From positions 1-59,716 of IMG/VR virus record IMGVR_UViG_3300020045_007673: DNA of 59,716 nt. One strand, given 5' to 3'. The translations under genes and the position numbers were made by a program. Position 1 is the stretch's first letter, and every line of letters begins with the position of its first letter. The notes under the pieces were generated by a model, which was not told the origin of the DNA, did not search any database, and saw only the letters and a list, made by a program, of their open reading frames with translations. Source of the DNA: a virus (taxonomy: Duplodnaviria > Caudoviricetes). Below, one piece after another: positions 1 to 59,716 of this stretch.

Positions 1-528
1 CTGGAATGGAATCGGCAGTACTGCACGACATCAAACGGATCGGGTACGGGGGATTTTACCTTTATTGCGCTGGCAAACCCGGCATCAACAGGCTCTGCGA
101 TTGGTCATGTGTTGGCGCAAAAGAACGATGCCGCCGGAACCCCCTTCGCGCAGGCGTGTTTATTGGCGCATTCCTCTTCTACTGCATCTCTTTCCTCAGG
201 GGCGTTTGCGTTTTTCACATTCAACTCGTCTAACTCTGGCATTAGTGCTGCTGGCGCATGCGACGGAGCTTGGCATGTGTGGACGGGTGTAAGGTCGGGC
301 ACGTCTATGTTTTTGTACAAAGACGGGGTGCAGATTGCGTCCGCTGGCGGATTGACTGTACGCAATATTTCTCAAGCATCACGATATACCGCTATTGGCA
401 GCCGGGGCAACGGAACAACGGAATCGTTCGTAAATGACATTGCGTTTGCTGCGATGATTGATCGGGCGCTTACGCCGACGGAAGTACGTAGCGTGAGTCA
501 AAATCCTTGGCAGGTTTTTGCCCCCTAG
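1..528 (+). CDS. 5'-truncated virion protein with LamG/concanavalin A-like jelly-roll domain
   Basis: Frame 1 is open from base 1 to TAG at 526-528. Motifs DGAWHVWTGVRSG..LYKDGVQ, IGSRG and DRALTPTEV are typical of LamG-like domains. Confidence 0.7.
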   Translation: MEWNRQYCTTSNGSGTGDFTFIALANPASTGSAIGHVLAQKNDAAGTPFAQACLLAHSSSTASLSSGAFAFFTFNSSNSGISAAGACDGAWHVWTGVRSGTSMFLYKDGVQIASAGGLTVRNISQASRYTAIGSRGNGTTESFVNDIAFAAMIDRALTPTEVRSVSQNPWQVFAP

Positions 529-531
529 ACC

Positions 532-1272
532 ATGCCAATCCGCGTAATTTATACGGGCGATCCATCTGGCGGTTCGCTAGAAATCACCGGCATCCTCGGC
601 ACCGCGACAGCGGGCGGATTTACCGCCCAAGTCGATAGACAGTTCGCCGTTTCCGGCACGCTAGGCACAGCCACTGCCAGCGGATTTACGGCAAACGTAG
701 ATCGCCAAGCGGCGATTGCCGGAATTCTCGGCACAGCGACTGCGAGCGGGTTTGGTGCCAGTGTTGATCGTCAGCTACAAATCAACGCCTTGCTTGGTGT
801 CGCGGTTGCCGACGGATTCACGGCGACAGTTACCAACAACAACGACCTCACGGTCAATGGGCTTCTCGGCACCGCTACGGCTTCCGGATTCACGGCGCAA
901 GTGGATCGGCAAATGGCGATTCTGGCTAGCCTGGGGCTGGCGAGTGCTGATGGATATACCGCGACGATCCAGAACACCGACCTACACGGCTTCACTCAAG
1001 ACCAACTTGACTTTCTCGTGACTTATATGGAGGCTAACTTGGCTATCCCGACCGCTAACGACAACGCGACCGCCGTGCTGAATTTCACAACGGATGGCGC
1101 TTTCACATTGAAAGAGTGTATCCGCTTACTTAATGCGGTGGCGGCGGGCAAGGTTTCCGGCGCGGGCACCGGCACGGAAGTATTCCGCGACCTCGCCGAT
1201 ACTAAAGACCGGATTGTTGCCACGGTGGATGCAAACGGCAACCGCACCGCGATCACGCGAGACGCGACGTGA
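532..1272 (+). CDS. Virion structural protein with ~20-aa tandem repeats
   Basis: Repeated LGTATASGFTA(Q/N)VDRQ units. C-terminus ETFRD..DTKDRIVATVDANGNRT-like. Confidence 0.65.
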   Translation: MPIRVIYTGDPSGGSLEITGILGTATAGGFTAQVDRQFAVSGTLGTATASGFTANVDRQAAIAGILGTATASGFGASVDRQLQINALLGVAVADGFTATVTNNNDLTVNGLLGTATASGFTAQVDRQMAILASLGLASADGYTATIQNTDLHGFTQDQLDFLVTYMEANLAIPTANDNATAVLNFTTDGAFTLKECIRLLNAVAAGKVSGAGTGTEVFRDLADTKDRIVATVDANGNRTAITRDAT

Positions 1273-1727
1273 TTAACTTCTTCGGCCAGAACTACCTAAA
1301 GGCGGACTACTTCCGCCCGGCGTACCTGCACGGTGCGGCGGAAGAAGGTAAGTCGGGCTATTGGCGCATGTTCTTCTATCGGATGCAGGAAGAAGCATTG
1401 AAGAAGCGCGACGAAAAGAAAATCCCCGAGAAGGTAGCAGAAACGTCCGAGGTGCGGCGCAAGAAAATACCGAGGGCAAAGGTTGTCGTCGAACCCGTAG
1501 AGCCTACCTTTACTCCGGAGCGCCTACCCGAGTTCAAGCGCAAGCCAATTTACGAAGAACCCCCGGCAAACGCGAAACTAGCAGAGTTGCCCGAAGCGGC
1601 AAAGTTTGCCATTTTCGTTCAGGATATGTCATCCAACATTATCTCGCTGGCGTATGAGCGGGAAAAACGCAAAAAGCGCTACCTCGCACGTCGCCGCGCG
1701 GCAGCGTTCCTACTCTTGGCGGCATAG
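1269..1727 (+). CDS. Hypothetical protein
   Basis: GTGA overlap with the upstream stop. Charged 152-aa ORF. Confidence 0.6.
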   Translation: MINFFGQNYLKADYFRPAYLHGAAEEGKSGYWRMFFYRMQEEALKKRDEKKIPEKVAETSEVRRKKIPRAKVVVEPVEPTFTPERLPEFKRKPIYEEPPANAKLAELPEAAKFAIFVQDMSSNIISLAYEREKRKKRYLARRRAAAFLLLAA

Positions 1728-1737
1728 GAGAAATGTC

Positions 1738-1911
1738 ATGGGCAAACTCGCACAGCAACTCGGTGGTCAGTCACAGACCAAGGTGTTCAAAAAGGGCGGC
1801 AAGGTTCACGGCGACGCCGCACAAGACCGCGCCATGCTCAAGTCAGCGGTCAAAGCCGACTGCCTGACCGGCAAGAAAAAGGGCGGGAAGGTGTGCAAGT
1901 GCGGGGGATAA
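1738..1911 (+). CDS. Small basic protein with two KKGGKV motifs (putative virion/internal protein)
   Basis: AGGAG RBS before ATG 1738. Sequence MGKLAQQ..FKKGGKV..KKKGGKVCKCGG. Confidence 0.7.
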   Translation: MGKLAQQLGGQSQTKVFKKGGKVHGDAAQDRAMLKSAVKADCLTGKKKGGKVCKCGG

Positions 1912-1915
1912 GCCG

Positions 1916-2488
1916 ATGACTTGCATCGCTTGGGATGGATATACGCTGGCGGCGGACAAACAATCCACGCATTGTGGCCTACGTTCTACCTGCACCAAGA
2001 TTCGTCGGCTTCCATCAGGGGAGTTAGTTACGTATTCGGGTGATCAGGATTCCGGTGAAATGTTGGTTCAGTGGTATGAAAACGGCGCTGATCCTAAAGA
2101 ATGGCCGCAATGTCAAAGCACCGATACGTGGGCCAGGATAATAGTAGTGGATCAAATAGGGGCAAAGTATTGCGAGCGTCAGCCAGCGTTCGTGCGGATT
2201 GAAGATCCTTTCTTTGCATGGGGGTCTGGTCGGGACTTTGCGCTTGCCGCGATGTACTTGGGCAAATCTGCCGGTGAAGCTGTCGAAATTGCTTGCTTTT
2301 TCGATGCCGGATGCGGCAAAGGGATTGATGTTTTTGAATGGCGAAAGGGCATGACGACAAAACCTAAATCTAAACAAAAGCCGACACCTCTCTTTACTCA
2401 CTCCCCAACCTTTATCAAGGATTATGGGCTGTCCGCGACGACCAACAAAGCCGTCGGGCGGTTGAAGAAAGGTGGCAAACGTGGATAA
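1916..2488 (+). CDS. Ntn-hydrolase / proteasome-beta (HslV-like) fold protein
   Basis: N-terminal M-T-C-I-A-W-D-G..LAAD, and FAWGSGRDFALAAM..AVEIA..D. These match the Thr1-nucleophile Ntn pattern. Confidence 0.65.
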   Translation: MTCIAWDGYTLAADKQSTHCGLRSTCTKIRRLPSGELVTYSGDQDSGEMLVQWYENGADPKEWPQCQSTDTWARIIVVDQIGAKYCERQPAFVRIEDPFFAWGSGRDFALAAMYLGKSAGEAVEIACFFDAGCGKGIDVFEWRKGMTTKPKSKQKPTPLFTHSPTFIKDYGLSATTNKAVGRLKKGGKRG

Positions 2489-2669
2489 ATTTCTCGCCAC
2501 AACGCTGATTCGGCTTGAGCAGTTGAAGCGCGATAGGGCAGATGATGCTATGCGCTTCCCGAAAGCTGACCCGTTCGAACACGGTACACAGGTCGGCACC
2601 TGGGCGGGTCTTGAAAACGCGATTCAACTAATCAACGCGATCTATGCCGATGGGGATGACGAAACGTAA
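2472..2669 (+). CDS. Hypothetical head-module protein
   Basis: 65-aa ORF directly upstream of groES. Confidence 0.65.
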   Translation: MANVDKFLATTLIRLEQLKRDRADDAMRFPKADPFEHGTQVGTWAGLENAIQLINAIYADGDDET

Positions 2670-2715
2670 CAGGGTTTGCTGACCCATTCAGCTATTTTAG
2701 TCAAGGAGACTATAC

Positions 2716-3126
2716 GTGAGTATGACCAAAGAGCAGTACGTTGCCGAGCATTTCCCTGATGTTTCCCCCGGCGCAACGCCTTGCGGGCCGAAGATTATCG
2801 TCCAGCTTCGTACCATCAAGACCAAGACCTCTGGTGGTATCGTTTTGGTGGAAGAAACTAAGGACTTCAACAACGGCAATACCCAAATTGCCCGTGTGGT
2901 CAGTATTGGGCAGATCGCTTTCCGTGATCGTAGTTCCGGCGAAACTTGGAAAGAGGGGGCGTGGTGTGGGGTTGGCGACATCATCATGATTCCGCGATGG
3001 GGCGGACTTCGTTTTGAAATCCCGATTCCGGGCCGGGATGAAAACGCCATCTTCGCCACTATCGACGACACCAACGTACAGATGGTGCTGACCGGTAACT
3101 TTGCAGCATTCGACACTTTGCTATAG
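2716..3126 (+). CDS. groES: Phage GroES-like co-chaperonin
   Basis: P.G.KIIV, KTSGGIVL mobile loop, ARVVSIG, and WC.VGD.I. Confidence 0.85.
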   Translation: MSMTKEQYVAEHFPDVSPGATPCGPKIIVQLRTIKTKTSGGIVLVEETKDFNNGNTQIARVVSIGQIAFRDRSSGETWKEGAWCGVGDIIMIPRWGGLRFEIPIPGRDENAIFATIDDTNVQMVLTGNFAAFDTLL

Positions 3127-3128
3127 AA

Positions 3129-3881
3129 ATGGGTTGCTTGTACAAACTTACCGCGCCCTCTGGGAAATGTTACATAGGTATAACCATGAGATCGGCCGAT
3201 TCCAGATTTAGCAGTCACTGCGCCGAGGCGAGATCCGGTAGTGTGAGGCTGGTTTGCAGGTCGATTAGAAAATACGGCAAAGAGGCGATCAAGATAACTA
3301 TTCTAGCTATCTCGAATTCATGGCCTTATTTGTGCGTCCTCGAGAAGCGGGCGATTGAAACATTCAACACATTCGCCCCGCTTGGATACAACGCGACCGC
3401 TGGAGGTGAAGGAGCGCATGGCGTTATATTCTCAAAAGAGCGAAGAGAAAAAGCATCTAAAAGCGCCAAAAAAGCGATGAATGCGCCTGAAGTTAAAGCG
3501 CGGCACAAAGCGGCCAAACGGCTTGAGTGCAATACCGAGAAGGGTAGGAAAAGACTTATTGAGATTGCTAACCGACCAGACGTTATTGCTAAGAAAAGCC
3601 TCGCGATCAAGAGATTTTGCGAAAACAATCCCCTTGCTATGAAGGAACGAAATGAAAAGATAAGGAAAACCTCAGCCTCGCCTGAATCTAGGATCAAACG
3701 ATCAATCGCCGCAAAAGCGGCAAGCACGCCTGACGTTTGTGCGCGGCGCAGCGAATTAGCCCGCCAACGTAAATGGTTATACAAGGGGCAGAAATTAACC
3801 AACGCTTCACCAGCGGACTTTGATAAGTTGCTGGCGGATGGTTGGCGTTATGGGAAGCCCTCATTCGACCGACTTCTGTGA
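3129..3881 (+). mobile_element. Free-standing GIY-YIG homing endonuclease with NUMOD-like repeats
   Basis: CLYKLT..SGKCYIGIT, EKRAI and GYNATAGGEG motifs, followed by basic repeats (ESRIKRS). Confidence 0.85.
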
Positions 3882-3894
3882 AAGGAAACAGAAA

Positions 3895-4878
3895 ATGACT
3901 ACCGAAACCATTGAAGAATTGAAGATTTCCAACGCCCCCGATGGCGGGGTAATTGTCGGCGGGGAACCGCCAGAAGAGGCACAAGACGAAGATAAGGAGG
4001 GCAAAGACGAAGACGAGCGCGTCTCGCAATCTGCCGACAACCACGACGAGGAAGAGCAGGGCCACGCGGCGGAAACCGCCGAAGAAGCCGAGGCTCGCCG
4101 GGAACGCAACCGGCAACGCCGCAAGGACAACAAGGATCGCCGCAAGGAATACGTCGAATCCCTGAAGCGCGAATTGGCGTCCCGTGATGCGCTACTCAAC
4201 GAGGTGAATCAACGCCTCGCCGTTGTTGAGCGCCGTTCCTCCGGTTCGGAAATGGCGCAACTGGATAATGCCGAGAAGGAAGCGGTGAAGTATTACAACC
4301 AGTTCAAGGAAATCCATGCGCAAGCCGTGGAGCAAGCCAACGGCGCGGTAGCCGCCGACGCTACGGAGAAAATGCTGATGGCCCGCCAGCGGGTGGAGCA
4401 AATCAACAACATCAAACGCGCCTACCAGCAAAAGCAATCGCAACCCGCTCCGCTCGATCCGCGCCTAGTGACGCACGCGCAGGATTGGCTGTCCAAGAAT
4501 TCTTGGTACGACCCGCAGGGCAACGACAATGACTCGTCGATTGTCCTGGCGCTGGATAACCGTTTGGCGAAGGAAGGATGGAACCCCACGACGCCGGAGT
4601 ATTGGCAGGAACTTGACGCGCGAGTAAAGAAACATTTGCCTCACAGGATAGTTTCAAGCTATAATAATTCGCAAGGTAATAGGCAATCTCAATCGCAAAT
4701 GCGGTCGCCTGTCGCCGGTTCAGGGCGGGAATCAGTCGGAGCAAAATCAACCGGCTACAAACTTTCCCCCGAGCGGGTACAGGCGATGAAAGATTCGGGG
4801 GTGTGGGATGACCCCAGCGAACGCGCGAAGATGATTAAATATTACCAAACGTATGATCGTACACAAGGAGCTAACTGA
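3895..4878 (+). CDS. Capsid scaffolding protein
   Basis: AAAGGA RBS. Acidic N-terminus and coiled coil, W..KNSWY motif, located upstream of the capsid genes. Confidence 0.7.
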   Translation: MTTETIEELKISNAPDGGVIVGGEPPEEAQDEDKEGKDEDERVSQSADNHDEEEQGHAAETAEEAEARRERNRQRRKDNKDRRKEYVESLKRELASRDALLNEVNQRLAVVERRSSGSEMAQLDNAEKEAVKYYNQFKEIHAQAVEQANGAVAADATEKMLMARQRVEQINNIKRAYQQKQSQPAPLDPRLVTHAQDWLSKNSWYDPQGNDNDSSIVLALDNRLAKEGWNPTTPEYWQELDARVKKHLPHRIVSSYNNSQGNRQSQSQMRSPVAGSGRESVGAKSTGYKLSPERVQAMKDSGVWDDPSERAKMIKYYQTYDRTQGAN

Positions 4879-4879
4879 G

Positions 4880-5437
4880 ATGACCACCGACGACAAATTT
4901 GGCGATGCGCGCCTTAAGAAGAATTCGGGCGGTGAAACTCGTGGCCCTCGTGACAACGCGGATGCGGATCGCGTACAGGACGGAACAGCCCTTTCAGCCG
5001 AACAGCGGCGACGCTTGATGCGGCAAGAATGGGTACAGGAAGTACTCCCCAAATCTCCAGAAATCCCCGGTTTTCATCAGTGCTGGGTATCAACGACCAA
5101 TAGCACTGACCCGATTCACAAGCGCATTCAAATGGGTTACACCCCCGTTAAAGCCTCAGAAGTTCCTGGCTTCGATCACTATACGATCAACGGCGGACAA
5201 TTCGATGGCTGTATCGCGTGCAATGAGATGATCCTCTTCAAAATCCCGAATCAGGTTTATCAGGATTTGATGACGATTTATCACTACGATATTCCGCTGG
5301 AACAAGAGCAGACTATCCGCGACAACATCGAGAACAGCATGCGCGATGTGGATTCCGAGGGGCGAAAGCTGGGAACGGTTGAGGGAGGCTTCAATGAACT
5401 GGGCAAGAGTCTTGCCCGCACTCCACATTTCGCTTAA
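4880..5437 (+). CDS. Conserved head-module hypothetical protein
   Basis: RBS AAGGAG. P.IPGFH.CWVSTTN..D..HKRI.MGY motif, located between scaffold and capsid genes. Confidence 0.7.
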   Translation: MTTDDKFGDARLKKNSGGETRGPRDNADADRVQDGTALSAEQRRRLMRQEWVQEVLPKSPEIPGFHQCWVSTTNSTDPIHKRIQMGYTPVKASEVPGFDHYTINGGQFDGCIACNEMILFKIPNQVYQDLMTIYHYDIPLEQEQTIRDNIENSMRDVDSEGRKLGTVEGGFNELGKSLARTPHFA

Positions 5438-5449
5438 GGAACCTCAATC

Positions 5450-6046
5450 ATGAGTACTACCTCGCAAGCGTATGGGCTGATCCCGGCGTACCATCCGTCC
5501 GGTCAGTCCCGCGCAAATCGTTACAACATCCTCAACAACTCCGGCACAGGATACGCCACCTCGATTTTTAAGGGCGACCTCGTTGAGCTCGACACCGGAA
5601 ACAACGGCACCATCGAAATCAGTGACGGTTCTTCGGCTTGCCTCGGCGTTTTCGCTGGGTGCGAGTACATCGACCCGACAGGCAAGCCTGTTGAGTCCCC
5701 CTACTGGCCCGCTTCCACTGCCGTGCTGAGTGGTTCGCAGATCACCGCTTACGTGTATGACGATCCTGCGACCGTTTATCGCGTCGGTGTGACCGCGAAT
5801 GCCGCTTCGTGGGTACAAGCCGGTATTGGCGATCAAGTTGATATCGCCGCTGGTACGGGTTCGACCAATACCGGTCTGTCCGGCAATTCGGTTACTGCCG
5901 CTCCGGTGGGTAATGGCGCTACGGCCTGTGTGCGTGTTCTGGGCTTCGTGAATAACGAAATCTACAACGCGACCACCAACCCGTATCCCCAGCTACTCGT
6001 TCAGATCAACCAGCTCCAGCTTGCCGCTAACGGCGCTGTGGTTTAA
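5450..6046 (+). CDS. Capsid decoration/cement-like protein
   Basis: YATSIFKGDLV, LGVFAGCEY and YVYDDP motifs. Lies just upstream of the major capsid gene. Confidence 0.65.
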   Translation: MSTTSQAYGLIPAYHPSGQSRANRYNILNNSGTGYATSIFKGDLVELDTGNNGTIEISDGSSACLGVFAGCEYIDPTGKPVESPYWPASTAVLSGSQITAYVYDDPATVYRVGVTANAASWVQAGIGDQVDIAAGTGSTNTGLSGNSVTAAPVGNGATACVRVLGFVNNEIYNATTNPYPQLLVQINQLQLAANGAVV

Positions 6047-6064
6047 TCAGTCAAGCCCCACGCT

Positions 6065-6787
6065 ATGCAATATTACGCATATCTTCACGCTAGACCGACA
6101 GGCGATACGGCTTTAAGTATTTTCTACGTTGGTAAGGGTAAGGGTAAGCGCGCACGAGAATTAAATAGATCAAATCCACATCATCGAAACATTGTTGAAA
6201 AGTACGGATGTGAAAATATCCGTATTTCGACAATCCCCTGTTCGTCAGAAAAAATCGCGCTAGAGTTAGAAGTTGGACTTATAAAGCGCTTGACGAGAAT
6301 GGGGGTATCCTTAGCTAATAAAACATCCGGCGGGGATGGGGTTAGCGGTTATAAACATACGACAGAATGGAAAGAATATCATTCTAGTTTGATGAAAGGC
6401 CGTCAATCACCAACCAAAGGTGTTGCAAAATCAGCCGAGCATGCCGCTAAAATAGCCGAGACGTTGCGTAAAACAACGCCTTGGCGCGGGCGTAAGCATA
6501 CGGATGAGGCTAGGGCTAAGATGGGAGCAAATCTAGGAACAAAACTCGTGAACAAAAATGGATCAGTTAAGCGTATCCGCGTTTCTGATCTTGACTTGTA
6601 TCTTGCAGATAAGTGGGTTTGTGGGCTTACTGGAACAGCGACAAACGTGAAACCTTCTGTTGTTGGTAAAGCCCGTAAAGGGCGAATCTATATTACAGAC
6701 GGAATTAAAACTTCTTGCATACGAGTGCCGTTGCTTCCTACCGTCGGGTGGAAGTTCGGAATTACTCGAAAGAAAGGTAAAAGGTAA
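6065..6787 (+). mobile_element. Free-standing GIY-YIG-like homing endonuclease with NUMOD3 motifs
   Basis: YYAYLH..FYVGKG..R, ELEVGLI, LANKTSGGDG and GRKHTDEARAKM motifs. More AT-rich than its flanks. Confidence 0.8.
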
Positions 6788-6791
6788 TATT

Positions 6792-7724
6792 ATGGCTGGA
6801 ACTATTTTGCGCTCGACTGACTTCCGCAACGTCGTCGAGCCGATTTTGAATTCGGTGTATGACGGCGTTTATGACCAACGCGCCGACGAGTACAAAAAGC
6901 TCTTCAAGCAGGAAACGGGGATTGCCCGCTCCTACCACGAAGAGCCGATGCTGTACGGCTTTGGTGCCGCGCCGGAACTACCTGACGGCATGCCGGTCAC
7001 TTACGACCAAGGCGGTCAGCTTTTCGTCAAGCGCTATCAATACACCGTGTATGGTCTGGCGTTCGCGCTAACCAAGGTGCTTGTCGAAGACGGCGATCAC
7101 GTTCGCTTGGGCAGCACTTACTCCAAGCACCTCGCGCAGTCGATGACGGAAACCGAAGAAACGGTGCATGCCAACCATCTGAATCGCGCCTTTACCTCCG
7201 GCTACAACGGCGGCGACGGCGTGATCCTGTGTTCGGCGGCGCATACCGACGCTATCGGCGGCGCTTCTGGCGCGGCCTCGCGTAGCAACCTGCTGACGAC
7301 TTCGGCGGCACTTTCGCAGACTTCTCTGGAGCAGATGGTTATCCAGATTCGTCAAGCGGAAGATCCTCGCGGCAAGAAGATTCGCGTTCAGCCGAAGAAG
7401 TTGGTTGTTGCCCCCGGCAACATGCTGCAAGCCGAAGTGCTGATTAACAGCATTCTCCGTGCGGGCACCAACAACAACGACCTTAATCCAGTCAAGTCGA
7501 TGGGCATGCTCAGCGAGATCGTTACGCTGTCGCGTCTTACTTCGGGTACTGCGTGGTTTGTGCAGACCGACGTGCAGGAGGGCTTGAAGACCCTGTGGCG
7601 TCGTAAGGTCGAAAAGGGCATGGAAGGCGACTTTGAAACGGACAGCGTCCGTTATAAGAGCACTATGCGCTTCGGCTCCGGATGGACTGACTGGCGTGCC
7701 GTTTATGGCACCCCGGGCACCTGA
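6792..7724 (+). CDS. Major capsid protein (HK97 fold, Mu gpT-like family)
   Basis: 310 aa with GFGAAPE..G..V.YD, GDGV.LCS.AH, PKKLVV, AWFVQTD and GWTDWR..YG.PG motifs. Confidence 0.85.
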   Translation: MAGTILRSTDFRNVVEPILNSVYDGVYDQRADEYKKLFKQETGIARSYHEEPMLYGFGAAPELPDGMPVTYDQGGQLFVKRYQYTVYGLAFALTKVLVEDGDHVRLGSTYSKHLAQSMTETEETVHANHLNRAFTSGYNGGDGVILCSAAHTDAIGGASGAASRSNLLTTSAALSQTSLEQMVIQIRQAEDPRGKKIRVQPKKLVVAPGNMLQAEVLINSILRAGTNNNDLNPVKSMGMLSEIVTLSRLTSGTAWFVQTDVQEGLKTLWRRKVEKGMEGDFETDSVRYKSTMRFGSGWTDWRAVYGTPGT

Positions 7725-7736
7725 TCTCCTCCCTTC

Positions 7737-7766
7737 CCTCCCCTTCGGGGGAGGCTCTTTTTTCTT
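7737..7766 (+). terminator. Rho-independent terminator after the major capsid gene
   Basis: CCTCCCC-TTCG-GGGGAGG hairpin followed by CTCTTTTTTCTT. Confidence 0.8.
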
Positions 7767-7780
7767 GAAAGGAATAGATC

Positions 7781-8587
7781 ATGGGTAACAACCTAGTAAC
7801 GCGAACTCCTAACGGGGTGAATGATGTTTCGGAGGGTTCTTTCGGCGGCGATTTGGCGCTGTTGAACCCGCTGCGGCACATCACCTTTTTCGATGATTTT
7901 GCGAGCAACAACAGCTTCCCGGTAGCCGCTTCCGGTCTCGCTGCGGCGTCCAATAGTTCCTGGACGATCACTGTAACCGAGGCGGGCGCGGGGGATGCGG
8001 CTTCGTCGTATCTCACGGGCGCAGGTTCTGGCGGCGGTATTCTGCGGCTGATTACGGACGCGGCAGACAACGATTTGATTTTCGCGCAACACAAAAGCGA
8101 ATCGTTCCTGATGGCCTCCGGCAAGCGGTGCGCGTTCAAGATCAAATTAGCGATCACGGATGCCAACGCCAACGCCACATCCATCGCGCAGACCGAATGG
8201 TACGCCGGGCTGATGATTACCGATACCGATCCGCTCAGTTCCACGGCGGGCGATGGTGTTACCGACGGCATCTTCTTCATGTCGGAAGACGGCACGCAGG
8301 ACATCGGCTTCTACGTACAGAAGAACGCAACCACGGGTCAGCTCACTACCACGACCAGTTCTACGCTGACAGTAGCGACGCAAACGTCCTTCGGCTTTGA
8401 GTTTGATGGCTCGCGGTATATCCGGCTGTACAAGGATGATGTTTATACGCAAACCATCGACCTCACAACCACGCTGACTACTTACCTTCCCGATGCCCCG
8501 CTGACTGTCAGCTTCGGTATCAAGAATGGTGAGGCTGTAGCGAAGACGTTGGACATCGATTACATCCTGGCGGTTCAGGAGCGCTGA
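7781..8587 (+). CDS. Virion structural protein (head fibre/decoration-like)
   Basis: AAAGGA RBS. FFDDF motif, beta-rich, ends in IDYI..QER. Confidence 0.65.
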   Translation: MGNNLVTRTPNGVNDVSEGSFGGDLALLNPLRHITFFDDFASNNSFPVAASGLAAASNSSWTITVTEAGAGDAASSYLTGAGSGGGILRLITDAADNDLIFAQHKSESFLMASGKRCAFKIKLAITDANANATSIAQTEWYAGLMITDTDPLSSTAGDGVTDGIFFMSEDGTQDIGFYVQKNATTGQLTTTTSSTLTVATQTSFGFEFDGSRYIRLYKDDVYTQTIDLTTTLTTYLPDAPLTVSFGIKNGEAVAKTLDIDYILAVQER

Positions 8588-8593
8588 TTGGGC

Positions 8594-8615
8594 GGGGGCT
8601 TCGGCCCCTGTTTTT
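8594..8615 (+). terminator. Rho-independent terminator
   Basis: GGGGC-TTCG-GCCCC hairpin followed by TGTTTTT. Confidence 0.7.
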
Positions 8616-8626
8616 AGGAGTTCATT

Positions 8627-9259
8627 ATGCGTCCAGTTCAAAAAACAGTAGCTCCGGTAGCGGCGGACACGAACAGCCTCGCGGAAGCCCAACAGCTTGC
8701 GGGCGCGGGAAACTTGACGCTCACGGCACTTGCCGGAACCGGCTTCGCCAGCGCGCAACAAGGTTCGCTTACCGTCGCTGTGGCGAATCTAAGCGGGGTC
8801 AATTTCACTTGGTACGGCACCGACGCGGACGGGCATTTGCAGACCGAGACCATCGCCGGGCCGAACAACAATACCGTCACAACCACGAAGTATTGGCTTA
8901 CCGTGACGCAAATTGCTGCAAGCGCCGCAGTGGGCACCGACGTTATCGCCGGAAATACCGCTTTGGCCGTGAGTTCGACGTTTATTTGTGATTACATCAA
9001 TTCCGTGGCGAGTATGGGGTATGGCTTCACCCAAACCGGCACGGCGACTTATAAACTACAGCACACGTACGATGACGTATTCGATGCGTCGCAGACTGTA
9101 AGTTCTGCTAAAACGTGGTTCGATGACGCGACCGTTACCGGGAAAAGCGCGGCATTCAACTACTCCATGACGAATGCTGTACGGGGATCGCGGTTGGCGA
9201 TTACTGCCTGGACTTCAGGTACCGTTACGGGGACGCTGATCCAAGGTCTAGAGAAGTAA
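8627..9259 (+). CDS. Virion structural protein
   Basis: AGGAG RBS. Thr/Ala-rich beta protein in the structural operon. Confidence 0.6.
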   Translation: MRPVQKTVAPVAADTNSLAEAQQLAGAGNLTLTALAGTGFASAQQGSLTVAVANLSGVNFTWYGTDADGHLQTETIAGPNNNTVTTTKYWLTVTQIAASAAVGTDVIAGNTALAVSSTFICDYINSVASMGYGFTQTGTATYKLQHTYDDVFDASQTVSSAKTWFDDATVTGKSAAFNYSMTNAVRGSRLAITAWTSGTVTGTLIQGLEK

Positions 9260-9271
9260 GGGGGCGACAAT

Positions 9272-10255
9272 ATGACGACGTCCGGAACCGTCGCCCAAAC
9301 CGCATTCGACACCGCCACCGTTATCGAAACGGCATTCCGGCGGTGCCGCGTGCATCCGTCCCGGCAGACCCCCGAGAAGATCCAGATTGCGCAAAACTGT
9401 CTGTATTTGCTGCTATCGGCATCCGGCAATCTCGGCCTGAATCTATGGGCAATCGAAAAGCAGATCGTCGGGTGCGAAATCGGCCAAACGGTTTATCCCT
9501 GCCCGACCGGAACGATCGACCTGCTGAATTTGATCTACTCCACGCCCACGCGCGAAGAAGGCACGGACAGCGACACGGCGACAAGTTTTACCACGGAACT
9601 AGCCGACTCGACTACCATCGTACGATTCGGCGTCAAACTGTCGGCAGTCACCGCAAGCGACACGCTGGTGCTGGAAAGTTCGGCGGACGGCGCGACTTGG
9701 ACGACCTCCTACACGAAAACCAAAACCGATTGGACGGCGAACACTTGGTACTGGTTCGATCTTGACCCGCAGGTTACTGATACCTATTTCCGGGTATCTT
9801 TCACCAACGCGATAACGGTCACGGAATTCTATCTGGCCTCCCGGATTTACGATTTGCCGGTTATGCAATGGAACCGCGACACCTGGACGCTGATTAACAA
9901 CAAAGGTCAGCGTTCGCATCCGAGCACGAACTATTACTACGAAAAGCTGCTGACGCCGCAAGTAACGATCTGGCCGGTGCCGGACGTTGATTACCAGCAC
10001 CTATCGATGTTCATTCATCGTCAAGTGCAGGATGTCGGCACGTTGATCCAAACCCTCGAAATTCCTCAACGCTGGTTCGAGGCGATTGTGTGGCAGTTGG
10101 CTTCGCGCCTGTGTTTCGAGCTTGAAGAAGTTGACCCCGCGCATATCCCGCTAGTTGTCCAAATGTCCGAGAAATACACACTGGAAGCGGGCTACGACGA
10201 AAGCGACGGCGCAACGTTGTTTATGACTCCGCAGATTCGCGGATACACGAGGTAA
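9272..10255 (+). CDS. Head-tail adaptor/connector protein
   Basis: MTTSGT..FD..VIE.AF.R, GLNLW, WPVPD and IPQRW motifs resemble podoviral adaptor proteins. Confidence 0.65.
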   Translation: MTTSGTVAQTAFDTATVIETAFRRCRVHPSRQTPEKIQIAQNCLYLLLSASGNLGLNLWAIEKQIVGCEIGQTVYPCPTGTIDLLNLIYSTPTREEGTDSDTATSFTTELADSTTIVRFGVKLSAVTASDTLVLESSADGATWTTSYTKTKTDWTANTWYWFDLDPQVTDTYFRVSFTNAITVTEFYLASRIYDLPVMQWNRDTWTLINNKGQRSHPSTNYYYEKLLTPQVTIWPVPDVDYQHLSMFIHRQVQDVGTLIQTLEIPQRWFEAIVWQLASRLCFELEEVDPAHIPLVVQMSEKYTLEAGYDESDGATLFMTPQIRGYTR

Positions 10256-10260
10256 TTATC

Positions 10261-10875
10261 ATGAATGATGAGCTTACTCAGTTTTTGCAATCCCTCCCCC
10301 CCCCCGGATCTCCGATGCCCCCGCCTAACATGCCGGACTTATGGGGAACCTACTACTCCCCAACGCCTTCCGCTCCAAATATGCCTGGCTCGGGCGACAT
10401 ATCGGGCGGCATATCTGGCGCACCGCTTAATCAGTTTTTGAAGACGCCCGAATCTTCGATGCCCCCGCCTAGCATGCCATCCCCCTATCCGGAATTCCAA
10501 TTTTTATCCCCATGGACTTCCGCTCCAAATATGCCGACTTACCCCCCCACGACGACCGCGCCAAGCTCGGCGGATATGGACGCGGCCTTACAGAAAATGA
10601 CGCAGCAACCCGCCGTAGCGCCGAATACGGACATGAATGCGTTTGTGCAAAGCTTGATGCGCCAATTGGCACCGCGCATGCCCGGTCAGCAGCCCGCCCC
10701 GACGGGAACCTTTCCGACGTTTCCTAGTATTGCCCCCAACACAATGCCCCCGCAAATTGGTGGACAGCCACGCAATGGCGGGCAAATGGGCGGGCAGCAA
10801 GGTGGATTGAATGCGCTACTGCGCCGGTTGAGTTCGCGCATTCGCCAAGGTCAAGGTCAAGGCGGAAATGTCTAG
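10261..10875 (+). CDS. Pro/Met/Gln-rich low-complexity protein
   Basis: Fills the gap in the operon. Contains a duplicated SAPNMP block. Confidence 0.55.
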   Translation: MNDELTQFLQSLPPPGSPMPPPNMPDLWGTYYSPTPSAPNMPGSGDISGGISGAPLNQFLKTPESSMPPPSMPSPYPEFQFLSPWTSAPNMPTYPPTTTAPSSADMDAALQKMTQQPAVAPNTDMNAFVQSLMRQLAPRMPGQQPAPTGTFPTFPSIAPNTMPPQIGGQPRNGGQMGGQQGGLNALLRRLSSRIRQGQGQGGNV

Positions 10876-11095
10876 TCACTATCTCCCGGTGCGATCTGTC
10901 GGCGGCACGATGGCGCTTGCCGTCTGCGAGCGCTGCAACGCCAAGATGTACGCCGGGGATAGGGTCAAAGACCCAAACAACGGGCTGATGGTGCATAAAG
11001 ATTGCTGCGATATGTACGATCCCTGGAGATTGCCTGCTCGCATCCCCGAAGACATTACCGTCGTCCGGCCTCGCCCGGATGAGCCGTTGGAGTAG
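10868..11095 (+). CDS. Small Zn-binding tail-module protein
   Basis: CERC and H..CC.D motifs. Ends in PRPDEPL. Confidence 0.7.
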   Translation: MSSHYLPVRSVGGTMALAVCERCNAKMYAGDRVKDPNNGLMVHKDCCDMYDPWRLPARIPEDITVVRPRPDEPLE

Positions 11096-11097
11096 AC

Positions 11098-11715
11098 ATG
11101 ACAGCCGCGATGACTTACGATAGCTTGGTGAATGATATCACTAGCTATGCCGAGCGCGACGACGCGCCATTCACCGATCAGATTCCGAGTTTTATCGCAA
11201 TGGCGGAAAACCGGATTGCGATGGAGGCTCGCGGGCTTGGCTTTCTCCGCGTAGTTTCGACCACGCTTAACGGTGCGTCTTTGGTAAAGCCGATCCGCTG
11301 GCGCGAGACGAAGAGCTTTGCCGTAACGGTTTCGGGTTCGCTGGTATTCCTGCAAGCCCGGTCGTACCAGTACTGCCGCGCATTCAACCCCGCAGCGGCT
11401 ACCGGAATCTCGCGATATTACAGCGACGCGGATTATGAGCATTGGTTCATCGCGCCGACCCCCGCGAGCAACTACGCGGCGGAAATACAATATCACGAGC
11501 GCCCGGAACCGTTGAGTTCCGCACAGCAAACCTCATGGACGACGCAATACGCGCCGCAGCTGTTGCTGTACGCAACACTGCTGGAATGCCAGCCATTCTT
11601 GAAGTTGCCCGAACGCATACCAGAATTCGAGAAGTTTTACGACCGCGCCTTGATGATGCTCACGAACGAAGATGAGCGCCGCCAACGCCCGGACGCCGCA
11701 GCAGTGAGGGCTTAA
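11098..11715 (+). CDS. Tail adaptor / tubular protein A-like
   Basis: MTYDSLV.DI..YAER.D, FIAMAENRI, IAPTP and LLLYATLLE motifs. Confidence 0.7.
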   Translation: MTAAMTYDSLVNDITSYAERDDAPFTDQIPSFIAMAENRIAMEARGLGFLRVVSTTLNGASLVKPIRWRETKSFAVTVSGSLVFLQARSYQYCRAFNPAAATGISRYYSDADYEHWFIAPTPASNYAAEIQYHERPEPLSSAQQTSWTTQYAPQLLLYATLLECQPFLKLPERIPEFEKFYDRALMMLTNEDERRQRPDAAAVRA

Positions 11716-13545
11716 ATGACGACATATACAGAGGTTTATGGTTCAGACACAGTCCCGCCGTCGGAATATGGCTATCAGGCGCTCAGCATTTCCGCCAACA
11801 CGACGGTAGTCTGGCCGTACAACTCGTCGGGCGGCACGTCGTTATCCAAGATCATCAACCTGACGGCGACGGCTGCCGGGTTGGTTATCACGCTTCCGGA
11901 CGCGCGGCAAGTCTCGACGGGTGAGGATTTCCTGATTCGCAACGTCGGCGCGGAGAGCGTGGTATTCAACGACGCGGGCGGAACGCCGGTTGCCACGGTA
12001 ACGGTGGGCGCGGCCAGCTATTTCTACCTGACCAGCAATTCCACGGAAGCGGGCACGTATGGCGTCATTGCCTATGGCGTCGGCACTTCAAGCGTGGATG
12101 CGGCTTCGCTGGTGGGCTATGGAATCATCGCTTCCGGCGCAACGCTGAACCAGGCGCATCCCGTTCTGAGTTCCGGAACGCCGGTAACTATCGACGCACC
12201 GCACCGCGCAACAGTATTCAACTACACGGGCGGCACGGAAACGCTGCCGCTCACCGCCGTAGCAACGCTCGGGGATAACTTCTTCTTCCTGCTGCGCAAC
12301 AGCGGCACGGGAACCCTGACCATCGCGCCGAATGCCGCCGAAACGATTGACGGCGCACTCACCCTGGACATTCAGCCGGGCGAATCGATTCTCGCCTTTT
12401 GCGGTGGAGATGCTTGGTACTCCGTCGGGTATGGTCGATCGATCATTTACAACTTCACGCAGCTGGTCAAAGACCTATCAGGCGGGGGTACATTCACGCT
12501 CACATCGTCCGAGGCGTCAAACAAGCTACTGACTTTCATCGGCAATCCGGCAGCTTCGGTAACGGTAGTCGTGCCCGATGTAGTGGCGGTGTATTACCTG
12601 TTGAATTCGCTCAGTACGGCGGTCAGCGTGACCGTTGAAACCGCATTAGGCACGGGCGTAACGCTAGCGCAATCGGCGCGACTGATCGCCATTTCGGACG
12701 CCACCAACGTGTATTCCGCGCAATCCGTGGCGGCTACTTCGTCTGTATCGCTGGTCAATGGTTCCGCTGCCGCCCCTTCGCTGAACTTCGCCACCCAAAC
12801 CAATACCGGCCTGTACAAGTACGGCGCTACGGGGATGGGGATCACCACGAACGGCACCGCGCAAATCACGATGGACGGCGCGGTAACGACCATATCTGCT
12901 GCCTCCACGGTGCTATCCGGCACGCTGACCGCTGGTAATTCAACCCTCGGCAACGTAGTGCTCGGTACGGTCACTTCCGGGGCTTGGAACGGCACGAAAA
13001 TTGGGGCGGCATACGGCGGCACCAATTGGGACTCCAGCGCCGTTACGGGTATTCCGAAGGTCGCGGCGGGGGTGTGGGGGACGGCGGCAGCGGGCACCGA
13101 TTACCAAGCACCTATCGGAACGATAGTGGGGATAGCGAAGGGCAACGGCGCGAATGCGCTTACCGCGGCAACCGCGAACACGGATTATCTGGTTCCGGCG
13201 CTAGCCAATACCGCCGTTACCGGGTTCAAGACGGCTACGTTCAACAGCCAGACCACCATTGCCACGACTACCGGCGCGATCACGGTGGATTGGACTTCCG
13301 CCCAAAACCAGAAGCAAACCGAACCTACGGGCAACATTACCTATACTTTCACCGCACCCCCCGGCCCGTGTCACTTGCAGTTGGTGATTGATTCCGACGG
13401 CACCAGCACGGCGCGGACTTTCACTTGGCCCGGCACCGTCATTTGGATGGGTTCGACTTGGACGGCCTCGAACAACAAGAAGGCGATCATCAACTTCTGG
13501 TATGACGGATCGAGCTACTTCGCTATGGGGACGAATCAAGTATGA
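11716..13545 (+). CDS. Tail fibre protein
   Basis: Gly/Thr/Ala-rich 609 aa with GSAAAPSLNF..TNTGLY. C-terminal fibre domain TVDW..FTWPGTVIW..YDG. Confidence 0.75.
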   Translation: MTTYTEVYGSDTVPPSEYGYQALSISANTTVVWPYNSSGGTSLSKIINLTATAAGLVITLPDARQVSTGEDFLIRNVGAESVVFNDAGGTPVATVTVGAASYFYLTSNSTEAGTYGVIAYGVGTSSVDAASLVGYGIIASGATLNQAHPVLSSGTPVTIDAPHRATVFNYTGGTETLPLTAVATLGDNFFFLLRNSGTGTLTIAPNAAETIDGALTLDIQPGESILAFCGGDAWYSVGYGRSIIYNFTQLVKDLSGGGTFTLTSSEASNKLLTFIGNPAASVTVVVPDVVAVYYLLNSLSTAVSVTVETALGTGVTLAQSARLIAISDATNVYSAQSVAATSSVSLVNGSAAAPSLNFATQTNTGLYKYGATGMGITTNGTAQITMDGAVTTISAASTVLSGTLTAGNSTLGNVVLGTVTSGAWNGTKIGAAYGGTNWDSSAVTGIPKVAAGVWGTAAAGTDYQAPIGTIVGIAKGNGANALTAATANTDYLVPALANTAVTGFKTATFNSQTTIATTTGAITVDWTSAQNQKQTEPTGNITYTFTAPPGPCHLQLVIDSDGTSTARTFTWPGTVIWMGSTWTASNNKKAIINFWYDGSSYFAMGTNQV

Positions 13546-14837
13546 CCGCACCTAGCATCCGAAGTTCTATTATTTGGGACAGCGGTCTCGGGACGGGGAC
13601 TACCCGCGACATTACGATGCCCAATACGATTTCCGCGAACGATCTCATATTAGTCTGTATTGCTTGTAATTCATTGTCCGCCAACATTAATCTGACGGGT
13701 TTTACAGAATTGTTTGATATTACCTCCCCCGCGCGGCAGATTTGGTTTTATAAAACCGCCGTCGGTAATGAAGATGGAGATATCGTCGTATTGAACATAA
13801 ACATATCTGGAGCGGAAGTCCATGGGGCATCTATGGCGATCTCTGGAACCACAATCGCCAACGTAACTTATTCAACGGGCACCGGGTCATACGACTGCCC
13901 GTCGCTAAATGACACCAGCGCGATCCGGCCAAGCGACTCGCTATTTTTACGCACTTGTGTATTGAAAACCCCCTCGGATAGCGTAAACGTTTGGACAGCC
14001 CCCTCGGGATATACGATTATCGATGATATACTCGGCGGTGCTACACCCGACGTTGGCGGGTGCATGTCACAACGATCAGGTACTACCGAATATCTCGAAG
14101 CCCTGGGCACATTTGAATGCACGGACGGCGTGAATCCAATTACTTCCACGGCCAAATCAACTTCAACAATCCGGCTAGTCAGCAGTACCGCCAACTCGAC
14201 AATCTACATCAACGACCTGAACGAAACTAGTTACAACACGGGCGCGGTTAGCACTTGGACGGGTACTTTCAACAAAGCGGTATCTGCCGGGGATGTGTTG
14301 GTTTTCGCGTTAATCAATTCGAACACCAATACGGTCATCACACCACCCGCCGGATTCACTGCCGGAACCACACAAACCGGTCAAGACCCGCAAGGCAACT
14401 TCTACTACAAAATTGCGACGGGCGGCGAAACGGGGGCGAGTGTGGTGTTCGACGCTTCCGAGGATGGCGTTGCCTTGCTGTTCGCCGTTCGCGGTGCGAT
14501 TATGACTCCGGCGTTCAGTACTTGGGCTTCGGTAAATGGGACTTCGCTACCGCTCGGCACGGCTTCGCTTGAGGCAGTTTCCGCGTCGGTTTTCTCCCTT
14601 GCGGTTCATGGAGCGGACGTAGGTGGAACATACGCGCTTACGGGTTACACCAACATTCTGAACAACTCGGGGACTGAATACACATCTATTTGGTATTCGG
14701 ACGACACTTTCACCGGAACATCCAAGACCGGAACGATTACCAAAACGTCGTCCGGAACTACGATGGAGGCGTTGTCTATCGCGTTTGGGACTACCGTCGC
14801 GCAAAACGGCAGCATCTTTTTCGGATGCAATTTCTGA
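13542..14837 (+). CDS. Tail-fibre-associated / receptor-binding protein with two repeated beta domains
   Basis: ATGA overlap. Two similar domains (SANDLILVCI..WFYKTA and SAGDVLVFAL..FYYKIA). Confidence 0.6.
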   Translation: MTAPSIRSSIIWDSGLGTGTTRDITMPNTISANDLILVCIACNSLSANINLTGFTELFDITSPARQIWFYKTAVGNEDGDIVVLNINISGAEVHGASMAISGTTIANVTYSTGTGSYDCPSLNDTSAIRPSDSLFLRTCVLKTPSDSVNVWTAPSGYTIIDDILGGATPDVGGCMSQRSGTTEYLEALGTFECTDGVNPITSTAKSTSTIRLVSSTANSTIYINDLNETSYNTGAVSTWTGTFNKAVSAGDVLVFALINSNTNTVITPPAGFTAGTTQTGQDPQGNFYYKIATGGETGASVVFDASEDGVALLFAVRGAIMTPAFSTWASVNGTSLPLGTASLEAVSASVFSLAVHGADVGGTYALTGYTNILNNSGTEYTSIWYSDDTFTGTSKTGTITKTSSGTTMEALSIAFGTTVAQNGSIFFGCNF

Positions 14838-14849
14838 TGCGAGCCAACC

Positions 14850-15164
14850 ATGCAAGATTTCACCACCAAAGGGAGTTTTACCGCAATGGAACCACAACAC
14901 TTGATCAACGCGGCGCTGGCGATTGCTGGGTTTTTAGGCGGGTTTTGGATGAAGGTGATGTGGGATTCGTTACGCGAGTTACGTCAGGCGGATGAGTCTC
15001 TGACCAATAAAGTTCAAGCTATCGAGGTATTGGTGGCCGGGATGTACGTGAAGCGGGACGATATGGAAAAGCTCACTACGGCGCTATTCAGCAAGTTGGA
15101 CAGGATAGAAGCTAAGGTAGATACCAAAGTCGGCAAAGATGATTGTAAGGCGTGCAACGCATGA
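14850..15164 (+). CDS. Membrane protein with coiled coil (lysis region, holin/hemolysin-like)
   Basis: One N-terminal TM segment and a YVKRDD..LDRIEAK tail. The start may be 14886. Confidence 0.65.
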   Translation: MQDFTTKGSFTAMEPQHLINAALAIAGFLGGFWMKVMWDSLRELRQADESLTNKVQAIEVLVAGMYVKRDDMEKLTTALFSKLDRIEAKVDTKVGKDDCKACNA

Positions 15165-15577
15165 AACTCAAACTAGAACGCACCGGCTACGGGGAGGTTT
15201 CTACAATCGGAGATCTATCCATCAATGGTGCGCATTTTTGCTGGACGTTGGAAGATAAAGACCGGGCGCTGGAGACTTCCCCGGAAGCCAAGGTGCTCGG
15301 AAAAACCGCGATTCCGAAAGGGAAATACGATGTCGTCATTGACTATTCCCAGCGTTTCAAGTGTGCTATGCCGCATGTTCTTAAAGTGCCTGGATTTATG
15401 GGTATCCGTATCCACCCCGGCAATACGTCGAAGGATACGGAGGGCTGTATATTGGTTGGTGGGAAACCGCTGAATAACGACTTCATCCCAAAATCTCGGC
15501 AGCATTACTCGCAGCTATTCGAGTTGATGCAACAAGCAGAGGATCACGGCGAAGTGATTACCTTGGAGGTTTGCTGA
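15161..15577 (+). CDS. Putative endolysin (DUF5675-like L,D-peptidase fold)
   Basis: TIG.L..G..FC.TLED, TAIP.G.Y and GIRIHPGN..DTEGCILVG motifs. Confidence 0.75.
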   Translation: MKLKLERTGYGEVSTIGDLSINGAHFCWTLEDKDRALETSPEAKVLGKTAIPKGKYDVVIDYSQRFKCAMPHVLKVPGFMGIRIHPGNTSKDTEGCILVGGKPLNNDFIPKSRQHYSQLFELMQQAEDHGEVITLEVC

Positions 15578-15578
15578 T

Positions 15579-15755
15579 ATGACTGAAGTTCGCGGGCCGT
15601 GGGTTCAAGTGGGGGACTTCTTCGTCGCGCCAATCAAAGGCACGGAGCGCGTTTGGCTTGAGCGTGCTGAAGGCCCTGGCGCGGGCGAGGGCGGGATGTT
15701 TGACGTGAAACAACTCCAAGAAGTGATCCGGAAGTTTTACGAGGAGAATTTCTAA
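15579..15755 (+). CDS. Small hypothetical protein (58 aa, not in the ORF track)
   Basis: MTEVRGPWVQVGDFF...KFYEENF. RBS GGAGG upstream, and its TAA overlaps the next ATG. Confidence 0.6.
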   Translation: MTEVRGPWVQVGDFFVAPIKGTERVWLERAEGPGAGEGGMFDVKQLQEVIRKFYEENF

Positions 15756-16264
15756 TGGACTTCAAAGATGCTCTACGAAAACTCGCCCCTACTGCGGCGG
15801 CTATACTTGGCGGCCCGTTCGCTGGAATGGCGGTGGAGGCTCTTGGATCGGCCCTCGGAATCGATGCGCCAACGCAAGAAAAGATGGCTGCTGCTTTCAA
15901 ATCCCAGCAACTCACGGGCGATCAACTCATCGCCATCAAGCAAGCTGAACACAATCTCGCATTGAAACTCGAAGAGCTAGGGGTGAAACGTGAAGAATTG
16001 GACGCTGGTGATCGAGCCTCGGCACGTGGTATGCAAGTCTCCACAGGGTCATGGGTTCCGGGTGTCCTTGCGATGGTTATCACTATTGGATTCTTCGGGA
16101 TACTTATCACCATGGTACTCGAAGAAATCCGACCCTCAGAACCGCTTCTGGTCATGCTCGGATCGCTCGGCACGGCATGGACGATGATGTGCGGGTTCTA
16201 CTACGGCAGCAGCCACGGCAGCCGCGCCAACCAGCAAGCGCTGCTTGAACGGGCGGCAAAATGA
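15755..16264 (+). CDS. Holin (3TM-holin-like)
   Basis: APT.A..LGGP..G.A, DRASAR, two C-terminal TM segments and FYYGSS.GS. Confidence 0.75.
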   Translation: MDFKDALRKLAPTAAAILGGPFAGMAVEALGSALGIDAPTQEKMAAAFKSQQLTGDQLIAIKQAEHNLALKLEELGVKREELDAGDRASARGMQVSTGSWVPGVLAMVITIGFFGILITMVLEEIRPSEPLLVMLGSLGTAWTMMCGFYYGSSHGSRANQQALLERAAK

Positions 16265-16656
16265 TTGATGTGATTGACGAACGCTCCGCGCAGGAACTGA
16301 TAGGCGGCGGCGATACGCGATTGCATTTTCATTTGGAGGACCGCACTCCAACACATTTGACGCTTGAGCAGATGCAAAGTGTGACGAACGTCGGAACGCA
16401 AACGGGAAACTACACAGCAACCCCACAAGATGACATTATCCTGGTCGATACATCGGCGGGCAATGTTACGGTAACGCTCCCCTTAGCCAAGGGCGGTAAG
16501 GAATTTGAGCCGGTAAAAGCGGAAGCGGCGAACGTGTTGTACGTAGTCCCAACCGCGCCGGATACCATTTTAGGTAGCGCTACCGGGGTTATAATTCGTA
16601 ATCAATACGATGCCTTGCGTCTTAAGTCAGTTACCGGCGGGTATATCGCGCTATGA
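16261..16656 (+). CDS. Virion structural protein
   Basis: DDIILVDTSAGNVTVTLP fibre-like motif. Confidence 0.6.
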   Translation: MIDVIDERSAQELIGGGDTRLHFHLEDRTPTHLTLEQMQSVTNVGTQTGNYTATPQDDIILVDTSAGNVTVTLPLAKGGKEFEPVKAEAANVLYVVPTAPDTILGSATGVIIRNQYDALRLKSVTGGYIAL

Positions 16657-18083
16657 GCTATATCGACGTTTCGGCGCTAGGGTTTGATGATCGCGGCTTG
16701 GATGCCTTTGGTAACTTGCCCGTTGCCGAACCGCGAACGCTGTTTGACGCCCAGCAGGAATACGGCCTCGACACGCTACGGGTATGGGATGCGACGGCCA
16801 ATGGCTCGCTAGCCATTGGGCACACCAACGGAACCGTCACTTCTGGCGGCAATACTGTCGGGCCACGTAGCGTTAATACAGGGCTTACGCCAATCACGGT
16901 AAGCGCAACGGATACCCACTACGCCGTCCTGCAATCCCGTCAGTATGTCCGTTATATCCCTGGTAAGGGGCACCGAACGTACATAACTGGAGTATTTGCG
17001 GCGGGTGCGAGCGCGACGGCGGCGATTGTGTGGCGCTCTTCGACTTCCGGATCGGTGGTGAATACTTCCATCGCGCAAGCTAGTTGGGGTGTGGATAAAT
17101 TCAACGGCACCGGCCCTTCCGGAGTAACGATTGACTTTACCAAGATTCAAATCTTGGTGATTGACGCGCAGATGCTTTACGCGGGGCGCATCCGCGTTGG
17201 GTTTGATGTTGATGGAATAGTTTGTTGGGCGCATTATATTGATATTGCGAACAACCAATCCGTCCCGACGATGCAAGCCTATAACCTACCTGTACGTGTC
17301 GAGGGTCGCACGGGGGCAAGCTCCACGGCGTTTCGTTTCGGGTACTTTGATTCCGCCAACGGCGTTTATCTGGAAACGACTAGAACCAGTACCGGCGGCA
17401 CGGCGTACTTTGAATGCTGTTCTGTGCAGTCCTTCGGGGGGGCGGAGGCGAGGGGGTTCCCGAACAGTGCGCCGGTCGGCATCAACACTATTGCCGTCAC
17501 TACGCGCCGCCCGGTGTTGTCCATCCGCCCGAAGGCAACGTACAACGGGAAAACAAACCGGGCGCATATTGAAGAAATTGAAGCCACCCTTCGCGCGACC
17601 ACGAACGATTCGCTAGTGGAATTTGTGGTCGGCGGAACACTTACCGGCGCAAGTTGGCTGACCGCTGGCCCGAGAGTTACGGCAGGCGCTTTTGTGACCG
17701 GGCAATCTTATTTCATATTGACGGTCGGCACCACGAATTACACCCTGATCGGCGCGGCATCAAACACGGTCGGATTACAATTCACGGCAACTGGCGCGGG
17801 CGCGGGAACGGGCACAGCCGCTGTCGCGGTTTCGACCGTAGATTATGACGTGGCTGCCACGGCTATCGCGGGTGGAGTTACCGTCAAGTGCTTTTTCGTG
17901 ACTGCCGGAACTGGGACTCAGGCCGAAGTGTCGGCGAATGAAGCAGATATACGCTCGCCGCTGGTGTTGTCGCAGATCGACGCGCTGACCGCAACGCAGA
18001 CCGCCTTCTCGCTGGTTTGCACGGCATTTACCGGCACGTCAAACGTGACTTCGTTGTTAAATTGGCATGAGCAGGTGATTTGA
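16653..18083 (+). CDS. Virion structural protein
   Basis: DAFG.L.V.EP.TLFD and QSRQY.RY.PGK motifs. Beta-rich. Confidence 0.65.
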   Translation: MSYIDVSALGFDDRGLDAFGNLPVAEPRTLFDAQQEYGLDTLRVWDATANGSLAIGHTNGTVTSGGNTVGPRSVNTGLTPITVSATDTHYAVLQSRQYVRYIPGKGHRTYITGVFAAGASATAAIVWRSSTSGSVVNTSIAQASWGVDKFNGTGPSGVTIDFTKIQILVIDAQMLYAGRIRVGFDVDGIVCWAHYIDIANNQSVPTMQAYNLPVRVEGRTGASSTAFRFGYFDSANGVYLETTRTSTGGTAYFECCSVQSFGGAEARGFPNSAPVGINTIAVTTRRPVLSIRPKATYNGKTNRAHIEEIEATLRATTNDSLVEFVVGGTLTGASWLTAGPRVTAGAFVTGQSYFILTVGTTNYTLIGAASNTVGLQFTATGAGAGTGTAAVAVSTVDYDVAATAIAGGVTVKCFFVTAGTGTQAEVSANEADIRSPLVLSQIDALTATQTAFSLVCTAFTGTSNVTSLLNWHEQVI

Positions 18084-19822
18084 TGGCGGAAATAAAGCAA
18101 CTCTACCAAGTCAATACGCTTCCCGGCATCAAGCGGGACGGCACCGCGCTAGACGGCGATCAATTCTCTGATGGCCAATGGGTACGCTTCCAACGTGGCC
18201 GCCCGAAGAAGATCGGCGGGTATCAGCAAATCTCCGACGCGCTTACCGGCCCGGTGCGGGAGTGCTTGGTGTGGTCGCGAAGTGATATGAACGCGATTTA
18301 TACTTTCTCGCCGTCGAAGATCGAAATGTTGCTCGTGGATAACAACGGGCTAGGTTCTTCAATTATCAACCGCTCCCCGGCTGGATTCACTGAGGATGAC
18401 AACTATATTTGGAGCGTGAGCACGCTTTACAACGCGGGAGGTAGTACCACGGCGGTATTGGCGCATGCCTCCAACTCCATGACGAATATTGACTCGACGA
18501 CGCAATTTGACACCTACTATGGTGATGCGTCCGGGGACAGCGCTTTCGTCGCCATCACCGGCACCGGCCCAACGGGCAACGGGGTTTCTGGCGGAGTGTT
18601 TTGCGTACCGCCCTATGCGTTTTACATCGGTTCTGACGGCTACATCCAATGGAGTGATGTGAATCAGCCAACAGTATTGACCAGCGGAGAGGCAGGCGAT
18701 GGCCGAATCACCGGCGCAAAGCTGGTGAAAGGGCTTACCCTGCGCTCGGGTTCCGGCCCCGCGGCGCTGTTGTGGTCGCTGGATTCCGTCATTCGTATGG
18801 ATTACTCTGGCGGGCAAAGTCTGTTCCGTTTCTCTCACTTGAGCGCGCAAACCTCGGTACTTAGTCAAAACAGCATTCTTGAATATGATGGTATTTATTA
18901 TTGGGTAGGTATTGACCGCTTCCTGTTTTGCGACGGCGGAACGGTGCGGGAACTCCCGAACCAGATGAATATCAATTGGTTCTTCGACAACATGAACTAT
19001 GCGCAGCGTCAGAAGGTTTGGGCGATGAAGGTGCCGCGTTTTGGAGAAATCTGGTGGTTCTTCCCCTTCGGAAACGCCGAAGAATGCACCCACGCGGTGA
19101 TCTACAACGTGCGCGAACAGACTTGGTACGACCTGGCATGCCCGAGGGCGGCTGGCTATTACTCGCAGGTATTCCGCTATCCGGTGATGGCCGGGAATGA
19201 GACTTCCGCGAAGGTGTCGCTTGATCTTTCCGCAGTGGCGGGCACGATCAACGTCGGAGATGAATTGGTTGGGGCGAGTTCCGGAGTTAGCGGCACCGTA
19301 GTGAATATCTCCGGAAGCGATTATCAAGTGATGCTGGATAACGCAAGTCTGGTTTATTCCGCTACCGAGGGCGTCACCGATACAGAAACAGCGGCGACTG
19401 CCACGGTGGATTCCGTCGCCTACCTTTACGCGCTGTACTCTCACGAAAAAGGGAAAGACAAGATCGTCGGGGATGCGGTGACTTCCATTGAGAGCTATTT
19501 CACCACGGCAGATTTTGGCTTGCCCACAGGCGGCGCGGCGCAGAACGATATAACGGGCTTGAATCGCTGGACACGACTTATCCGGATCGAGCCGGATTTC
19601 ATTCAAGACGGAGACATGAGCGTAACGGTAAGCGGTAAGGAATTCGCGCACGCAACTACTAGAGAATCAGACCCTTACGTGTTCAACGAATCAACAGAAA
19701 AAATTGATATGAGGGAACAACGGCGTGAAATTAGGTTAAAATTTAGCTCAAATACTGTCGGCGGACATTATGAAATGGGGCGGGTAATTCTTCACACCGA
19801 GCCTGGTGATGTGAGGTCATAA
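18083..19822 (+). CDS. Tail nozzle / tubular protein B (P22 gp10-like DNA stabilization protein)
   Basis: PGIKRDGT, VRFQRGRPKKIGG, FGEIWWFFP and YNVREQTWY motifs. Beta-propeller-like. Confidence 0.75.
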   Translation: MAEIKQLYQVNTLPGIKRDGTALDGDQFSDGQWVRFQRGRPKKIGGYQQISDALTGPVRECLVWSRSDMNAIYTFSPSKIEMLLVDNNGLGSSIINRSPAGFTEDDNYIWSVSTLYNAGGSTTAVLAHASNSMTNIDSTTQFDTYYGDASGDSAFVAITGTGPTGNGVSGGVFCVPPYAFYIGSDGYIQWSDVNQPTVLTSGEAGDGRITGAKLVKGLTLRSGSGPAALLWSLDSVIRMDYSGGQSLFRFSHLSAQTSVLSQNSILEYDGIYYWVGIDRFLFCDGGTVRELPNQMNINWFFDNMNYAQRQKVWAMKVPRFGEIWWFFPFGNAEECTHAVIYNVREQTWYDLACPRAAGYYSQVFRYPVMAGNETSAKVSLDLSAVAGTINVGDELVGASSGVSGTVVNISGSDYQVMLDNASLVYSATEGVTDTETAATATVDSVAYLYALYSHEKGKDKIVGDAVTSIESYFTTADFGLPTGGAAQNDITGLNRWTRLIRIEPDFIQDGDMSVTVSGKEFAHATTRESDPYVFNESTEKIDMREQRREIRLKFSSNTVGGHYEMGRVILHTEPGDVRS

Positions 19823-21939
19823 TGTTCAACTTTGGAAACTTTAATCCTCAACAGTTTGCCGCTCTCGCGCCTCCGACCGGCGCGACCAATGCACCAGTTA
19901 CACCCTCACCCTTAACTTTCTCTGCGGCCACCAAGACGGGCGTACAGCAGTTCGATCCGCTTATCAACACCAACGGGCAATGGTCCGCAGCCCCCATCGC
20001 GCCGAATCCGATGGATCAGTACAAAAAGTTGGGGTTGGATGAAGCCCCAGGATATGAGGGGTACTACGGGTACGACCCGCATGCGGAAGCGCTCGGGCTG
20101 GTCGATGGAAAAGTGTTCTACGAGAATTTTGATCCGAGACTATATACAGGTAACGATCGTCGTGAAAGTTTCCTGATTCAAGATTGGGTTGATCCGAATT
20201 GGGCAAAGGAAAACACAACCGCTTACACCGATCCAACTACCGGGAAATCCGGTTTCCTGATTGACCCCACGCTAATTAATGACCCAAACTTCGCAACCAA
20301 GTCAGTAGATTCCTACCGTAATGAAGCCGACCTCAACGGTGGCATCATGGGGGCGCTCGGACCGGTTGGGCAGGGGCTATTGACGCTGGCCTCGATTATC
20401 CCTAGCCCGATTCAGCCTTTCGCGGCGATGGCTTCGGCGGGACTAAACGTCGCCTCCGGGGTGCAGAACGGGAATTGGGGGCAAGCCGTAGGAGGGGCGC
20501 TGGGTTTCGCGCCAATCGGCAACGCCGTAATGGGCGGGTTGAATCAGTATGTCGGTTCCGGCATTAGCGCGATGTCGCCGGAACTCGCCAGCGCATTAGG
20601 CTCGCAGGGCGTTTCGGCTTTGACCTCCGGGGTAGCCTCGGCGGGGTTGGCCGGGTTGGGCGGCGCGGATTTGTCGCAAGCTCTGACGGCGGGGCTTATG
20701 ACCGGAGCGGGGAATTACGGCTCCAATTACGCAGTGGATCAGTTGAAGGCTGCGGGAATCACCGACCCAGCAATCCTCGGGGCGGCAAAATCCGGAACCG
20801 GTTCATTGATAAAGTCGGGTGGCAATACCGACGCTGCGCTCACCAGCGCGCTTACCGCTGGGGCAAACAACTTCGCGGCTCCCTACATAGATAGCGGGGT
20901 TGATTGGGCGACAAACCTATTCAGCGGTGATGGCGCAACGGCGGACGCCGCGACTTCAAGCTTTGATCCGCAATGGCAGGATTCAATTTACAGCCAACCC
21001 TACAACGGGACGGCAGACGCGGGGGGTACGAACATGAGCGGCGGTTACGATGATTTGTTTGGCGATATAGATAGCTACTTCCAGAACGATACGCCAGAGG
21101 ACTATCTATATTACGGTATAGACAACAACCCCGCGTACGAGGACATGTTTCCGTATGCACCTGGACAAGATCAATATGTGAATGGTTCTGAGGTGGATTG
21201 GAGTTTGTTTCCTGACATCGACATGTCTGGCGGCAATTACACTGACCAATTCGGCTCCACAATCTGGGACCCATTGCAAGACGTGATTCAATGGACAGGT
21301 GGGATCGCCGACACGCAGCGGGTAGCCACTGGAAACGGGATTGCCGGTGGAGCCAGGGGCAAATCAACCGGAACCGGCGCGGCGGGAAAGACGGCTGCAA
21401 CCGGCTCCGTATTACAGCAGCTAATGAAACAGTTTCTTGGCGAGGGGGGCGCGGAAGCGGCAAACCCGTACATCAACGCGGGGACGGCGCTATTGAGCTA
21501 TCTGGCGTCCCGGCAAGGAGCGCAAAACAACGCGGATGCGGCACAGGGGGCATTGAATAATCTACGTTCCCCGGCGTTTAGCGCAGCGCTTACCCCTGCC
21601 GCCTTCGCTAGTCCGGGGCAAGGCAAGACGCTTGGCCAAGTGATGATGCGCGCGAAGGGCGGTGGAGTTGGTTCCGGATGTTCGTGCGGTGGGTTGTCGG
21701 CTTACGTCAAGGGTGGATCGGCGGGGCAAGCGGACAAGATTCCGGCGATGCTTTCCGATGGCGAATACGTGATGGACGCAGATATCGTTTCGGCGCTCGG
21801 CGACGGCAACAATGAGGCGGGTGCGGCGGCGCTGGACAGAATGCGTGAAAACGTGCGGAAACATAAGCGAGCCGCACCCGCTCACAAAATACCGCCGAAG
21901 GCCAAGAAGCCGGAACAGTACCTGAAAGGAGCAAAGTAA
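19822..21939 (+). CDS. Internal virion / DNA ejection protein
   Basis: Gly/Ala-rich. C-terminal D.IPAMLSDGEYV..AD.VS.LG.G...AGA motif. Confidence 0.65.
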   Translation: MFNFGNFNPQQFAALAPPTGATNAPVTPSPLTFSAATKTGVQQFDPLINTNGQWSAAPIAPNPMDQYKKLGLDEAPGYEGYYGYDPHAEALGLVDGKVFYENFDPRLYTGNDRRESFLIQDWVDPNWAKENTTAYTDPTTGKSGFLIDPTLINDPNFATKSVDSYRNEADLNGGIMGALGPVGQGLLTLASIIPSPIQPFAAMASAGLNVASGVQNGNWGQAVGGALGFAPIGNAVMGGLNQYVGSGISAMSPELASALGSQGVSALTSGVASAGLAGLGGADLSQALTAGLMTGAGNYGSNYAVDQLKAAGITDPAILGAAKSGTGSLIKSGGNTDAALTSALTAGANNFAAPYIDSGVDWATNLFSGDGATADAATSSFDPQWQDSIYSQPYNGTADAGGTNMSGGYDDLFGDIDSYFQNDTPEDYLYYGIDNNPAYEDMFPYAPGQDQYVNGSEVDWSLFPDIDMSGGNYTDQFGSTIWDPLQDVIQWTGGIADTQRVATGNGIAGGARGKSTGTGAAGKTAATGSVLQQLMKQFLGEGGAEAANPYINAGTALLSYLASRQGAQNNADAAQGALNNLRSPAFSAALTPAAFASPGQGKTLGQVMMRAKGGGVGSGCSCGGLSAYVKGGSAGQADKIPAMLSDGEYVMDADIVSALGDGNNEAGAAALDRMRENVRKHKRAAPAHKIPPKAKKPEQYLKGAK

Positions 21940-23576
21940 TGACTGACGCTATTTCAACTACGCCGGGGACAACGGCGACGCAAGCGGCGCTGACCCCTAC
22001 TTGGTACGACCAACTTGCGCAGCAATTCGGTAATACGACTTCAGGAGCGCTGACCAACGTCGCCAACTTGTCAAACAACTGGTACAACCAGCCACTAGTT
22101 GCAGGGCAAACCGCCGACCAGCAAGCCTTGGCCGCGTCCGGGATGGATGCCGTCGGGCAATGGTCGCCTAGTTATTTGCAAGCGCAAGGCACGGTCAATT
22201 CTGCCGCCCCACTGTGGGGGCAAGCAACTGCCGCGTCGAATCAGGTCACATCGGGATTGCCACAAGCGCAAGACTTATGGGGGCAAGCAACTACCGCTGC
22301 TAATAGTACGACTTCTGGGCTTCCTGCGGCGCAGGGATTGTGGGATCAGAGCGCGGCGGCTACCGCGATGCAAGCGTCAGGCTTACCCCAAGCGCAAGAC
22401 GCTTGGACGGCGGCGCAAAACGCGGCGAACCTGCAAAGTTCCGGGCTTCCTGCCGCGCAGAGTTTGTGGGGGCAGTCGGCGGATATGCTGGGGACGGCGG
22501 CGGGCATGACGCAAGCCGTTGGTGCGTACGATCCAGCGGAAATGCAAAGGCATCTGTCGCCGTACCTTGGCGGGGTGCTGGACGAGATCGCGCGGCTCGG
22601 CAATCAAAATCTAACAAATACCATCCTGCCGGGGATCAATCAGACTTTTACGGGTTCCGGCTTATTCGGATCGTCGCGTAATGCCGACTTCACTCAGGAC
22701 GCAATTGGTAAGACACAGCAGGAAATTCTTGGGGCGCAAGCCAACGCGGGGTTGAGTGCATATAACCAAGCGGCGAATGACTATTTCAATTGGGGGCAGC
22801 TTGGACTAACTCAGGCGAATCAGTACGGGAACCTCGGCACAGCGATGGGGAATCTCGGCACAACCCAAGCCGTTACACCGTCGAGCGTATATGGGTCGCA
22901 AGCCACACAGCTAACCAATTTAGGTAATACTTACGCAGCTACGCCGTCAAACATCTACGGAGCGCAAGCGTCGCAGTACGGGAACCTCGGCAACACGGCG
23001 GCGGCAACCCCAGCCAGCGTGTATGGGGCGCTGTCGAGCCAACTCGGAAACCTCGGCAATACTTACGCAACCACTCCGGCGAGCATTTACGGCTCGCAAG
23101 CCGGGCAGTATGGCTCGCAAGCTGCCGGACTAACCGGGCTTGGCCAGACGCAAGGTAATCTCGCGCTGGCCGGACAGGGGCAAACGTGGAACGACCTCAC
23201 TAACGCCTACGGGTTGCAAGAGCAAGGTCGGTTGAACACACAACAAGGTTTGACGGCGGCATACGACGATTGGCAAAAGCAATTAAGCACGCCGTACAGC
23301 CTGCTCGGGGGGCTTGGTGCGATGGCTTCGCAATTCCCGTCGCTTTACAGGGGGGCAAATACGCAAGTAACCGCGAATAATCCCTCACAAACCAGTCCGC
23401 TGAATGACATTTCGCAAATACTCGCCGCGTTCAACGCGGGTGGCGGGGCACCGGCTCAATCCGGCGGTTCGAATGGTGTGAATGCGCTGGCGCAAATACT
23501 TGCGGCGCTGCGTGGTTCCGGCGGGACTACCGAGACAGCACCAGTACCAGACGAGCCGCACGCGTACCCCCACTGA
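21939..23576 (+). CDS. Internal virion / DNA ejection protein with 21-aa helical repeats
   Basis: Q/A/G-rich. SGLP.AQ.LWGQ and YG.LGN..A.TP repeats. Confidence 0.65.
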   Translation: MTDAISTTPGTTATQAALTPTWYDQLAQQFGNTTSGALTNVANLSNNWYNQPLVAGQTADQQALAASGMDAVGQWSPSYLQAQGTVNSAAPLWGQATAASNQVTSGLPQAQDLWGQATTAANSTTSGLPAAQGLWDQSAAATAMQASGLPQAQDAWTAAQNAANLQSSGLPAAQSLWGQSADMLGTAAGMTQAVGAYDPAEMQRHLSPYLGGVLDEIARLGNQNLTNTILPGINQTFTGSGLFGSSRNADFTQDAIGKTQQEILGAQANAGLSAYNQAANDYFNWGQLGLTQANQYGNLGTAMGNLGTTQAVTPSSVYGSQATQLTNLGNTYAATPSNIYGAQASQYGNLGNTAAATPASVYGALSSQLGNLGNTYATTPASIYGSQAGQYGSQAAGLTGLGQTQGNLALAGQGQTWNDLTNAYGLQEQGRLNTQQGLTAAYDDWQKQLSTPYSLLGGLGAMASQFPSLYRGANTQVTANNPSQTSPLNDISQILAAFNAGGGAPAQSGGSNGVNALAQILAALRGSGGTTETAPVPDEPHAYPH

Positions 23577-23588
23577 TTGGAGATAACT

Positions 23589-25214
23589 ATGCCGTACGAT
23601 GACCAGGACGTTACCGGAATCAGCGCCAACAATCCGGCGCTCGCAGCGGCAATGCAAGCCCTGCAAGGCTACCAGCCGGACGAACTCCCCACGCCTACCG
23701 ACCGGAAGGGGGCGCTATCCAACTACACCAACGCGATACGCAACGCCGGGAAAGACACGCGCCAGCCGTGGGAGGTGATGCTGGAGGCCGGGCTTTCGTC
23801 CGATAACCCCGCCGACCCGTTTGTGTCGGGCACTTCCAGCTTGAAGGCGCTCAAGGCGTGGAATCAATCTCAACGCGAATCCGTCGCTGTCCGCGAGCAA
23901 GCGGCAGCAAAGGCTGAATTGGAAGACGTACTGCAACGCCGGAAGGACGCGCAAGCGTTGCTGTTGGGGCAGAGTCGGGCGGGGAATCGTGGAACTTGGC
24001 AAACAAAAACGTTAGACGATGGCTCGGTTTATCGCTGGAATACCGGAACGGGGGAAGAAAAGTTCATCCCCGCCACTATGTCTAAAGCCTGGCAAGCCGC
24101 GCAGCTTGAGGGGTATAAGCGTGCGGGTGAGTTGAGAATGCCGAACCCGGAAGAGTATGCCGCTAACTATGCGGATCAAGTGGTTGGTTCCGCACCAAGG
24201 CAGCCGAATCCGATCAGAGGCGCAACTGCGCCGGGAACTCAACCGGCTGCCCCCGCAAACCAAACCTTGGGCGTTGGCGCTCAACAGCGGCCAGCTATCC
24301 CGGCGCAAGGGATGCCGCCCGGAGAGATGGGCGGGATGCCACAGGAGGGGCAACTAGACCTTGGTGGGGCGCAGGGTGTGGAGGCGCTACCGGACGGCGT
24401 ACAAGCGGAAATAGCCCGACTGGTGAATCGGCTTCAGGCAAATCCGTCGCCGGAACTCCACAGGAATACCATGCAACGTCTATATCAGCTGCAAAAGCAG
24501 TACGGCGGCGCGCAAGTCCCTACGGTGGGGCGCAGGGTGCTGAATTACGATAACGTCGCCAAGTTTGAAGGGAAAGCCGAAACGGAAAAAGCCTCCGCCA
24601 AGAATTACGCAGCGCTGTTTGATGAAAATGTAGCTAAACCCGCTGCGGCCTTCACAAACACTGGGAAGATTATGCAGGATTTCAATCAACTCGGACAGAT
24701 GAAATCCGCGTTGAAGGCGGGTAAGCTGAAGGAGTATATGGCGGGCGACGGCGGGAAGTGGGCGCTTTCGTTGTTGCCCCCTGGCTCCGATTTGAGTAAG
24801 GGTATCGCCAACGCACAAGAAGCGGAGAAGCTGACCGCCGGGTTGGTAAATCAAATCTTGATGGCGGCAAAAGGCGTACAGACGGAGGGCGACGCCCAAC
24901 GTGCAAAGAGTCAAATCCCCAGCGTCGGAATGTCGGATGAGGCGAATAAGTACATAGAATCGTACGTCACGGAAACCGCCAGGCAATTGAAACTACGGGA
25001 AAGAATCGGCCTTGAACACAAAAATGCTACAGGATCGTTTGAGGGTTATGACGACGTATGGACAAGCTCACCTATAATGACAAAAGCGAAAGGGTCGGTC
25101 AAGAAAGTGGGCAGCAACTTTATCGGCTTAACCCAGTACCTTGCGAAATACCGGGAAAAATATCCGGATCGAACCGAGGAAGACGCTATCAATAGTTGGA
25201 ATAAGGTGAATTGA
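23589..25214 (+). CDS. Internal virion / ejection protein
   Basis: GGAGA RBS. KGVQTEGDAQRA motif, located in the ejectosome block. Confidence 0.6.
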   Translation: MPYDDQDVTGISANNPALAAAMQALQGYQPDELPTPTDRKGALSNYTNAIRNAGKDTRQPWEVMLEAGLSSDNPADPFVSGTSSLKALKAWNQSQRESVAVREQAAAKAELEDVLQRRKDAQALLLGQSRAGNRGTWQTKTLDDGSVYRWNTGTGEEKFIPATMSKAWQAAQLEGYKRAGELRMPNPEEYAANYADQVVGSAPRQPNPIRGATAPGTQPAAPANQTLGVGAQQRPAIPAQGMPPGEMGGMPQEGQLDLGGAQGVEALPDGVQAEIARLVNRLQANPSPELHRNTMQRLYQLQKQYGGAQVPTVGRRVLNYDNVAKFEGKAETEKASAKNYAALFDENVAKPAAAFTNTGKIMQDFNQLGQMKSALKAGKLKEYMAGDGGKWALSLLPPGSDLSKGIANAQEAEKLTAGLVNQILMAAKGVQTEGDAQRAKSQIPSVGMSDEANKYIESYVTETARQLKLRERIGLEHKNATGSFEGYDDVWTSSPIMTKAKGSVKKVGSNFIGLTQYLAKYREKYPDRTEEDAINSWNKVN

Positions 25215-25216
25215 TC

Positions 25217-27019
25217 ATGGCCGCACAAGACGACGATATTCTGACTGATAGCGACTTTGCTGAAATAACTCCCGACGAAACCGCCCCGGCGAGTCCTGGC
25301 GCGGCATTGAAACTGGAGCAACCAGAAGACCCGGCGGCAACCATGTCGCCGTGGGAGACGGCTTTGGCGAGCGCGGGTGGGGAATTTGCCGATTTGCTGG
25401 GTGGGGCAAAGGAAAAAGTTCAACTGATGTTCGCCCCCGAGGGGGAAGCCGGGGATAAACTGCGACAAAAAATCGGCGCGGAACGTTCTGAGCGAAAAGC
25501 GGGGATTGACCGTCTAAATCAATATCCCTCGGGTGTCGCCGGATCGCTTGCCGCGAAAGTTCTTCCGGCGATGGCTGCCCCGGCACGGCTTCCGTTTCAG
25601 GTAGGTATGGAGGCGCTTACCGGATTCATGAAACCGGGGAACGAGAAAGTGTCGGGCATTCTGCCGGAACTTGCCGGTTCAGCGCTTCACGGCGGGGCTG
25701 GGGCGGCGGAAGTTGCTGCGATGGGAAAGGCGCTACAGCTTGGCGGGAAAGGTTTTAACGCGCTTCGCGGAAAATACACCCCGGCAGGAGAGGCGGCAAT
25801 GCGTACTGACGCCGCTTCCGCGCGGCTCGGGCTTCCGTCGCCGTCTGTCGGGCAACTTGATCCGACTTCTCCTATTGGACAAATCGAGCGATCGTTGTCT
25901 AGGTATGGTCGGCGGATGCAAGAGCACGCGTCCGCGCTGGACGATGTTTTAGGTAAGAGTATCGATCTACCTGAGGGATCGGTTCTTCAGCGCGGCGGGA
26001 AGTACCAAGATGAATTGACGGCTGCCGTACAGAAACGCCTTGACCTTGGATCGGCCAAATATCGCGGCGTGGATGAATTTATCGCGCAATCAGGGCTGCA
26101 ACCGCCTACACCAACATACACCGCAAACATGGTGACGGCGATTAACCGTAATGGCTACGAGGAAGCCGCGCCGCTGTTGCAGAAGTACGGCTTCGATGTG
26201 CCGTCAATGGCAGGGATGGATCGGGCGCAATTGGGGAATACCCCTCTGTCCATGGAAAACCTACACAAAGCGCGGGTATCCACCAATCGCACGCTACGAT
26301 TCCTTGATCGTGCGATGGAAAACCCCGGCAACGTAGGCAACACCAACATATCGGCGGCGCGGAAATACGCGAGTGACCTAAAAACCGCGATAGACAGCGA
26401 TATGGATATGTGGGCGAAGAAAAATGCCGGGAATCAGAACGCGCATAATCTTTACAAGGAAGCGACTGAGTACTGGCGCGACGTGGTGGGACCTACGGTA
26501 AGTGAAAACCCGCTGGCTAAGAAGTTGATGAGCAAATCCCGAGGATTTGATGTGCCAGTAAAAGCCGTTACCGCTTCGTTAAGCAAAGAAGGCAGTGCGC
26601 TGACAGACCTCCTTCGACCGACAATGAGTCCTCGCGGAGCGGACATGACGGACGTTCTTCGCAATCTTCCCGAGGTAACTTCTGCCATGCTGGGTTCAGC
26701 GCCTTCTCCCAACACTTCTGCACTTTGGCAGTTACTTCGGGTGGGAGGCCTCCACCCGGTAAGTCTAATGGAGGCAGGAATGCCGGCCTTGACGAGGTCG
26801 GCGGCGACGAAGCGGCTTCACTTTGCACCATCTGCTCTCGAAGGAGCGGCCCCATCAACTGGATCAGTTCTAGATGCCGCTCGGAGAGGCGGTCTATCTG
26901 CCGTTCGAGATAATCTACTTCCGAAGCAAGGTATCGCACCTCGATTAGCATGGGGCGCAGCGCAGTACCCCCAAGAAGAAACCGACAGTTACTTAGAAAG
27001 TTTGTTAGGGACACGATGA
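25217..27019 (+). CDS. Large internal virion / ejection protein
   Basis: Last gene of the plus-strand operon. Helical and Ala-rich. Confidence 0.6.
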   Translation: MAAQDDDILTDSDFAEITPDETAPASPGAALKLEQPEDPAATMSPWETALASAGGEFADLLGGAKEKVQLMFAPEGEAGDKLRQKIGAERSERKAGIDRLNQYPSGVAGSLAAKVLPAMAAPARLPFQVGMEALTGFMKPGNEKVSGILPELAGSALHGGAGAAEVAAMGKALQLGGKGFNALRGKYTPAGEAAMRTDAASARLGLPSPSVGQLDPTSPIGQIERSLSRYGRRMQEHASALDDVLGKSIDLPEGSVLQRGGKYQDELTAAVQKRLDLGSAKYRGVDEFIAQSGLQPPTPTYTANMVTAINRNGYEEAAPLLQKYGFDVPSMAGMDRAQLGNTPLSMENLHKARVSTNRTLRFLDRAMENPGNVGNTNISAARKYASDLKTAIDSDMDMWAKKNAGNQNAHNLYKEATEYWRDVVGPTVSENPLAKKLMSKSRGFDVPVKAVTASLSKEGSALTDLLRPTMSPRGADMTDVLRNLPEVTSAMLGSAPSPNTSALWQLLRVGGLHPVSLMEAGMPALTRSAATKRLHFAPSALEGAAPSTGSVLDAARRGGLSAVRDNLLPKQGIAPRLAWGAAQYPQEETDSYLESLLGTR

Positions 27020-27176
27020 GTACCTCAAATCAAGTTCATACCTCAACTTCTCGGATTCTAGCGCGGCCTTTCGGTTCTTGAGGTGGAAGGCTTTCGGGTT
27101 GATCTCCAATTGGTATTCTAGGTATTGAATTTTTGAACCCAAACGAACCAGAGATTGAGTTTGGTTAGCCAGATCG

Positions 27177-27389
27177 TCACGAGCTTCCCCAGCAGAGAAA
27201 AGCCACGGATTCAGACAAATCAAATTCTTGCGGAATTTGATTCAAGTCGTCTTGTGGTATGTCGTACTCCTTCTTTAGTAACGCGGCGCGTGCTTCTTCA
27301 ACATTCGGCGCGACCGCAACCATAATGCCCGTTCCATAAACGCGCAATACATTATCCCAGAAAAATAGCTTCATTTTCTTTTGATCCAT
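27177..27389 (-). CDS. Hypothetical protein
   Basis: GAGGA RBS before MDQKKMKLFFW. Confidence 0.55.
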   Translation of the reverse strand: MDQKKMKLFFWDNVLRVYGTGIMVAVAPNVEEARAALLKKEYDIPQDDLNQIPQEFDLSESVAFLCWGSS

Positions 27390-27390
27390 G

Positions 27391-27654
27391 TTATTCCTCG
27401 TCCTTCCTACATACAGTCTTCCGAGCTTCTTCCACAGTTGAGGCAACAGCGACGATAACAGCGCTAACGCAACCCTCAGGGATAATTACTTCGATCGGCT
27501 GGGGCGGTTTCTTCGGCGGGGCGAGTTCCGTAATAAACTCGATATCCAACGGCGCTTCCGGCACTAGCCGCTCCGAAACGACCTTCAAATCTTGCGAGAC
27601 TTCACGAAGCAAATCGTAAATCTGTTGAAGCGTAGTAACTAATCCTTGAGTCAT
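27391..27654 (-). CDS. Hypothetical protein
   Basis: AGGGG RBS. Shares the VAVA..VEEAR motif with the downstream gene. Confidence 0.55.
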   Translation of the reverse strand: MTQGLVTTLQQIYDLLREVSQDLKVVSERLVPEAPLDIEFITELAPPKKPPQPIEVIIPEGCVSAVIVAVASTVEEARKTVCRKDEE

Positions 27655-27723
27655 TTTGTTTCCCCTTTTACGTTAATCATAGGCCCCGCAACCGCCGTCA
27701 TCATCAAATTTCACCCAATTGGG

Positions 27724-28053
27724 TTAGTTTGCGGCGGCGCGGGGTTCTTCGGGCGGGAGTTCCTTGCATCCCGCACATTCAGCGTACCTGTCAAACTTTG
27801 CCGACTGGCACTCGGTCGTCATCGTGTGCGGTATCCACTTCAGTCCAACACGGAACCGCCCGTCAGGGAAATACTCACGGTCTGGTGCGTAATACCCTGC
27901 GGCGAGCGTGTCACGGTTGTGGCAGCTGGGGCGACGTATTGCCTTGCCCGAAACCGGCGTCCCGCAATAGCGCAACGCTTCTAGCTGCTGCTCGGGGGTG
28001 CCGTACTGAAGCATTACAGCCGCGATCTGCCCGACGGTTTCTGTGTGGATCAT
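27724..28053 (-). CDS. Hypothetical Cys-rich protein
   Basis: CHNR and C..C motifs. GGAGA RBS. Confidence 0.55.
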   Translation of the reverse strand: MIHTETVGQIAAVMLQYGTPEQQLEALRYCGTPVSGKAIRRPSCHNRDTLAAGYYAPDREYFPDGRFRVGLKWIPHTMTTECQSAKFDRYAECAGCKELPPEEPRAAAN

Positions 28054-28067
28054 TTCTTTATCTCCAA

Positions 28068-28271
28068 TCAGTATTCACAATCGACAGTGAATTCATGGCC
28101 GCACTCTGGGCACATGACCTCAACGCCTCTGCTGCGCTACGTACCATGCTCGGGGGCATCAAGCTGCCTACCGTCCCAGAAGTCAGTAGCGTCCAGCAAA
28201 TCTACATGTTCCCCGCACCCTGGGCAGTCGTAATTAAGCTCTACCGTCCAGGCCGCCATTATGTTTGTCAT
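28068..28271 (-). pseudogene. Zn-ribbon protein gene interrupted by in-frame TAG (pseudogene or readthrough)
   Basis: MTNIMAAWTVELNYDCPGCG...EHGT*RSRGVEVMCPECGHEFTVDCEY. ATGA-coupled to the upstream gene. TAG at 28139-28137. Confidence 0.7.
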
Positions 28272-29011
28272 TTCCCTATCTCCATGCCGCGAATTGCGGC
28301 GGCAATTGCTTCGGCGTCACGGCCTGCGGCAGTATCTTCGGCTACCGCCGCACACTGCTCCCTGCCGCGCTCCAGCATGGCGTCTAGGGCGCTGGTGTCG
28401 GCGGTGGAGTCGCCAAGAGTTTGAATAGCTATGCGTAGTGATTCGTGAGATTTCGGCATAGCAACCACTTTTTCAAGTGCTTTTCGCAGCCGTGCGTTAT
28501 CGGCTTGCGCGGCGAGTCGTTCCCGCAATCCGTCGCTCCCCGCCGCCCCCACCTTGTTTAATTCTTTCCACGCGGCAAGTTTTGCCTCCACGTTTCCGTT
28601 AGCAACGTTCTTGGCTACTTCCAGAGATTCGCGGAGGTTCGCGCATTCGATGTCGTAGCAGCGCTTCATTCCTGCCACCTTCTCCTCAACCGCATCCGGG
28701 CTGAACCAGTAGCCGACTTCTTCTGGCGCGGTAGCTCCACCTCCTGTAATTGTCATAGTTTTATGTTGTCCCAGCATCTGCGGTGGAAGGTCAGCAAGCA
28801 TCGATTCGTCACGGAACGACGGCTCGCAATCGACGCACATACAATGGTGAGTTGGTGGGTGGGGGTCTGCGGCTTCTCGCCTCGCCTTCAACTCCCGCAA
28901 CCATTCAGCTAACTGCGCATGCTCTGCGGCACAGGCTGATTCATCGCAGGCTGCACGATTGGCCGCATGTTCTATCGCGGCATCAAGCGTCATGACAGGT
29001 GCTTGCGTCAT
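28268..29011 (-). CDS. Hypothetical mosaic early protein
   Basis: LDAAIEHA..C..CAAEHAQLAEWLREL N-terminal module followed by a coiled coil. Confidence 0.6.
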   Translation of the reverse strand: MTQAPVMTLDAAIEHAANRAACDESACAAEHAQLAEWLRELKARREAADPHPPTHHCMCVDCEPSFRDESMLADLPPQMLGQHKTMTITGGGATAPEEVGYWFSPDAVEEKVAGMKRCYDIECANLRESLEVAKNVANGNVEAKLAAWKELNKVGAAGSDGLRERLAAQADNARLRKALEKVVAMPKSHESLRIAIQTLGDSTADTSALDAMLERGREQCAAVAEDTAAGRDAEAIAAAIRGMEIGK

Positions 29012-29355
29012 TCTGTTTCTCCCTTCGGTATAAGTTCGTATGGGTGATCTGCGAGCCACTTGATCATTTCATCAGGCATAACCGCGTCGAATTTCAGTGC
29101 CGCACCTTCCCAGCGTTTGCGCTCGTAGGCGGCCCCGGCGACGTAGCCGTGCTTGAAACCAACCACCGCATCGCTGAACCCCCATACGTCGCTTGCTATT
29201 ACGGCCTCGTTTAACCCCTTCTGCAACTCGGCAAGCTGCGCTTCGCGGATGCGGCGGGCGAATTCCTTACACCAAGGGTCTGAACCTACTCCGCCAAAGT
29301 CAGCGGACTCGATGTTGTCCGCAATCCGCAGATCGCTTTCGTCTTGTGTGGTCAT
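29008..29355 (-). CDS. Hypothetical protein
   Basis: Part of an ATGA-coupled gene chain. Confidence 0.55.
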   Translation of the reverse strand: MTTQDESDLRIADNIESADFGGVGSDPWCKEFARRIREAQLAELQKGLNEAVIASDVWGFSDAVVGFKHGYVAGAAYERKRWEGAALKFDAVMPDEMIKWLADHPYELIPKGETE

Positions 29356-29774
29356 TTTGTGGTTCCCTTCATCGCTTGGTCAATTGCGGTGTCCAAAGCC
29401 ATACCACCCAGCGTGCAACCGATACATCCGGTACTTTTGCTCTGCACACGGGGGATTTCGTCGTCAAACCTTTCCGCTCGAAGCCAACGATATCGCTCTG
29501 CGTCACGCTGCGACGCTTCCTGTTCAGGATGCTGATACACCGGGTACGGCGTGCCCGTTGCTGTCCATCCCTTGGGCGGTCTCGCTCCCCAACCCGATTG
29601 AGTGTAGGGATCGCCTTCGCCGTCGATCCAGCCGTCAGGTTCTTGAGGCGCATGCAGCAAGTCCCAACAGGCGCGGAAGCCTTCGAGCTTCGCCGTCCAA
29701 GCGGTATAACCCGCGTCTGGTGGCGGCCCAAACCTCGCCTCGAAAGCGGCATCGCATTCGGTGTAGTCGGTCAT
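29352..29774 (-). CDS. Hypothetical protein with DAERYRWLR module
   Basis: DAERYRWLR...LDTAID motif is common in phage early genes. Confidence 0.65.
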   Translation of the reverse strand: MTDYTECDAAFEARFGPPPDAGYTAWTAKLEGFRACWDLLHAPQEPDGWIDGEGDPYTQSGWGARPPKGWTATGTPYPVYQHPEQEASQRDAERYRWLRAERFDDEIPRVQSKSTGCIGCTLGGMALDTAIDQAMKGTTK

Positions 29775-30037
29775 TTCCCCATCTCCATGTTTGGCTGCGT
29801 CTGCATAGAGATAGCCCCGATCAGTGGGAGATTTAGTCCGCAGTGGAAATTGAAACCTTGCCCCCTATAAACTCGCCTGAAGTAAGGCCCGAAACTTCCA
29901 GATGGGCGGGGGTTCCATGTGATTATCCAACGCCACGTCAAAGACCATTTCCAATGCCATGCCACTACCGTCCATGACGAACAGGGAACGCCATTGGTGT
30001 TCTGTCGGTGCAGGATCGTCAATTGTTTCCTTGTCAT
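29771..30037 (-). CDS. Hypothetical Trp-rich protein
   Basis: ATGA-coupled. Starts MTRKQLTILHRQ. Confidence 0.5.
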   Translation of the reverse strand: MTRKQLTILHRQNTNGVPCSSWTVVAWHWKWSLTWRWIITWNPRPSGSFGPYFRRVYRGQGFNFHCGLNLPLIGAISMQTQPNMEMGK

Positions 30038-30384
30038 TCCCCCATCTCCTTCCCCATCGCGGCAGCAGCCCGGACGATAGCGAGTGCCTCTTCCTCTTTG
30101 TCGCCTGGGGTGAAACATTCAAAGATGTCTGAGGCTTCGCCTGGTATTGGTATTGCAACCCACCCCAGATCAAAGAAAATTCGCATCTTCAACTCGCGGG
30201 CGAGGCGGTGAAGGTCGCCGTCGTCCTGAAGCGGTCGCCAGACGAAAGGCTCGCTTCTTGGTTCCGGTTTCGATGGGGTACAAAAGTAAGCGCCGCGATG
30301 GTCATACGACACAAAGGATGTTTGATCCCAATACCCCGCAGCCTTCGCTGCGAGGATGAGAAGTTCTTTGGTGTCGGTGGTCAT
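30034..30384 (-). CDS. Hypothetical protein
   Basis: ELL.LAAKAAG, W.PL.DDGD..RLA and AIVRAAA motifs of a phage family. Confidence 0.65.
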   Translation of the reverse strand: MTTDTKELLILAAKAAGYWDQTSFVSYDHRGAYFCTPSKPEPRSEPFVWRPLQDDGDLHRLARELKMRIFFDLGWVAIPIPGEASDIFECFTPGDKEEEALAIVRAAAAMGKEMGE

Positions 30385-30385
30385 G

Positions 30386-30619
30386 TTATTCCCCCAGATC
30401 GCGTTCAGCGGCGGCAATAGCTTCGTCGATGAGGCGGAGACGCGCCCACTCAAGTATATCAACCGGGCAGTTAAAGCTATCAAGCTCCCAACCGCCTTCT
30501 GCGGGTTGCCCGCGGGTCGCGGCGCGATGTGGGGTATACCGCAGATAAATAATCACCGGCAATTCGTCCTGCTCATCAGAGCCGACGGTAGTTTCGTATT
30601 TGTAAAAACGTATTGGCAT
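30386..30619 (-). CDS. Hypothetical protein, first gene after a promoter repeat
   Basis: AAAGGA RBS supplied by the 103-bp repeat. Confidence 0.6.
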   Translation of the reverse strand: MPIRFYKYETTVGSDEQDELPVIIYLRYTPHRAATRGQPAEGGWELDSFNCPVDILEWARLRLIDEAIAAAERDLGE

Positions 30620-30721
30620 TTCGTTTCCTTTCAGTTATGCGTTATCGTGGAGTAACTTTACGCCCAAAATTGATAGTCCGCTAGTGGATATTTTTTGGAT
30701 TTTGATAGTTTTTGACTATTT
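30619..30721 (-). repeat. 103-bp exact direct repeat, copy 1 (promoter + operator + RBS cassette)
   Basis: Identical to 47892-47994 by manual alignment. Contains TAGCGG-N17-TAAAGT on the minus strand. Confidence 0.9.
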
Positions 30722-31201
30722 GAATTCAATTTCCCACAAGTACCGCGCAAGCAACAGGGCTTCGGCGCGATCATGGTGGCGTTTCAGGTGAAGTACCGCT
30801 TCGGGAAACAGCTTAGACGCCATCGCGCGAGACTGTTCTTTATCCGACGACAGCCCAAAATGCTTTTTCCATTTGGCGGGGGTAACATCCATGTGAGGTA
30901 TTATGCCAATCGAAAACACCGCACGCGCCGCGCCGAAACTATCCCCCAAACTGAACGTAGTTGATGCGGCTTGCCCCGGGCGGCTATTGACGCGCTCGAT
31001 GATGCCTTTCATCTGTTCCCCGGAGGATACGTGTTGATAGATGAACGCGCGAATCGACGCGGGATGTACTTCGTTCTTGACGCTGCCCGCGCCGCCCTTG
31101 GCGATTGTTGGCATATCCATCAAGGCGTGATACTGGCCATCTTTGAGGATTGCGATTGCGCCGGTTAATCCGGGATCGATACCTACGGTATAAATAGTCA
31201 T
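30716..31201 (-). CDS. ruvC: RuvC-like Holliday junction resolvase
   Basis: GIDPG..GA, IERV, F..G..FG, TP..WKK and HD.AEA.LLA motifs. Confidence 0.85.
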   Translation of the reverse strand: MTIYTVGIDPGLTGAIAILKDGQYHALMDMPTIAKGGAGSVKNEVHPASIRAFIYQHVSSGEQMKGIIERVNSRPGQAASTTFSLGDSFGAARAVFSIGIIPHMDVTPAKWKKHFGLSSDKEQSRAMASKLFPEAVLHLKRHHDRAEALLLARYLWEIEFK

Positions 31202-32046
31202 TTTCCGATTTCCGAATAGTGTTCGCAAGCTTTCAATTGGTCGTCCGGCGTGAGTTCCGTTTTCAGTAATCCGCACATCCAGATCCCGCCTTGAATGGCT
31301 TCGGCGTGTTCGCAAGACCGGCAGGTACGTAGCGGTTTAACGCCTTTCTTGCAGACGCCAGCATAATCGCACCAGCGGCATTCAAGGAAGGTATCGCTTT
31401 CGCTGATCCGGGCCGGGGGCATCGTGGCGCGGATTATGGTCTGGATTTTTTCATCCAGGCGCTGCGCTTCGGTCTCGTCATAAATGACGCGCTCGATGTA
31501 ATACTCTTCGTTGTCTTTGCAAAGCGCGACGTACAGCGCCCGGCGAATTCCCGCGTCGGAAAAATGCATGCCTGTTTGCATTTGGGCGAAATGAACCGGC
31601 TTGGCTCGCGCTACGCCGAACTTCTTGACTTCTTCAAATGACTTTTTGCTGTGCGTTTTGATTTCGAGCGTGTGGGGGGTTTTCTCTGCGCCGAAAACGC
31701 CCTTAATCACGCCGTCGAGCTTGGCGACGAAGTGCCCGGTAGAATCGTTATGCGTCCATTGCTCACCCGTCTCGGGGTCGATTTCCCACACTGCGAAGCC
31801 CGCGAGCTTGAGGTCTTTGACGATGCGATCTTCCTGCAAGTGCCCTGTACGGAAAAGCCGCATCATTCGCCCGTCGAACGGTTTATTTGCGTACCCGCGC
31901 CAACTGTACCAAATGGCGCGCAAACATTCCGCGCCAATGCCGGAAGCGCCTACCCGAGTCAGACGAAACGGTCTTGTTTCTTTGCGCTGTATCGCCGCGT
32001 AAATGTGGTCGATCATTTCAAAGCTATTATTGGGTATTTCAGCCAC
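31198..32046 (-). CDS. Cas4-like PD-(D/E)XK exonuclease
   Basis: GAS.IG..C.R..WY, LDG, LEIKT, H.AQ.Q, C.WC.Y...C and C.SC motifs. Confidence 0.8.
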   Translation of the reverse strand: MAEIPNNSFEMIDHIYAAIQRKETRPFRLTRVGASGIGAECLRAIWYSWRGYANKPFDGRMMRLFRTGHLQEDRIVKDLKLAGFAVWEIDPETGEQWTHNDSTGHFVAKLDGVIKGVFGAEKTPHTLEIKTHSKKSFEEVKKFGVARAKPVHFAQMQTGMHFSDAGIRRALYVALCKDNEEYYIERVIYDETEAQRLDEKIQTIIRATMPPARISESDTFLECRWCDYAGVCKKGVKPLRTCRSCEHAEAIQGGIWMCGLLKTELTPDDQLKACEHYSEIGK

Positions 32047-32176
32047 GTTTCGGCTCCTTTTTCATTTCTTTGAGGGCTTCGTCGCACGCCAAACACCGAC
32101 GCTTATACCGCAAGCCGTCCGGCGTCTTGGCGAACTTATCAGAGGCTTTGCTTTGCTGGCAGGTAGAACATTTCAC
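32039..32176 (-). CDS. Small Zn-binding protein (45 aa, GTG start, not in the ORF track)
   Basis: KCSTC...RCLAC. GGAGA RBS. Confidence 0.5.
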   Translation of the reverse strand: MKCSTCQQSKASDKFAKTPDGLRYKRRCLACDEALKEMKKEPKRG

Positions 32177-32187
32177 TGGATCATCTC

Positions 32188-32373
32188 CTATTCTGTGGAG
32201 CAACAGCTACCTTCAATTAGCCGGGTGTAGCTCGCACATGGCCGCAGGTGGAGTTCGACTAGCTCTTGCAACTCTGGCCCAAGCCCAGCAGCGGTTATTT
32301 CGGCAACAAGTTCCTTTGCCCGACGATTCAGAACTTCTTGAACGTCGCGGGTGTATTGCTCTGCGGGACTCAT
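32188..32373 (-). CDS. Hypothetical protein
   Basis: ATGA-coupled. Confidence 0.5.
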   Translation of the reverse strand: MSPAEQYTRDVQEVLNRRAKELVAEITAAGLGPELQELVELHLRPCASYTRLIEGSCCSTE

Positions 32374-32639
32374 TTCGAACGCACCTTTCTCGGCGTACGG
32401 TTTATTGTGCCATAACCATCGCCATTGCCGTTGCCGTAGCCGTCTCCGTCTCCGTCTCCGTAGCCGTAGCCGTAGCCGTCGCCGTAGCCGTAGCCGTAGC
32501 CGTAGCCGTAGCCGTCGCCGTAGCCGTAGCCGTCGCCGTAGCCGTAGCCGTAGCCGTAGCCATCGCCGTAGCCGTAGCCGTAGCCGTTGCCGTAGCCGTA
32601 GCCGACCGGCCTAAATGTGGCAGGCATCACACCCCCCAA
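32370..32639 (-). CDS. Gly-Tyr/Gly-Asp repeat protein
   Basis: (GY/GD)n run. Start probably at MPATF, overlapping the DUF6948 stop. Confidence 0.6.
   Translation of the reverse strand: MGGVMPATFRPVGYGYGNGYGYGYGDGYGYGYGYGDGYGYGDGYGYGYGYGYGDGYGYGYGDGDGDGYGNGNGDGYGTINRTPRKVRSK
32418..32604. repeat. Hexanucleotide tandem repeat (GCCGTA/GCCGTC)n
   Basis: About 30 hexamer units visible. Confidence 0.9.
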
Positions 32640-32938
32640 TCGTCCGGTACGGGTACACAGAAGATTTCAGCACCTTCTGGAATATCTACGTCCGCGATTT
32701 TGCGCAGGTCAGCTTTTTTGGTGTTTTCCAACATCCCGGCGAAGCCAACGGACTCCCATTTAAACACGTGCAGTGCCCTGGACAATTTCACACGGCCATT
32801 CTCGCGGGTAACATCTCCGGCGAAAATCCAGCCGCGATCAACGACCATTACTGCACGAGTTCCGCTTCGCGCAGCGGGGAGGCTGTCTTTGCGTACGTAT
32901 TCAACTTCATCGATTTTGATAACTTGAGGTTGGTTCAT
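32627..32938 (-). CDS. DUF6948-like protein
   Basis: IDEVEYVR and V.VVDRGWIFAG motifs. Typically paired with a GYG-repeat gene. Confidence 0.6.
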   Translation of the reverse strand: MNQPQVIKIDEVEYVRKDSLPAARSGTRAVMVVDRGWIFAGDVTRENGRVKLSRALHVFKWESVGFAGMLENTKKADLRKIADVDIPEGAEIFCVPVPDDWGV

Positions 32939-32964
32939 TTTTGTTTCCTTTCTACGTTAAAAGA

Positions 32965-33074
32965 CTTTGGTGAGGGGCGGCGAACCCTTTGGAAGAGCAA
33001 ACCTTCCGACGCTGAGGCCAATGGCAAAGCTATCTGGTGCGGCCCCTCGCCAAAGCCCCCTCGGAAGAGGGCTT
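32965..33074 (-). ncRNA. Putative structured intergenic RNA
   Basis: 14-bp closing stem 32965-32978/33042-33055, inner hairpin GGAAG/CTTCC, and adjacent hairpin 33053-33074. Confidence 0.4.
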
Positions 33075-33085
33075 AGGGTTAGGAT

Positions 33086-33607
33086 TCAATCATCCCAGGG
33101 TTTCTTTTTTCCGCTAGAAGGCGCGGTGGATTCTTGTTTCGCGGGTTCTTTTTCAGCCGGTGCAGAATCCGTTGCAGTTTTCTCCGCAGTGGGCGCAGAG
33201 GAAGCCGCGCCGTCCGGCATCAAAAAAGACGCGATCACGTTTTTGTCCCGATATTGGCCAGTCCCTTTCTCGACGCCGAGCTTGCACCAAAACGCCTTTT
33301 CAAGCAATTCGTCGGTGTTCTTGGCGTTCGGCTTTCCACAAGCCCGCGCCCAGCCCGCCACCATGCGACGGCCAAAATTTTGCGCCTTTTCGCTCTTGTT
33401 CACGGTATTGAAATTGTTCCAAACCTTGCGGTTTTTGTATTCCGCCGGTTCGACGATCACGAAAGTCGCCGCGATCATCTCACCACCGCTGGACGTTTCC
33501 TTGTCCTCGGCTTCGGTTGCTTTCATCTTGACTTCCGTACCTTCGGGGATAACTTCGAAGTCTGTCGGGCTGTCATAATCGTCATGCGACCAGTCAAATC
33601 GTGCCAT
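33086..33607 (-). CDS. DUF669 family single-stranded DNA-binding protein
   Basis: FEVIPEG, Y.NRKVW, and a flexible tail ending KKPWDD. Next to the Sak4-like gene. Confidence 0.75.
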   Translation of the reverse strand: MARFDWSHDDYDSPTDFEVIPEGTEVKMKATEAEDKETSSGGEMIAATFVIVEPAEYKNRKVWNNFNTVNKSEKAQNFGRRMVAGWARACGKPNAKNTDELLEKAFWCKLGVEKGTGQYRDKNVIASFLMPDGAASSAPTAEKTATDSAPAEKEPAKQESTAPSSGKKKPWDD

Positions 33608-33640
33608 GTTTTGTTTCCTTTCGTTTGTTAAGATTAAGGG

Positions 33641-33976
33641 TTACTTCGTCACCATGTCCCGGCAGGACTGCCGCATCGCCGCCAGTTCCATGTTCAAGCG
33701 GCTGCGCTACTTCGGGTCTTGCTCGGCCTTCACCAGCCCGGCATGCGCCACAATTTGGCCGCGCCGGGCTTCCCATTGCGCGTTCGTGTCGTAGAACCAT
33801 TCGTAGCTGTTCAGCACGTTGTCGGCGTTCAGCGTCTTATCCACCACCGCACCAGCCGCATTCACGGCGGTATGCGCCACCTTCGCGGGGGATAACGCCA
33901 CCTTGAGGCCAAGAACCGCCAGCGAAAAACCAACCAGCGCCAGTACCGTCAATCCGTACCACTTCGCGTATTTCAC
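33641..33976 (-). pseudogene. Membrane-anchored protein interrupted by in-frame TAG
   Basis: ...AEQDPK*RSRLNMELAAMRQSCRDMVTK*. TAG at 33709-33707. Confidence 0.6.
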
Positions 33977-33998
33977 TTGTTTCTCCTTGTTGAAAAAG

Positions 33999-34736
33999 TT
34001 AGTTTGCTACCGGAACCAGTTTTGCGAATTCCGCGTAATTCATTTCCATCTCGTCGGGGAGCGCGTACCGGTTCTTCGCGACGAAGGCGGGTTGCTCTAC
34101 GAAATGTAACAGCCGTTCGCCGGTAGTAATACCGCGAGCCTTTTGCTGGTTGAATCCCGCGTCCGACTTCTTGATCAGAACTTTGTACCCCGCGAATGCC
34201 ATAATATCAACCCACTCGGCCAAGATACCGTTACAGCGATTCGGTAACTTGGGGCGGAATTGATCGTATGGCTCCGTACGGGGGTCATCAAAGCGAATCA
34301 CCGCCGAATGAGCGATCAGTACCGCATTCATGCCGCGCTTCTTGCGCAGCACATCAAGCCCTTGCAGGATTTCGCGGAAGGCTTCGGCAACGTACATTTG
34401 CCCCTTGCCGTAGGCTTGGGCTTTTTCATCGAACTTGGAATCGATATCCGAAACGATTAACGGTTCAACCAACCAATCGACGGAATCAACGACCACGGTT
34501 TTAAAGTCGTGATCTTCCTTGATTAGCGTCTTGATTGACTTTTCCACGTCTGCCAACGATTCGGCGCGAGGGAACGAGGTGACGTCCATCGACGATAGAC
34601 CATCCTCAGTACTGATGAATATCGGCTTGGGGAATTGCGAGGCAAACGTGCTCTTGCCTACCCCATGAACCCCATACACGCAAACGCGCGGCGGTAGTTC
34701 CTGTTTACCAACCACTAGCGAATCTTTCCAACTCAT
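33999..34736 (-). CDS. Sak4-like AAA ATPase (ssDNA annealing protein)
   Basis: YG.HGVGKST Walker A, TVVVDSVDW, LIAHS and AKNRY motifs. Confidence 0.8.
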   Translation of the reverse strand: MSWKDSLVVGKQELPPRVCVYGVHGVGKSTFASQFPKPIFISTEDGLSSMDVTSFPRAESLADVEKSIKTLIKEDHDFKTVVVDSVDWLVEPLIVSDIDSKFDEKAQAYGKGQMYVAEAFREILQGLDVLRKKRGMNAVLIAHSAVIRFDDPRTEPYDQFRPKLPNRCNGILAEWVDIMAFAGYKVLIKKSDAGFNQQKARGITTGERLLHFVEQPAFVAKNRYALPDEMEMNYAEFAKLVPVAN

Positions 34737-34803
34737 TTGAATCTCCTTTCAAGTTATAAAGTACAAGCTATGCGGCTAGTATAGCCTGTTTTGCTACGAA
34801 AAA

Positions 34804-35115
34804 CTATTCGCTCCAACCAAAATCTAGTTCGAGCGGTTCGTACTTGAAAGCCTCACGGTTCCAGCGAAGAATATTCACCTTTTCGACGAATTCAGACATA
34901 ATCGCCGTACAAATCCCGCACAACGTAGGATCACCCACCACGAGAAGGTAATCGCCGTCCTTGGCTTGTGATAGTACGTGGCGGGCGTATTCGATGAGCG
35001 CCGGGCCGTTGTAGTTGCGCCCCATTGACGAATACACGTCCTTCAATTCGCCAAACTCTTCTGCGCGTGAAAAATCCTTGCGCCGATCATTGAATACGAT
35101 CCAAACGTTTGTCAT
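34804..35115 (-). CDS. Conserved hypothetical protein downstream of the DNA polymerase
   Basis: DFSRAEEFGEL, DYLLVVGDP and LRWNR...Y motifs. ATGA-coupled. Confidence 0.65.
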   Translation of the reverse strand: MTNVWIVFNDRRKDFSRAEEFGELKDVYSSMGRNYNGPALIEYARHVLSQAKDGDYLLVVGDPTLCGICTAIMSEFVEKVNILRWNREAFKYEPLELDFGWSE

Positions 35116-37001
35116 TTTGTTTTCCTTGGTTTGCGAACTTTCGGGGGAGGCGTTACCAAGGCGATTTCTTCGTCGGTGAGGTATTCTTTGCACCCCAAAT
35201 TAATCGCTATGTTTATCGCTTCATTATGGTACCAATTATAATGCAAATCGGTCGGAAAAGCTATCGGTAAAACCATACATTCTTTCCCGCCGTCTGTCTT
35301 TGCTACTTTGTCCCCTTCTTTCTTACCTGGCCCGTAAACAATCGGCGCGAGATTCTGTTCAGTTGATTGATACCAGCGGACTACCCGTCCCAGGTGATTC
35401 TCCCCCTGAAACCCTCCCCCGGTGACCCCGCGAACAGAAATAAATTCTTTGAACGGCGCGGCGCGAATGGTATCCATAAAGGGAACGCCATCGCGGAGCC
35501 AGCAAGCTACTGCTTTAGCACAAACCGGTGCGGTGGGGTTTTTGGACAGATTCTCTTTGTAGATTATCTTGCCGGTCTTGTCGGTATCAACTACCGCGTA
35601 GATACCTTTTGACTTTATCTTTCCGTCTTTCGTAATCGCGAGATAATTATTGACGTCCTTCATCGCCAACGTTTTGTAGTGAGTGTACTCGAACGAAAAC
35701 CCACTTATTTTAGAAAACTCGGATACAACCCTTTCCACGTCATTGAAAATTTCTTTACGCGCTCCGATAGCGATACCGTCGGTGTTGGCTGAAAGAGAGC
35801 ATGCTCCGATACTCTCCAATCGCTCCATAAGGGTAAGCAAGGTAAGCTGACCAGTGAGGGTGACGGCAAGTCCGAGGTCGGGGGAGTAAAGCGCAGACCA
35901 CCGTTCCATGAGCTTTCCGAAGGTGCCGTTGAGCGAGATTTTAAGTACCGCATCCGTGGCTTTATCGCCATTTTTCTTTGCCTCAAGCCGACGAAAGTAG
36001 ATGCGCTTATACTCCTCGATGAAACGTTCCCCAATGTTCTTGGGAATAAGATTGAGATTGAGGATGATGGACGGATAGTACGACGCCGCATCAATATCAA
36101 AGATAAAATATTCTTTTGTCGCGACATGGCAAACCTTTTTGTCGTGTTTTGAATGAATACCGCCGACGCCCAGCTGATATTCCCCGGCGTTCAATTTTAC
36201 AGGTTGCTTTTCCAGGAACTCCGGCAAAATGACGTGGCCGGTTTTTTGGTTCATCAAGTATTCTTGATCTACGATTCTCTGCGTCAGCTCGACTAGGTGA
36301 GGGGTAGAAAATTGAATATACTCCGGCAATTTGTAATAAATGGAGTACGGAACCTTGGTACTGCCTTTTTTCAATCCCAGTCGAACCATAAACGCAGCTT
36401 CGGCCATTTGGGTGTCGGATTTGCTACGCATATCGACGCTATATTCCAGACTCATGTCTCGCCGTAAATCGAGCGCACCCTTCAAGCGGTCGTACAGTTC
36501 CTCCGTGGTGTTGAGGTCGTTTTCGCAATACTGATCTACTTCGGCAAACTGCTCTTCGGTCAAGCTATCGATGTCGTGCGCGTAAGGCAAATCCTTCAAC
36601 CAGGGCATATGCATACGTGCGCCGTATGCTTTGAGACTGACGAATCCCGGCGTTACTTCCATGAGGTCGATGTGATCCCATTTCAGTTCGACGAGGCCAT
36701 ACCTCCGACGAATTTCCCAACGGCTGATGGAATCTTGTATCAACGCGTTGGCGATTTGCTTTACTTTTTCGTAAGGCAGCCCGGCTAGTACCGCCGAGAT
36801 AACTACTTCATCGAACTTGATTCCGTTGTACGACACAAAGGTGCATCCTGATTCGACAACTTCCCGTAGCCGGGGCAAGGCTTCCGGTTCGTCGCCCCAT
36901 ATCGTGATTACGTTGCGGTTTTCTTTGACACGCCCCTTGAAGAGAAAACGGCCACCTAGTAATTCTACGTCAAATATTATTGTCTTTTTCAAAGTTACCA
37001 C
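35112..37001 (-). CDS. Family B-like phage DNA polymerase with 3'-5' exonuclease
   Basis: Exonuclease motifs FDVE, YNG..FD and YCEND. Polymerase motifs DAASYYPS, KISLNGTFGK and NTDG. Confidence 0.85.
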   Translation of the reverse strand: MVTLKKTIIFDVELLGGRFLFKGRVKENRNVITIWGDEPEALPRLREVVESGCTFVSYNGIKFDEVVISAVLAGLPYEKVKQIANALIQDSISRWEIRRRYGLVELKWDHIDLMEVTPGFVSLKAYGARMHMPWLKDLPYAHDIDSLTEEQFAEVDQYCENDLNTTEELYDRLKGALDLRRDMSLEYSVDMRSKSDTQMAEAAFMVRLGLKKGSTKVPYSIYYKLPEYIQFSTPHLVELTQRIVDQEYLMNQKTGHVILPEFLEKQPVKLNAGEYQLGVGGIHSKHDKKVCHVATKEYFIFDIDAASYYPSIILNLNLIPKNIGERFIEEYKRIYFRRLEAKKNGDKATDAVLKISLNGTFGKLMERWSALYSPDLGLAVTLTGQLTLLTLMERLESIGACSLSANTDGIAIGARKEIFNDVERVVSEFSKISGFSFEYTHYKTLAMKDVNNYLAITKDGKIKSKGIYAVVDTDKTGKIIYKENLSKNPTAPVCAKAVACWLRDGVPFMDTIRAAPFKEFISVRGVTGGGFQGENHLGRVVRWYQSTEQNLAPIVYGPGKKEGDKVAKTDGGKECMVLPIAFPTDLHYNWYHNEAINIAINLGCKEYLTDEEIALVTPPPKVRKPRKTK

Positions 37002-37234
37002 CCCCGTGGGTGGAACAAACTATTAACAAAAATTCTATGCGCTTTCCTTTGCGGCGCGTCGTAGCGCTCATTTCTATCGTCGGTTTCTGGCGCGAGTTCG
37101 GATAGTTTGTCCGCTTCTAGTAGATTAGCCGCAACTTCGTCATCGTTTCTGACGACTTGGTTTTCTAATCGGCGAAACTCCCGTACGCATGCGAGCAGTC
37201 GAATTTCTAAATCAGTCATTGGTATTTTTGACAT
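36995..37234 (-). CDS. Hypothetical protein
   Basis: Fills the operon gap. Confidence 0.5.
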   Translation of the reverse strand: MSKIPMTDLEIRLLACVREFRRLENQVVRNDDEVAANLLEADKLSELAPETDDRNERYDAPQRKAHRIFVNSLFHPRGW

Positions 37235-37235
37235 A

Positions 37236-37535
37236 CTACCGATCCTGATTGACGTAACCTGATCCGGCGTCGCACTCTTCGACCTTGATCGCTATACTTT
37301 TCTTACCTAGTCGTTCCAATTTCAATTGCTCTACTTTTTTCTGAAGATAATGAATGGACTTTTCGATATCTTCAATCTTCTTGTCCTCATCTCCCTTACG
37401 CCCTAGTCGCCATAGATATTTAGTGGCTGCGGCAACAAGGTAACACCAGTTCAATTCATAAACAACGTCCCAGTGATCAGGTAAGTTTGGATTTTTGTAA
37501 TGTTCCCCTCCGATTTGCTTGTCATTTGCTTTCAT
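37236..37535 (-). CDS. DUF3310 (nucleotide-modification-associated) protein
   Basis: QIGGEHYK and KYLWR...K...EDIEKS.HYL motifs. Confidence 0.75.
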   Translation of the reverse strand: MKANDKQIGGEHYKNPNLPDHWDVVYELNWCYLVAAATKYLWRLGRKGDEDKKIEDIEKSIHYLQKKVEQLKLERLGKKSIAIKVEECDAGSGYVNQDR

Positions 37536-38016
37536 TATGTAACTCCCAAATTGCGTTACAGACTTCGCGTTCTTTACCAACGAGGATCAAATCCTCGGCG
37601 TAACCGGCGTACCGTTCAGCGACGATTTGCATACGTTGGTTGCCGAGGCGCACTTCAGACAACGAGAAACTCAAGCCTTGAAATATGTCGGCCAATTTCA
37701 ACGCTCTCTTTTCGTCTCCGGTAATCTCTACGTCAAACTTAACGGTAGAGAGTAACCGTGATTCCAATTCATTTACCTGTTCGCCGATACCGTATGCCTT
37801 TTTACTAGGCGAGGGTAAATCCCCCGTTACGTGCTCGGCCAGGTCGTGAAACGCGGCGGCTTGCAAAATCGAGCTAGAATGATAGCCAAGTAGAATACAG
37901 AACATTATCACCCCGTGGGAGTGATGCCCTACGCTTTCGCTTTGAATGGTACGTACAGTGTGATACCGCGATACTTCGCTGCCGTCTTGATAGAATTTGA
38001 TTTGTTGTTTGATCAT
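37522..38016 (-). CDS. HD-domain 5'-deoxynucleotidase (YfbR/DatZ-like)
   Basis: RYH...ESV.HHS, FHDLAE..TGD.PSP.K and KLAD motifs. Confidence 0.8.
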   Translation of the reverse strand: MIKQQIKFYQDGSEVSRYHTVRTIQSESVGHHSHGVIMFCILLGYHSSSILQAAAFHDLAEHVTGDLPSPSKKAYGIGEQVNELESRLLSTVKFDVEITGDEKRALKLADIFQGLSFSLSEVRLGNQRMQIVAERYAGYAEDLILVGKEREVCNAIWELHNESK

Positions 38017-38141
38017 TTCTTCGCCTTAAAAAAGATCATCGCAATTAGCATACCGAAAATTACCCAAAAAGTTACGGACGTTACCGCCCAAAAAACATAC
38101 CACCAAAATCCAACAATCGGTTGCACCATAAAGTCCATCAT
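38013..38141 (-). CDS. Small membrane protein (42 aa, not in the ORF track)
   Basis: MMDFMVQPIVGFWWYVFW...FFKAKK. ATGA overlaps at both ends. Confidence 0.55.
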   Translation of the reverse strand: MMDFMVQPIVGFWWYVFWAVTSVTFWVIFGMLIAMIFFKAKK

Positions 38142-39118
38142 TTCTTCGCCTCCTCGCGGCGCTGTATCCATTCCAATGTTGCGATTCTCCAATCATCGGC
38201 GGCAATTTGGTTTGCCCAAAAAATGCCGTCGCCGGTTTTGTCTTTGCGCGACTTAGACGCCATCGCCATCGGATACGCGATGTCCTTGAAAAAACTATCG
38301 AGCCAGGGAGAAAAACTGAACGGGTTTTCGCAGTAGTATTCCGCTTCCAACAACCACTTTTTCCAATTCGTATTCGGAGACATAAGCGGCGACGGCTTTA
38401 CCCCGTGAAGGTACGCATCGTAACTCTCAGGGCTTGGAGGATTATCCAAGTGTTTCACGGCGTCGCACAGCTTCGTATAGAGATGAAGATTGTGACTGAA
38501 TTGACGATATACCCCCAATGGAACTCCGACGGCGCTCGCGACAAATTCCTGCAGAACGCTGAAATGAACCGCGTTACTTCCGTAAGCGCCGTACCATAAA
38601 TCGTTAGAACGATTCAATACCGTCATATTGAGCCGGTCGGCGCGTATCTCGAAAAACACCTGAGTATTACACGCCTTGTCCTTTGTGGCTTTGCCGAGGT
38701 CGGACGGTTCCCATATCTGCATAACCGCTTGCCGCGTGTTACGATCTTTCGTCAGGACTTCGATTACCCGCTCCAGTTGGTCATACCCGAAATGTTTGCG
38801 CCAGCGATAGCCGTAGGCTGCGTTGAAATTCTTGCCGTCGTCGGAGTATTGTCCGAAACGAGAATTGAACATTTGCGGAAACGCGACATCGCGGCGACCG
38901 GCGAGCATCCACACGCTTTCGAGTAAATGAAACACGGGGTTGCAATCTCGTTTGTCCCAGAATAGAACGCGCTCCTGAGGACGCTCGTAGGTCGTCATAA
39001 CTGGCTCTGGAAAAGCGATTACCGGCCCGTTACGTGAGCTTTCTTCGCGCCCCATGACCTTTAATTTCCAGAGAGCTTCGCTGAGCGCGGAATTTACGTT
39101 TCGTGTGGCGATTTCCAT
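38138..39118 (-). CDS. Thymidylate synthase-fold dUMP hydroxymethylase
   Basis: AYGYRWR, RQAV, catalytic DKAC, NRSNDLWYG...N (Asn typical of dUMP specificity) and NLHLY. Confidence 0.8.
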   Translation of the reverse strand: MEIATRNVNSALSEALWKLKVMGREESSRNGPVIAFPEPVMTTYERPQERVLFWDKRDCNPVFHLLESVWMLAGRRDVAFPQMFNSRFGQYSDDGKNFNAAYGYRWRKHFGYDQLERVIEVLTKDRNTRQAVMQIWEPSDLGKATKDKACNTQVFFEIRADRLNMTVLNRSNDLWYGAYGSNAVHFSVLQEFVASAVGVPLGVYRQFSHNLHLYTKLCDAVKHLDNPPSPESYDAYLHGVKPSPLMSPNTNWKKWLLEAEYYCENPFSFSPWLDSFFKDIAYPMAMASKSRKDKTGDGIFWANQIAADDWRIATLEWIQRREEAKK

Positions 39119-39285
39119 TACAGCGTTACCTCTTTTCCGTTCAAAATGTAGCGAGCCGGGACGTGACGGTTCCTTTGTGAAAACTCCAGCACGTACTGTT
39201 CGGTCGTCATAAACTTTCCCTTTTTAGGTATCTGATAAGAAAGTTTTCTGAGTAGCTGCGCGGGACTCGGTTTGCGTTTTGCCAA
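39118..39285 (-). CDS. Small basic hypothetical protein (55 aa, TTG start)
   Basis: AGGAG RBS. Its TAA overlaps the ATG of the TS-fold gene. Confidence 0.45.
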   Translation of the reverse strand: MAKRKPSPAQLLRKLSYQIPKKGKFMTTEQYVLEFSQRNRHVPARYILNGKEVTL

Positions 39286-39363
39286 GGTAATCTCCTAAAA
39301 AGCGGTTTCGGGTTTGTATTTACCTCTACCTTTGATAAATCCTTCTGCTGGGCATTCGTAGTC

Positions 39364-40266
39364 TCATTTCTTCACTGTCGGGGTAAATGTGTTGCGCGGT
39401 CTACCTTCTCCACGTATGGTTTTGATCATCTTAAAAGTCTCGCAAGCGGCGTTTTGTGCGTCATGTAAAGTTAAGTCATCTATCTTCAACTCGTTTTCTA
39501 TTCTATCCAGCAAATGGATTAACTTTTCATTGAATTCTTTCTGCTTCCAAGTTCTCTTACCATACAAAGCGTCTAAGCACGCGGATGAACCGGGACCAAT
39601 CGGAGCAAAAGTTCGTAAGTCTGAGGCTGAACCTAGTTGTTTTGTGTAAGAAAGATCGGAGGCGACTTGCCCGGAAGTAAAACTGCTGAATCCATAATTT
39701 TTCATCAGCTCCGTCACCACTGCTTCCACTGTCTTTGTTTCGTGCACAGCGTGTCGTAAATTGTCAACATTAGTTTTCAACGGAGCAAGGATATGTTTAC
39801 CAACTGCTTTCCCTTTAGGTAACCCCGTTTCTTTTTTGGATGGAAAAATCATATAGCTACCGGTCCATGCTTTTCCACCGGCCCGAGTTATTCCGTCTAC
39901 CACTTCAGAAAACAACTCATAATCAAAATCTTCTACTCGCATTGGAATGGCTTTCGCGTCCAAAAGAGCTTGAAGAGTTGTGGGTAAATTTACATACCGG
40001 GCGATTGCCGCAATAAAAAACAAGTCTTCACAATCCTCGTAAGGTAAAAGTAGATTATCAATAATCCATTTCGACACCCGGTCATTCTTTCTATGTAAAT
40101 TGCAAAACCTGTACTGTTGGAACATCCAGTGGTCTGACCAAGGGGCTGGGTGGTAGTTTTCTCTAGCATAAAAAATAGCCATTCTCTCCCAACACCACCA
40201 GAGATAGCCTTCTTCAGAAGCAACGTTTTCAGCTTCCGGAGGCGCAAAAGGGTTATTCTGAATCAC
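39364..40266 (-). CDS. 5-hmdU DNA kinase (aGPT-Pplase1 family)
   Basis: WS...FQQYRFCN..R..DRVS, F..GQV..DL.Y, IGPGS and Q...CE..K motifs. Confidence 0.8.
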   Translation of the reverse strand: MIQNNPFAPPEAENVASEEGYLWWCWERMAIFYARENYHPAPWSDHWMFQQYRFCNLHRKNDRVSKWIIDNLLLPYEDCEDLFFIAAIARYVNLPTTLQALLDAKAIPMRVEDFDYELFSEVVDGITRAGGKAWTGSYMIFPSKKETGLPKGKAVGKHILAPLKTNVDNLRHAVHETKTVEAVVTELMKNYGFSSFTSGQVASDLSYTKQLGSASDLRTFAPIGPGSSACLDALYGKRTWKQKEFNEKLIHLLDRIENELKIDDLTLHDAQNAACETFKMIKTIRGEGRPRNTFTPTVKK

Positions 40267-40810
40267 GGAGGATCTCCATTATTTGGTCATATGCGTGTTC
40301 GTAATCGATCAACGCCACACGATAGCCTTCTCTCTTGAGGGTCTTATAGGTACTTACGCATTGTCCCCATTTCATCTCGGTATTGGTCGTATTGAGGGGC
40401 TTTTCGTTTCCGGCGGCGAGTCGGCGAGCTTTTACGCGTTCTATGCAGACTTCGATCGGGGTATCAAGAAACGCGTGACAATAATCGCCGGTTTCAGTTA
40501 TCCTCGCAGTAACTTCAGCCTTCGGCCCCCCACCGGAAAGTAAAAGCCCTTCGAGGATGACGTGGCCGTCGGCCCCCCAACGAATCGCTCGATCCGCGGA
40601 TTCTTTCTGCCGGTGAATTCCATCCGTTCCACCGCACGCCGTTTCGTACTTGCCGACTAGATGAATTGGTTTTTTGAGTCCTGCGAACACGCGATACCCG
40701 AGTATCTTTTTCTGTTCATCTAGAATTTTCTCACTCAGGAAATTCTTAAGTAGTGTGAAAGCGACATGACTTTTGCCGGATCCACTGGTACCGCGAATGG
40801 TGATGATCAT
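40253..40810 (-). CDS. P-loop nucleotide kinase of DNA-modification clusters
   Basis: IRGTSGSGKS, GKY...CGG.D and FLDTP.E.C..RV..RR motifs. Confidence 0.75.
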   Translation of the reverse strand: MIITIRGTSGSGKSHVAFTLLKNFLSEKILDEQKKILGYRVFAGLKKPIHLVGKYETACGGTDGIHRQKESADRAIRWGADGHVILEGLLLSGGGPKAEVTARITETGDYCHAFLDTPIEVCIERVKARRLAAGNEKPLNTTNTEMKWGQCVSTYKTLKREGYRVALIDYEHAYDQIMEILRDSE

Positions 40811-41799
40811 AGGAAATACTCCGCTCTGAATGGAACACCGGTGTCCGCAAACATTTTAGCCTTCTTGTCGCGAGAAGTCAAAGGTTTTTCACACTCTTCA
40901 CGTAACCACGTCGGTAGGTAGTCACTACGAATTTGCTTGAACACTTCCGTGAGCTTTCCGAACCCGCGAGAATCATACCATTTTATACGATCCAAATGCA
41001 TGTCAGCATAGACACCAGGATAGCGCCGACGGAAGAACCCGTTTTTGAACGCGCAACACTGACTTTCAAATGTAAAATACCCCGCGTGTTCGTGGTTGCG
41101 CTTTGTTCGGTAGTCGCTCAAAAACTGGTCGGCGTGTTTGTTTAACCAAGGAACCATCTTGTCGAAATTATATTTTCCATCGAACCCGTTCGGTAGGCGT
41201 TTGTCCCAGACTAAATCTTCGTGACCGAGTAAGAATAGCATTCCGTTCCGGTGGGACTTAGAACCTTCCTTGTCTTCCCAGAACAGGTTGTCGCAATCGG
41301 CACCGAAACCCATGATACGCACGTACTCTAGATAAGAAAAACTCGTCAGTCTACCGAAAGAGTAGAAACCTTCAGTGACTTTGGTCCAGAGTTCCGAAAA
41401 GGATCCGGTGAGTAGCTTCTCCTGCGAGCCGTGGTCTTCTACCAGTTTGGAGTATGAGTACACCGCCATCGGCGTATTTCGTTTCCCATGGCGACGGTCA
41501 GTGTCGAAGGATAGATTCCCCCATTCGACGTCGAACCACTCATTGAACACTTTGAATTCTTCCTTGGTGCGCGGCAACTCCGGAAACCGCTCGAAGATTC
41601 TAATCGACGTGAGTGGGTTTTGCGTCATCCCATTATAGAAGGCGAAGATCAATTTTTGATCCGTATCCCAACCGTAGTGCTCGGCGAGCTTCGGCATCAG
41701 GAGATACACGAGACCTGGGTGGACGCCGTATTCCAGGTTCATCGCATAGAGCTTTGTAAAATACTCTTCGCGATTCTCGGGCAGTCGGTAATCCATCAT
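40807..41799 (-). CDS. Amino acid:DNA transferase (aGPT-Pplase2 family)
   Basis: FDTDRR, FGR...FSYLE, ESQCC.FK and YPG.Y.D motifs. Located between the PLP enzyme and the kinases. Confidence 0.75.
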   Translation of the reverse strand: MMDYRLPENREEYFTKLYAMNLEYGVHPGLVYLLMPKLAEHYGWDTDQKLIFAFYNGMTQNPLTSIRIFERFPELPRTKEEFKVFNEWFDVEWGNLSFDTDRRHGKRNTPMAVYSYSKLVEDHGSQEKLLTGSFSELWTKVTEGFYSFGRLTSFSYLEYVRIMGFGADCDNLFWEDKEGSKSHRNGMLFLLGHEDLVWDKRLPNGFDGKYNFDKMVPWLNKHADQFLSDYRTKRNHEHAGYFTFESQCCAFKNGFFRRRYPGVYADMHLDRIKWYDSRGFGKLTEVFKQIRSDYLPTWLREECEKPLTSRDKKAKMFADTGVPFRAEYFL

Positions 41800-42749
41800 A
41801 CTACCTCCAATGAATGAGTAAAGAATCGTTCCATCGCCTTCGGGTCAGGCTCTCCGCCGACGATCCAAAACAATGATTTACCGTCGGAAGGAACGGCGTC
41901 ATTTTGTTTCAGCCACCGCCACATCTTACCTTCGTACGTTGGATGTAGAGCTATCCCGTGAGCGGTTTCCGGCATCTTATCGGAATATGTAGAGAAATCT
42001 CCATGTAATGTAAGGTACTTTACTTTGAACGGTAACTTTTCCCGTTCTACCCCGAGAATAGCCAGACGCTGCCAAAGCCACTCTCTCTTGTCTGGTCCGA
42101 TCTCCATCGCCACCACGGTTTTGACGTTCTTGGGGGCACGAGATAATCCAAGAATTACGGAGCAAATCGAATTGCATGAACCGGTTGGCATGATTATCGT
42201 CTCTATTTCGTCAGGGATATTCTTGGTTTGGTTGGCACCAATGTCGTGGAATGCACGCACTTCTTCCTTGGAATAGATTCTATGGTCCAGCGTGATACCG
42301 TAATGCACCACTAGGGAGGAAGGTTTGGTAAGGTTAGTCACCTTTTTCTGTATAATTGGATTGTAGGGTCCGGAACAGTATTCGAAAACTGCTCCAAAAC
42401 CAGCCGAAATGCGCGGAGAAGGATGCGTAAGAATAGTTGATGGTTTGCTATACACAACGAGCCGAGACGGAAGGCCGTAGTGTGCTCCCACGATCGCGGA
42501 CATTAAAAGCTGGGGAGATTGTATAGACGCGCCGGAAAGAATATGAGTCTTACCTTCTCGATAGCGGTCAATATACCAGATAATCTGGCGGCATTTGGAT
42601 CCGCCGAGTCCCCCAGGGCCGAGCGGTTGAAATAAATCATCACGTTTGAACCACAACCCTTCTCGGTTTTCTACAGGAGTCAAGGTCTCCATATAGTCTT
42701 CCCAGTGAATTAGATTTCGGTCCAGCGTGTAGTTGGGAAAAATAATCAT
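41796..42749 (-). CDS. PLP-dependent enzyme (fold II, ACC deaminase-like; putative DNA decarboxylase)
   Basis: LTPVE, FKRDD..GG.GGSKCRQ (PLP lysine), PTGSCNS, LHPTYEGK and FWIVG motifs. Confidence 0.8.
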   Translation of the reverse strand: MIIFPNYTLDRNLIHWEDYMETLTPVENREGLWFKRDDLFQPLGPGGLGGSKCRQIIWYIDRYREGKTHILSGASIQSPQLLMSAIVGAHYGLPSRLVVYSKPSTILTHPSPRISAGFGAVFEYCSGPYNPIIQKKVTNLTKPSSLVVHYGITLDHRIYSKEEVRAFHDIGANQTKNIPDEIETIIMPTGSCNSICSVILGLSRAPKNVKTVVAMEIGPDKREWLWQRLAILGVEREKLPFKVKYLTLHGDFSTYSDKMPETAHGIALHPTYEGKMWRWLKQNDAVPSDGKSLFWIVGGEPDPKAMERFFTHSLEVV

Positions 42750-42750
42750 A

Positions 42751-42957
42751 TCAACGATACGCCACGGTCAGTTTTTCGGACAGCGCCCACGATTCAAGCG
42801 TGGCGCGAGTGACGATTTTACCGCCTGGGATTGCGAACTTTCCGACGATTGGCTCGAATATCCGCTGTCTTGAATTTGAATCAAGACCGACTTGATGCTC
42901 GGCGGGCACGAAAACATAGCCGCCGACTTCGACGCCGCGAATGGTACTAGCGCTCAT
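42751..42957 (-). CDS. Hypothetical protein
   Basis: ATGA-coupled. Confidence 0.5.
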   Translation of the reverse strand: MSASTIRGVEVGGYVFVPAEHQVGLDSNSRQRIFEPIVGKFAIPGGKIVTRATLESWALSEKLTVAYR

Positions 42958-43559
42958 GATGCCACCTCGAATTCGCTTGGAGTCGTTTCCAGTAGTTCGC
43001 GTAAGCGGTTGGACTGAGCGTCCCTAGCAGCGGCCCAAGCAGCGGCCCCAGCAGCGTCCCCAGCAGCGTCCCCAGCAGCGTCCCCAGCAGCGGCCCCAGC
43101 AGCGGCCCCAGCAGCGGCCCAAGCAGCGTCCCCAGCAGCGGCCGCAGCGTCCCCAGCAGCGGCCCAAGCAGCGGCCCCAGCAGCGTCCCCAGCAGCGGCC
43201 CCAGCAGCGTCCCCAGCAGCGGCCCAAGCAGCGGCCCCAGCAGCGGACAACTCTCTATCGTTCGCTTGGCCGTTGGCGTGGCGCTCCGCAACATCAAGCG
43301 CATCTAGGCTGTGTTGATCCTTCATTAAATGCTGCACTTGCCGGGCGCACCATACGGCGTAGAGCCGCCATAGTTTGTTATGCTCGGGAACGGCATGCAG
43401 ACACCATAACGTGTCGTCTAGCCCGTTGCTATCCAAGATAGTGACAAGCGCTACCGGGGCGTCATCTGCTTTTGTTTTTCCCAGATGTCGTAGAAGTTTC
43501 GCCCATCCCTCTTCGCAAGGGGAGTTGGCGCGAATCTTGTTTAACGTGGTGTAGATCAT
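42954..43559 (-). CDS. Phage protein with AAGA/AAWA/AAGD repeats
   Basis: TTLNKIR...PC..GW, LDD.LWCL and A.WCARQV motifs followed by Ala-rich repeats. Confidence 0.7.
   Translation of the reverse strand: MIYTTLNKIRANSPCEEGWAKLLRHLGKTKADDAPVALVTILDSNGLDDTLWCLHAVPEHNKLWRLYAVWCARQVQHLMKDQHSLDALDVAERHANGQANDRELSAAGAAAWAAAGDAAGAAAGDAAGAAAWAAAGDAAAAAGDAAWAAAGAAAGAAAGDAAGDAAGDAAGAAAWAAARDAQSNRLRELLETTPSEFEVAS
43021..43243. repeat. 12-bp tandem repeat (CCCAGCAGCGKC variants)
   Basis: Visible array inside the Ala-rich gene. Confidence 0.9.
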
Positions 43560-43846
43560 GTTTCCTCCCCTTGATTGAAACGAGTTATCCGAACGACGAT
43601 TGACGAGTCGGTTTCGTAACACGACTCGAATTGCGCTTCGGTCATAAACTGCTTCGCCTTGTCGGCTTTGAATGACTTGCGGTTTTGCAGCGAAACCGTC
43701 ACCGCGCCTTTGTGGCCGGGGTGCCCGCCTTCGCCCAAGGCGATAACTTGTTGTTTGAGTTCTTCCTTACGCTTTTCAAGCGACTTGATTTCCTCGTCAA
43801 TCAAGACGAATTTGTCAATCAGAGAATAGCTTTGCTTTGTATCCAT
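43556..43846 (-). CDS. Hypothetical coiled-coil early protein
   Basis: First gene after a promoter motif. AAAGGA RBS. Confidence 0.65.
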   Translation of the reverse strand: MDTKQSYSLIDKFVLIDEEIKSLEKRKEELKQQVIALGEGGHPGHKGAVTVSLQNRKSFKADKAKQFMTEAQFESCYETDSSIVVRITRFNQGEET

Positions 43847-43849
43847 GAT

Positions 43850-43925
43850 ATTTCCTTTCAGTTATGAGTTATCGAGAAGGTGAGGTAATTCTAGTTAGAT
43901 TCTCGATAGTACGCTAGTGGGTATT
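43850..43925 (-). promoter_or_regulatory. Early promoter: CCACTAGCGTACTATC box, TAGCGT-N17-TAGAAT
   Basis: Shares the motif and the TAACTGAAAGGA leader with the 103-bp repeat. Confidence 0.7.
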
Positions 43926-43926
43926 T

Positions 43927-44118
43927 TCAGAAAGTTGATTGTTTTTCGCTATCGTCGTTTTTGACGGTAAGAACGCCTTCGTGGATTACCAACACTTCGA
44001 AATTCTGCTTTTCCAGGCGGCGGATCAGCTTACCGAGACCGTTCGGCGTGTAGGTGTACTCGGTTCGCGGGGTGTCGCCGGACATGTAGGTCACGGCGTA
44101 TCGGTTGATGGTTTTCAT
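43927..44118 (-). CDS. Hypothetical protein
   Basis: GAGGAG RBS before MKTINRY. Confidence 0.55.
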   Translation of the reverse strand: MKTINRYAVTYMSGDTPRTEYTYTPNGLGKLIRRLEKQNFEVLVIHEGVLTVKNDDSEKQSTF

Positions 44119-44297
44119 TTCTGTAACTCCTCGATAAATTCCGGCCAAGCCGGTAAGCCAAAATAGTCCCGCAGAACCGCCTCGGGGTTATCACCGTCGG
44201 CTACATCGCGCCGCGCTGCGTGCAACAACGAGCGGATTTCCTCGGGCGGCAATTCGTTGTGGAACATAAGGTGCCGGAACAGCTTGTCGTCGCTCAT
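44115..44297 (-). CDS. Hypothetical protein
   Basis: GGGAG RBS. NPE.VL.DYFGL motif. Confidence 0.55.
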   Translation of the reverse strand: MSDDKLFRHLMFHNELPPEEIRSLLHAARRDVADGDNPEAVLRDYFGLPAWPEFIEELQK

Positions 44298-44300
44298 GGT

Positions 44301-44420
44301 CTAGCTCCCGCAGTTTTTCAACAATGTGAAAAAGCAAATTGCCATAAAAACTAACACTATTGCTTTTCCAAGCCAACCAGTGAAGTACGTGCGCTACCAA
44401 TACTTAAAGCCGCGCCTCAT
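44301..44420 (-). pseudogene. Small membrane protein gene interrupted by in-frame TAG
   Basis: MRRGFKYW*RTYFTGWLGKAIVLVFMAICFFTLLKNCGS. ATGA-coupled. TAG at 44396-44394. Confidence 0.5.
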
Positions 44421-44695
44421 GGCCAATACTTCACGATTTCAATCATTTGGTCGCACCATCGGCGCTTGTAGTCAAGTGTAACTTTATCACCAGCTGCCCG
44501 TAGGGTAATATACTTATTCGACCGTAACCACTCGTTCACTGTATCGTATGGCGCGATACTAGGCCATATGAGCTTGTTCCGTATCTCGTCGCTTATATGA
44601 TCGTCCGGCAGACCTAGACACACAAACCACGTGTGGGTTAGTTTTTCTTTCGCCTGCCGCAGAGCGGCCACATGTTTTTCGCTCATTTCATCCAC
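44417..44695 (-). CDS. Hypothetical protein
   Basis: Operon position. Start probably at MSEKH. Confidence 0.55.
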   Translation of the reverse strand: MDEMSEKHVAALRQAKEKLTHTWFVCLGLPDDHISDEIRNKLIWPSIAPYDTVNEWLRSNKYITLRAAGDKVTLDYKRRWCDQMIEIVKYWP

Positions 44696-45612
44696 CCAAG
44701 AAGAACTTCAATTGACACTTCAAACCCGGCAGCGTTCTTATGGCCACCTCCGCCGAACGCCTTGGCGATCGAGCTGACATCGTAGTCGCCGTTGGAACGC
44801 AGCGAACACTTAGCTGCCATGCCGCTCTCACTCATGCTCCAACACAGGCCGAAGGTGCCAGACTGTAGCGCGAGTTCGTGGCCGACTTCCGATATATGCG
44901 CGTTGGTGTTGAGGGCGAGACCTTTAAATCGTTGATCTACCGCGCCGTCTACGAAAAGGTGAATTTCACATTTCCGAGCTTGTTTCAACATCGACTTGAT
45001 CTGCGCGTCTTGGGCGCGGAGGATGGCTGCGCCGTCATCAATCAAGTTCGGCACAGATGCCCCTTTGCATAGCCATCTTTCCCACTGCTCGAAGCTCCAC
45101 GGCGCGTAGCTCCACAGGGCCTTGTTGAACTCCTTGGTGCCGTCGATCTTGAACTGCCAGCGGTCATAGTCGTCGATGTGCCGAAACAGCATTGGGGTAT
45201 CGGTGCCGGGGTGGAAGTACTCCCAAGCCAGAATCGCGCCGGACTTGTTGTTGTTGAGGATGATTATATCTTTTTGTGCAGGGGCATGCGAATTCGTGTA
45301 GTAGCCAGGGGATGACGGCATCCACATCTCGAACGCGGATTTATGATGGTCGAGCCACACGACGCGCTTGGCTTGCGAAAACAGCTCATCCATAAGCTGC
45401 CGACCAAAAGAGAAATCGAGGACGTAAACTTCGCGTCCCCCTAGGTAGTGACACACACCCCCAACTACAAAGCTGCGGTCTTGGGGATTGTACTCAGCCT
45501 GGTTGTATTGCATCGGCAAGTACTCCGCCTCGTCGCCGAAACGCAGCCACGCAGCGAACGCGGCGACGAACCCGTCGGCACAGTTGTCGTGGTAAATGAC
45601 TAATGGTTTCAT
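44683..45612 (-). CDS. DHH/DHHA1 phosphoesterase
   Basis: IYH..C.DG, LDFS, LDHH, SLRS and GGGGH..AAGF motifs. Confidence 0.85.
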   Translation of the reverse strand: MKPLVIYHDNCADGFVAAFAAWLRFGDEAEYLPMQYNQAEYNPQDRSFVVGGVCHYLGGREVYVLDFSFGRQLMDELFSQAKRVVWLDHHKSAFEMWMPSSPGYYTNSHAPAQKDIIILNNNKSGAILAWEYFHPGTDTPMLFRHIDDYDRWQFKIDGTKEFNKALWSYAPWSFEQWERWLCKGASVPNLIDDGAAILRAQDAQIKSMLKQARKCEIHLFVDGAVDQRFKGLALNTNAHISEVGHELALQSGTFGLCWSMSESGMAAKCSLRSNGDYDVSSIAKAFGGGGHKNAAGFEVSIEVLLGWMK

Positions 45613-45806
45613 TTCAGTTCTTCCTCTGTGAAGTTTGATTGAATCAGATTTACCGCGTCGAAAAAGTCCATCCTCTCTTCTTCAGTCCCACGCCTAGGGT
45701 AGGCGATCTGGCGGAGTAAATCCTTGAATCTCGCGTTTTCAGCAACTAGCTTCTCTACTGGCTCGTGGCGCTCACGAATGTCCGGCATGTGGGTGTGATA
45801 ATTCAT
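45609..45806 (-). CDS. Hypothetical protein
   Basis: ATGA-coupled. Confidence 0.55.
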   Translation of the reverse strand: MNYHTHMPDIRERHEPVEKLVAENARFKDLLRQIAYPRRGTEEERMDFFDAVNLIQSNFTEEELK

Positions 45807-46069
45807 TTCAATCCTCCATTATCATATAGCTGACGGCGCAATTCAGTGATTTGGCGCTCCATCGTTTCAATGGCCCCAAGCGCGGCGGACAATTCCTGAC
45901 GGGCTTCCACTACCCGCTGTTCGGCGTCGATAATCCGGCGCTTACAGCGTGCTACGTATTGCATGGAGTTCTGTCGAGCGCCCTCAAGGGCGAACAACTC
46001 GAACAGTATTTCGTCTTCGCGTTTCATTCTTTGTCCCATTCTAGTAGTCAGGGGCGGAAATCCAGCCAA
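45803..46069 (-). CDS. Hypothetical coiled-coil protein
   Basis: Start uncertain. Confidence 0.5.
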   Translation of the reverse strand: MAGFPPLTTRMGQRMKREDEILFELFALEGARQNSMQYVARCKRRIIDAEQRVVEARQELSAALGAIETMERQITELRRQLYDNGGLK

Positions 46070-46268
46070 TCAAATCCATAAACAGCGCAGTGTTGCTACT
46101 CATATAGTAGCTACCGCTGTCCCCGCGCCGAACAGTACAATAGTGCTCACGCCCGTCCTTGTCGATACCGATGAAACGAAAGCCATCTTCGTTTCTGATC
46201 TGCCCTAGGGGGTTCAACTTCGACGGCCAGCAATATTTGTCGCTCTTTCTTTCGTTTGGTGTTTTCAT
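46041..46268 (-). CDS. Hypothetical protein
   Basis: ATGA-coupled. Confidence 0.55.
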   Translation of the reverse strand: MKTPNERKSDKYCWPSKLNPLGQIRNEDGFRFIGIDKDGREHYCTVRRGDSGSYYMSSNTALFMDLIGWISAPDY

Positions 46269-46462
46269 CCTTCGGCTCCGTCATAGGTATCGAGGTAGTA
46301 AGCATCTGCCGCGCGAAGCAGGTTTTCTTGGGCGTCGTCGATGTTTTGTTGCAAAGAGATCGCTAGCATCGTTGGTATTCCGGCGGAAAGGGCTGACGTT
46401 AAATCCGCCTCGGCTTTGCCGTAGTTCTTCGCGGCGTCTTGTAAGAGTTCAAGTGGTTTCAT
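46265..46462 (-). CDS. Hypothetical protein
   Basis: ATGA-coupled. Confidence 0.55.
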   Translation of the reverse strand: MKPLELLQDAAKNYGKAEADLTSALSAGIPTMLAISLQQNIDDAQENLLRAADAYYLDTYDGAEG

Positions 46463-46650
46463 TCTTCACCTCGGGCTTTGGTGATGGCGGTCTTTGCTTC
46501 AGCCACAATCAGCGCCAGCATTCCAGGGCCAATTCCCCCGGCATCAGCGTCTGTCCAGGCATTGCCTATAAGTTGGTTGTTGGCGTAGATTTCTTGCCCA
46601 CGAACGCCAGCAAGTTCCCACGGGCCGGGAGTATGTTGAGTTTTCATCAT
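46459..46650 (-). CDS. Hypothetical protein with HTPGPW module
   Basis: HTPGPW...AI.KA.GE motif of phage early proteins. Confidence 0.65.
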   Translation of the reverse strand: MMKTQHTPGPWELAGVRGQEIYANNQLIGNAWTDADAGGIGPGMLALIVAEAKTAITKARGEE

Positions 46651-46772
46651 GCTCTCCTAGCTAGCCAATAGAGTGCAACATCAAGCGGCACACCCTGGTT
46701 ACGAAGATAGCCAGCGGCGCGGCGTGTGCCGAGCGTGCGCTGGATTGATTTGGCTTTGGTGTAAGTTACCAT
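46647..46772 (-). CDS. Small hypothetical protein (41 aa)
   Basis: MVTYTKAKSIQRTLGTRRAAGYLRNQG... AAAGGA RBS. Confidence 0.55.
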   Translation of the reverse strand: MVTYTKAKSIQRTLGTRRAAGYLRNQGVPLDVALYWLARRA

Positions 46773-46855
46773 GATTGTTTCCTTTTCAGATTCCGAAAAC
46801 GGCAGCCGCGAGAGCGACCACCAGCACGAGGATGAATACGGTACGGTCGGTCATT

Positions 46856-47419
46856 TTAACCAACCGAAACCAGTTGGAAAGAACGACCGTTGATCGTTAC
46901 GGTGATCTGGTTTCCAAGCTTGGCGGCGGAATACAACTTGGCGGTCAAGCTATCTTGCTGAGCGCTCGTCATCCAGGAAGGATTAGCTTTCCACATTTGA
47001 AAAGCGTTGTTCCAGATACTCTGATCAGTAACGCATTCGATACGGCGATCCAACCGCATAGTCGCCTTCATACTTTCACCTTGAGTTTTGCTCGGCGAAC
47101 GCGAATGTTCGGTATTGGAAGACATCTTGAGTTCAAGACCAAACTCTGCTCCGCAACCGAGGCACGCGGAAACCGTTTTCGGTTCTTCCTTGTCGAGCGC
47201 TTCGACGAGTTCTTTTTCGGCTTCGGGGGAGATATCCTCGTCAGCTACCGCGCCGACCGCTAGGAGAGCTTCCACCCATTCTTCGACGGTGATCATCTTC
47301 TTGATCGCGGCGATTTGCTTTTCCCCGGCAGCGCGGGAAGAGAACTTCTTGATTTCTTTGTCAGTGAGTTTGTTATACAACGCGACGAGAGTCTTGGTGG
47401 AGAGGTTAGAGAGTTCCAT
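46856..47419 (-). CDS. Hypothetical early protein (possible DNA-binding)
   Basis: First gene after a promoter motif. LVALYNKLT...IKKFS motif. Confidence 0.65.
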   Translation of the reverse strand: MELSNLSTKTLVALYNKLTDKEIKKFSSRAAGEKQIAAIKKMITVEEWVEALLAVGAVADEDISPEAEKELVEALDKEEPKTVSACLGCGAEFGLELKMSSNTEHSRSPSKTQGESMKATMRLDRRIECVTDQSIWNNAFQMWKANPSWMTSAQQDSLTAKLYSAAKLGNQITVTINGRSFQLVSVG

Positions 47420-47424
47420 GATGG

Positions 47425-47510
47425 TTCCTTTCAGTTAAGTTATCGAGTTAGGAATTAGTGAAGCTGAACGAACTTTAGGCCGATTATTGATAGTACGCTA
47501 GTGGGTGTTT
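47425..47510 (-). promoter_or_regulatory. Early promoter: CCACTAGCGTACTATC box, TAGCGT-N17-TAAAGT
   Basis: Same motif family, with the TAACTGAAAGGA leader. Confidence 0.7.
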
Positions 47511-47532
47511 TTCTAGAAACGATAGTTAGAAA

Positions 47533-47682
47533 CTATTTTCCTCCCAAGGCGCGATAGACCGAATAGATAGCTACGATTTGGCGGCAGTTATCTGCGCGGC
47601 GAACGCTTTCGATTCGGCGCTTGGCTTCTTCTTGGTCGAGCTTGGTATGAATGAAGGTGAGCATTGCGGAAGTGGGTTTCAT
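47533..47682 (-). CDS. Small hypothetical protein (49 aa)
   Basis: ATGA-coupled to the upstream gene. Confidence 0.4.
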   Translation of the reverse strand: MKPTSAMLTFIHTKLDQEEAKRRIESVRRADNCRQIVAIYSVYRALGGK

Positions 47683-47891
47683 TTTAATTCACCGAGAATC
47701 GCCGCGATTACCTCAGTAGGCGCGCACGTGTAAGACATACCCGCTTCTGCTTGTTCGCGGCTTACTTTGCGCGAGCCAGTCCAACCAAACTCTCGACTGA
47801 GGTAGCTGTTGATGTAGTAAGCATCGCCGTCGCGGGTAATGCGCTCTTTCCCGCCGTTGTTTGGATTAGGATATTCCCTGGTAATTTTCAT
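47679..47891 (-). CDS. Hypothetical protein, first leftward early gene
   Basis: RBS supplied by repeat copy 2. Confidence 0.6.
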   Translation of the reverse strand: MKITREYPNPNNGGKERITRDGDAYYINSYLSREFGWTGSRKVSREQAEAGMSYTCAPTEVIAAILGELK

Positions 47892-47994
47892 TTTCGTTTC
47901 CTTTCAGTTATGCGTTATCGTGGAGTAACTTTACGCCCAAAATTGATAGTCCGCTAGTGGATATTTTTTGGATTTTGATAGTTTTTGACTATTT
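47892..47994 (-). repeat. 103-bp exact direct repeat, copy 2, at the strand-divergence point
   Basis: Identical to 30619-30721. Confidence 0.9.
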
Positions 47995-48050
47995 TGTTGT
48001 TGGGCGGTTTGCGGGTTAGAATTCGCGGCATACTAGATAATAGGAACGTT

Positions 48051-49565
48051 ATGATCTCGCTACGATATTATCAATCATCCGCCGTCGAAGCGGCTTGGGA
48101 AGCTATAAAACGAGGAGCTCACCCAGTACTCCAATTACCTACAGGCAGCGGAAAATCCATAGTGATTGCGGAACTATCCCGGCGAATTATCGAGCGAGGG
48201 GGAAGAGTATTAAATTGCACCCATAGTATGGAGTTGGTCGGGCAAAACGCGGAAGAATTCAAAAAGCTAACAGGTATAGAACCAGGAGTACTCTGTGCAG
48301 GATTAGAGCGCACCGATAAAGGGCACGACGTGCTATTTGCTTCTGTGCAATCTATACATCGCCCCGCCCAACGCGGAGAAATTCCCCCGTTTGATTTAAT
48401 CCAGATAGATGAATGTCACCTAGTCGCAGATAAGTTATCCAAAGCGAAATTCTACCCCACCTTATTTCGTAGTTTTCCGGAAGCCCAACGAGTAGGTTAT
48501 TCCGCTACCCCAAGTCGAGCGGGCATCGCGGTATATGGAGAAGATCGGTTTTTTACAGAGAGATGCTACGAGGTCTCCGTACTAGAGTTGGTTCATGAAG
48601 GATTTCTGTCACCCATTATCGGCGTGAATGCGTCCATTCAACTCGATATCGACAAGCTGAAGACTATAGCCGGTGAGTACGATCAGAAGTCTGTGGAAGA
48701 TCAGGAGACGGAGGCGTGGCTTTCGGCAGTAGCGGGCAGTGTCAAGGAACTCGCCAACGATCGTAAACATATCGCGGTGTTTTGCCCAACCGTTAAAGTG
48801 GCGGAGAATGCGGCAAGGGTATTTACGTCGGTGGGGTTAAATGCGGATTTCGTAGCAGCAGAAACCACCGACAGAGATGAGAAAATTATCGCGTGGAAAG
48901 ATGGAGCTTTTCCGGTTATGACAAGTGTGAATATATTGAGCACGGGGTTTAATTTTCCGAACCTGAACGCAATAGTTTGCATTCGGCCAACGAAATCTCA
49001 GGAACTTTGGCAACAAATTCTAGGTCGAGCCACGCGCATAGCTCCCGGAAAAAAGAATGCATTATTGCTCGACTATTCCGGCAACCTTTCATTACATGGA
49101 GGCATATGTGCCGGGATTGAAGAGGTTTATGAACAAAAACAAACGGGAGAAATTCTAAGGGGAGACGCAAAACCAAAGCCGCCAGCCCGTAAGGTCAAGA
49201 CGGTCAAGGAACTGACTGATCTTGATCCAATGATGGCCTCTCCAAAAGGAGTGAAGGTAAAGGTTAAGAGTATGACCTATCTCGTCATCAAAAGCGGTTC
49301 TCAGCCCGGCAAACACTTAGTGATGGCGGTTTATTCATGTGAACTTGGTAGTGGAGCTACCGTGGATTCTAGCGATTTCTTGATGGGGGAATACTCAGGG
49401 TACGCCTATGAAAAAACGGCCAAATGGTTTGCTCGGCGCGGAGTTACTGATTTTCCGAGACGAGCGCAGGACATGCACCACTTCTGTTTTTCTTTACCAG
49501 AACCAAGAGAAGTTACGATACGAAAGAACGGTAAATACATAAACGTACTTGCCGAACATTTTTGA
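48051..49565 (+). CDS. Superfamily 2 DNA helicase (RadD/Res-like)
   Basis: LR.YQ, PTGSGKS, DECH, SATP, LSTGF and Q.LGR.TR motifs. Confidence 0.85.
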   Translation: MISLRYYQSSAVEAAWEAIKRGAHPVLQLPTGSGKSIVIAELSRRIIERGGRVLNCTHSMELVGQNAEEFKKLTGIEPGVLCAGLERTDKGHDVLFASVQSIHRPAQRGEIPPFDLIQIDECHLVADKLSKAKFYPTLFRSFPEAQRVGYSATPSRAGIAVYGEDRFFTERCYEVSVLELVHEGFLSPIIGVNASIQLDIDKLKTIAGEYDQKSVEDQETEAWLSAVAGSVKELANDRKHIAVFCPTVKVAENAARVFTSVGLNADFVAAETTDRDEKIIAWKDGAFPVMTSVNILSTGFNFPNLNAIVCIRPTKSQELWQQILGRATRIAPGKKNALLLDYSGNLSLHGGICAGIEEVYEQKQTGEILRGDAKPKPPARKVKTVKELTDLDPMMASPKGVKVKVKSMTYLVIKSGSQPGKHLVMAVYSCELGSGATVDSSDFLMGEYSGYAYEKTAKWFARRGVTDFPRRAQDMHHFCFSLPEPREVTIRKNGKYINVLAEHF

Positions 49566-49633
49566 GCACAAGTAGAAAAAGAATTTATGTGAATTTTGTT
49601 TTGTAGGTCGAAGGTTTATAATTACAATCGCTC

Positions 49634-49729
49634 CTCCTGTAGCGCCGGGTAGCTCCCGGGTCTGAACCCTGCCCCTCACAAGGGGGCGGGAGTTCTTTTC
49701 AACTGCACGAGGCAGTCAAACTACAGGGG
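49634..49729 (+). promoter_or_regulatory. Structured 5' leader of the primase gene (four-way junction candidate)
   Basis: Closing stem 49634-42/49721-29 plus three internal hairpins. Confidence 0.5.
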
Positions 49730-49730
49730 A

Positions 49731-52241
49731 ATGGGAGATATGCCACAAGAAAAATCGAATGTCGTCGCGATGGAAGTCAAAAAGATATCCTCCGCGCAAG
49801 CGATGAAACGGCTACGTGAAGCCGAATACGATCAAGATAAACATAACGCTCGAATCAAAGCCTCCTACGAAGCACTGATACAAGCGGGTTTGCGCCCACT
49901 AGTCCTGAAGCCGGGTATCAAAGAACCCGTTAGCGAACTGGATGAAAACAAGAAAGTGATTCGCGGATGGGACGAACTCCCGCTACCCTCCCGAGACGAT
50001 TTTACCTCTCTTGATAACATTGGAATTCTCACCGGCGAAAAGGGAAACGGTGTTATCGATATCGACTGCGATATTGAAGATATGCGCGGCGTCATTGAAC
50101 GATTCCTCCCACTTACTCCTTTCAAGTTCGGTCGGTATTACGGCGGAGACGAACTAGTCATTACTCATTGGCTTTACCGCGTCACGGATTCCGGCAAAAT
50201 AGATACGCACGCTAAATCTCCAATCGCGGACGCTCGCGGTGCGTATCTATCTATCGAAGTTAGAAGTAACGGTAGCCAAACTATGGCTCCCGGCTCTACA
50301 ATTATTGACCACAAACGCGGGCACATTGTAGATAGCGTTCGGTGGACGGGTGATTCATTAACTCCACCCAAAGACAAACTCCCGGAAACGACCAGAGCGC
50401 ACCTTATAAAATGCGTCTATGTCGCCGTTATTTCCAAGTACTGCGCTCAATACTTCAAACCGGGCGCGTTCCACGTTGAAATGATGTGGTGGTGCGGGTT
50501 CTTAGTCTCTGCTGGTATTGAAGACGAATTGATTGAAAAATCCATTGAGTACCTCGTCGAGGTATCCGGGCAAGAAGATATCCAAGACCGTCGTACGTCG
50601 ATCAAGACCACTCGGCAACTCTACGAACAAGGGGAACAAGTCGCCGGTATCGGCTTCCTGAAACGCTCCGCAAATTGGTCGGCAGATATCCTCCGCTGGG
50701 CGGCGAAGATCATCAACGTCAGTCAAAAAGAGTTAGACGACGACCGCCCAACCGTGCGAATAGTCGCCTCCAAAGAACCGCAATGGAAAGAATTGACGCT
50801 CGAAGCGATGAGTCAAACGGAGGTATTCTACGAATCCTCCGACCAACTCTGCGTGGTGTGTAAGAAAAATGATCGCGCCCGTATATTAACCCTCGACAAT
50901 TCTACCAACGTGGGTTCCTGGGTCAGCGCCAAACTACGATTTGTAAAAGGCACACTCAACGATTCCACCGGCGTTATGGTGGATGAAGATATCAAATGTC
51001 CGCCCTCACTAGCCAAAGAACTCTCAGACCCCAAAACATCCAAAGAATACATCAAACCAATAAAAGGCATCTGTACCTCCCCCCTCATAACCCAAACCGG
51101 GCGGATAGTAGAAGATACTTGGGGCTACGATAACGAACTACAACTCTTCTTTGCCAGCGAATTCCAATATCAACCTATGTACGTTGATGAAGCAATTAAG
51201 ATATTTGAAGACGTAACACAAGACTTTCCATTTCTGAACTCCCGCTACAAAGCCTCCGCTATCGGGGCGATCATCACCGCCGTTATTCGTCGGGTGCTAG
51301 ACATCTGCCCCCTATTCGTCATAACCTCCTCGCAATACTCCGACGGCAAGTCCGTGCTAAGTGGGTTAATCGCGGCCTCTGTGGGCGTAGAAGCGTCTCT
51401 GGGGCAACTTACAAGAGGCGGCTCGGACGAAGAGCAAGAGAAGCAATTAAGCGCGATTCTATCTCGGGGTAGGAGTGTGGTTACGCTAGACAACCACGAC
51501 GGCGAATTCCGCTCATCCGCACTCACCGAAGCACTTACCTCCGTCAATCCGGAATTTCGTGTGCTTGGTAAAAACGAAACGCGCAGTGTTCCGAATACAA
51601 CGATGTTTATCGTGAATGGGGTTAATACCATTCCGGCGTTAGACCTCCAGACGCGTTCGGTATTTGTCCGTCTTGCGCGTACTTCGTTAGGGGTGGATAG
51701 AAAATTCAAACATGCGGACATCTGCGGGTATGCCTACGAAAATCGAGCGCGACTCGTTAGCGCGGCGATATCGCTAATAAAACACACGCTACATTCAGAA
51801 GATGGAAACTGGAAACCCAACCACCGATTCAAAATGTGGGATGTGATGGTTCGCAAAACCATTATGACGGTCTTCGGCGAAGATATCGCGCCGCCTGTAT
51901 CGGAAGATTCCGAACGCTCGATTGATCCGGTCGAAGAAGCCAAACACGAATTTTTCGACTGGGTTTGCTCACTATGGGATAGCGGAGTTAGAGATTCGAA
52001 ATTCAAAAACTGGATTCGCGGCAAAACACTCAGCGATATCGTCGCTCCGAATTCGCCACAAGAAGGATGGATAAATACCCTCTCAAAACGTCCAAATAAC
52101 GCTATCGACGTTAGGGTGGGGCGCTGTTTAAATATGATAAAGGATGTTCCCTACCTACACAACGGCGCTACAATTCGGCTAGTTGGGGCGGTAACTTGCG
52201 GCGTTTCTGTATATAAAATTGAGGTGCTCGGTGAAAAATGA
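49731..52241 (+). CDS. Bifunctional primase-polymerase with C-terminal ATPase/helicase-like domain
   Basis: NIGILTG, IDIDCD, HWLY and QTMAPGS Prim-Pol motifs. C-terminal ..GKS and LDN motifs. Confidence 0.75.
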   Translation: MGDMPQEKSNVVAMEVKKISSAQAMKRLREAEYDQDKHNARIKASYEALIQAGLRPLVLKPGIKEPVSELDENKKVIRGWDELPLPSRDDFTSLDNIGILTGEKGNGVIDIDCDIEDMRGVIERFLPLTPFKFGRYYGGDELVITHWLYRVTDSGKIDTHAKSPIADARGAYLSIEVRSNGSQTMAPGSTIIDHKRGHIVDSVRWTGDSLTPPKDKLPETTRAHLIKCVYVAVISKYCAQYFKPGAFHVEMMWWCGFLVSAGIEDELIEKSIEYLVEVSGQEDIQDRRTSIKTTRQLYEQGEQVAGIGFLKRSANWSADILRWAAKIINVSQKELDDDRPTVRIVASKEPQWKELTLEAMSQTEVFYESSDQLCVVCKKNDRARILTLDNSTNVGSWVSAKLRFVKGTLNDSTGVMVDEDIKCPPSLAKELSDPKTSKEYIKPIKGICTSPLITQTGRIVEDTWGYDNELQLFFASEFQYQPMYVDEAIKIFEDVTQDFPFLNSRYKASAIGAIITAVIRRVLDICPLFVITSSQYSDGKSVLSGLIAASVGVEASLGQLTRGGSDEEQEKQLSAILSRGRSVVTLDNHDGEFRSSALTEALTSVNPEFRVLGKNETRSVPNTTMFIVNGVNTIPALDLQTRSVFVRLARTSLGVDRKFKHADICGYAYENRARLVSAAISLIKHTLHSEDGNWKPNHRFKMWDVMVRKTIMTVFGEDIAPPVSEDSERSIDPVEEAKHEFFDWVCSLWDSGVRDSKFKNWIRGKTLSDIVAPNSPQEGWINTLSKRPNNAIDVRVGRCLNMIKDVPYLHNGATIRLVGAVTCGVSVYKIEVLGEK

Positions 52242-52260
52242 GCAAAAGTGGTCAAAATTT

Positions 52261-52540
52261 AACCCCACTGCGGTGGTTTTTGGCGAAAACGGGATTTTGT
52301 TTAAAAAACAAAGGGATATCGAAAATGGGTAGGAAGGAGCAGTGGGGTAAGTGGGGTGAAGTGGGGTGTTTCTCAGTACCTCAAAATTTCAAATTTATTT
52401 TTAAGAACTAGCTCTTCATTTCACCCCACTTACCCCACTACTAGTAGTATAATTACTTGTTTATAAAGAAATAAATTTTCTCTCTTACACCACTAATTAC
52501 TGCCCTGCTAACCCCACTGAAAACTAACTCACCCCACTAC
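52261..52540. other. Putative replication origin (or packaging site): iterons and AT-rich spacers
   Basis: Eight ACCCCACT/AGTGGGGT copies. Perfect 20-bp inverted repeat at 52341-52360/52420-52439. Confidence 0.6.
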
Positions 52541-52602
52541 TTCATAAAGCCACTATCGCAGCGTATGGTTATTATTCGGAACAAGTTGATCGGAGAAATA
52601 TC

Positions 52603-53670
52603 ATGACCGAAGGATACAAAATTTTGAGTTTGCCGGAGCATGATGAGAAAATCAAATTTGAGCTGAAAAGCTGCGCGCACCTATTACCGCTCAGCAAGCG
52701 CGAGCAGATTCAAAACGTGGTAAGTGGAATGTCGCCCTTGACCCGCGCGCGGATAGCGAAGTACCCCGACGGAAAAGGCGCAACGCTCGATTGGTTTAAT
52801 CCAACGATACTTACCGGCGAAGAACCAGAAGATCCAAAGTTCAACCTAGATTGGTGGAACAAGTTGGCGGTCAAGGACAAAGGTTACGCGGAAGAAATGA
52901 AGACCTTCTATGTCCGTGCGACACTGTTCGGCGATCAAGCTACTCGCGAGGACCTCGCTGTAACGTATAAGCCTGTAGATTTCTATGCCACCTTAACGAA
53001 AGATACCGCGCTCGACTGGTATTACGGATTACCGGCTCATCTTCGCGCCAAAACGGACGAGGAGGTGAAAAAACAGCCAAACCCACGTAACGCCACACGC
53101 AAAGATAACGAGGCGCTATGGGACGCAGTGGCCCATTTCTGGGGGGATCGTCCGGCGTTGAAGTGGTACGTGGAAGAAGAGAAGGGGAGAGTAACGAGTA
53201 TAGAACCTGCCAGCAATGAAGCGCTGGAAGTGTATCGTCGTTGGGGGTACGAATATCAACAGGAGACGATTCGCGCTGTAGTGTTGTCGTATGGTCCGTC
53301 TATCCAACGAGAGCGGAAGATGCTCAATGAGGTAATGGGCCTCAACGTAGATAGCGACGGCCTGCCGAACCAGGCGGACGGATTGGACCCCACCACGGCG
53401 GCGACGGTACGGTGGTTGCAATCTACGGGAGAGCTCCCCCTGGAATTTTTAGCCAAGACCTATCGTAGTGAAGATGCGAAGATGAGTGACCGACTGACCG
53501 CCGCCCGGACGATGATGGATTTTGTCCATCGCCGCGTGCCGACAAAAACCGAGACGGAAACCAAGGGCGTTACCGAGCCGAAGCTGTCCGCGAACGTGCT
53601 CAAGAGCCTGGATGCGAAAGAGCTTGAACTGCTGGAAAAGCTGTTGCTGAAACTAAGTAACAATGGCTGA
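52603..53670 (+). CDS. Terminase small subunit-like protein with long N-terminal extension
   Basis: Overlaps the terL start. C-terminal PLEFL...R...RL.AA.....VH motif. Confidence 0.55.
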   Translation: MTEGYKILSLPEHDEKIKFELKSCAHLLPLSKREQIQNVVSGMSPLTRARIAKYPDGKGATLDWFNPTILTGEEPEDPKFNLDWWNKLAVKDKGYAEEMKTFYVRATLFGDQATREDLAVTYKPVDFYATLTKDTALDWYYGLPAHLRAKTDEEVKKQPNPRNATRKDNEALWDAVAHFWGDRPALKWYVEEEKGRVTSIEPASNEALEVYRRWGYEYQQETIRAVVLSYGPSIQRERKMLNEVMGLNVDSDGLPNQADGLDPTTAATVRWLQSTGELPLEFLAKTYRSEDAKMSDRLTAARTMMDFVHRRVPTKTETETKGVTEPKLSANVLKSLDAKELELLEKLLLKLSNNG

Positions 53671-56284
53671 AGTCGCGCCGATCATACTGCTGGATGCCGT
53701 TCGCCGGGAGCGGGAGACTCGCGCTGCCGAAAAATCATTGATTGAATTCACAAAACAGGCTTTCTCTATCATCGAGCCTGGTGTGACGTTTGTTGATAAT
53801 TGGCACTTGCACGCCATAGCGGAACATTTGGAAGCAGTTAGTGATGGGGAGATTGATAACCTTGTGATTAATATTCCTCCGGGATGCATGAAATCAATAT
53901 TGGTTTCTGTGGCGTGGCCCGCATGGGAGTGGATCGAAGATCCTAAATTACGCTACATGGGTGCATCATATGGGTCAGATCTATCAATACGTGACTCTAT
54001 GAAGTGTCGGGATATCGTATTGAGTGAGTGGTATCAACATCGTTGGCCACAGGTTCAGATTAAAGCCGGAAGTGATCAGAAAACCAAATACGACCTCGTG
54101 TCCGGAGGATGGAGAATGGCGACATCCACTGGGGGGCGAGCGACTGGAGAACACCCGGATAGAAAGATTGTGGATGACCCTCTAACCGCGTCTCAGGCAG
54201 ACTCTGACGCCGAAAGAGAGTCTGCCAACGTTTGGTTTGATCGCACTCTATCCACTCGCGGAGAGTCCCGAGGGGCGCGTACCGTCGTAGTAATGCAACG
54301 CCTACACGAAAAAGATATCACTGGGCACATTCTTACGGACTTGGCCGGATATGAACACTTGTGCCTACCGATGGAGTACGACGGTCGTCGATCAGTAACT
54401 TGTATTGGATGGGAAGATCCACGCACTACGGAAGGCTCTTTGCTTTGGCCAGAGATGTTCCCTGCCGATAAACTTAAAAAGCTCAAGCGCCTCCTCGGTG
54501 AATACGGGACTTCTGGCCAGCTTCAGCAGCGTCCGTCCCCAGCTGGCGGCGGTATCCTCAAGGTATCCCACTTTCAACGCTGGCCCGCGAAGGATGAACT
54601 CCCCGCGTTCGACTACATCGTTCAATCCCTCGATTGCGCATTCAGCGAGAAGACTACCAACGACCCTACCGCATTCGGTGCGTTCGGCGTGTTCTCGCAC
54701 AAGGGTAAGCGGGGCGTGATGCTACTCGATTGCTGGTCAGAGCATCTCGGCTATCCCGACCTCCGCGCCAAGGTGTTGGACGAATGGCATTCGGTGTATG
54801 GCAAGACCGGACAGCGGAAGGGCAAGAAAGCCGATGCCGTATTGATCGAGGCCAAAGCGAGCGGACAGTCGTTGATTCAGGACTTACGACAAGCGAACAT
54901 TCCCGCGATTCCATACAATCCGGGCAACGCGGATAAGGTCAATCGCGCTCACCAAGCCTCACCCATTCTTGAATTAGATTGCATATGGATACCCGAGAGC
55001 GCAAAGAACCCTGGTGAGTTTGTGACGTGGGCTAGGCCGTTCATCAGCCAACTTGAGCGCTTCCCGAATGACGAGCACGATGATTTTTGCTTCGTCGGAA
55101 ATACAAAAATAAGAAAGGCAGACGGTCTGGGAATTGACATAATGCACCTTTCGCCTGGTGATTTTGTTGATACTCCGTCTGGCCCTTGCCGCGTGCTTTC
55201 TGCTGGGTGTAGCAATCCTTCAGCAGAAGTGCTTGAGGTTAGGCTATCAAACGGAATTTCTCTTGTTGGCACGAAAGATCATCCGGTTTATATCCCAGCG
55301 CTTGCGGCATTTGTCGCGCTTGGGCAACTCATAGAAGGGGATGAACTATGCGTGTCGTCGAGGTTGTTCGATACAGAGGAGTTAATTACCGCAGATATCC
55401 GTATAGTTCGAGCGCTGCCATATCTAGATATTTTTATGGGAAGCGTGAAGGAAAGAATGAAGCGCTGCATCGGGTTGTTTGGGCAGACAATCACGGGGAG
55501 ATACCAAAGGGTAAGCAAGTGCATCACAAAGACGGCAACCCTGCGAACAACTCGATTGAAAATCTTGAATGCCTTACGTCGGCTGAACATGGAGAAAGGC
55601 ATCAGAAAGACGACGCTTCACCAAGAACAATATACGTTAGAGAATGGAACAAGAAAAACAAAAAGCCAAAGGAAAAGGTTAAGCCTAGCCTCTTCTCATG
55701 CGCAAGATGCGGCGAAGAGTTTGCTTCGCTTCAAACAGACAGGGCTAAGTTTTGTTCAACAAAGTGCCGCGATTTGTTCCATTCCGGCGGAAAAAAAGAG
55801 TATTGCTGCGCCGTTTGCGGAGTTTTGTTTCTTTCCGCTACGGTGGCTGTCGCCTGTTCGCCAGAGTGCAGGAAAGAGTATCGCCGCAGACGAGAGCAGG
55901 AAAGGCACGCAATCCGGTACATGCCAAGAGATAAAAAACAATATCAAAAGCAATGCGGAGAATGTGGAAAGCCATTCGCTACAGAAGAGCATCTGGCGCG
56001 CTACTGTTCCTCCGCTTGCCGCATTGCAAAAAAGCGAAACGACGCGCGTGCTTTGGGTCAAAAGAAAAACCAAACGTGAGCCAGTATATGCAGTAAAAGT
56101 TGAAGGGAATCCCGTGTTTTTCGCTAACGGGGTTCTAGTGCATAACTGCGATATTTTTTCGCAGTGCATGATCTACCTCCGCGATAGCGGTTGGCTTGAA
56201 ATGCCGCAAGCCGCCGAAGATGAACCCGAAGAGGTGGATTATTACAACAAAAAGCGGAATAGCTTTAACCCTTACTCGGCTTGA
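53663..56284 (+). CDS. terL: Terminase large subunit containing an intein
   Basis: INIPPGCMKS, IVDDP, VMQRLHE.D, QS.D.AF and IEAKASG motifs. The HDDF|CD nuclease motif is split by the intein. Confidence 0.9.
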   Translation: MAEVAPIILLDAVRRERETRAAEKSLIEFTKQAFSIIEPGVTFVDNWHLHAIAEHLEAVSDGEIDNLVINIPPGCMKSILVSVAWPAWEWIEDPKLRYMGASYGSDLSIRDSMKCRDIVLSEWYQHRWPQVQIKAGSDQKTKYDLVSGGWRMATSTGGRATGEHPDRKIVDDPLTASQADSDAERESANVWFDRTLSTRGESRGARTVVVMQRLHEKDITGHILTDLAGYEHLCLPMEYDGRRSVTCIGWEDPRTTEGSLLWPEMFPADKLKKLKRLLGEYGTSGQLQQRPSPAGGGILKVSHFQRWPAKDELPAFDYIVQSLDCAFSEKTTNDPTAFGAFGVFSHKGKRGVMLLDCWSEHLGYPDLRAKVLDEWHSVYGKTGQRKGKKADAVLIEAKASGQSLIQDLRQANIPAIPYNPGNADKVNRAHQASPILELDCIWIPESAKNPGEFVTWARPFISQLERFPNDEHDDFCFVGNTKIRKADGLGIDIMHLSPGDFVDTPSGPCRVLSAGCSNPSAEVLEVRLSNGISLVGTKDHPVYIPALAAFVALGQLIEGDELCVSSRLFDTEELITADIRIVRALPYLDIFMGSVKERMKRCIGLFGQTITGRYQRVSKCITKTATLRTTRLKILNALRRLNMEKGIRKTTLHQEQYTLENGTRKTKSQRKRLSLASSHAQDAAKSLLRFKQTGLSFVQQSAAICSIPAEKKSIAAPFAEFCFFPLRWLSPVRQSAGKSIAADESRKGTQSGTCQEIKNNIKSNAENVESHSLQKSIWRATVPPLAALQKSETTRVLWVKRKTKREPVYAVKVEGNPVFFANGVLVHNCDIFSQCMIYLRDSGWLEMPQAAEDEPEEVDYYNKKRNSFNPYSA
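55088..56146 (+). mobile_element. Intein (353 aa) in the TerL nuclease active site
   Basis: Block A CFVGNT, block B GTKDHPV, block F VYAVKV, block G ANGVLVHN, and +1 Cys. Confidence 0.9.
55348..56079 (+). CDS. HNH homing endonuclease with Zn-finger repeats, out of frame inside the intein
   Basis: LHRVVW...G.IP.G.QVHHKDGN..NN..ENLE...H, then three CxxC/CS..C modules. Own RBS GAAGGGG. Confidence 0.85.
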   Translation: MRVVEVVRYRGVNYRRYPYSSSAAISRYFYGKREGKNEALHRVVWADNHGEIPKGKQVHHKDGNPANNSIENLECLTSAEHGERHQKDDASPRTIYVREWNKKNKKPKEKVKPSLFSCARCGEEFASLQTDRAKFCSTKCRDLFHSGGKKEYCCAVCGVLFLSATVAVACSPECRKEYRRRREQERHAIRYMPRDKKQYQKQCGECGKPFATEEHLARYCSSACRIAKKRNDARALGQKKNQT

Positions 56285-56323
56285 TATATAATAGCGAAAA
56301 ACTATCGCCAAGGAAGCTAGTCT

Positions 56324-56980
56324 ATGGCTGGTGCCCGACAACTATCAACGTTCGCCAAAGGCGGAGCGGTTCTCGACGACAAGCGCGACATGCTGGAGCA
56401 ATCCCCGCTCGCCGCGATCTTCTCGCGGGCCGAATGGCTCAAGCGCCAGTTGCGTGACATCCTCCAGAATCCCGCCGCTCGCGTTGAACAGATGGGTGAT
56501 ATCCAGAATCAGTCATTGCGTGAAGACCCGCTAACCATGATGTCTAATTTCATCGCTCCTGGGGTTGGTGGGGTGATGAAGCCTCCGGGGAAAGATTGGC
56601 TGAAGATCCTGAATAAGCCTGTTACGGCGAGTGATTCGCTTAACCTTGGCATTACAGATTCGCTTTTTTACAAAGGGCAGTCCGCAGAAGAAGCGTCGGA
56701 TGTAGCAACTGCTATAGCTAGTGGAGTTGATCCTAAAATAATAGGAGCGGCTCTAATGCGTAGTGATTGGATCGAAAGAAAAATACCTATTCCAGAACGG
56801 ATTAAGCTTCGCAAGGCCGAACTTGAAGATTTCGACCACGAATTTTCTCCCCCTGTTGAAAATGTTTCGGAAGCAAAAGACATACTCAAAGGTTTCGCTT
56901 CCGGCGGCTCAGTCCGCGCCCCAGTAAAAACCACCGCCGACCTATCAGCGGTAATTGCATCACTCCAACAAGGTATTTAA
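56324..56980 (+). CDS. Hypothetical protein with FAKGGAV/FASGGSV motifs
   Basis: AAGGAA RBS. Lies between terL and the portal gene. Confidence 0.65.
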   Translation: MAGARQLSTFAKGGAVLDDKRDMLEQSPLAAIFSRAEWLKRQLRDILQNPAARVEQMGDIQNQSLREDPLTMMSNFIAPGVGGVMKPPGKDWLKILNKPVTASDSLNLGITDSLFYKGQSAEEASDVATAIASGVDPKIIGAALMRSDWIERKIPIPERIKLRKAELEDFDHEFSPPVENVSEAKDILKGFASGGSVRAPVKTTADLSAVIASLQQGI

Positions 56981-56981
56981 C

Positions 56982-59693
56982 ATGGAACCAGTCGCCACCC
57001 GCGAAGCATTCGAGGAAGACGCTGAACTACCTATCACCGAGTTAGATGATGGTTCCGCCATTGTAGAAATACCCGAGGAAACCGCCTCGGAATCTGATTT
57101 TTACTCGAATCTCGCGGAAGAACTGGACTTCTTCACCCTCAATTCCATCGCGACCGACTACCTTGAACTGATTGAGAAGGACAAGGAAGCCCGCAAGAAG
57201 CGCGACGAGCAGTATGCCGAAGGTATCCGCCGTACCGGACTAGGCGACGACGCCCCAGGCGGCGCGCAGTTCGATGGCGCGTCCCGCGTGGTGCATCCGG
57301 TATTGGCCGAGGGTTGTGTTGACTTCGCGGCTCGGGCGATCAAGGAGCTATTCCCCGCCAACGGGCCGGTACGCACCAAGATAATCGGCGAATCGAACAG
57401 CAAAAAGCTTGATAAAGCCAAGAAAAAGCGCGATTTTCTGAATCACATCTTGATTAATCGTGTCCAAGAGTACCGGGCCGAGAAGGAAATACTACTCACG
57501 CAGCTTCCGCTAGGCGGGTCGCAGTACGAAAAGTACTACCGCGACCCGAGCAAGAAGCGGATTTGCATGGAATTCGTGCCGGTGGATAAGGTGTTGCTGC
57601 CGTATTCCGCCGCCTCGTTCTACACCTCGCCTCGGGTAACGCACGTTCAGGACGACATCACCGAAGCGCTGTTTGAACGCCGCGTCAAGGCGGGTTTCTA
57701 CGTCGATATTGACAACATCATAACTTCCGAATCGCCGGACGGAACCAGTTCCGAACGCGCCACGGATAAGATTGAAGGCAAATCGGAGAATGAGTACAAC
57801 GAAGATGGCTTGCGAACAATTTATGAAATCTCCTGTGAAATGGACTTGGAAGACGACGGAAACGTCGCGCCCTATATCCTACACATCGATGAGCCAACGA
57901 GCAAAGTCCTCGCTATCTACCGCAACTGGGAAGAAAATGACGAAACGCAACAGCGTCAGGAATTTTGGGTTGAGGACAAGTTCCTCCCCTGGCGGGGGGC
58001 TTATGGTATTGGCTTGCCTCACCTTATTGGCGGCCTTGCTGCCGCTCTTACCGGTGCTCTACGCGCTTTACTTGATTCTGCACACATTAACAATTCTCCC
58101 GGTGCTGTAAAACTCAAGGGTGGGCGTACTTCCGGGCAGAATCTTTCCATCCCGCAGACCGGAGTGGAAGAGATCGAAGCACCAGCGGGTGTCGATGACA
58201 TCCGCAAGATGATTATGCCGTTGCCGTTCAATCCGCCGTCGGCGGTATTGTTCCAGTTGCTAGATTGGATCACGGCGCAAGCCAAGGGTGTAGTCGCCAC
58301 TGCTGAGGAAAGGATTGCCGACGCAGGCAATCAAATGCCGGTCGGCACTACCCTAGCGCTGATCGAGCAGGGTTCGCAGGTATTCTCCAGCATTCATAGC
58401 CGGTTGCATGACTCGCAACGGCGGGCGCTAGCGATCATTTGCCGCCTGATCTCGCAGTACCCCGAGGATTACACCGAGGAATTTGAGAAGTTCGAATTGA
58501 CGGCAGAAGACTTCGCGGAAAACGACGACATCGAGCCGGTATCCGATCCCAACATATTCAGCGAAGCGCAGCGTTACGCGCAGTTGCAAGAGACGCTTAA
58601 AGTTGTTCAACTCTTTCCGCAGTTGGATTGGAAGATCAAGGAAGTTGCCCGGCGTGCCCTGGAATTGCTGCGTATCGATGGCGTGGATTCCATCTTGCCG
58701 AAAGACCCTGAGACGGTAACGTCCGACCCGGTAACGGAAAACGTCGCGGCAGCCAACGGCGCGCCGCTCAAAGCGGTTGCGTTACAGGATCATCTTGCCC
58801 ACGCCATGACTCATGTTGGCTATGTGATGAATCCGATTCACCAACTCAATCCGTCGCCCCAGCCGTATTTGATGGCGATACTGGGTCACGTTGCCGAACA
58901 CTTGAACCTGTACTACCAAGTCGCCGCCCAAGCGCAAGCCGCAGCGGTGTATCAAGAAGACCCAGAACTATCGGCGGATCAGATTGCTATGCGGGCAGCA
59001 AGGGCGGCGCAACAGCAGAACATCGAAACCATCGGACAGTTGGCTCCGATGATTCAACAGGCCACGAAGTTCGCACAAAGCAAGGCTCCGCAACCGCAAT
59101 TGCCGCCGGAGGTACAGACTACCAAAGACCTTGGTATGGCGCAGATCGCCTCTAATGAGAAAGTCGCTCAGGGTAAGCTCCAGGCGGACATGCAGAAGTT
59201 TCAGGCCGAACAGCAAGCCTCGCAAGCTGCCGAACAGCTTCGCATGCAAATCGCGCAAATGCAGGAATCCAACAAGAGCGCGATTGCTCAGATGGCCGCA
59301 CAAAGCGAGGCCCAACTCGCGATGCAACACGAACAAAACGCCACCGCGTTGGAGCGCATGCGTCAGCAGGTTGAGATTATGAAGAACGACCGCGACAATG
59401 AGCAGCGCCAGATGACGGATCTACTGAAGAATCGCGACGACAATCAGACCAATATCTTGATTGAGCGCATGAAACAGGAACTCGCCCCGGCCCTCACTCC
59501 TCAGGTGGATACCGGCGGCAACGACGAAATGCTCAAACAAATGCAGGAAATGTTGAATGCTATTGAGAAAGCCAAGACCGGCGACGCCTTGACTGCGGCG
59601 GTGGACGGCTTGCGCCAGATGATGGCCGGGCAGCGCGAACATCAAACCAACATGCTTGGCATGGCTCAACAACTGTTGTCTAGCGAAGTTTAA
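56982..59693 (+). CDS. Portal protein (P22-like, long C-terminal helical barrel)
   Basis: HPVL.E.CVDF.ARA.KELFP..GPV, YGIG.PHL.G and PVGTTLALIE motifs, with a Q/A-rich coiled-coil tail. Confidence 0.85.
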   Translation: MEPVATREAFEEDAELPITELDDGSAIVEIPEETASESDFYSNLAEELDFFTLNSIATDYLELIEKDKEARKKRDEQYAEGIRRTGLGDDAPGGAQFDGASRVVHPVLAEGCVDFAARAIKELFPANGPVRTKIIGESNSKKLDKAKKKRDFLNHILINRVQEYRAEKEILLTQLPLGGSQYEKYYRDPSKKRICMEFVPVDKVLLPYSAASFYTSPRVTHVQDDITEALFERRVKAGFYVDIDNIITSESPDGTSSERATDKIEGKSENEYNEDGLRTIYEISCEMDLEDDGNVAPYILHIDEPTSKVLAIYRNWEENDETQQRQEFWVEDKFLPWRGAYGIGLPHLIGGLAAALTGALRALLDSAHINNSPGAVKLKGGRTSGQNLSIPQTGVEEIEAPAGVDDIRKMIMPLPFNPPSAVLFQLLDWITAQAKGVVATAEERIADAGNQMPVGTTLALIEQGSQVFSSIHSRLHDSQRRALAIICRLISQYPEDYTEEFEKFELTAEDFAENDDIEPVSDPNIFSEAQRYAQLQETLKVVQLFPQLDWKIKEVARRALELLRIDGVDSILPKDPETVTSDPVTENVAAANGAPLKAVALQDHLAHAMTHVGYVMNPIHQLNPSPQPYLMAILGHVAEHLNLYYQVAAQAQAAAVYQEDPELSADQIAMRAARAAQQQNIETIGQLAPMIQQATKFAQSKAPQPQLPPEVQTTKDLGMAQIASNEKVAQGKLQADMQKFQAEQQASQAAEQLRMQIAQMQESNKSAIAQMAAQSEAQLAMQHEQNATALERMRQQVEIMKNDRDNEQRQMTDLLKNRDDNQTNILIERMKQELAPALTPQVDTGGNDEMLKQMQEMLNAIEKAKTGDALTAAVDGLRQMMAGQREHQTNMLGMAQQLLSSEV

Positions 59694-59716
59694 AGGGGTA
59701 TTCAAATGGCTACAGG

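What the first reader, a model, noticed from the sequence alone, without database searches (positions are those of the whole stretch)
37236..42749. Compact thymidine hypermodification pathway in a podo-like phage with a B-family polymerase
Seen, co-transcribed: PLP fold-II enzyme, aGPT-Pplase2-like transferase, P-loop kinase, aGPT-Pplase1-like kinase, TS-fold enzyme, HD nucleotidase and DUF3310, directly upstream of the polymerase. Established: in ViI, M6/YuA and phiW-14, T is replaced by 5-hmdU, which is pyrophosphorylated on DNA and substituted by an amino acid or amine. ViI decarboxylates O-serinyl-T with a PLP enzyme to 5-NeOmdU, while M6 needs an extra radical SAM isomerase. Inference: with no radical SAM, flavin or acetyltransferase gene here, the adduct should keep a free alpha-amine, so Ser (5-NeOmdU) or another side-chain-linked amino acid (Thr, Cys, Lys) is predicted, possibly giving a new base. 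The characterised examples I know are myo- or siphoviruses.
Basis: partly seen in the sequence, partly recalled or inferred. Interest (0 to 1): 0.8.

Follow-up and report, generated by a model that had tools for sequence, protein, structure and literature searches.

The report
Thymine hypermodification gene cluster, uncultured phage
An uncultured 60-kb phage carries an intact gene set for swapping part of its thymine for an amino-acid-derived base; this is a known anti-restriction trick, here built from parts of two model phages, and the exact base cannot be read from the sequence.

Summary
Each falls in the same PHROG family as a gene of phage M6 or ViI.

The cluster is a mosaic:
- The 5-hmdU supply and activation genes are M6-type: TS-fold enzyme, HD, DUF3310, P-loop 5-hmdU DNA kinase and aGPT-Pplase1.
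- The transferase and the PLP enzyme are ViI-type: gp247-like and gp226-like.

I found no radical SAM, flavin or acetyltransferase gene (59 ORFs scanned; no CxxxCxxC motif in any frame). ViI-like logic is therefore the best reading: kinase, then transfer of an amino acid through its side chain, then PLP decarboxylation.

Serine is not established as the donor. The transferase sits in a separate, uncharacterised clade and differs from the ViI clade at 8 of 11 mapped positions, including 4 of the 5 named ligand-pocket positions.

The cluster is a lineage trait, not a peculiarity of this window. At least 581 IMG/VR loci encode relatives, and 62-70 of the 80 fetched share the gene order. The PLP gene is optional: 3 of 3 complete relatives tested lack it.

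This scan has already reported the same lineage on other DNA. I rate it a new member of a known kind, of moderate interest.

The parts
41796..42749 (-). Fold-type II PLP enzyme, homologue of ViI gp226 (the O-seryl-T decarboxylase). K52 in GGSKCRQ is the predicted Schiff-base lysine.
   Evidence: phrog_3650 at E 2.2e-77, and ViI gp226 falls in the same PHROG. BLASTP to gp226: 34% identity, E 2e-61, K52 aligned to K92. PF00291 scores only 18.1 bits, below its cut-off.
40807..41799 (-). Amino acid:DNA transferase (ADDT / aGPT-Pplase2) with E245, S246 and C249 as the catalytic Glu / metal ligand / Cys motif. The donor is unknown.
   Evidence: PF18724, 48 bits against 26.2. phrog_3271, the family of ViI gp247. 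AF2 model with pLDDT 94.6. The top 3 Foldseek hits are PaMx11 gp46, entries 8Z2M/8Z2N, probability 1.00, TM 0.54-0.63, E 3e-3 to 2e-2. E245 and C249 are invariant in all 38 sequences of alignment A1.
40253..40810 (-). P-loop kinase, probable 5-hmdU DNA kinase of the M6 gp54 type. The Walker A motif starts at G7.
   Evidence: phrog_800 at E 3.2e-19, and M6 gp54 hits the same PHROG at 2e-39. BLASTP to M6 gp54: 31% identity over 139 aa, E 6e-7. PF18748 scores 16.3, below its cut-off of 27. G7, G10, S11, G12 and K13 are invariant in all 34 sequences.
39364..40266 (-). aGPT-Pplase1 / HMUDK_hel protein. It has an HhH glycosylase-like fold and a conserved motif H268 D269 N272 C275 E276 K279. Its role is unknown. 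Its C-terminus is altered by a 23-codon insertion that carries a TGA.
   Evidence: PF18723, 121 bits. phrog_2396, the family of M6 gp55. BLASTP to gp55: 30% identity, E 4e-28. AF2 model with pLDDT 92.9. Best Foldseek hits are MjOgg (probability 0.96, E 0.06) and 8Z2M (probability 0.72), all weak. The insertion is shown.
38138..39118 (-). TS-fold enzyme, probable dUMP hydroxymethylase.
   Evidence: PF00303, 72.5 bits. phrog_5131 at E 4e-111, the family of M6 gp58. 48% identity to M6 gp58, E 5e-101. It falls far below the NCBIfam ThyA equivalog cut-offs, for example 89 against 174.55. The best phage hits are all M6-like phages of Pseudomonas and Stenotrophomonas, at 48-50% identity.
37522..38016 (-). 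HD-domain YfbR-like 5'-deoxynucleotidase. I infer that it depletes dTMP or dTTP.
   Evidence: PF12917, 37.8 bits. phrog_6047, the family of M6 gp59. Present in 48 of 80 related loci.
37236..37580 (-). DUF3310 protein, homologue of M6 gp61. Function unknown.
   Evidence: phrog_5839 at E 1.7e-17. 51% identity to M6 gp61. It is not significantly similar to T7 gp1.7 (E 0.29). Present in 65 of 80 loci.
35112..37001 (-). B-family DNA polymerase that must accept 5-hmdUTP.
   Evidence: phrog_1252 at E 1.4e-146. Weak matches to NCBIfam type B polymerase models. The best cultured relative is 38% identical. Present in 62 of 80 loci.

Best explanation
The cluster encodes a complete pathway that replaces part of the phage's thymine with a 5-hydroxymethyluracil-derived, amino-acid-based hypermodified base.

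All steps below are inferred from homology. None was measured.
1. The TS-fold enzyme makes 5-hmdUMP from dUMP. The HD nucleotidase lowers the thymidine nucleotide pool. The phage PolB then builds 5-hmdU DNA.
2. The P-loop kinase phosphorylates 5-hmdU in DNA to 5-PmdU.
3. The ADDT attacks C6 with Cys249, expels the phosphate, and adds a free amino acid to the exocyclic methylene through a side-chain nucleophile. This leaves the alpha-amine free.
4. The gp226-like PLP enzyme forms a Schiff base with that amine and decarboxylates the adduct to an aminoalkyl side chain.

The single most likely product is ViI's 5-NeOmdU, made from serine. I put that at only about 0.3, because the transferase belongs to a different clade with a different pocket. 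The Pplase1 protein is an accessory HhH-fold DNA protein of unknown role.
For: - Each of the seven proteins has as its best PHROG the best PHROG of one M6 or ViI pathway gene. Three of these counterparts have measured activities: gp54, gp226 and gp247.
- Pairwise homology: PLP to gp226 at E 2e-61 with the lysine aligned; ADDT to gp247 at E 5e-24; TS to M6 gp58 at 48% identity; kinase to M6 gp54 at E 6e-7; Pplase1 to gp55 at E 4e-28.
- The ADDT fold model's top three PDB hits are the glycinyltransferase PaMx11 gp46. Glu245 and Cys249 are invariant and align with the essential Glu and Cys (Lee 2021 section 17).
- No radical SAM, FAD or acetyltransferase gene was found.
- Gene order is conserved in 62-70 of 80 related loci.
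- Among 10 fused relatives scanned, the ADDT domain is joined to a P-loop kinase in 3, to Tet_JBP in 2 and to a PLP domain in 1. The Tet_JBP and PLP matches and one kinase match are below Pfam's cut-offs.
- The transferase pocket signature is nearly identical in relatives with and without PLP. This fits PLP acting as a late tailoring step on the same adduct.
Against: - There is no chemistry. No enzyme activity or virion DNA composition is known for any member of this lineage.
- The kinase, the PLP enzyme and DUF3310 all score below their Pfam cut-offs.
- The ADDT is only 28% identical to gp247. It differs from the ViI clade at 8 of the 11 positions mapped from 15599: N21 for M/L, P28 for N/H, Q60 for Y, S246 for T, A250 for W (T or Q elsewhere in the lineage), N253 for K and Y264 for D, plus Y260 at the Asp238 position under the register correction.
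- The residue aligned to the metal ligand Asp25 of 15599 is Pro28. That part of the alignment between distant clades may be unreliable.
- Three of three complete relatives tested have no PLP gene, so decarboxylation is not essential to the lineage.
- The Pplase1 gene here has an altered C-terminus.
- Fold-type II PLP enzymes catalyse many reactions. Decarboxylation is assumed from a 34% identical homologue.
Confidence: 0.75

Rival explanations
1. The donor is not serine. The lineage-specific transferase installs another nucleophile-bearing amino acid, such as Thr, Cys, homoserine, Lys or Orn. The PLP enzyme then decarboxylates that adduct, giving a thymidine derivative not yet described. This refines the best explanation rather than opposing it.
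For: - The window clade (11 rows, support 100) is separate from the ViI clade (7 rows, support 99) and from the Gly/putrescine/DAP clade.
- Pocket positions that Li 2026 calls cluster-specific determinants (sections read) differ from ViI: W to A/T/Q, K to N, and also Y to Q and D to Y.
- The signature is nearly invariant in about 70 lineage members, which suggests a defined specificity of its own.
- In Li 2026, two Pplase2 enzymes at about 35% identity use different donors.
- Arg259-Tyr260 matches the Tyr that helps bind the glycine carboxylate in YuA. This favours an amino acid over a plain amine (with the register corrected by eye).
Against: - No residue-to-donor code exists for the ViI-type superclade.
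- Only one member, gp247, has a known donor, so a divergent pocket could still bind serine.
- The alignment between distant clades is uncertain.
Confidence: 0.4
2. The pathway is a straight copy of ViI's chemistry. Serine is attached through its hydroxyl group and decarboxylated to 5-NeOmdU.
For: - The ADDT and the PLP enzyme fall in the same PHROGs as gp247 and gp226.
- The ViI clade is the nearest clade with a characterised member.
- The same component list as ViI is present: hydroxymethylase, kinase, Pplase1, Pplase2 and PLP.
- No rSAM gene is present.
Against: - The ADDT is only 28% identical to gp247.
- The node joining the ViI clade has support of only 83, and the branches are long.
- Pocket residues differ at 8 of the 11 positions mapped from 15599, including 4 of the 5 named ligand-pocket positions.
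Confidence: 0.3
3. The PLP enzyme works before transfer, on a free metabolite, and makes the amine or amino acid that the transferase then attaches. It is not a DNA-level decarboxylase.
For: - Fold-type II PLP enzymes normally act on free amino acids.
- The weak NCBIfam similarities are to the ACC deaminase / D-cysteine desulfhydrase family and to XcbE.
Against: - Its closest characterised homologue, gp226, acts on DNA-bound O-SerT (Lee 2021 section 19).
- Relatives without PLP keep the same transferase pocket signature, so the donor is available without this enzyme.
- No alternative tailoring or donor-synthesis gene was seen upstream in two PLP-less relatives.
Confidence: 0.1
4. The genes are present, but the DNA ends up as plain 5-hmdU or T. 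This would mean the transferase branch is inactive, or that the cluster only reshapes nucleotide pools.
For: - The Pplase1 gene has a disrupted C-terminus.
- No expression or chemistry data exist.
Against: - All ORFs are intact.
- Catalytic Glu/Cys, the Walker A motif and the Schiff-base Lys are all conserved.
- Synteny is strong in 62-70 of 80 loci, which indicates purifying selection on the whole set.
Confidence: 0.05

Closest known systems
Salmonella phage ViI 5-NeOmdU pathway (gp67/gp243 kinases, gp160 Pplase1, gp247 serine:DNA transferase, gp226 PLP decarboxylase; Lee 2018 and 2021)
   Same: - The same list of enzyme classes and the same logic: no isomerase before the PLP step.
- The ADDT and the PLP enzyme share PHROGs with gp247 and gp226.
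- PLP is 34% identical, with the lysine aligned.
   Different: - The ADDT is only 28% identical, sits in a separate clade and has a different pocket.
- The kinase here is M6-type, not gp243-type. The match to gp243 is E 0.005, and gp243 falls in phrog_4409.
- The genes are clustered in one 5.5-kb block, whereas the ViI genes seen in the fetched 32-kb stretch are spread out.
- This is a 60-kb phage with PolB, against a 157-kb Ackermannviridae myovirus.
- The PLP enzyme is about 107 aa shorter.
Pseudomonas phage M6 / YuA 5-NedU cluster (gp51-gp62)
   Same: - The gene order kinase, Pplase1, TS, HD, DUF3310, polymerase is the same as M6 gp54 to gp62.
- TS is 48% identical, DUF3310 51%, kinase 31%, Pplase1 30% and HD 30%.
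- All five share PHROGs with their M6 counterparts.
- Genome size is similar, at about 60 kb.
   Different: - There is no radical SAM isomerase.
- The ADDT is of another PHROG (3271 against 6364) and gives no BLASTP hit to gp51.
- The PLP enzyme is of another PHROG (3650 against 7093).
- The window's PolB gave no BLASTP hit to the M6 polymerase gp62.
- No dCMP deaminase was found here.
Glutamicibacter phage Montesquieu (cultured; chemistry not characterised as far as I saw)
   Same: It carries Pplase2 (36% identical), a PLP enzyme directly next to it (34.7%), two P-loop proteins, Pplase1 and a TS/hydroxymethylase. It is the only cultured non-Ackermannviridae phage found with both close homologues.
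   Different: - It uses DNA polymerase I.
- The genes are split into two blocks.
- Its ADDT lies in the sister 41-row clade, not in the window's clade.
PaMx11 gp46 (PUGT, PDB 8Z2M/8Z2N) and the YuA and SH-Ab 15599 Pplase2 enzymes (glycine and diamine transferases)
   Same: The fold and the Glu-Thr/Ser-x-x-Cys catalytic and metal motif.
   Different: - They form a distant clade on a long branch.
- They link the donor through nitrogen.
- Pocket residues differ: K or G after the Cys against A/T/Q here, and S or H against N253.

Membership tests
Amino acid:DNA transferase (Pfam PF18724 ADDT, formerly aGPT-Pplase2) | Match to the family HMM above the curated cut-off | tested here: met
   48 bits against a cut-off of 26.2, E 1.7e-12.
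Amino acid:DNA transferase (Pfam PF18724 ADDT, formerly aGPT-Pplase2) | Essential cysteine with a neighbouring essential glutamate (Lee 2021 section 17; Cys247 in PaMx11 gp46) | tested here: met
   E245 and C249 are invariant in 38 of 38 sequences. They align with the Glu and Cys of M6, YuA, PaMx11, PhiW-14, 15599 and ViI.
Amino acid:DNA transferase (Pfam PF18724 ADDT, formerly aGPT-Pplase2) | All-helical, HhH-containing fold of PaMx11 gp46 | tested here: met
   AF2 model with pLDDT 94.6. Foldseek ranks 1-3 are 8Z2M/8Z2N, probability 1.00, TM 0.54-0.63, but E is only 3e-3 to 2e-2.
Amino acid:DNA transferase (Pfam PF18724 ADDT, formerly aGPT-Pplase2) | Metal ligands equivalent to D25, E222 and T223 of 15599 Pplase2 (Li 2026) | tested here: inconclusive
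   E245 and S246 align with E222 and T223. The column of D25 holds Pro28 in the window clade and N or H in the ViI clade. The N-terminal alignment between clades is uncertain.
Amino acid:DNA transferase (Pfam PF18724 ADDT, formerly aGPT-Pplase2) | Transfers an amino acid or amine to 5-PmdU in DNA | not testable with these tools
   This needs reconstitution on 5-hmdU DNA.
Serine-specific transferase of the ViI gp247 type | Membership of the gp247 clade and its pocket residues | tested here: not met
   The window clade (support 100) is separate from the ViI clade (support 99). Pocket columns differ: W to A, K to N, Y to Q, D to Y. The PHROG is the same, 3271.
5-hmdU DNA kinase (5-HMUDK, M6 gp54 type) | P-loop kinase with a Walker A motif | tested here: met
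   G7, G10, S11, G12 and K13 are invariant in 34 of 34 sequences.
5-hmdU DNA kinase (5-HMUDK, M6 gp54 type) | Sequence relationship to an experimentally verified 5-HMUDK | tested here: met
   BLASTP to M6 gp54: 31% identity over 139 aa, E 6e-7 in a 24-sequence database. Both have phrog_800 as best PHROG. The position next to Pplase1 is the same as in M6.
5-hmdU DNA kinase (5-HMUDK, M6 gp54 type) | Match to Pfam PF18748 HMUDK_HMUD1 above the cut-off | tested here: not met
   16.3 bits against a cut-off of 27.
DNA-acting PLP decarboxylase of the ViI gp226 type | Homology to gp226 with the Schiff-base lysine conserved | tested here: met
   34% identity, E 2e-61, K52 aligned to K92. phrog_3650 for both. 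K92 is the lysine predicted in Lee 2021 (section 19).
DNA-acting PLP decarboxylase of the ViI gp226 type | Decarboxylates a DNA-bound amino-acid adduct | not testable with these tools
   Inferred from homology only. The Pfam PALP match is below its cut-off, 18.1 against 35.
dUMP hydroxymethylase (TS-fold) | TS fold, with close kinship to the enzyme of a 5-hmdU-using phage rather than to ThyA | tested here: met
   PF00303, 72.5 bits. 48% identity to M6 gp58. It scores far below every ThyA equivalog cut-off. A Cys at C150 and an Asn in GSNAV are conserved with M6 gp58. Their roles as catalytic and uracil-specifying residues are recalled from the TS literature and were not tested.
dUMP hydroxymethylase (TS-fold) | Adds hydroxymethyl rather than methyl | not testable with these tools
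   I know of no sequence rule that separates the two. This needs an enzyme assay.
aGPT-Pplase1 / HMUDK_hel (PF18723) | Match to the family HMM above the cut-off | tested here: met
   121.3 bits against 25. phrog_2396, as for M6 gp55.

The most novel reading that the evidence does not exclude
This abundant uncultured phage lineage attaches an amino acid other than serine to thymine through a lineage-specific transferase pocket (N21, Q60, T/Q/A250, N253, Y264). It then exists in two natural chemotypes. PLP-carrying members such as this window bear the decarboxylated aminoalkyl base. PLP-less sister phages bear the intact, zwitterionic amino-acid adduct. Both would be DNA bases not yet described.
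Probability: 0.35. Interest if true: 0.65.

Novelty: new member of a known kind. Interest (0 to 1): 0.4.

Why it matters
Thymidine hypermodifications protect phage DNA from most type II restriction enzymes, and they supply new DNA-modifying enzymes.

This window adds no new enzyme class. It does point to a large environmental lineage: at least 581 IMG/VR loci, with many contigs of 55-64 kb. Its transferase clade has no characterised member, and it offers natural variants with and without PLP that share the same transferase pocket.

That makes it a convenient system for two questions. How is donor specificity encoded in the ViI-type half of the Pplase2 family? What does decarboxylation add?

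The conserved Cys/Asp/His motif in the Pplase1 paralogue also bears on a gap in the field. No function is yet assigned to that protein.

Tried and rejected
- Megablast of the 5.5-kb region against 50,697 phage records found no match.
- phmmer of the ADDT, and hmmsearch with the narrow profile A1, against PDB sequences found no Pplase2 structure. The only hits were spurious M11L matches at E 0.03-0.1. The fold search did find one.
- The search for related loci with the single ADDT protein found nothing. It worked with alignment A1.
- hhalign of the lineage profiles of Pplase1 and ADDT gave no similarity, probability 0.3. Their paralogy, as stated in the literature, could not be shown by sequence here. 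The Pplase1 fold search gave only weak HhH glycosylase and 8Z2M matches, all with E above 0.001.
- DUF3310 as a T7 gp1.7-type nucleotide kinase: the pairwise E is 0.29. Only PHROG profiles annotated 'nucleotide kinase' match it. I rejected this as unsupported.
- The promoter and terminator scan was not above chance.
- Complex prediction of Pplase1 with the P-loop kinase returned no answer, so I draw nothing from it.
- I looked for another tailoring enzyme upstream of the ADDT in two PLP-less relatives. Only DUF932, a primase and unknowns were found.
- Podovirus status: the virion protein at 18080-19822 is 42.6% identical to Caulobacter phages GB2A, RW, RLK and KcrB. Their records give no family, and the depositor annotates a 'tape measure' gene next door. 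The same protein is about 22% identical to Bruynoghevirus and similar ~45-kb Pseudomonas phages. This stays unresolved.
- Literature searches listed no paper that names this ADDT clade or its product. DUF3310 likewise gave no functional paper in the listing.
- Not scanned by any family library: ORF 15755-16264 (169 aa), most ORFs under 100 aa, and two probable shadow ORFs. A small acetyltransferase there cannot be excluded.
- Supplements were closed and I did not ask for them. The contig lists behind Fig. 2 of Lee 2021, and the SSN and Supplementary Fig. S6 of Li 2026, may already show this lineage or its pocket logo.

Full report
**What the window is.** The window is a whole IMG/VR virus record of 59,716 bases, rated 100% complete by CheckV. 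It has no near-identical cultured relative. Megablast of the flagged 5.5 kb found nothing in 50,697 phage records. The best cultured matches to its polymerase reach only 38% identity.

**Observation.** Seven co-oriented minus-strand ORFs lie at exactly the coordinates given.

| Gene | Coordinates | Pfam | Best PHROG |
|---|---|---|---|
| PLP enzyme | 41796-42749 | PF00291, 18.1 bits, below cut-off | phrog_3650, E 2.2e-77 |
| ADDT / aGPT-Pplase2 | 40807-41799 | PF18724, 48 bits vs 26.2 | phrog_3271 |
| P-loop kinase | 40253-40810 | sub-threshold only | phrog_800, E 3.2e-19 |
| HMUDK_hel / aGPT-Pplase1 | 39364-40266 | PF18723, 121 bits | phrog_2396 |
| TS-fold enzyme | 38138-39118 | PF00303, 72.5 bits | phrog_5131 |
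| YfbR-like HD protein | 37522-38016 | 37.8 bits | phrog_6047 |
| DUF3310 | 37236-37580 | sub-threshold | phrog_5839, E 1.7e-17 |

A 79-aa ORF and then a B-family polymerase (35112-37001, phrog_1252 at E 1.4e-146) follow. Several genes overlap by 4-14 bases, so one transcript is plausible. The consensus promoter and terminator scan was no better than shuffled sequence, so co-transcription is inferred, not shown.

**Relation to the characterised pathways.** I fetched the ViI and M6 records and compared their proteins directly and through PHROGs. The cluster is a mosaic.

Five proteins have as best PHROG the family of their M6 neighbours:

| Window protein | M6 counterpart | PHROG | Identity or E-value |
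|---|---|---|---|
| Kinase | gp54, an experimentally verified 5-hmdU DNA kinase mis-annotated 'terminase small subunit' | 800 | 31% identity, E 6e-7 |
| Pplase1 | gp55 | 2396 | E 4e-28 |
| TS | gp58 | 5131 | 48% identity |
| HD | gp59 | 6047 | 30% identity |
| DUF3310 | gp61 | 5839 | 51% identity |

The order kinase, Pplase1, TS, HD, DUF3310, polymerase is the order of M6 gp54 to gp62.

The other two proteins are ViI-type:
- The PLP enzyme shares phrog_3650 with gp226, the decarboxylase of O-seryl-T. It is 34% identical at E 2e-61, and K52 aligns with the predicted Schiff-base K92.
- The transferase shares phrog_3271 with gp247, the serine:DNA transferase, at 28% identity and E 5e-24.
- M6's own transferase (phrog_6364) and PLP enzyme (phrog_7093) are not the best matches.

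**Is anything missing or extra?**
- I scanned 50 window ORFs by Pfam and 9 more by PHROGs only. None was a radical SAM enzyme, flavin oxidoreductase, acetyltransferase, glycosyltransferase or dCMP deaminase.
- No CxxxCxxC motif exists in any open frame of 100 aa or more.
- One 169-aa ORF and most small ORFs were not scanned.
- Lee 2021 showed that the PLP decarboxylases need a free primary amine. M6 needs the radical SAM isomerase to unmask it, whereas ViI's O-linked serine does not (section 19).

**The transferase.**
- The AF2 model is confident, with pLDDT 94.6. Its three best PDB matches are PaMx11 gp46, the 5-PmdU glycinyltransferase, at probability 1.00 and TM 0.54-0.63 (E 3e-3 to 2e-2). 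HhH glycosylases follow.
- E245, S246 and C249 align with the essential Glu / metal-ligand Thr / catalytic Cys of the characterised enzymes (Lee 2021 section 17; Li 2026).
- I built a tree of 91 sequences: 78 representatives from a profile search of 1.84 billion proteins, five proteins of the window's own lineage and eight reference proteins from cultured phages, six of them with known donors. It puts the glycine, putrescine and diaminopropane enzymes on a long separate branch.
- The rest contains a ViI clade of 7 rows (support 99). It also contains a 54-row clade (support 98) in which the window's 11-row clade (support 100) is sister to a 41-row clade holding the Mycobacterium phage Bane1 and Glutamicibacter phage Montesquieu proteins.
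- This was a quick LG+G4 tree with long branches, so deep nodes are tentative.
- At the positions Li 2026 identifies as cluster-specific donor determinants, the window clade differs from the ViI clade. After the Cys it has A (T or Q in the lineage) where ViI has W. It has N253 for K, Q60 for Y and Y264 for D.
- It shares the Arg-Tyr pair that corresponds to the carboxylate-binding Tyr of YuA (with the register adjusted by eye).
- The donor is therefore probably an amino acid, but serine is not established.

**The lineage.**
- The word-index search found 477 proteins at E of 1e-5 or better. The 120 listed are 56-82% identical, and many sit on contigs of 55-64 kb.
- In IMG/VR at least 581 loci encode relatives.
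- In the 80 fetched, the cluster is syntenic. The counts are given under the observation check.
- PLP is optional. Twelve of the 72 loci that yielded a full-length transferase had at least 3 kb upstream of it and no PLP gene. Three of three complete records tested have no PLP homologue anywhere.
- I saw no substitute enzyme upstream in two of them.
- The transferase pocket signature is almost identical in members with and without PLP. This argues that PLP tailors the same adduct rather than making the donor.
- Fused relatives join the ADDT domain to P-loop kinases (3 of 10 scanned), Tet_JBP (2) and a PLP domain (1).

**The Pplase1 protein.**
- Pfam now calls this family the 'helical domain' of the kinase. 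SP10 gp186 is listed as a kinase-Pplase1 fusion in Lee 2018 (Table 3, passage read).
- M6 gp55 was not needed for glycine transfer in lysates (Lee 2021 section 16). ViI gp160 was in the five-lysate mix that made 5-NeOmdU, but its essentiality is not stated in the passages I read.
- The model here (pLDDT 92.9) resembles archaeal OGG glycosylases and PaMx11 gp46 only weakly.
- The family keeps an invariant D269, N272, C275, E276 and K279, and a nearly invariant H268. This looks like an active site rather than a passive domain.
- Its role is open. A complex prediction with the kinase gave no answer.
- In this window the gene carries a 23-codon insertion with an in-frame TGA just before the conserved C-terminal E-T-A-F.

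**Other points.**
- The TS-fold enzyme scores far below the ThyA equivalog cut-offs. Its best phage relatives are all M6-like phages of Pseudomonas and Stenotrophomonas. It keeps the Cys and the Asn that I recall as catalytic and uracil-specifying. All this fits a dUMP hydroxymethylase.
- Lee 2021 found monophosphorylation, not pyrophosphorylation.
- Podovirus status is unresolved.
- TS plus Pplase1 near the polymerase has been described in podoviral pelagiphages. The podovirus Rhodoferax phage P26218 (morphotype recalled) has a Pplase2 homologue.

**Comparison and verdict.**
- This is a member of the known 5-hmdU, kinase, Pplase2, tailoring family of pathways. Lee 2021 already surveyed such pathways in IMG/VR as a 'modular gene pool' (section 21).
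- This scan has reported the same lineage before, with the same conclusion.
- What remains open, and worth a bench test, is the donor of this uncharacterised transferase clade and the natural dimorphism between members with and without PLP.
- I rate it a new member of a known kind, with interest 0.4.

Noticed in passing
window 39295-39366 (minus strand), end of the Pplase1 gene: Compared with 11 relatives, the window's Pplase1 gene has a 23-codon insertion containing an in-frame TGA just before the conserved C-terminal E-T-A-F. The protein therefore ends early with a different tail, unless the TGA is read through. I confirmed the insertion but did not test its origin.
   Followed up: partly
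records behind L027, L057 and L022 (complete relatives): Three of three CheckV-100% relatives tested have the kinase, Pplase1, ADDT and TS but no PLP homologue anywhere. Their ADDT pocket signature is the same as in members that carry PLP. This suggests two chemotypes in one lineage.
   Followed up: partly
P0131, P0150, P0139, P0146, P0148 (representatives): Relatives of this ADDT occur fused to Tet_JBP dioxygenase domains, to a PLP domain, to 5-hmdU DNA kinase 2 (in a 1278-aa protein), and interrupted by an intein with an HNH endonuclease. The Tet_JBP and PLP matches are below Pfam's cut-offs.
   Followed up: no
L084 (Mycobacterium phage Bane1) 1-2847: The closest cultured ADDT homologues (about 34% identity) are in Mycobacterium phages of Bane1's kind (Bclasvirinae in its record). 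In Bane1 the gene sits at the left genome end, beside a ParB-like protein and a protein annotated 'queuine tRNA-ribosyltransferase'. No TS, kinase or PLP gene is nearby. This is a different, unexplained context.
   Followed up: no
In 27-34 kb my longest-ORF pick chose plus-strand shadow ORFs, which would fit minus-strand genes being interrupted there.
   Followed up: no
window 53663-56284: The terminase large subunit ORF is 873 aa, but the terminase profiles cover only residues 14-475. The C-terminal ~400 aa are unexplained.
   Followed up: no
window 18080-19822: This virion protein is 42.6% identical over 86% of its length to Caulobacter phages GB2A, RW, RLK and KcrB (about 62 kb). These may be the nearest cultured structural relatives. 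They did not appear among the listed hits for ADDT, PLP or TS.
   Followed up: partly
window 34804-35193: A small protein just downstream of the polymerase matches Pfam Pam3_gp32 from a Pseudanabaena phage, at 64.8 bits. Pam3 also carries a Pplase2 homologue.
   Followed up: no

What the first reader, a model, noticed from the sequence alone, without database searches (positions are those of the whole stretch)
55088..56146. Intein with its homing endonuclease encoded in a different, fully overlapping reading frame
Seen: the TerL frame stays open through a 353-aa intein (CFVGNT...VHN/C) inserted in the HDDF-CD nuclease motif. Its central ~240 codons read as non-protein-like sequence with no LAGLIDADG or HNH motif. 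The shifted frame (55348-56079) encodes a complete HNH nuclease with Zn fingers and its own RBS. It starts right after the N-terminal splicing region (..LIEGDELC) and stops inside the C-terminal one. Established: canonical inteins carry the endonuclease in frame. Inference: 732 nt are kept stop-free in two frames, so the nuclease is translated independently of TerL and of splicing. This may be an intermediate in endonuclease invasion of mini-inteins or a distinct element class. The spliced TerL would be 520 aa.
Basis: partly seen in the sequence, partly recalled or inferred. Interest (0 to 1): 0.85.

Follow-up and report, generated by a model that had tools for sequence, protein, structure and literature searches.

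The report
Terminase intein with out-of-frame HNH gene
A phage DNA-packaging gene carries a self-splicing protein insert (an intein), and the middle of that insert also encodes a complete HNH nuclease gene in a shifted reading frame; the layout is real and conserved in over a hundred related loci, but the kind has been described before.

Summary
The terL ORF (53663..56284, 873 aa) holds a 353-aa class-1 intein (55088..56146). A 243-aa ORF (55348..56079) lies in the +2 frame and is a Pfam HNH_3 nuclease with Zn-ribbon repeats.

AlphaFold2 gives a confident Hint fold only for intein residues 1-90 and 316-353. The centre is disordered. The +2 ORF folds confidently (pLDDT 86.6), and its best structural match is the homing endonuclease I-HmuI.

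This is not an assembly artefact. Of 132 sources examined, 111 show the same layout: intein frame open and HNH at +2. Two of them are isolated phages, Clostridium phage phiCDHM19 and Rhodobacteraceae phage LS06-2018-MD07.

In 15 related pairs the HNH frame is under purifying selection and the intein frame is not. Across 106 distinct loci the intein frame has 0 stops, against 239 expected.

The kind is in print: brucellaphage terL (2015) and Gogarten-lab work (2025-26). This scan has also met it on other DNA.

Verdict: a new member of a known kind. Independent translation, splicing and homing are inferred, not shown. Interest is moderate.

The parts
53663..56284 (+). terL precursor ORF (873 aa, stop included)
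   Evidence: ORF list. PHROGs phrog_38 'terminase large subunit' E 1.7e-85 over residues 14-475. Pfam Terminase_6C over 388-472.
53663..55087 (+). N-extein (TerL residues 1-475), ending ...NDEHDDF
   Evidence: Intein-less relatives of 501-555 aa align colinearly across the junction.
55088..56146 (+). Class-1 intein, 353 aa (C1 ... HN)
   Evidence: C1, T62, H65, H352 and N353 are invariant in 61 relatives, and the +1 Cys is nearly invariant.
55088..55357 (+). N-terminal splicing region (intein residues 1-90; block B motif T62-x-x-H65)
   Evidence: AlphaFold2 pLDDT 96-98. Foldseek matches to mini-inteins such as gp41-1, E 9.9e-6, rmsd 2.4 A.
55358..56032 (+). Intein centre in the TerL frame (residues 91-315): stop-free but unstructured linker, the 'shadow' of the HNH gene
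   Evidence: pLDDT 42-52. In relatives dN/dS is 0.77-10.6 in this frame. The same DNA scores a mean of 17 bits in this frame against 76 bits in the HNH frame.
56033..56146 (+). C-terminal splicing region (intein residues 316-353; ...FFANGVLVHN)
   Evidence: pLDDT 94-98, strands 317-326, 331-338, 343-346 and 349-352.
56147..56284 (+). C-extein (45 aa, starting with the +1 Cys) and stop codon
   Evidence: Intein-less relatives have Val or another residue where the window has the +1 Cys (HDDF-V-D against HDDF|C-D).
55334..55341 (+). Shine-Dalgarno-like GAAGGGGA, 7 nt between its G run and the HNH ATG
   Evidence: Read. Function is inferred. No sigma-70-like promoter was found upstream inside terL.
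55342..55344 (+). TGA stop in the HNH frame, 6 nt upstream of the HNH ATG
   Evidence: It leaves only two sense codons for any frameshift fusion.
55348..56079 (+). HNH endonuclease gene, 243 aa, +2 frame relative to terL (stop TGA at 56077..56079)
   Evidence: AlphaFold2 mean pLDDT 86.6.
55462..55593 (+). HNH_3 catalytic motif (HNH residues 39-82; H41, H59, H60, N68 and H81 invariant in relatives)
   Evidence: Pfam PF13392 E 5.8e-19. Invariant columns. I-HmuI 1u3e: Z 7.6, rmsd 2.4 A over 76 residues.
55687..56031 (+). Three CxxC...C zinc-ribbon-like repeats of the HNH protein (residues about 114-228)
   Evidence: translation. C118, C121 and C140 invariant. Weak Pfam treble-clef and zinc-finger hits. 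The third repeat is modelled with less confidence, pLDDT 57-67.

Best explanation
The window's terL gene carries a class-1 intein inserted in the conserved ...HDDF|(V/C)D... motif of the TerL RNase H-like nuclease domain.

The intein's N-terminal part (about 90 aa) and C-terminal part (about 38 aa) form a mini-intein-like Hint fold. The roughly 225 codons between them act in the TerL frame only as a stop-free, disordered linker.

The same DNA, read in the +2 frame, is a separate gene for an I-HmuI-like HNH_3 nuclease with three Zn-ribbon repeats.

Most likely mechanism (inferred):
1. Ribosomes translate terL straight through the linker.
2. The two splicing parts dock and excise the whole 353-aa intein, giving a 520-aa TerL.
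3. Other ribosomes start at the internal SD-ATG (55348) on the same mRNA and make the free-standing nuclease.
4. That nuclease nicks or cuts intein-less terL alleles in co-infecting relatives, and repair copies the intein with its nested gene into them (homing).

Shown here: the anatomy; the folds (predicted); conservation of the layout in more than 100 loci; frame-specific selection in relatives; colinearity of the spliced product with intein-less TerLs.

Inferred: translation of both products, splicing, the cleavage target, and homing.
For: Anatomy and domains.

Folds:
- The intein model is confident only at residues 1-90 and 316-353. It matches mini-inteins (gp41-1 E 9.9e-6; Mtu RecA; DnaB).
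- The HNH model has pLDDT 86.6. I-HmuI is the top hit by Foldseek (E 0.026, prob 0.98) and by VIA-align (Z 7.6; the next hit is 4.8).

Splicing residues: C1, T62, H65, H352 and N353 are invariant in 61 relatives, and the +1 Cys is nearly invariant. In 106 distinct loci residue 1 is always Cys, and the 3' junction is HN followed by Cys or Ser in 103.

Conservation of the layout: of 132 sources scanned with my own HMMs, 111 have an open intein frame with the HNH at +2. These include the isolates phiCDHM19 and LS06-2018-MD07. No in-frame HNH was found in 165 intein-bearing proteins.

Selection, in 15 related pairs:
- Overlap region, HNH frame: dN/dS 0.07-0.42.
- Overlap region, intein frame: 0.77-10.6.
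- N-terminal splicing region, intein frame: 0.05-0.69.

Stop avoidance: 0 stops observed against 238.7 expected in the intein frame of 106 loci. The third frame has 1585 against 1717 expected. For the window alone, 74 of 20000 recodings are stop-free.

Window against 108 loci: the HNH-frame score exceeds the intein-frame score in 108 of 108.

Spliced product: the 520-aa TerL aligns end to end with intein-less relatives at 49-71% identity, with no gap at the junction.

Separate initiation: a TGA 6 nt upstream in the HNH frame and an SD-like site.

No intron: no Rfam family at E <= 1.
Against: - No expression, splicing or cleavage data exist for this element. No sequencing run could be listed for it.
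- The window has no close relative. The nearest intein, P0028, is 38% identical and its DNA was not recovered. Selection therefore could not be measured on the window's own lineage; the dN/dS figures come from other family members.
- In most of those pairs dS exceeds 1 (saturated). Only L024/L029 (dS 0.44) is clean.
- In overlapping frames the two dN/dS values are not independent.
- The SD-like motif is imperfect. Only 33 of 92 long ORFs in the window have such a 4-mer upstream, against a background of 16%.
- The structural match to I-HmuI is moderate (Z 7.6, Foldseek E 0.026).
- Distances between HNH domains and between splicing domains correlate only weakly (Mantel r 0.148). Nuclease and splicing scaffold may therefore not always travel as one unit.
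Confidence: 0.85

Rival explanations
1. Assembly or sequencing artefact: two compensating indels in a metagenomic contig put a canonical in-frame HNH out of frame.
For: The window is a metagenome-derived virus record. Its reads could not be inspected.
Against: The same +2 offset and open host frame occur in 111 of 132 independent sources, including two isolated, published phage genomes. None of 165 related intein proteins has the HNH in frame. The HNH ORF has its own ATG directly after a stop. Stop avoidance in the host frame is non-random.
Confidence: 0.01
2. In this phage the HNH gene is a silent or decaying relic. The element persists only as a mini-intein with a long junk linker, kept open because terL is essential.
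For: Selection on terL alone would keep the host frame open. Related inteins do decay: 3 loci keep only a Zn-ribbon remnant and 13 have no HNH_3 catalytic part, though 5 of those 13 carry another out-of-frame nuclease. No expression data exist. The third Zn-ribbon is modelled with lower confidence.
Against: The 243-codon ORF is intact, whereas the third frame of the same DNA has 14 stops. All residues invariant in the family are present (H41, H59, H60, N68, H81, C118, C121, C140). The fold is confident. A start codon and SD-like site are present. Family members show strong purifying selection on this frame.
Confidence: 0.08
3. The nested HNH is not a homing enzyme. It has been co-opted by the phage, for example as a terminase-associated HNH that helps packaging, which would explain why it sits in terL.
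For: HNH proteins do assist terminases in some phages. This was cited and proposed for the brucellaphage nested HNH in PMC4422536 (passages read). 96 of 97 N-exteins examined (the 97 include the window's own) bore at least one terminase-large-subunit Pfam family (Terminase_6N in 50, Terminase_3 in 33, with some N-exteins carrying more than one) or another non-portal family, and one was a portal.
Against: The closest fold is the intron homing endonuclease I-HmuI. PHROGs hits are generic HNH endonuclease families, plus one weak hit (E 2.8e-06) to an intron-like DNA endonuclease family. The element sits at several different sites of several unrelated TerL families and once in a portal, which fits a mobile element and not a dedicated cofactor. 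Close extein relatives commonly lack the intein: 23 of 28 loci around P0028 gave no hit to my intein HMMs, and intein-less TerLs exist at up to 71% identity to the window's.
Confidence: 0.07
4. The nuclease is made as a fusion with TerL N-extein and the N-terminal intein part, through a programmed -1 ribosomal frameshift, not by separate initiation.
For: The HNH frame is -1 (= +2) relative to terL, the direction of most programmed frameshifts.
Against: A TGA in the HNH frame lies 6 nt before the ATG, so a shift would have to occur within two codons. RNA folding around the site is no better than shuffled sequence (z 0.45). In relatives the HNH frame also opens just after a stop and begins with ATG in most loci.
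Confidence: 0.02

Closest known systems
Brucellaphage (Perisivirus Tb, Pr and relatives) terL intein with a nested out-of-frame HNH gene. GenBank NC_019446.1 annotates terL as 'intein present' with an overlapping 'putative HNH endonuclease'. Virol J 2015, PMC4422536 (passages read).
   Same: A TerL intein whose frame stays open, with a complete HNH gene with Zn-ribbons on the same strand in another frame. The splicing ends look similar (CLVAGT......FFANGILVHNC).
   Different: The offset is +1, not +2. The nuclease is a classical PF01844 HNH with the Zn-ribbons N-terminal and the HNH motif C-terminal. It resembles the window's protein only marginally (30.8 bits over 42 residues). The insertion site is different, just before the VIIDDP motif, which I take to be Walker B.
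Non-canonical actinobacteriophage inteins with a homing endonuclease in a separate frame (Gosselin, Arsenault and Gogarten, bioRxiv 10.1101/2025.01.02.630785; abstract and passages read).
   Same: An endonuclease ORF on the same strand, out of frame ('frame 3'), inside inteins that include terL inteins. The in-frame centre is unstructured in predicted models. Origin is proposed as invasion of an intein by a free-standing endonuclease gene.
   Different: Their out-of-frame nuclease is endonuclease VII-like (IPR004211). In that survey HNH occurs only in frame. The hosts are Actinobacteria. Its supplementary tables could not be opened, so HNH_3 cases there cannot be ruled out.
Cyanobacterial dnaX intein with an out-of-frame (+2 ORF) LAGLIDADG endonuclease (Phillips, DeSimone and Gogarten, bioRxiv 10.64898/2026.09.14.751524; abstract, Results and one Discussion section read).
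   Same: A +2 overlapping ORF with an SD motif, a disordered in-frame centre, low omega in the nuclease frame and high omega in the host frame. This is the same pattern as here.
   Different: The nuclease is LAGLIDADG, the host gene is cellular (dnaX) and the hosts are cyanobacteria.
Canonical in-frame HNH_3 intein, for example the dCTP deaminase intein of cyanophage vB_AphaS-CL131, shown to self-excise (PMC6293099; passages read).
   Same: The same nuclease family (HNH_3), between Hint N- and C-terminal parts, in a phage gene.
   Different: There the nuclease is in frame and is part of the intein polypeptide. Here it is a separate gene in the +2 frame.
ShiLan-type insertion: an out-of-frame HNH hidden in a phage DNA methylase (Arsenault et al., Genes 2025, PMC11855218; abstract, Discussion and passages read).
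   Same: A hidden HNH in an alternate frame while the host frame stays open.
   Different: It has no splicing domain, so the insert is thought to stay in the host protein. Here complete intein splicing blocks flank the overlap.
Split inteins of 'fractured genes' with a free-standing endonuclease between the halves (Dassa et al. 2009). Recalled, and as cited; not read here.
   Same: A mini-intein-like splicing scaffold together with a separately translated endonuclease gene. The window's splicing domain best matches the gp41-1 intein structure. That gp41-1 belongs to the Dassa set is recalled, not checked.
   Different: There the host gene is broken into two ORFs and splicing is in trans. Here the host frame is continuous.

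Membership tests
Class-1 intein (Hint splicing domain) | Nucleophile (Cys/Ser) at intein position 1 | tested here: met
   C476 of TerL, encoded at 55088. Cys in 106 of 106 distinct relatives.
Class-1 intein (Hint splicing domain) | Block B TxxH motif | tested here: met
   T62-K-D-H65. Both T62 and H65 are invariant in 61 sequences.
Class-1 intein (Hint splicing domain) | C-terminal His-Asn followed by a Cys/Ser/Thr +1 residue | tested here: met
   H352-N353, then C829. HNC or HNS in 103 of 106 relatives.
Class-1 intein (Hint splicing domain) | Hint fold formed by the N- and C-terminal parts | tested here: met
   AlphaFold2 pLDDT above 94 for residues 1-90 and 316-353. Foldseek matches to gp41-1, RecA and DnaB mini-inteins, 29 hits at E <= 0.001. 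Pfam Intein_splicing scores 27-30 bits, below its 35.8 cut-off, because of the large insert.
Class-1 intein (Hint splicing domain) | Removing the insert restores a colinear host protein | tested here: met
   The 520-aa spliced TerL aligns across the junction with 9 of 9 intein-less relatives tested, at 49-71% identity.
Class-1 intein (Hint splicing domain) | Protein splicing observed | not testable with these tools
   Needs expression of the precursor.
HNH_3 / I-HmuI-like homing endonuclease | Profile match above the curated threshold | tested here: met
   PF13392: 67.9 bits against a cut-off of 24.8. phrog_15471 'HNH endonuclease' E 3.8e-30.
HNH_3 / I-HmuI-like homing endonuclease | Conserved His/Asn catalytic and metal-binding residues | tested here: met
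   H41, H59, H60, N68 and H81 are invariant in 61 sequences. Assigning catalytic roles to them rests on recalled knowledge of HNH enzymes.
HNH_3 / I-HmuI-like homing endonuclease | Beta-beta-alpha-metal fold like I-HmuI | tested here: met
   1u3e is the top hit: VIA-align Z 7.6, rmsd 2.4 A, 76 residues, 25% identity, next hit Z 4.8. Foldseek E 0.026, prob 0.98. The strength is moderate.
HNH_3 / I-HmuI-like homing endonuclease | Site-specific cleavage of the empty allele, and homing | not testable with these tools
   Only indirect evidence: intein-less alleles exist among relatives.
Inteins with an out-of-frame, same-strand homing endonuclease gene | Complete nuclease ORF in another frame between the splicing blocks while the host frame stays open | tested here: met
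Inteins with an out-of-frame, same-strand homing endonuclease gene | Purifying selection on the nuclease frame and relaxed selection on the host frame in the overlap | tested here: inconclusive
   Met in 15 pairs of family members. It could not be measured on the window's own lineage for lack of a close relative with DNA. The indirect test on the window does agree: 108 of 108 comparisons score higher in the HNH frame.
Inteins with an out-of-frame, same-strand homing endonuclease gene | Nuclease of the type described in print (endonuclease VII-like, LAGLIDADG, or the PF01844 HNH of brucellaphages) | tested here: not met
   The window's nuclease is HNH_3. It matches the brucellaphage HNH only marginally. 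It therefore belongs to the kind but to a different nuclease lineage.
Split intein / fractured gene | Host gene divided into two separately translated ORFs | tested here: not met
   One continuous 873-codon ORF.
Group I or group II intron carrying an HNH ORF | Recognisable intron RNA structure | tested here: inconclusive
   No Rfam match at E <= 1 in 54800..56400. The open host frame and the intein blocks argue for a protein-level element.

The most novel reading that the evidence does not exclude
The HNH_3/+2 arrangement may be an old, stable and very widespread class of dual-coding mobile element, not a passing intermediate.

It occurs in at least five TerL families plus a portal, in prophages or contigs assigned to many bacterial phyla, and in at least one archaeal MAG.

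On this reading one mini-intein scaffold serves as a general 'safe harbour' that free-standing nuclease genes colonise in alternate frames. Sister inteins in this clade carry out-of-frame LAGLIDADG_2, DUF559/Vsr-like and PF01844 HNH genes.

The overlap itself would then be favoured. Any frameshift or nonsense change in the nuclease region also destroys the essential terL, and the nuclease dose is uncoupled from TerL. No paper found in five full-text searches describes this HNH_3 family or the multi-nuclease pattern within one intein clade.
Probability: 0.45. Interest if true: 0.55.

Novelty: new member of a known kind. Interest (0 to 1): 0.4.

Why it matters
For this window the practical points are about annotation.
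- terL is one 873-codon gene that should yield a 520-aa terminase after splicing.
- A 243-aa nuclease gene is hidden inside it. It was absent from the protein collection searched, which should list the window's own proteins.

More generally, the evidence gathered here shows that out-of-frame endonuclease inteins are not rare oddities.
- At least 106 distinct loci share this one HNH_3 layout, among them published phage genomes where terL is annotated as a single long protein (phiCDHM19, LS06-2018-MD07).
- They are a clean natural case of long dual coding (about 240 codons) with opposite selection regimes in the two frames.
- They bear on how inteins acquire endonucleases (the 'splicing first' scenario).
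- They offer compact mini-intein scaffolds that tolerate linkers of more than 200 residues.

The principle is already published, so the value lies in scope and annotation, not in discovery.

Tried and rejected
- Close relatives of the window's element. blastn of terL against the phage collection found nothing. The search for related loci with TerL gave only intein-less TerLs at 32-37% identity. With the HNH protein it gave nothing. The nearest intein, P0028 (38% identity), has no DNA among the 28 metagenome loci recovered. Per-frame dN/dS on the window's own lineage was therefore impossible, and I used family pairs instead.
As that answer advised, I went on with other tools: the search for related loci with an intein alignment.
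- The look-up of sequencing runs listed no run, so none was listed as DNA or RNA holder.
- Promoter scan. There is no sigma-70-like site upstream of the HNH inside terL; the 2 sites found lie at the terL 3' end and are no more than in shuffles.
- RNA fold around the start is not better than shuffled sequence.
- Rfam gave no match.
- The frameshift-fusion idea was rejected because of the stop 6 nt upstream.
- A search for an in-frame version of this HNH among 165 related intein proteins found none (phmmer, E <= 10).
- Mantel test of co-divergence of HNH and splicing domain gave only r = 0.148 (0 of 999 permutations reach it). I do not claim a single origin or strict co-inheritance.
- The 'shadow motif' count is lenient at E <= 10 (97 of the 150 listed representatives). 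At E <= 0.001 it is 57 of 150.
- Rows dropped. Five duplicate or near-identical loci (L041, L049, L092, L096, L104) were left out of the 106-locus counts. L001-L011 (intein-less TerLs and the window's own copy) were left out of the HMM scan. N-exteins shorter than 150 aa were left out of the Pfam tally (96 loci plus the window were scanned).
- Supplementary files of the papers were closed. Supplementary tables of the 2025 preprint may list further architectures.

Full report
WHAT IS THERE

The window is a complete 59,716-base virus record. On the + strand one frame is open from 53663 to 56284 (873 codons). A second ORF of 243 codons, 55348..56079, lies wholly inside it in the +2 frame.

The long ORF is a large terminase. 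PHROGs phrog_38 matches residues 14-475 at E 1.7e-85. Pfam Terminase_6C matches residues 388-472.

At residue 476 the terminase similarity stops and an intein begins with CFVGNT. It ends with VLVHN at residue 828, followed by Cys. Pfam's Intein_splicing model aligns residues 513-828 to profile positions 40-155. That means a very large insert sits inside the splicing domain, and the score stays below the curated cut-off.

The nested ORF is a Pfam HNH_3 nuclease (E 5.8e-19, 67.9 bits against a cut-off of 24.8). It carries three CxxC...C repeats. PHROGs calls it an HNH endonuclease (phrog_15471, E 3.8e-30).

An SD-like GAAGGGGA lies at 55334..55341. A TGA in the HNH frame lies at 55342..55344, directly before the ATG at 55348.

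FOLDS

I predicted both readings with AlphaFold2, each with an alignment of 60 relatives.

In the TerL frame:
- Residues 1-90 have pLDDT 96-98 and are all beta.
- Residues 316-353 have pLDDT 94-98.
- Residues 91-315 have pLDDT 42-52 and, apart from one low-confidence predicted helix (152-169), no secondary structure.

The confident part matches solved mini-inteins: gp41-1 at E 9.9e-6 and rmsd 2.4 A, and the Mtu RecA and DnaB mini-inteins. There are 29 matches at E <= 0.001.

In the +2 frame the 243-aa protein has mean pLDDT 86.6, and 82-98 up to residue 190. Its best structural match is the intron homing endonuclease I-HmuI (1u3e). VIA-align gives Z 7.6, rmsd 2.4 A over 76 residues and 25% identity, and the next hit is Z 4.8. 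Foldseek ranks it first at E 0.026, probability 0.98. This match is moderate, but it agrees with the profile hit.

The nuclease ORF spans intein residues 87-330. It overlaps about 4 codons of the N-terminal splicing region and about 14 codons of the C-terminal one.

IS IT MORE THAN CHANCE, OR AN ARTEFACT?

I recoded the HNH ORF with synonymous codons. This puts a mean of 4.6 stops into the TerL frame with genome codon usage (74 of 20000 recodings stop-free). Permuting codons within the ORF gives a mean of 2.8 stops (277 of 20000 stop-free). The third frame behaves as expected, with 14 stops observed.

The strongest argument is comparative. A search of 1.84 billion representative proteins with the 353-aa intein found 649 hits at E <= 0.001. 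Many of the listed hits align far past the splicing region, into the 'junk'. That stretch carries a recurring pattern (C-I/T-G-x-F/Y-G ... I-T-K-T-A-T-x-x-T-T), which is the HNH motif read one base out of step. 57 of the 150 listed hits match this 57-residue 'shadow' at E <= 0.001. None of 165 related proteins has the HNH in frame.

I then fetched DNA:
- 80 viral loci and 49 genome loci, using an intein alignment as the query.
- Two annotated phages whose terL region had matched the HNH protein by tblastn.

I scanned all frames with my own HMMs for the HNH, the N-terminal splicing part and the C-terminal splicing part. The 132 sources, the window included, fall out as follows:
- 111: open intein frame with the HNH at offset +2.
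- 2: HNH at +2 with a broken intein frame (L111, L120).
- 1: broken frame with offset 0 (L119).
- 1: a weak +1 hit (L122).
- 16: no HNH_3 catalytic part (3 of these keep only a Zn-ribbon remnant).
- 1: no N-terminal hit.

Clostridium phage phiCDHM19 (terL 443..2842, HNH ORF 2056..2721) and Rhodobacteraceae phage LS06-2018-MD07 (terL 1047..3095, HNH ORF 2417..2902) are isolated, published genomes with the same layout. A pair of compensating sequencing errors cannot explain this.

SELECTION

The window has no relative close enough for substitution analysis. I used 15 family pairs with 64-89% nucleotide identity and Nei-Gojobori counts.

| Region | Frame | dN/dS |
|---|---|---|
| Overlap | HNH | 0.07-0.42 (one pair saturated) |
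| Overlap | Intein | 0.77-10.6 |
| N-terminal splicing region | Intein | 0.05-0.69 |
| N-terminal splicing region | +2 | 0.78-7.6 |

The cleanest pair, L024/L029 (dS 0.44), gives 0.09 in the HNH frame against 10.6 in the intein frame. Two caveats apply: dS exceeds 1 in most pairs, and the two frames are not independent.

Across 106 distinct loci the intein frame contains 0 stops where synonymous-codon permutation expects 238.7. The third frame has 1585 against 1717 expected.

For the window itself I compared the overlap DNA with 108 loci. It scores a mean of 76 bits in the HNH frame against 17 bits in the intein frame, and the HNH frame is higher in 108 of 108 comparisons.

Invariant residues:
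- HNH frame: H41, H59, H60, N68, H81, C118, C121, C140.
- Intein frame: C1, T62, H65, H352, N353, with the +1 Cys nearly invariant.

THE HOST GENE AND THE INSERTION SITE

Removing residues 476-828 gives a 520-aa TerL. It aligns end to end with nine intein-less relatives of 501-555 aa at 49-71% identity, with no gap at the junction. They read ...NDEHDDF-V-D-T-F... where the window reads ...NDEHDDF|C-D-I-F....

The site lies in the RNase H-like nuclease domain, at about Terminase_6C profile position 132 of 155. That the HDD motif carries a catalytic acidic residue is my recollection of terminase nucleases, not a test.

In the family:
- The first intein residue is Cys in 106 of 106 loci.
- The 3' junction is HN followed by C or S in 103 of 106.
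- The element sits at several sites (HDDx|C, xDH|C, GPQHxxxW|C-DELA and others) in several TerL families. Of 97 N-exteins (the window's own plus 96 loci), Terminase_6N occurs in 50, Terminase_3 in 33, Terminase_6C in 22, Terminase_3C in 15 and GpA in 3. One host is a portal.

Presence is patchy. Of 28 loci encoding close relatives of P0028's TerL, 23 give no intein HMM hit. One has a mini-intein at the site and one has the +2 HNH intein. This is the pattern expected of a mobile element.

HOW IT MOST LIKELY WORKS

Shown: the anatomy, the predicted folds, the conservation and the frame-specific constraint.

Inferred:
1. terL is translated through the disordered linker. The two splicing parts associate as in a mini-intein and excise the 353-aa intein.
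2. The nuclease is made separately from the internal SD-ATG on the terL mRNA. No promoter-like site lies upstream within terL, and a stop lies 6 nt upstream in its frame.
3. The nuclease cuts or nicks intein-less terL alleles, and repair copies the element in.

No intron signature is present.

Rivals are an artefact, a silent relic, a nuclease co-opted for packaging and a frameshift fusion. They are weighed in their own section, and none is favoured.

COMPARISON WITH WHAT IS KNOWN

The kind is in print.
- Brucellaphage genomes annotate terL as 'intein present' with a nested HNH gene (NC_019446.1). [quoted passage not shown] I checked that case. Its offset is +1. Its nuclease is PF01844 with N-terminal Zn-ribbons and is only marginally similar to the window's. 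Its insertion site is different.
[quoted passage not shown] It lists HNH only as in frame (10.1101/2025.01.02.630785; abstract and passages read).
- A 2026 preprint shows a +2-frame LAGLIDADG in the dnaX intein, with the same omega pattern as here (10.64898/2026.09.14.751524; abstract, Results and one Discussion section read).
- An out-of-frame HNH without any splicing domain is known from a phage methylase (PMC11855218; abstract, Discussion and passages read).
- An in-frame HNH_3 intein that splices is known from cyanophage CL131 (PMC6293099, passages read).

Five full-text searches found no description of this HNH_3/+2 family as such. Supplements were closed and subscription journals are not covered.

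Earlier notes of this scan report the same layout on other DNA (55 findings). The brucellaphage lead came from them, and I verified it.

VERDICT

The element is a new member of a known kind, in a nuclease lineage (HNH_3, I-HmuI-like, +2) that appears to be large and under-annotated. Interest is moderate. The mechanism is well supported by comparison but untested by experiment.

Noticed in passing
L127:1567-2544 (+2), L132:447-1256 (+1), L130:2655-3305 (+1), L136:413-1276 (+1), L140:1768-2439 (+1), L122:1770-2528 (+1): Sister inteins with the same kind of splicing ends carry other long out-of-frame, same-strand ORFs in their centre. These are LAGLIDADG_2 (L127, L132), DUF559/MTES_1575 Vsr-like nucleases (L130, L136, L140) and a PF01844 HNH with a treble-clef motif (L122). 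One intein clade therefore hosts at least four nuclease families out of frame.
   Followed up: partly
L042, L112, L141: The intein frame is open, but only a Zn-ribbon remnant of the HNH gene is left in the other frame. The centres are short (38-82 aa). They look like stages of decay towards a mini-intein.
   Followed up: no
L111 (contig of a Methanimicrococcus MAG), L119 (Saccharibacteria MAG), L120 (Planctomycetota MAG): [quoted passage not shown] In L120 the HNH and the C-terminal part share one ORF. These could be frameshift errors, pseudogenes or split forms.
   Followed up: no
L091:1489-2058 and L091:2755-3366: Two separate HNH hits (E 1e-42 and 4e-55) lie inside one 1073-codon ORF. This suggests two such nuclease-bearing inteins in a single gene.
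   Followed up: no
HNH start junction in many loci, e.g. L017, L021, L022, L034, L040, L091, L098, L137: The intein codons for ...(Y)GDI(I)... read GGTGATATAAT just before the HNH ATG. They create the stop that opens the HNH frame, and they also resemble an extended -10 box (TGnTATAAT). The window has GGGGATGAACT at the same place.
   Followed up: no
L143-L170: Close TerL relatives of P0028, the nearest intein to the window's, are mostly intein-free: 23 of 28 loci have no intein HMM hit. L144 has a mini-intein at the same site. L146 and L170 have a different intein further upstream without HNH_3.
   Followed up: partly
window 55348..56079: The 243-aa HNH protein of the window did not appear among the hits of the search for homologous proteins, although the window's own proteins are normally listed. 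It may not be in the collection, which would fit the nested gene being missed by gene callers.
   Followed up: no
L013 (NC_028996.1 443..2842) and L012 (OP947163.1, locus 1047..3095): In both published phage genomes terL is annotated as one long CDS, with no annotated intein or nested HNH gene.
   Followed up: partly
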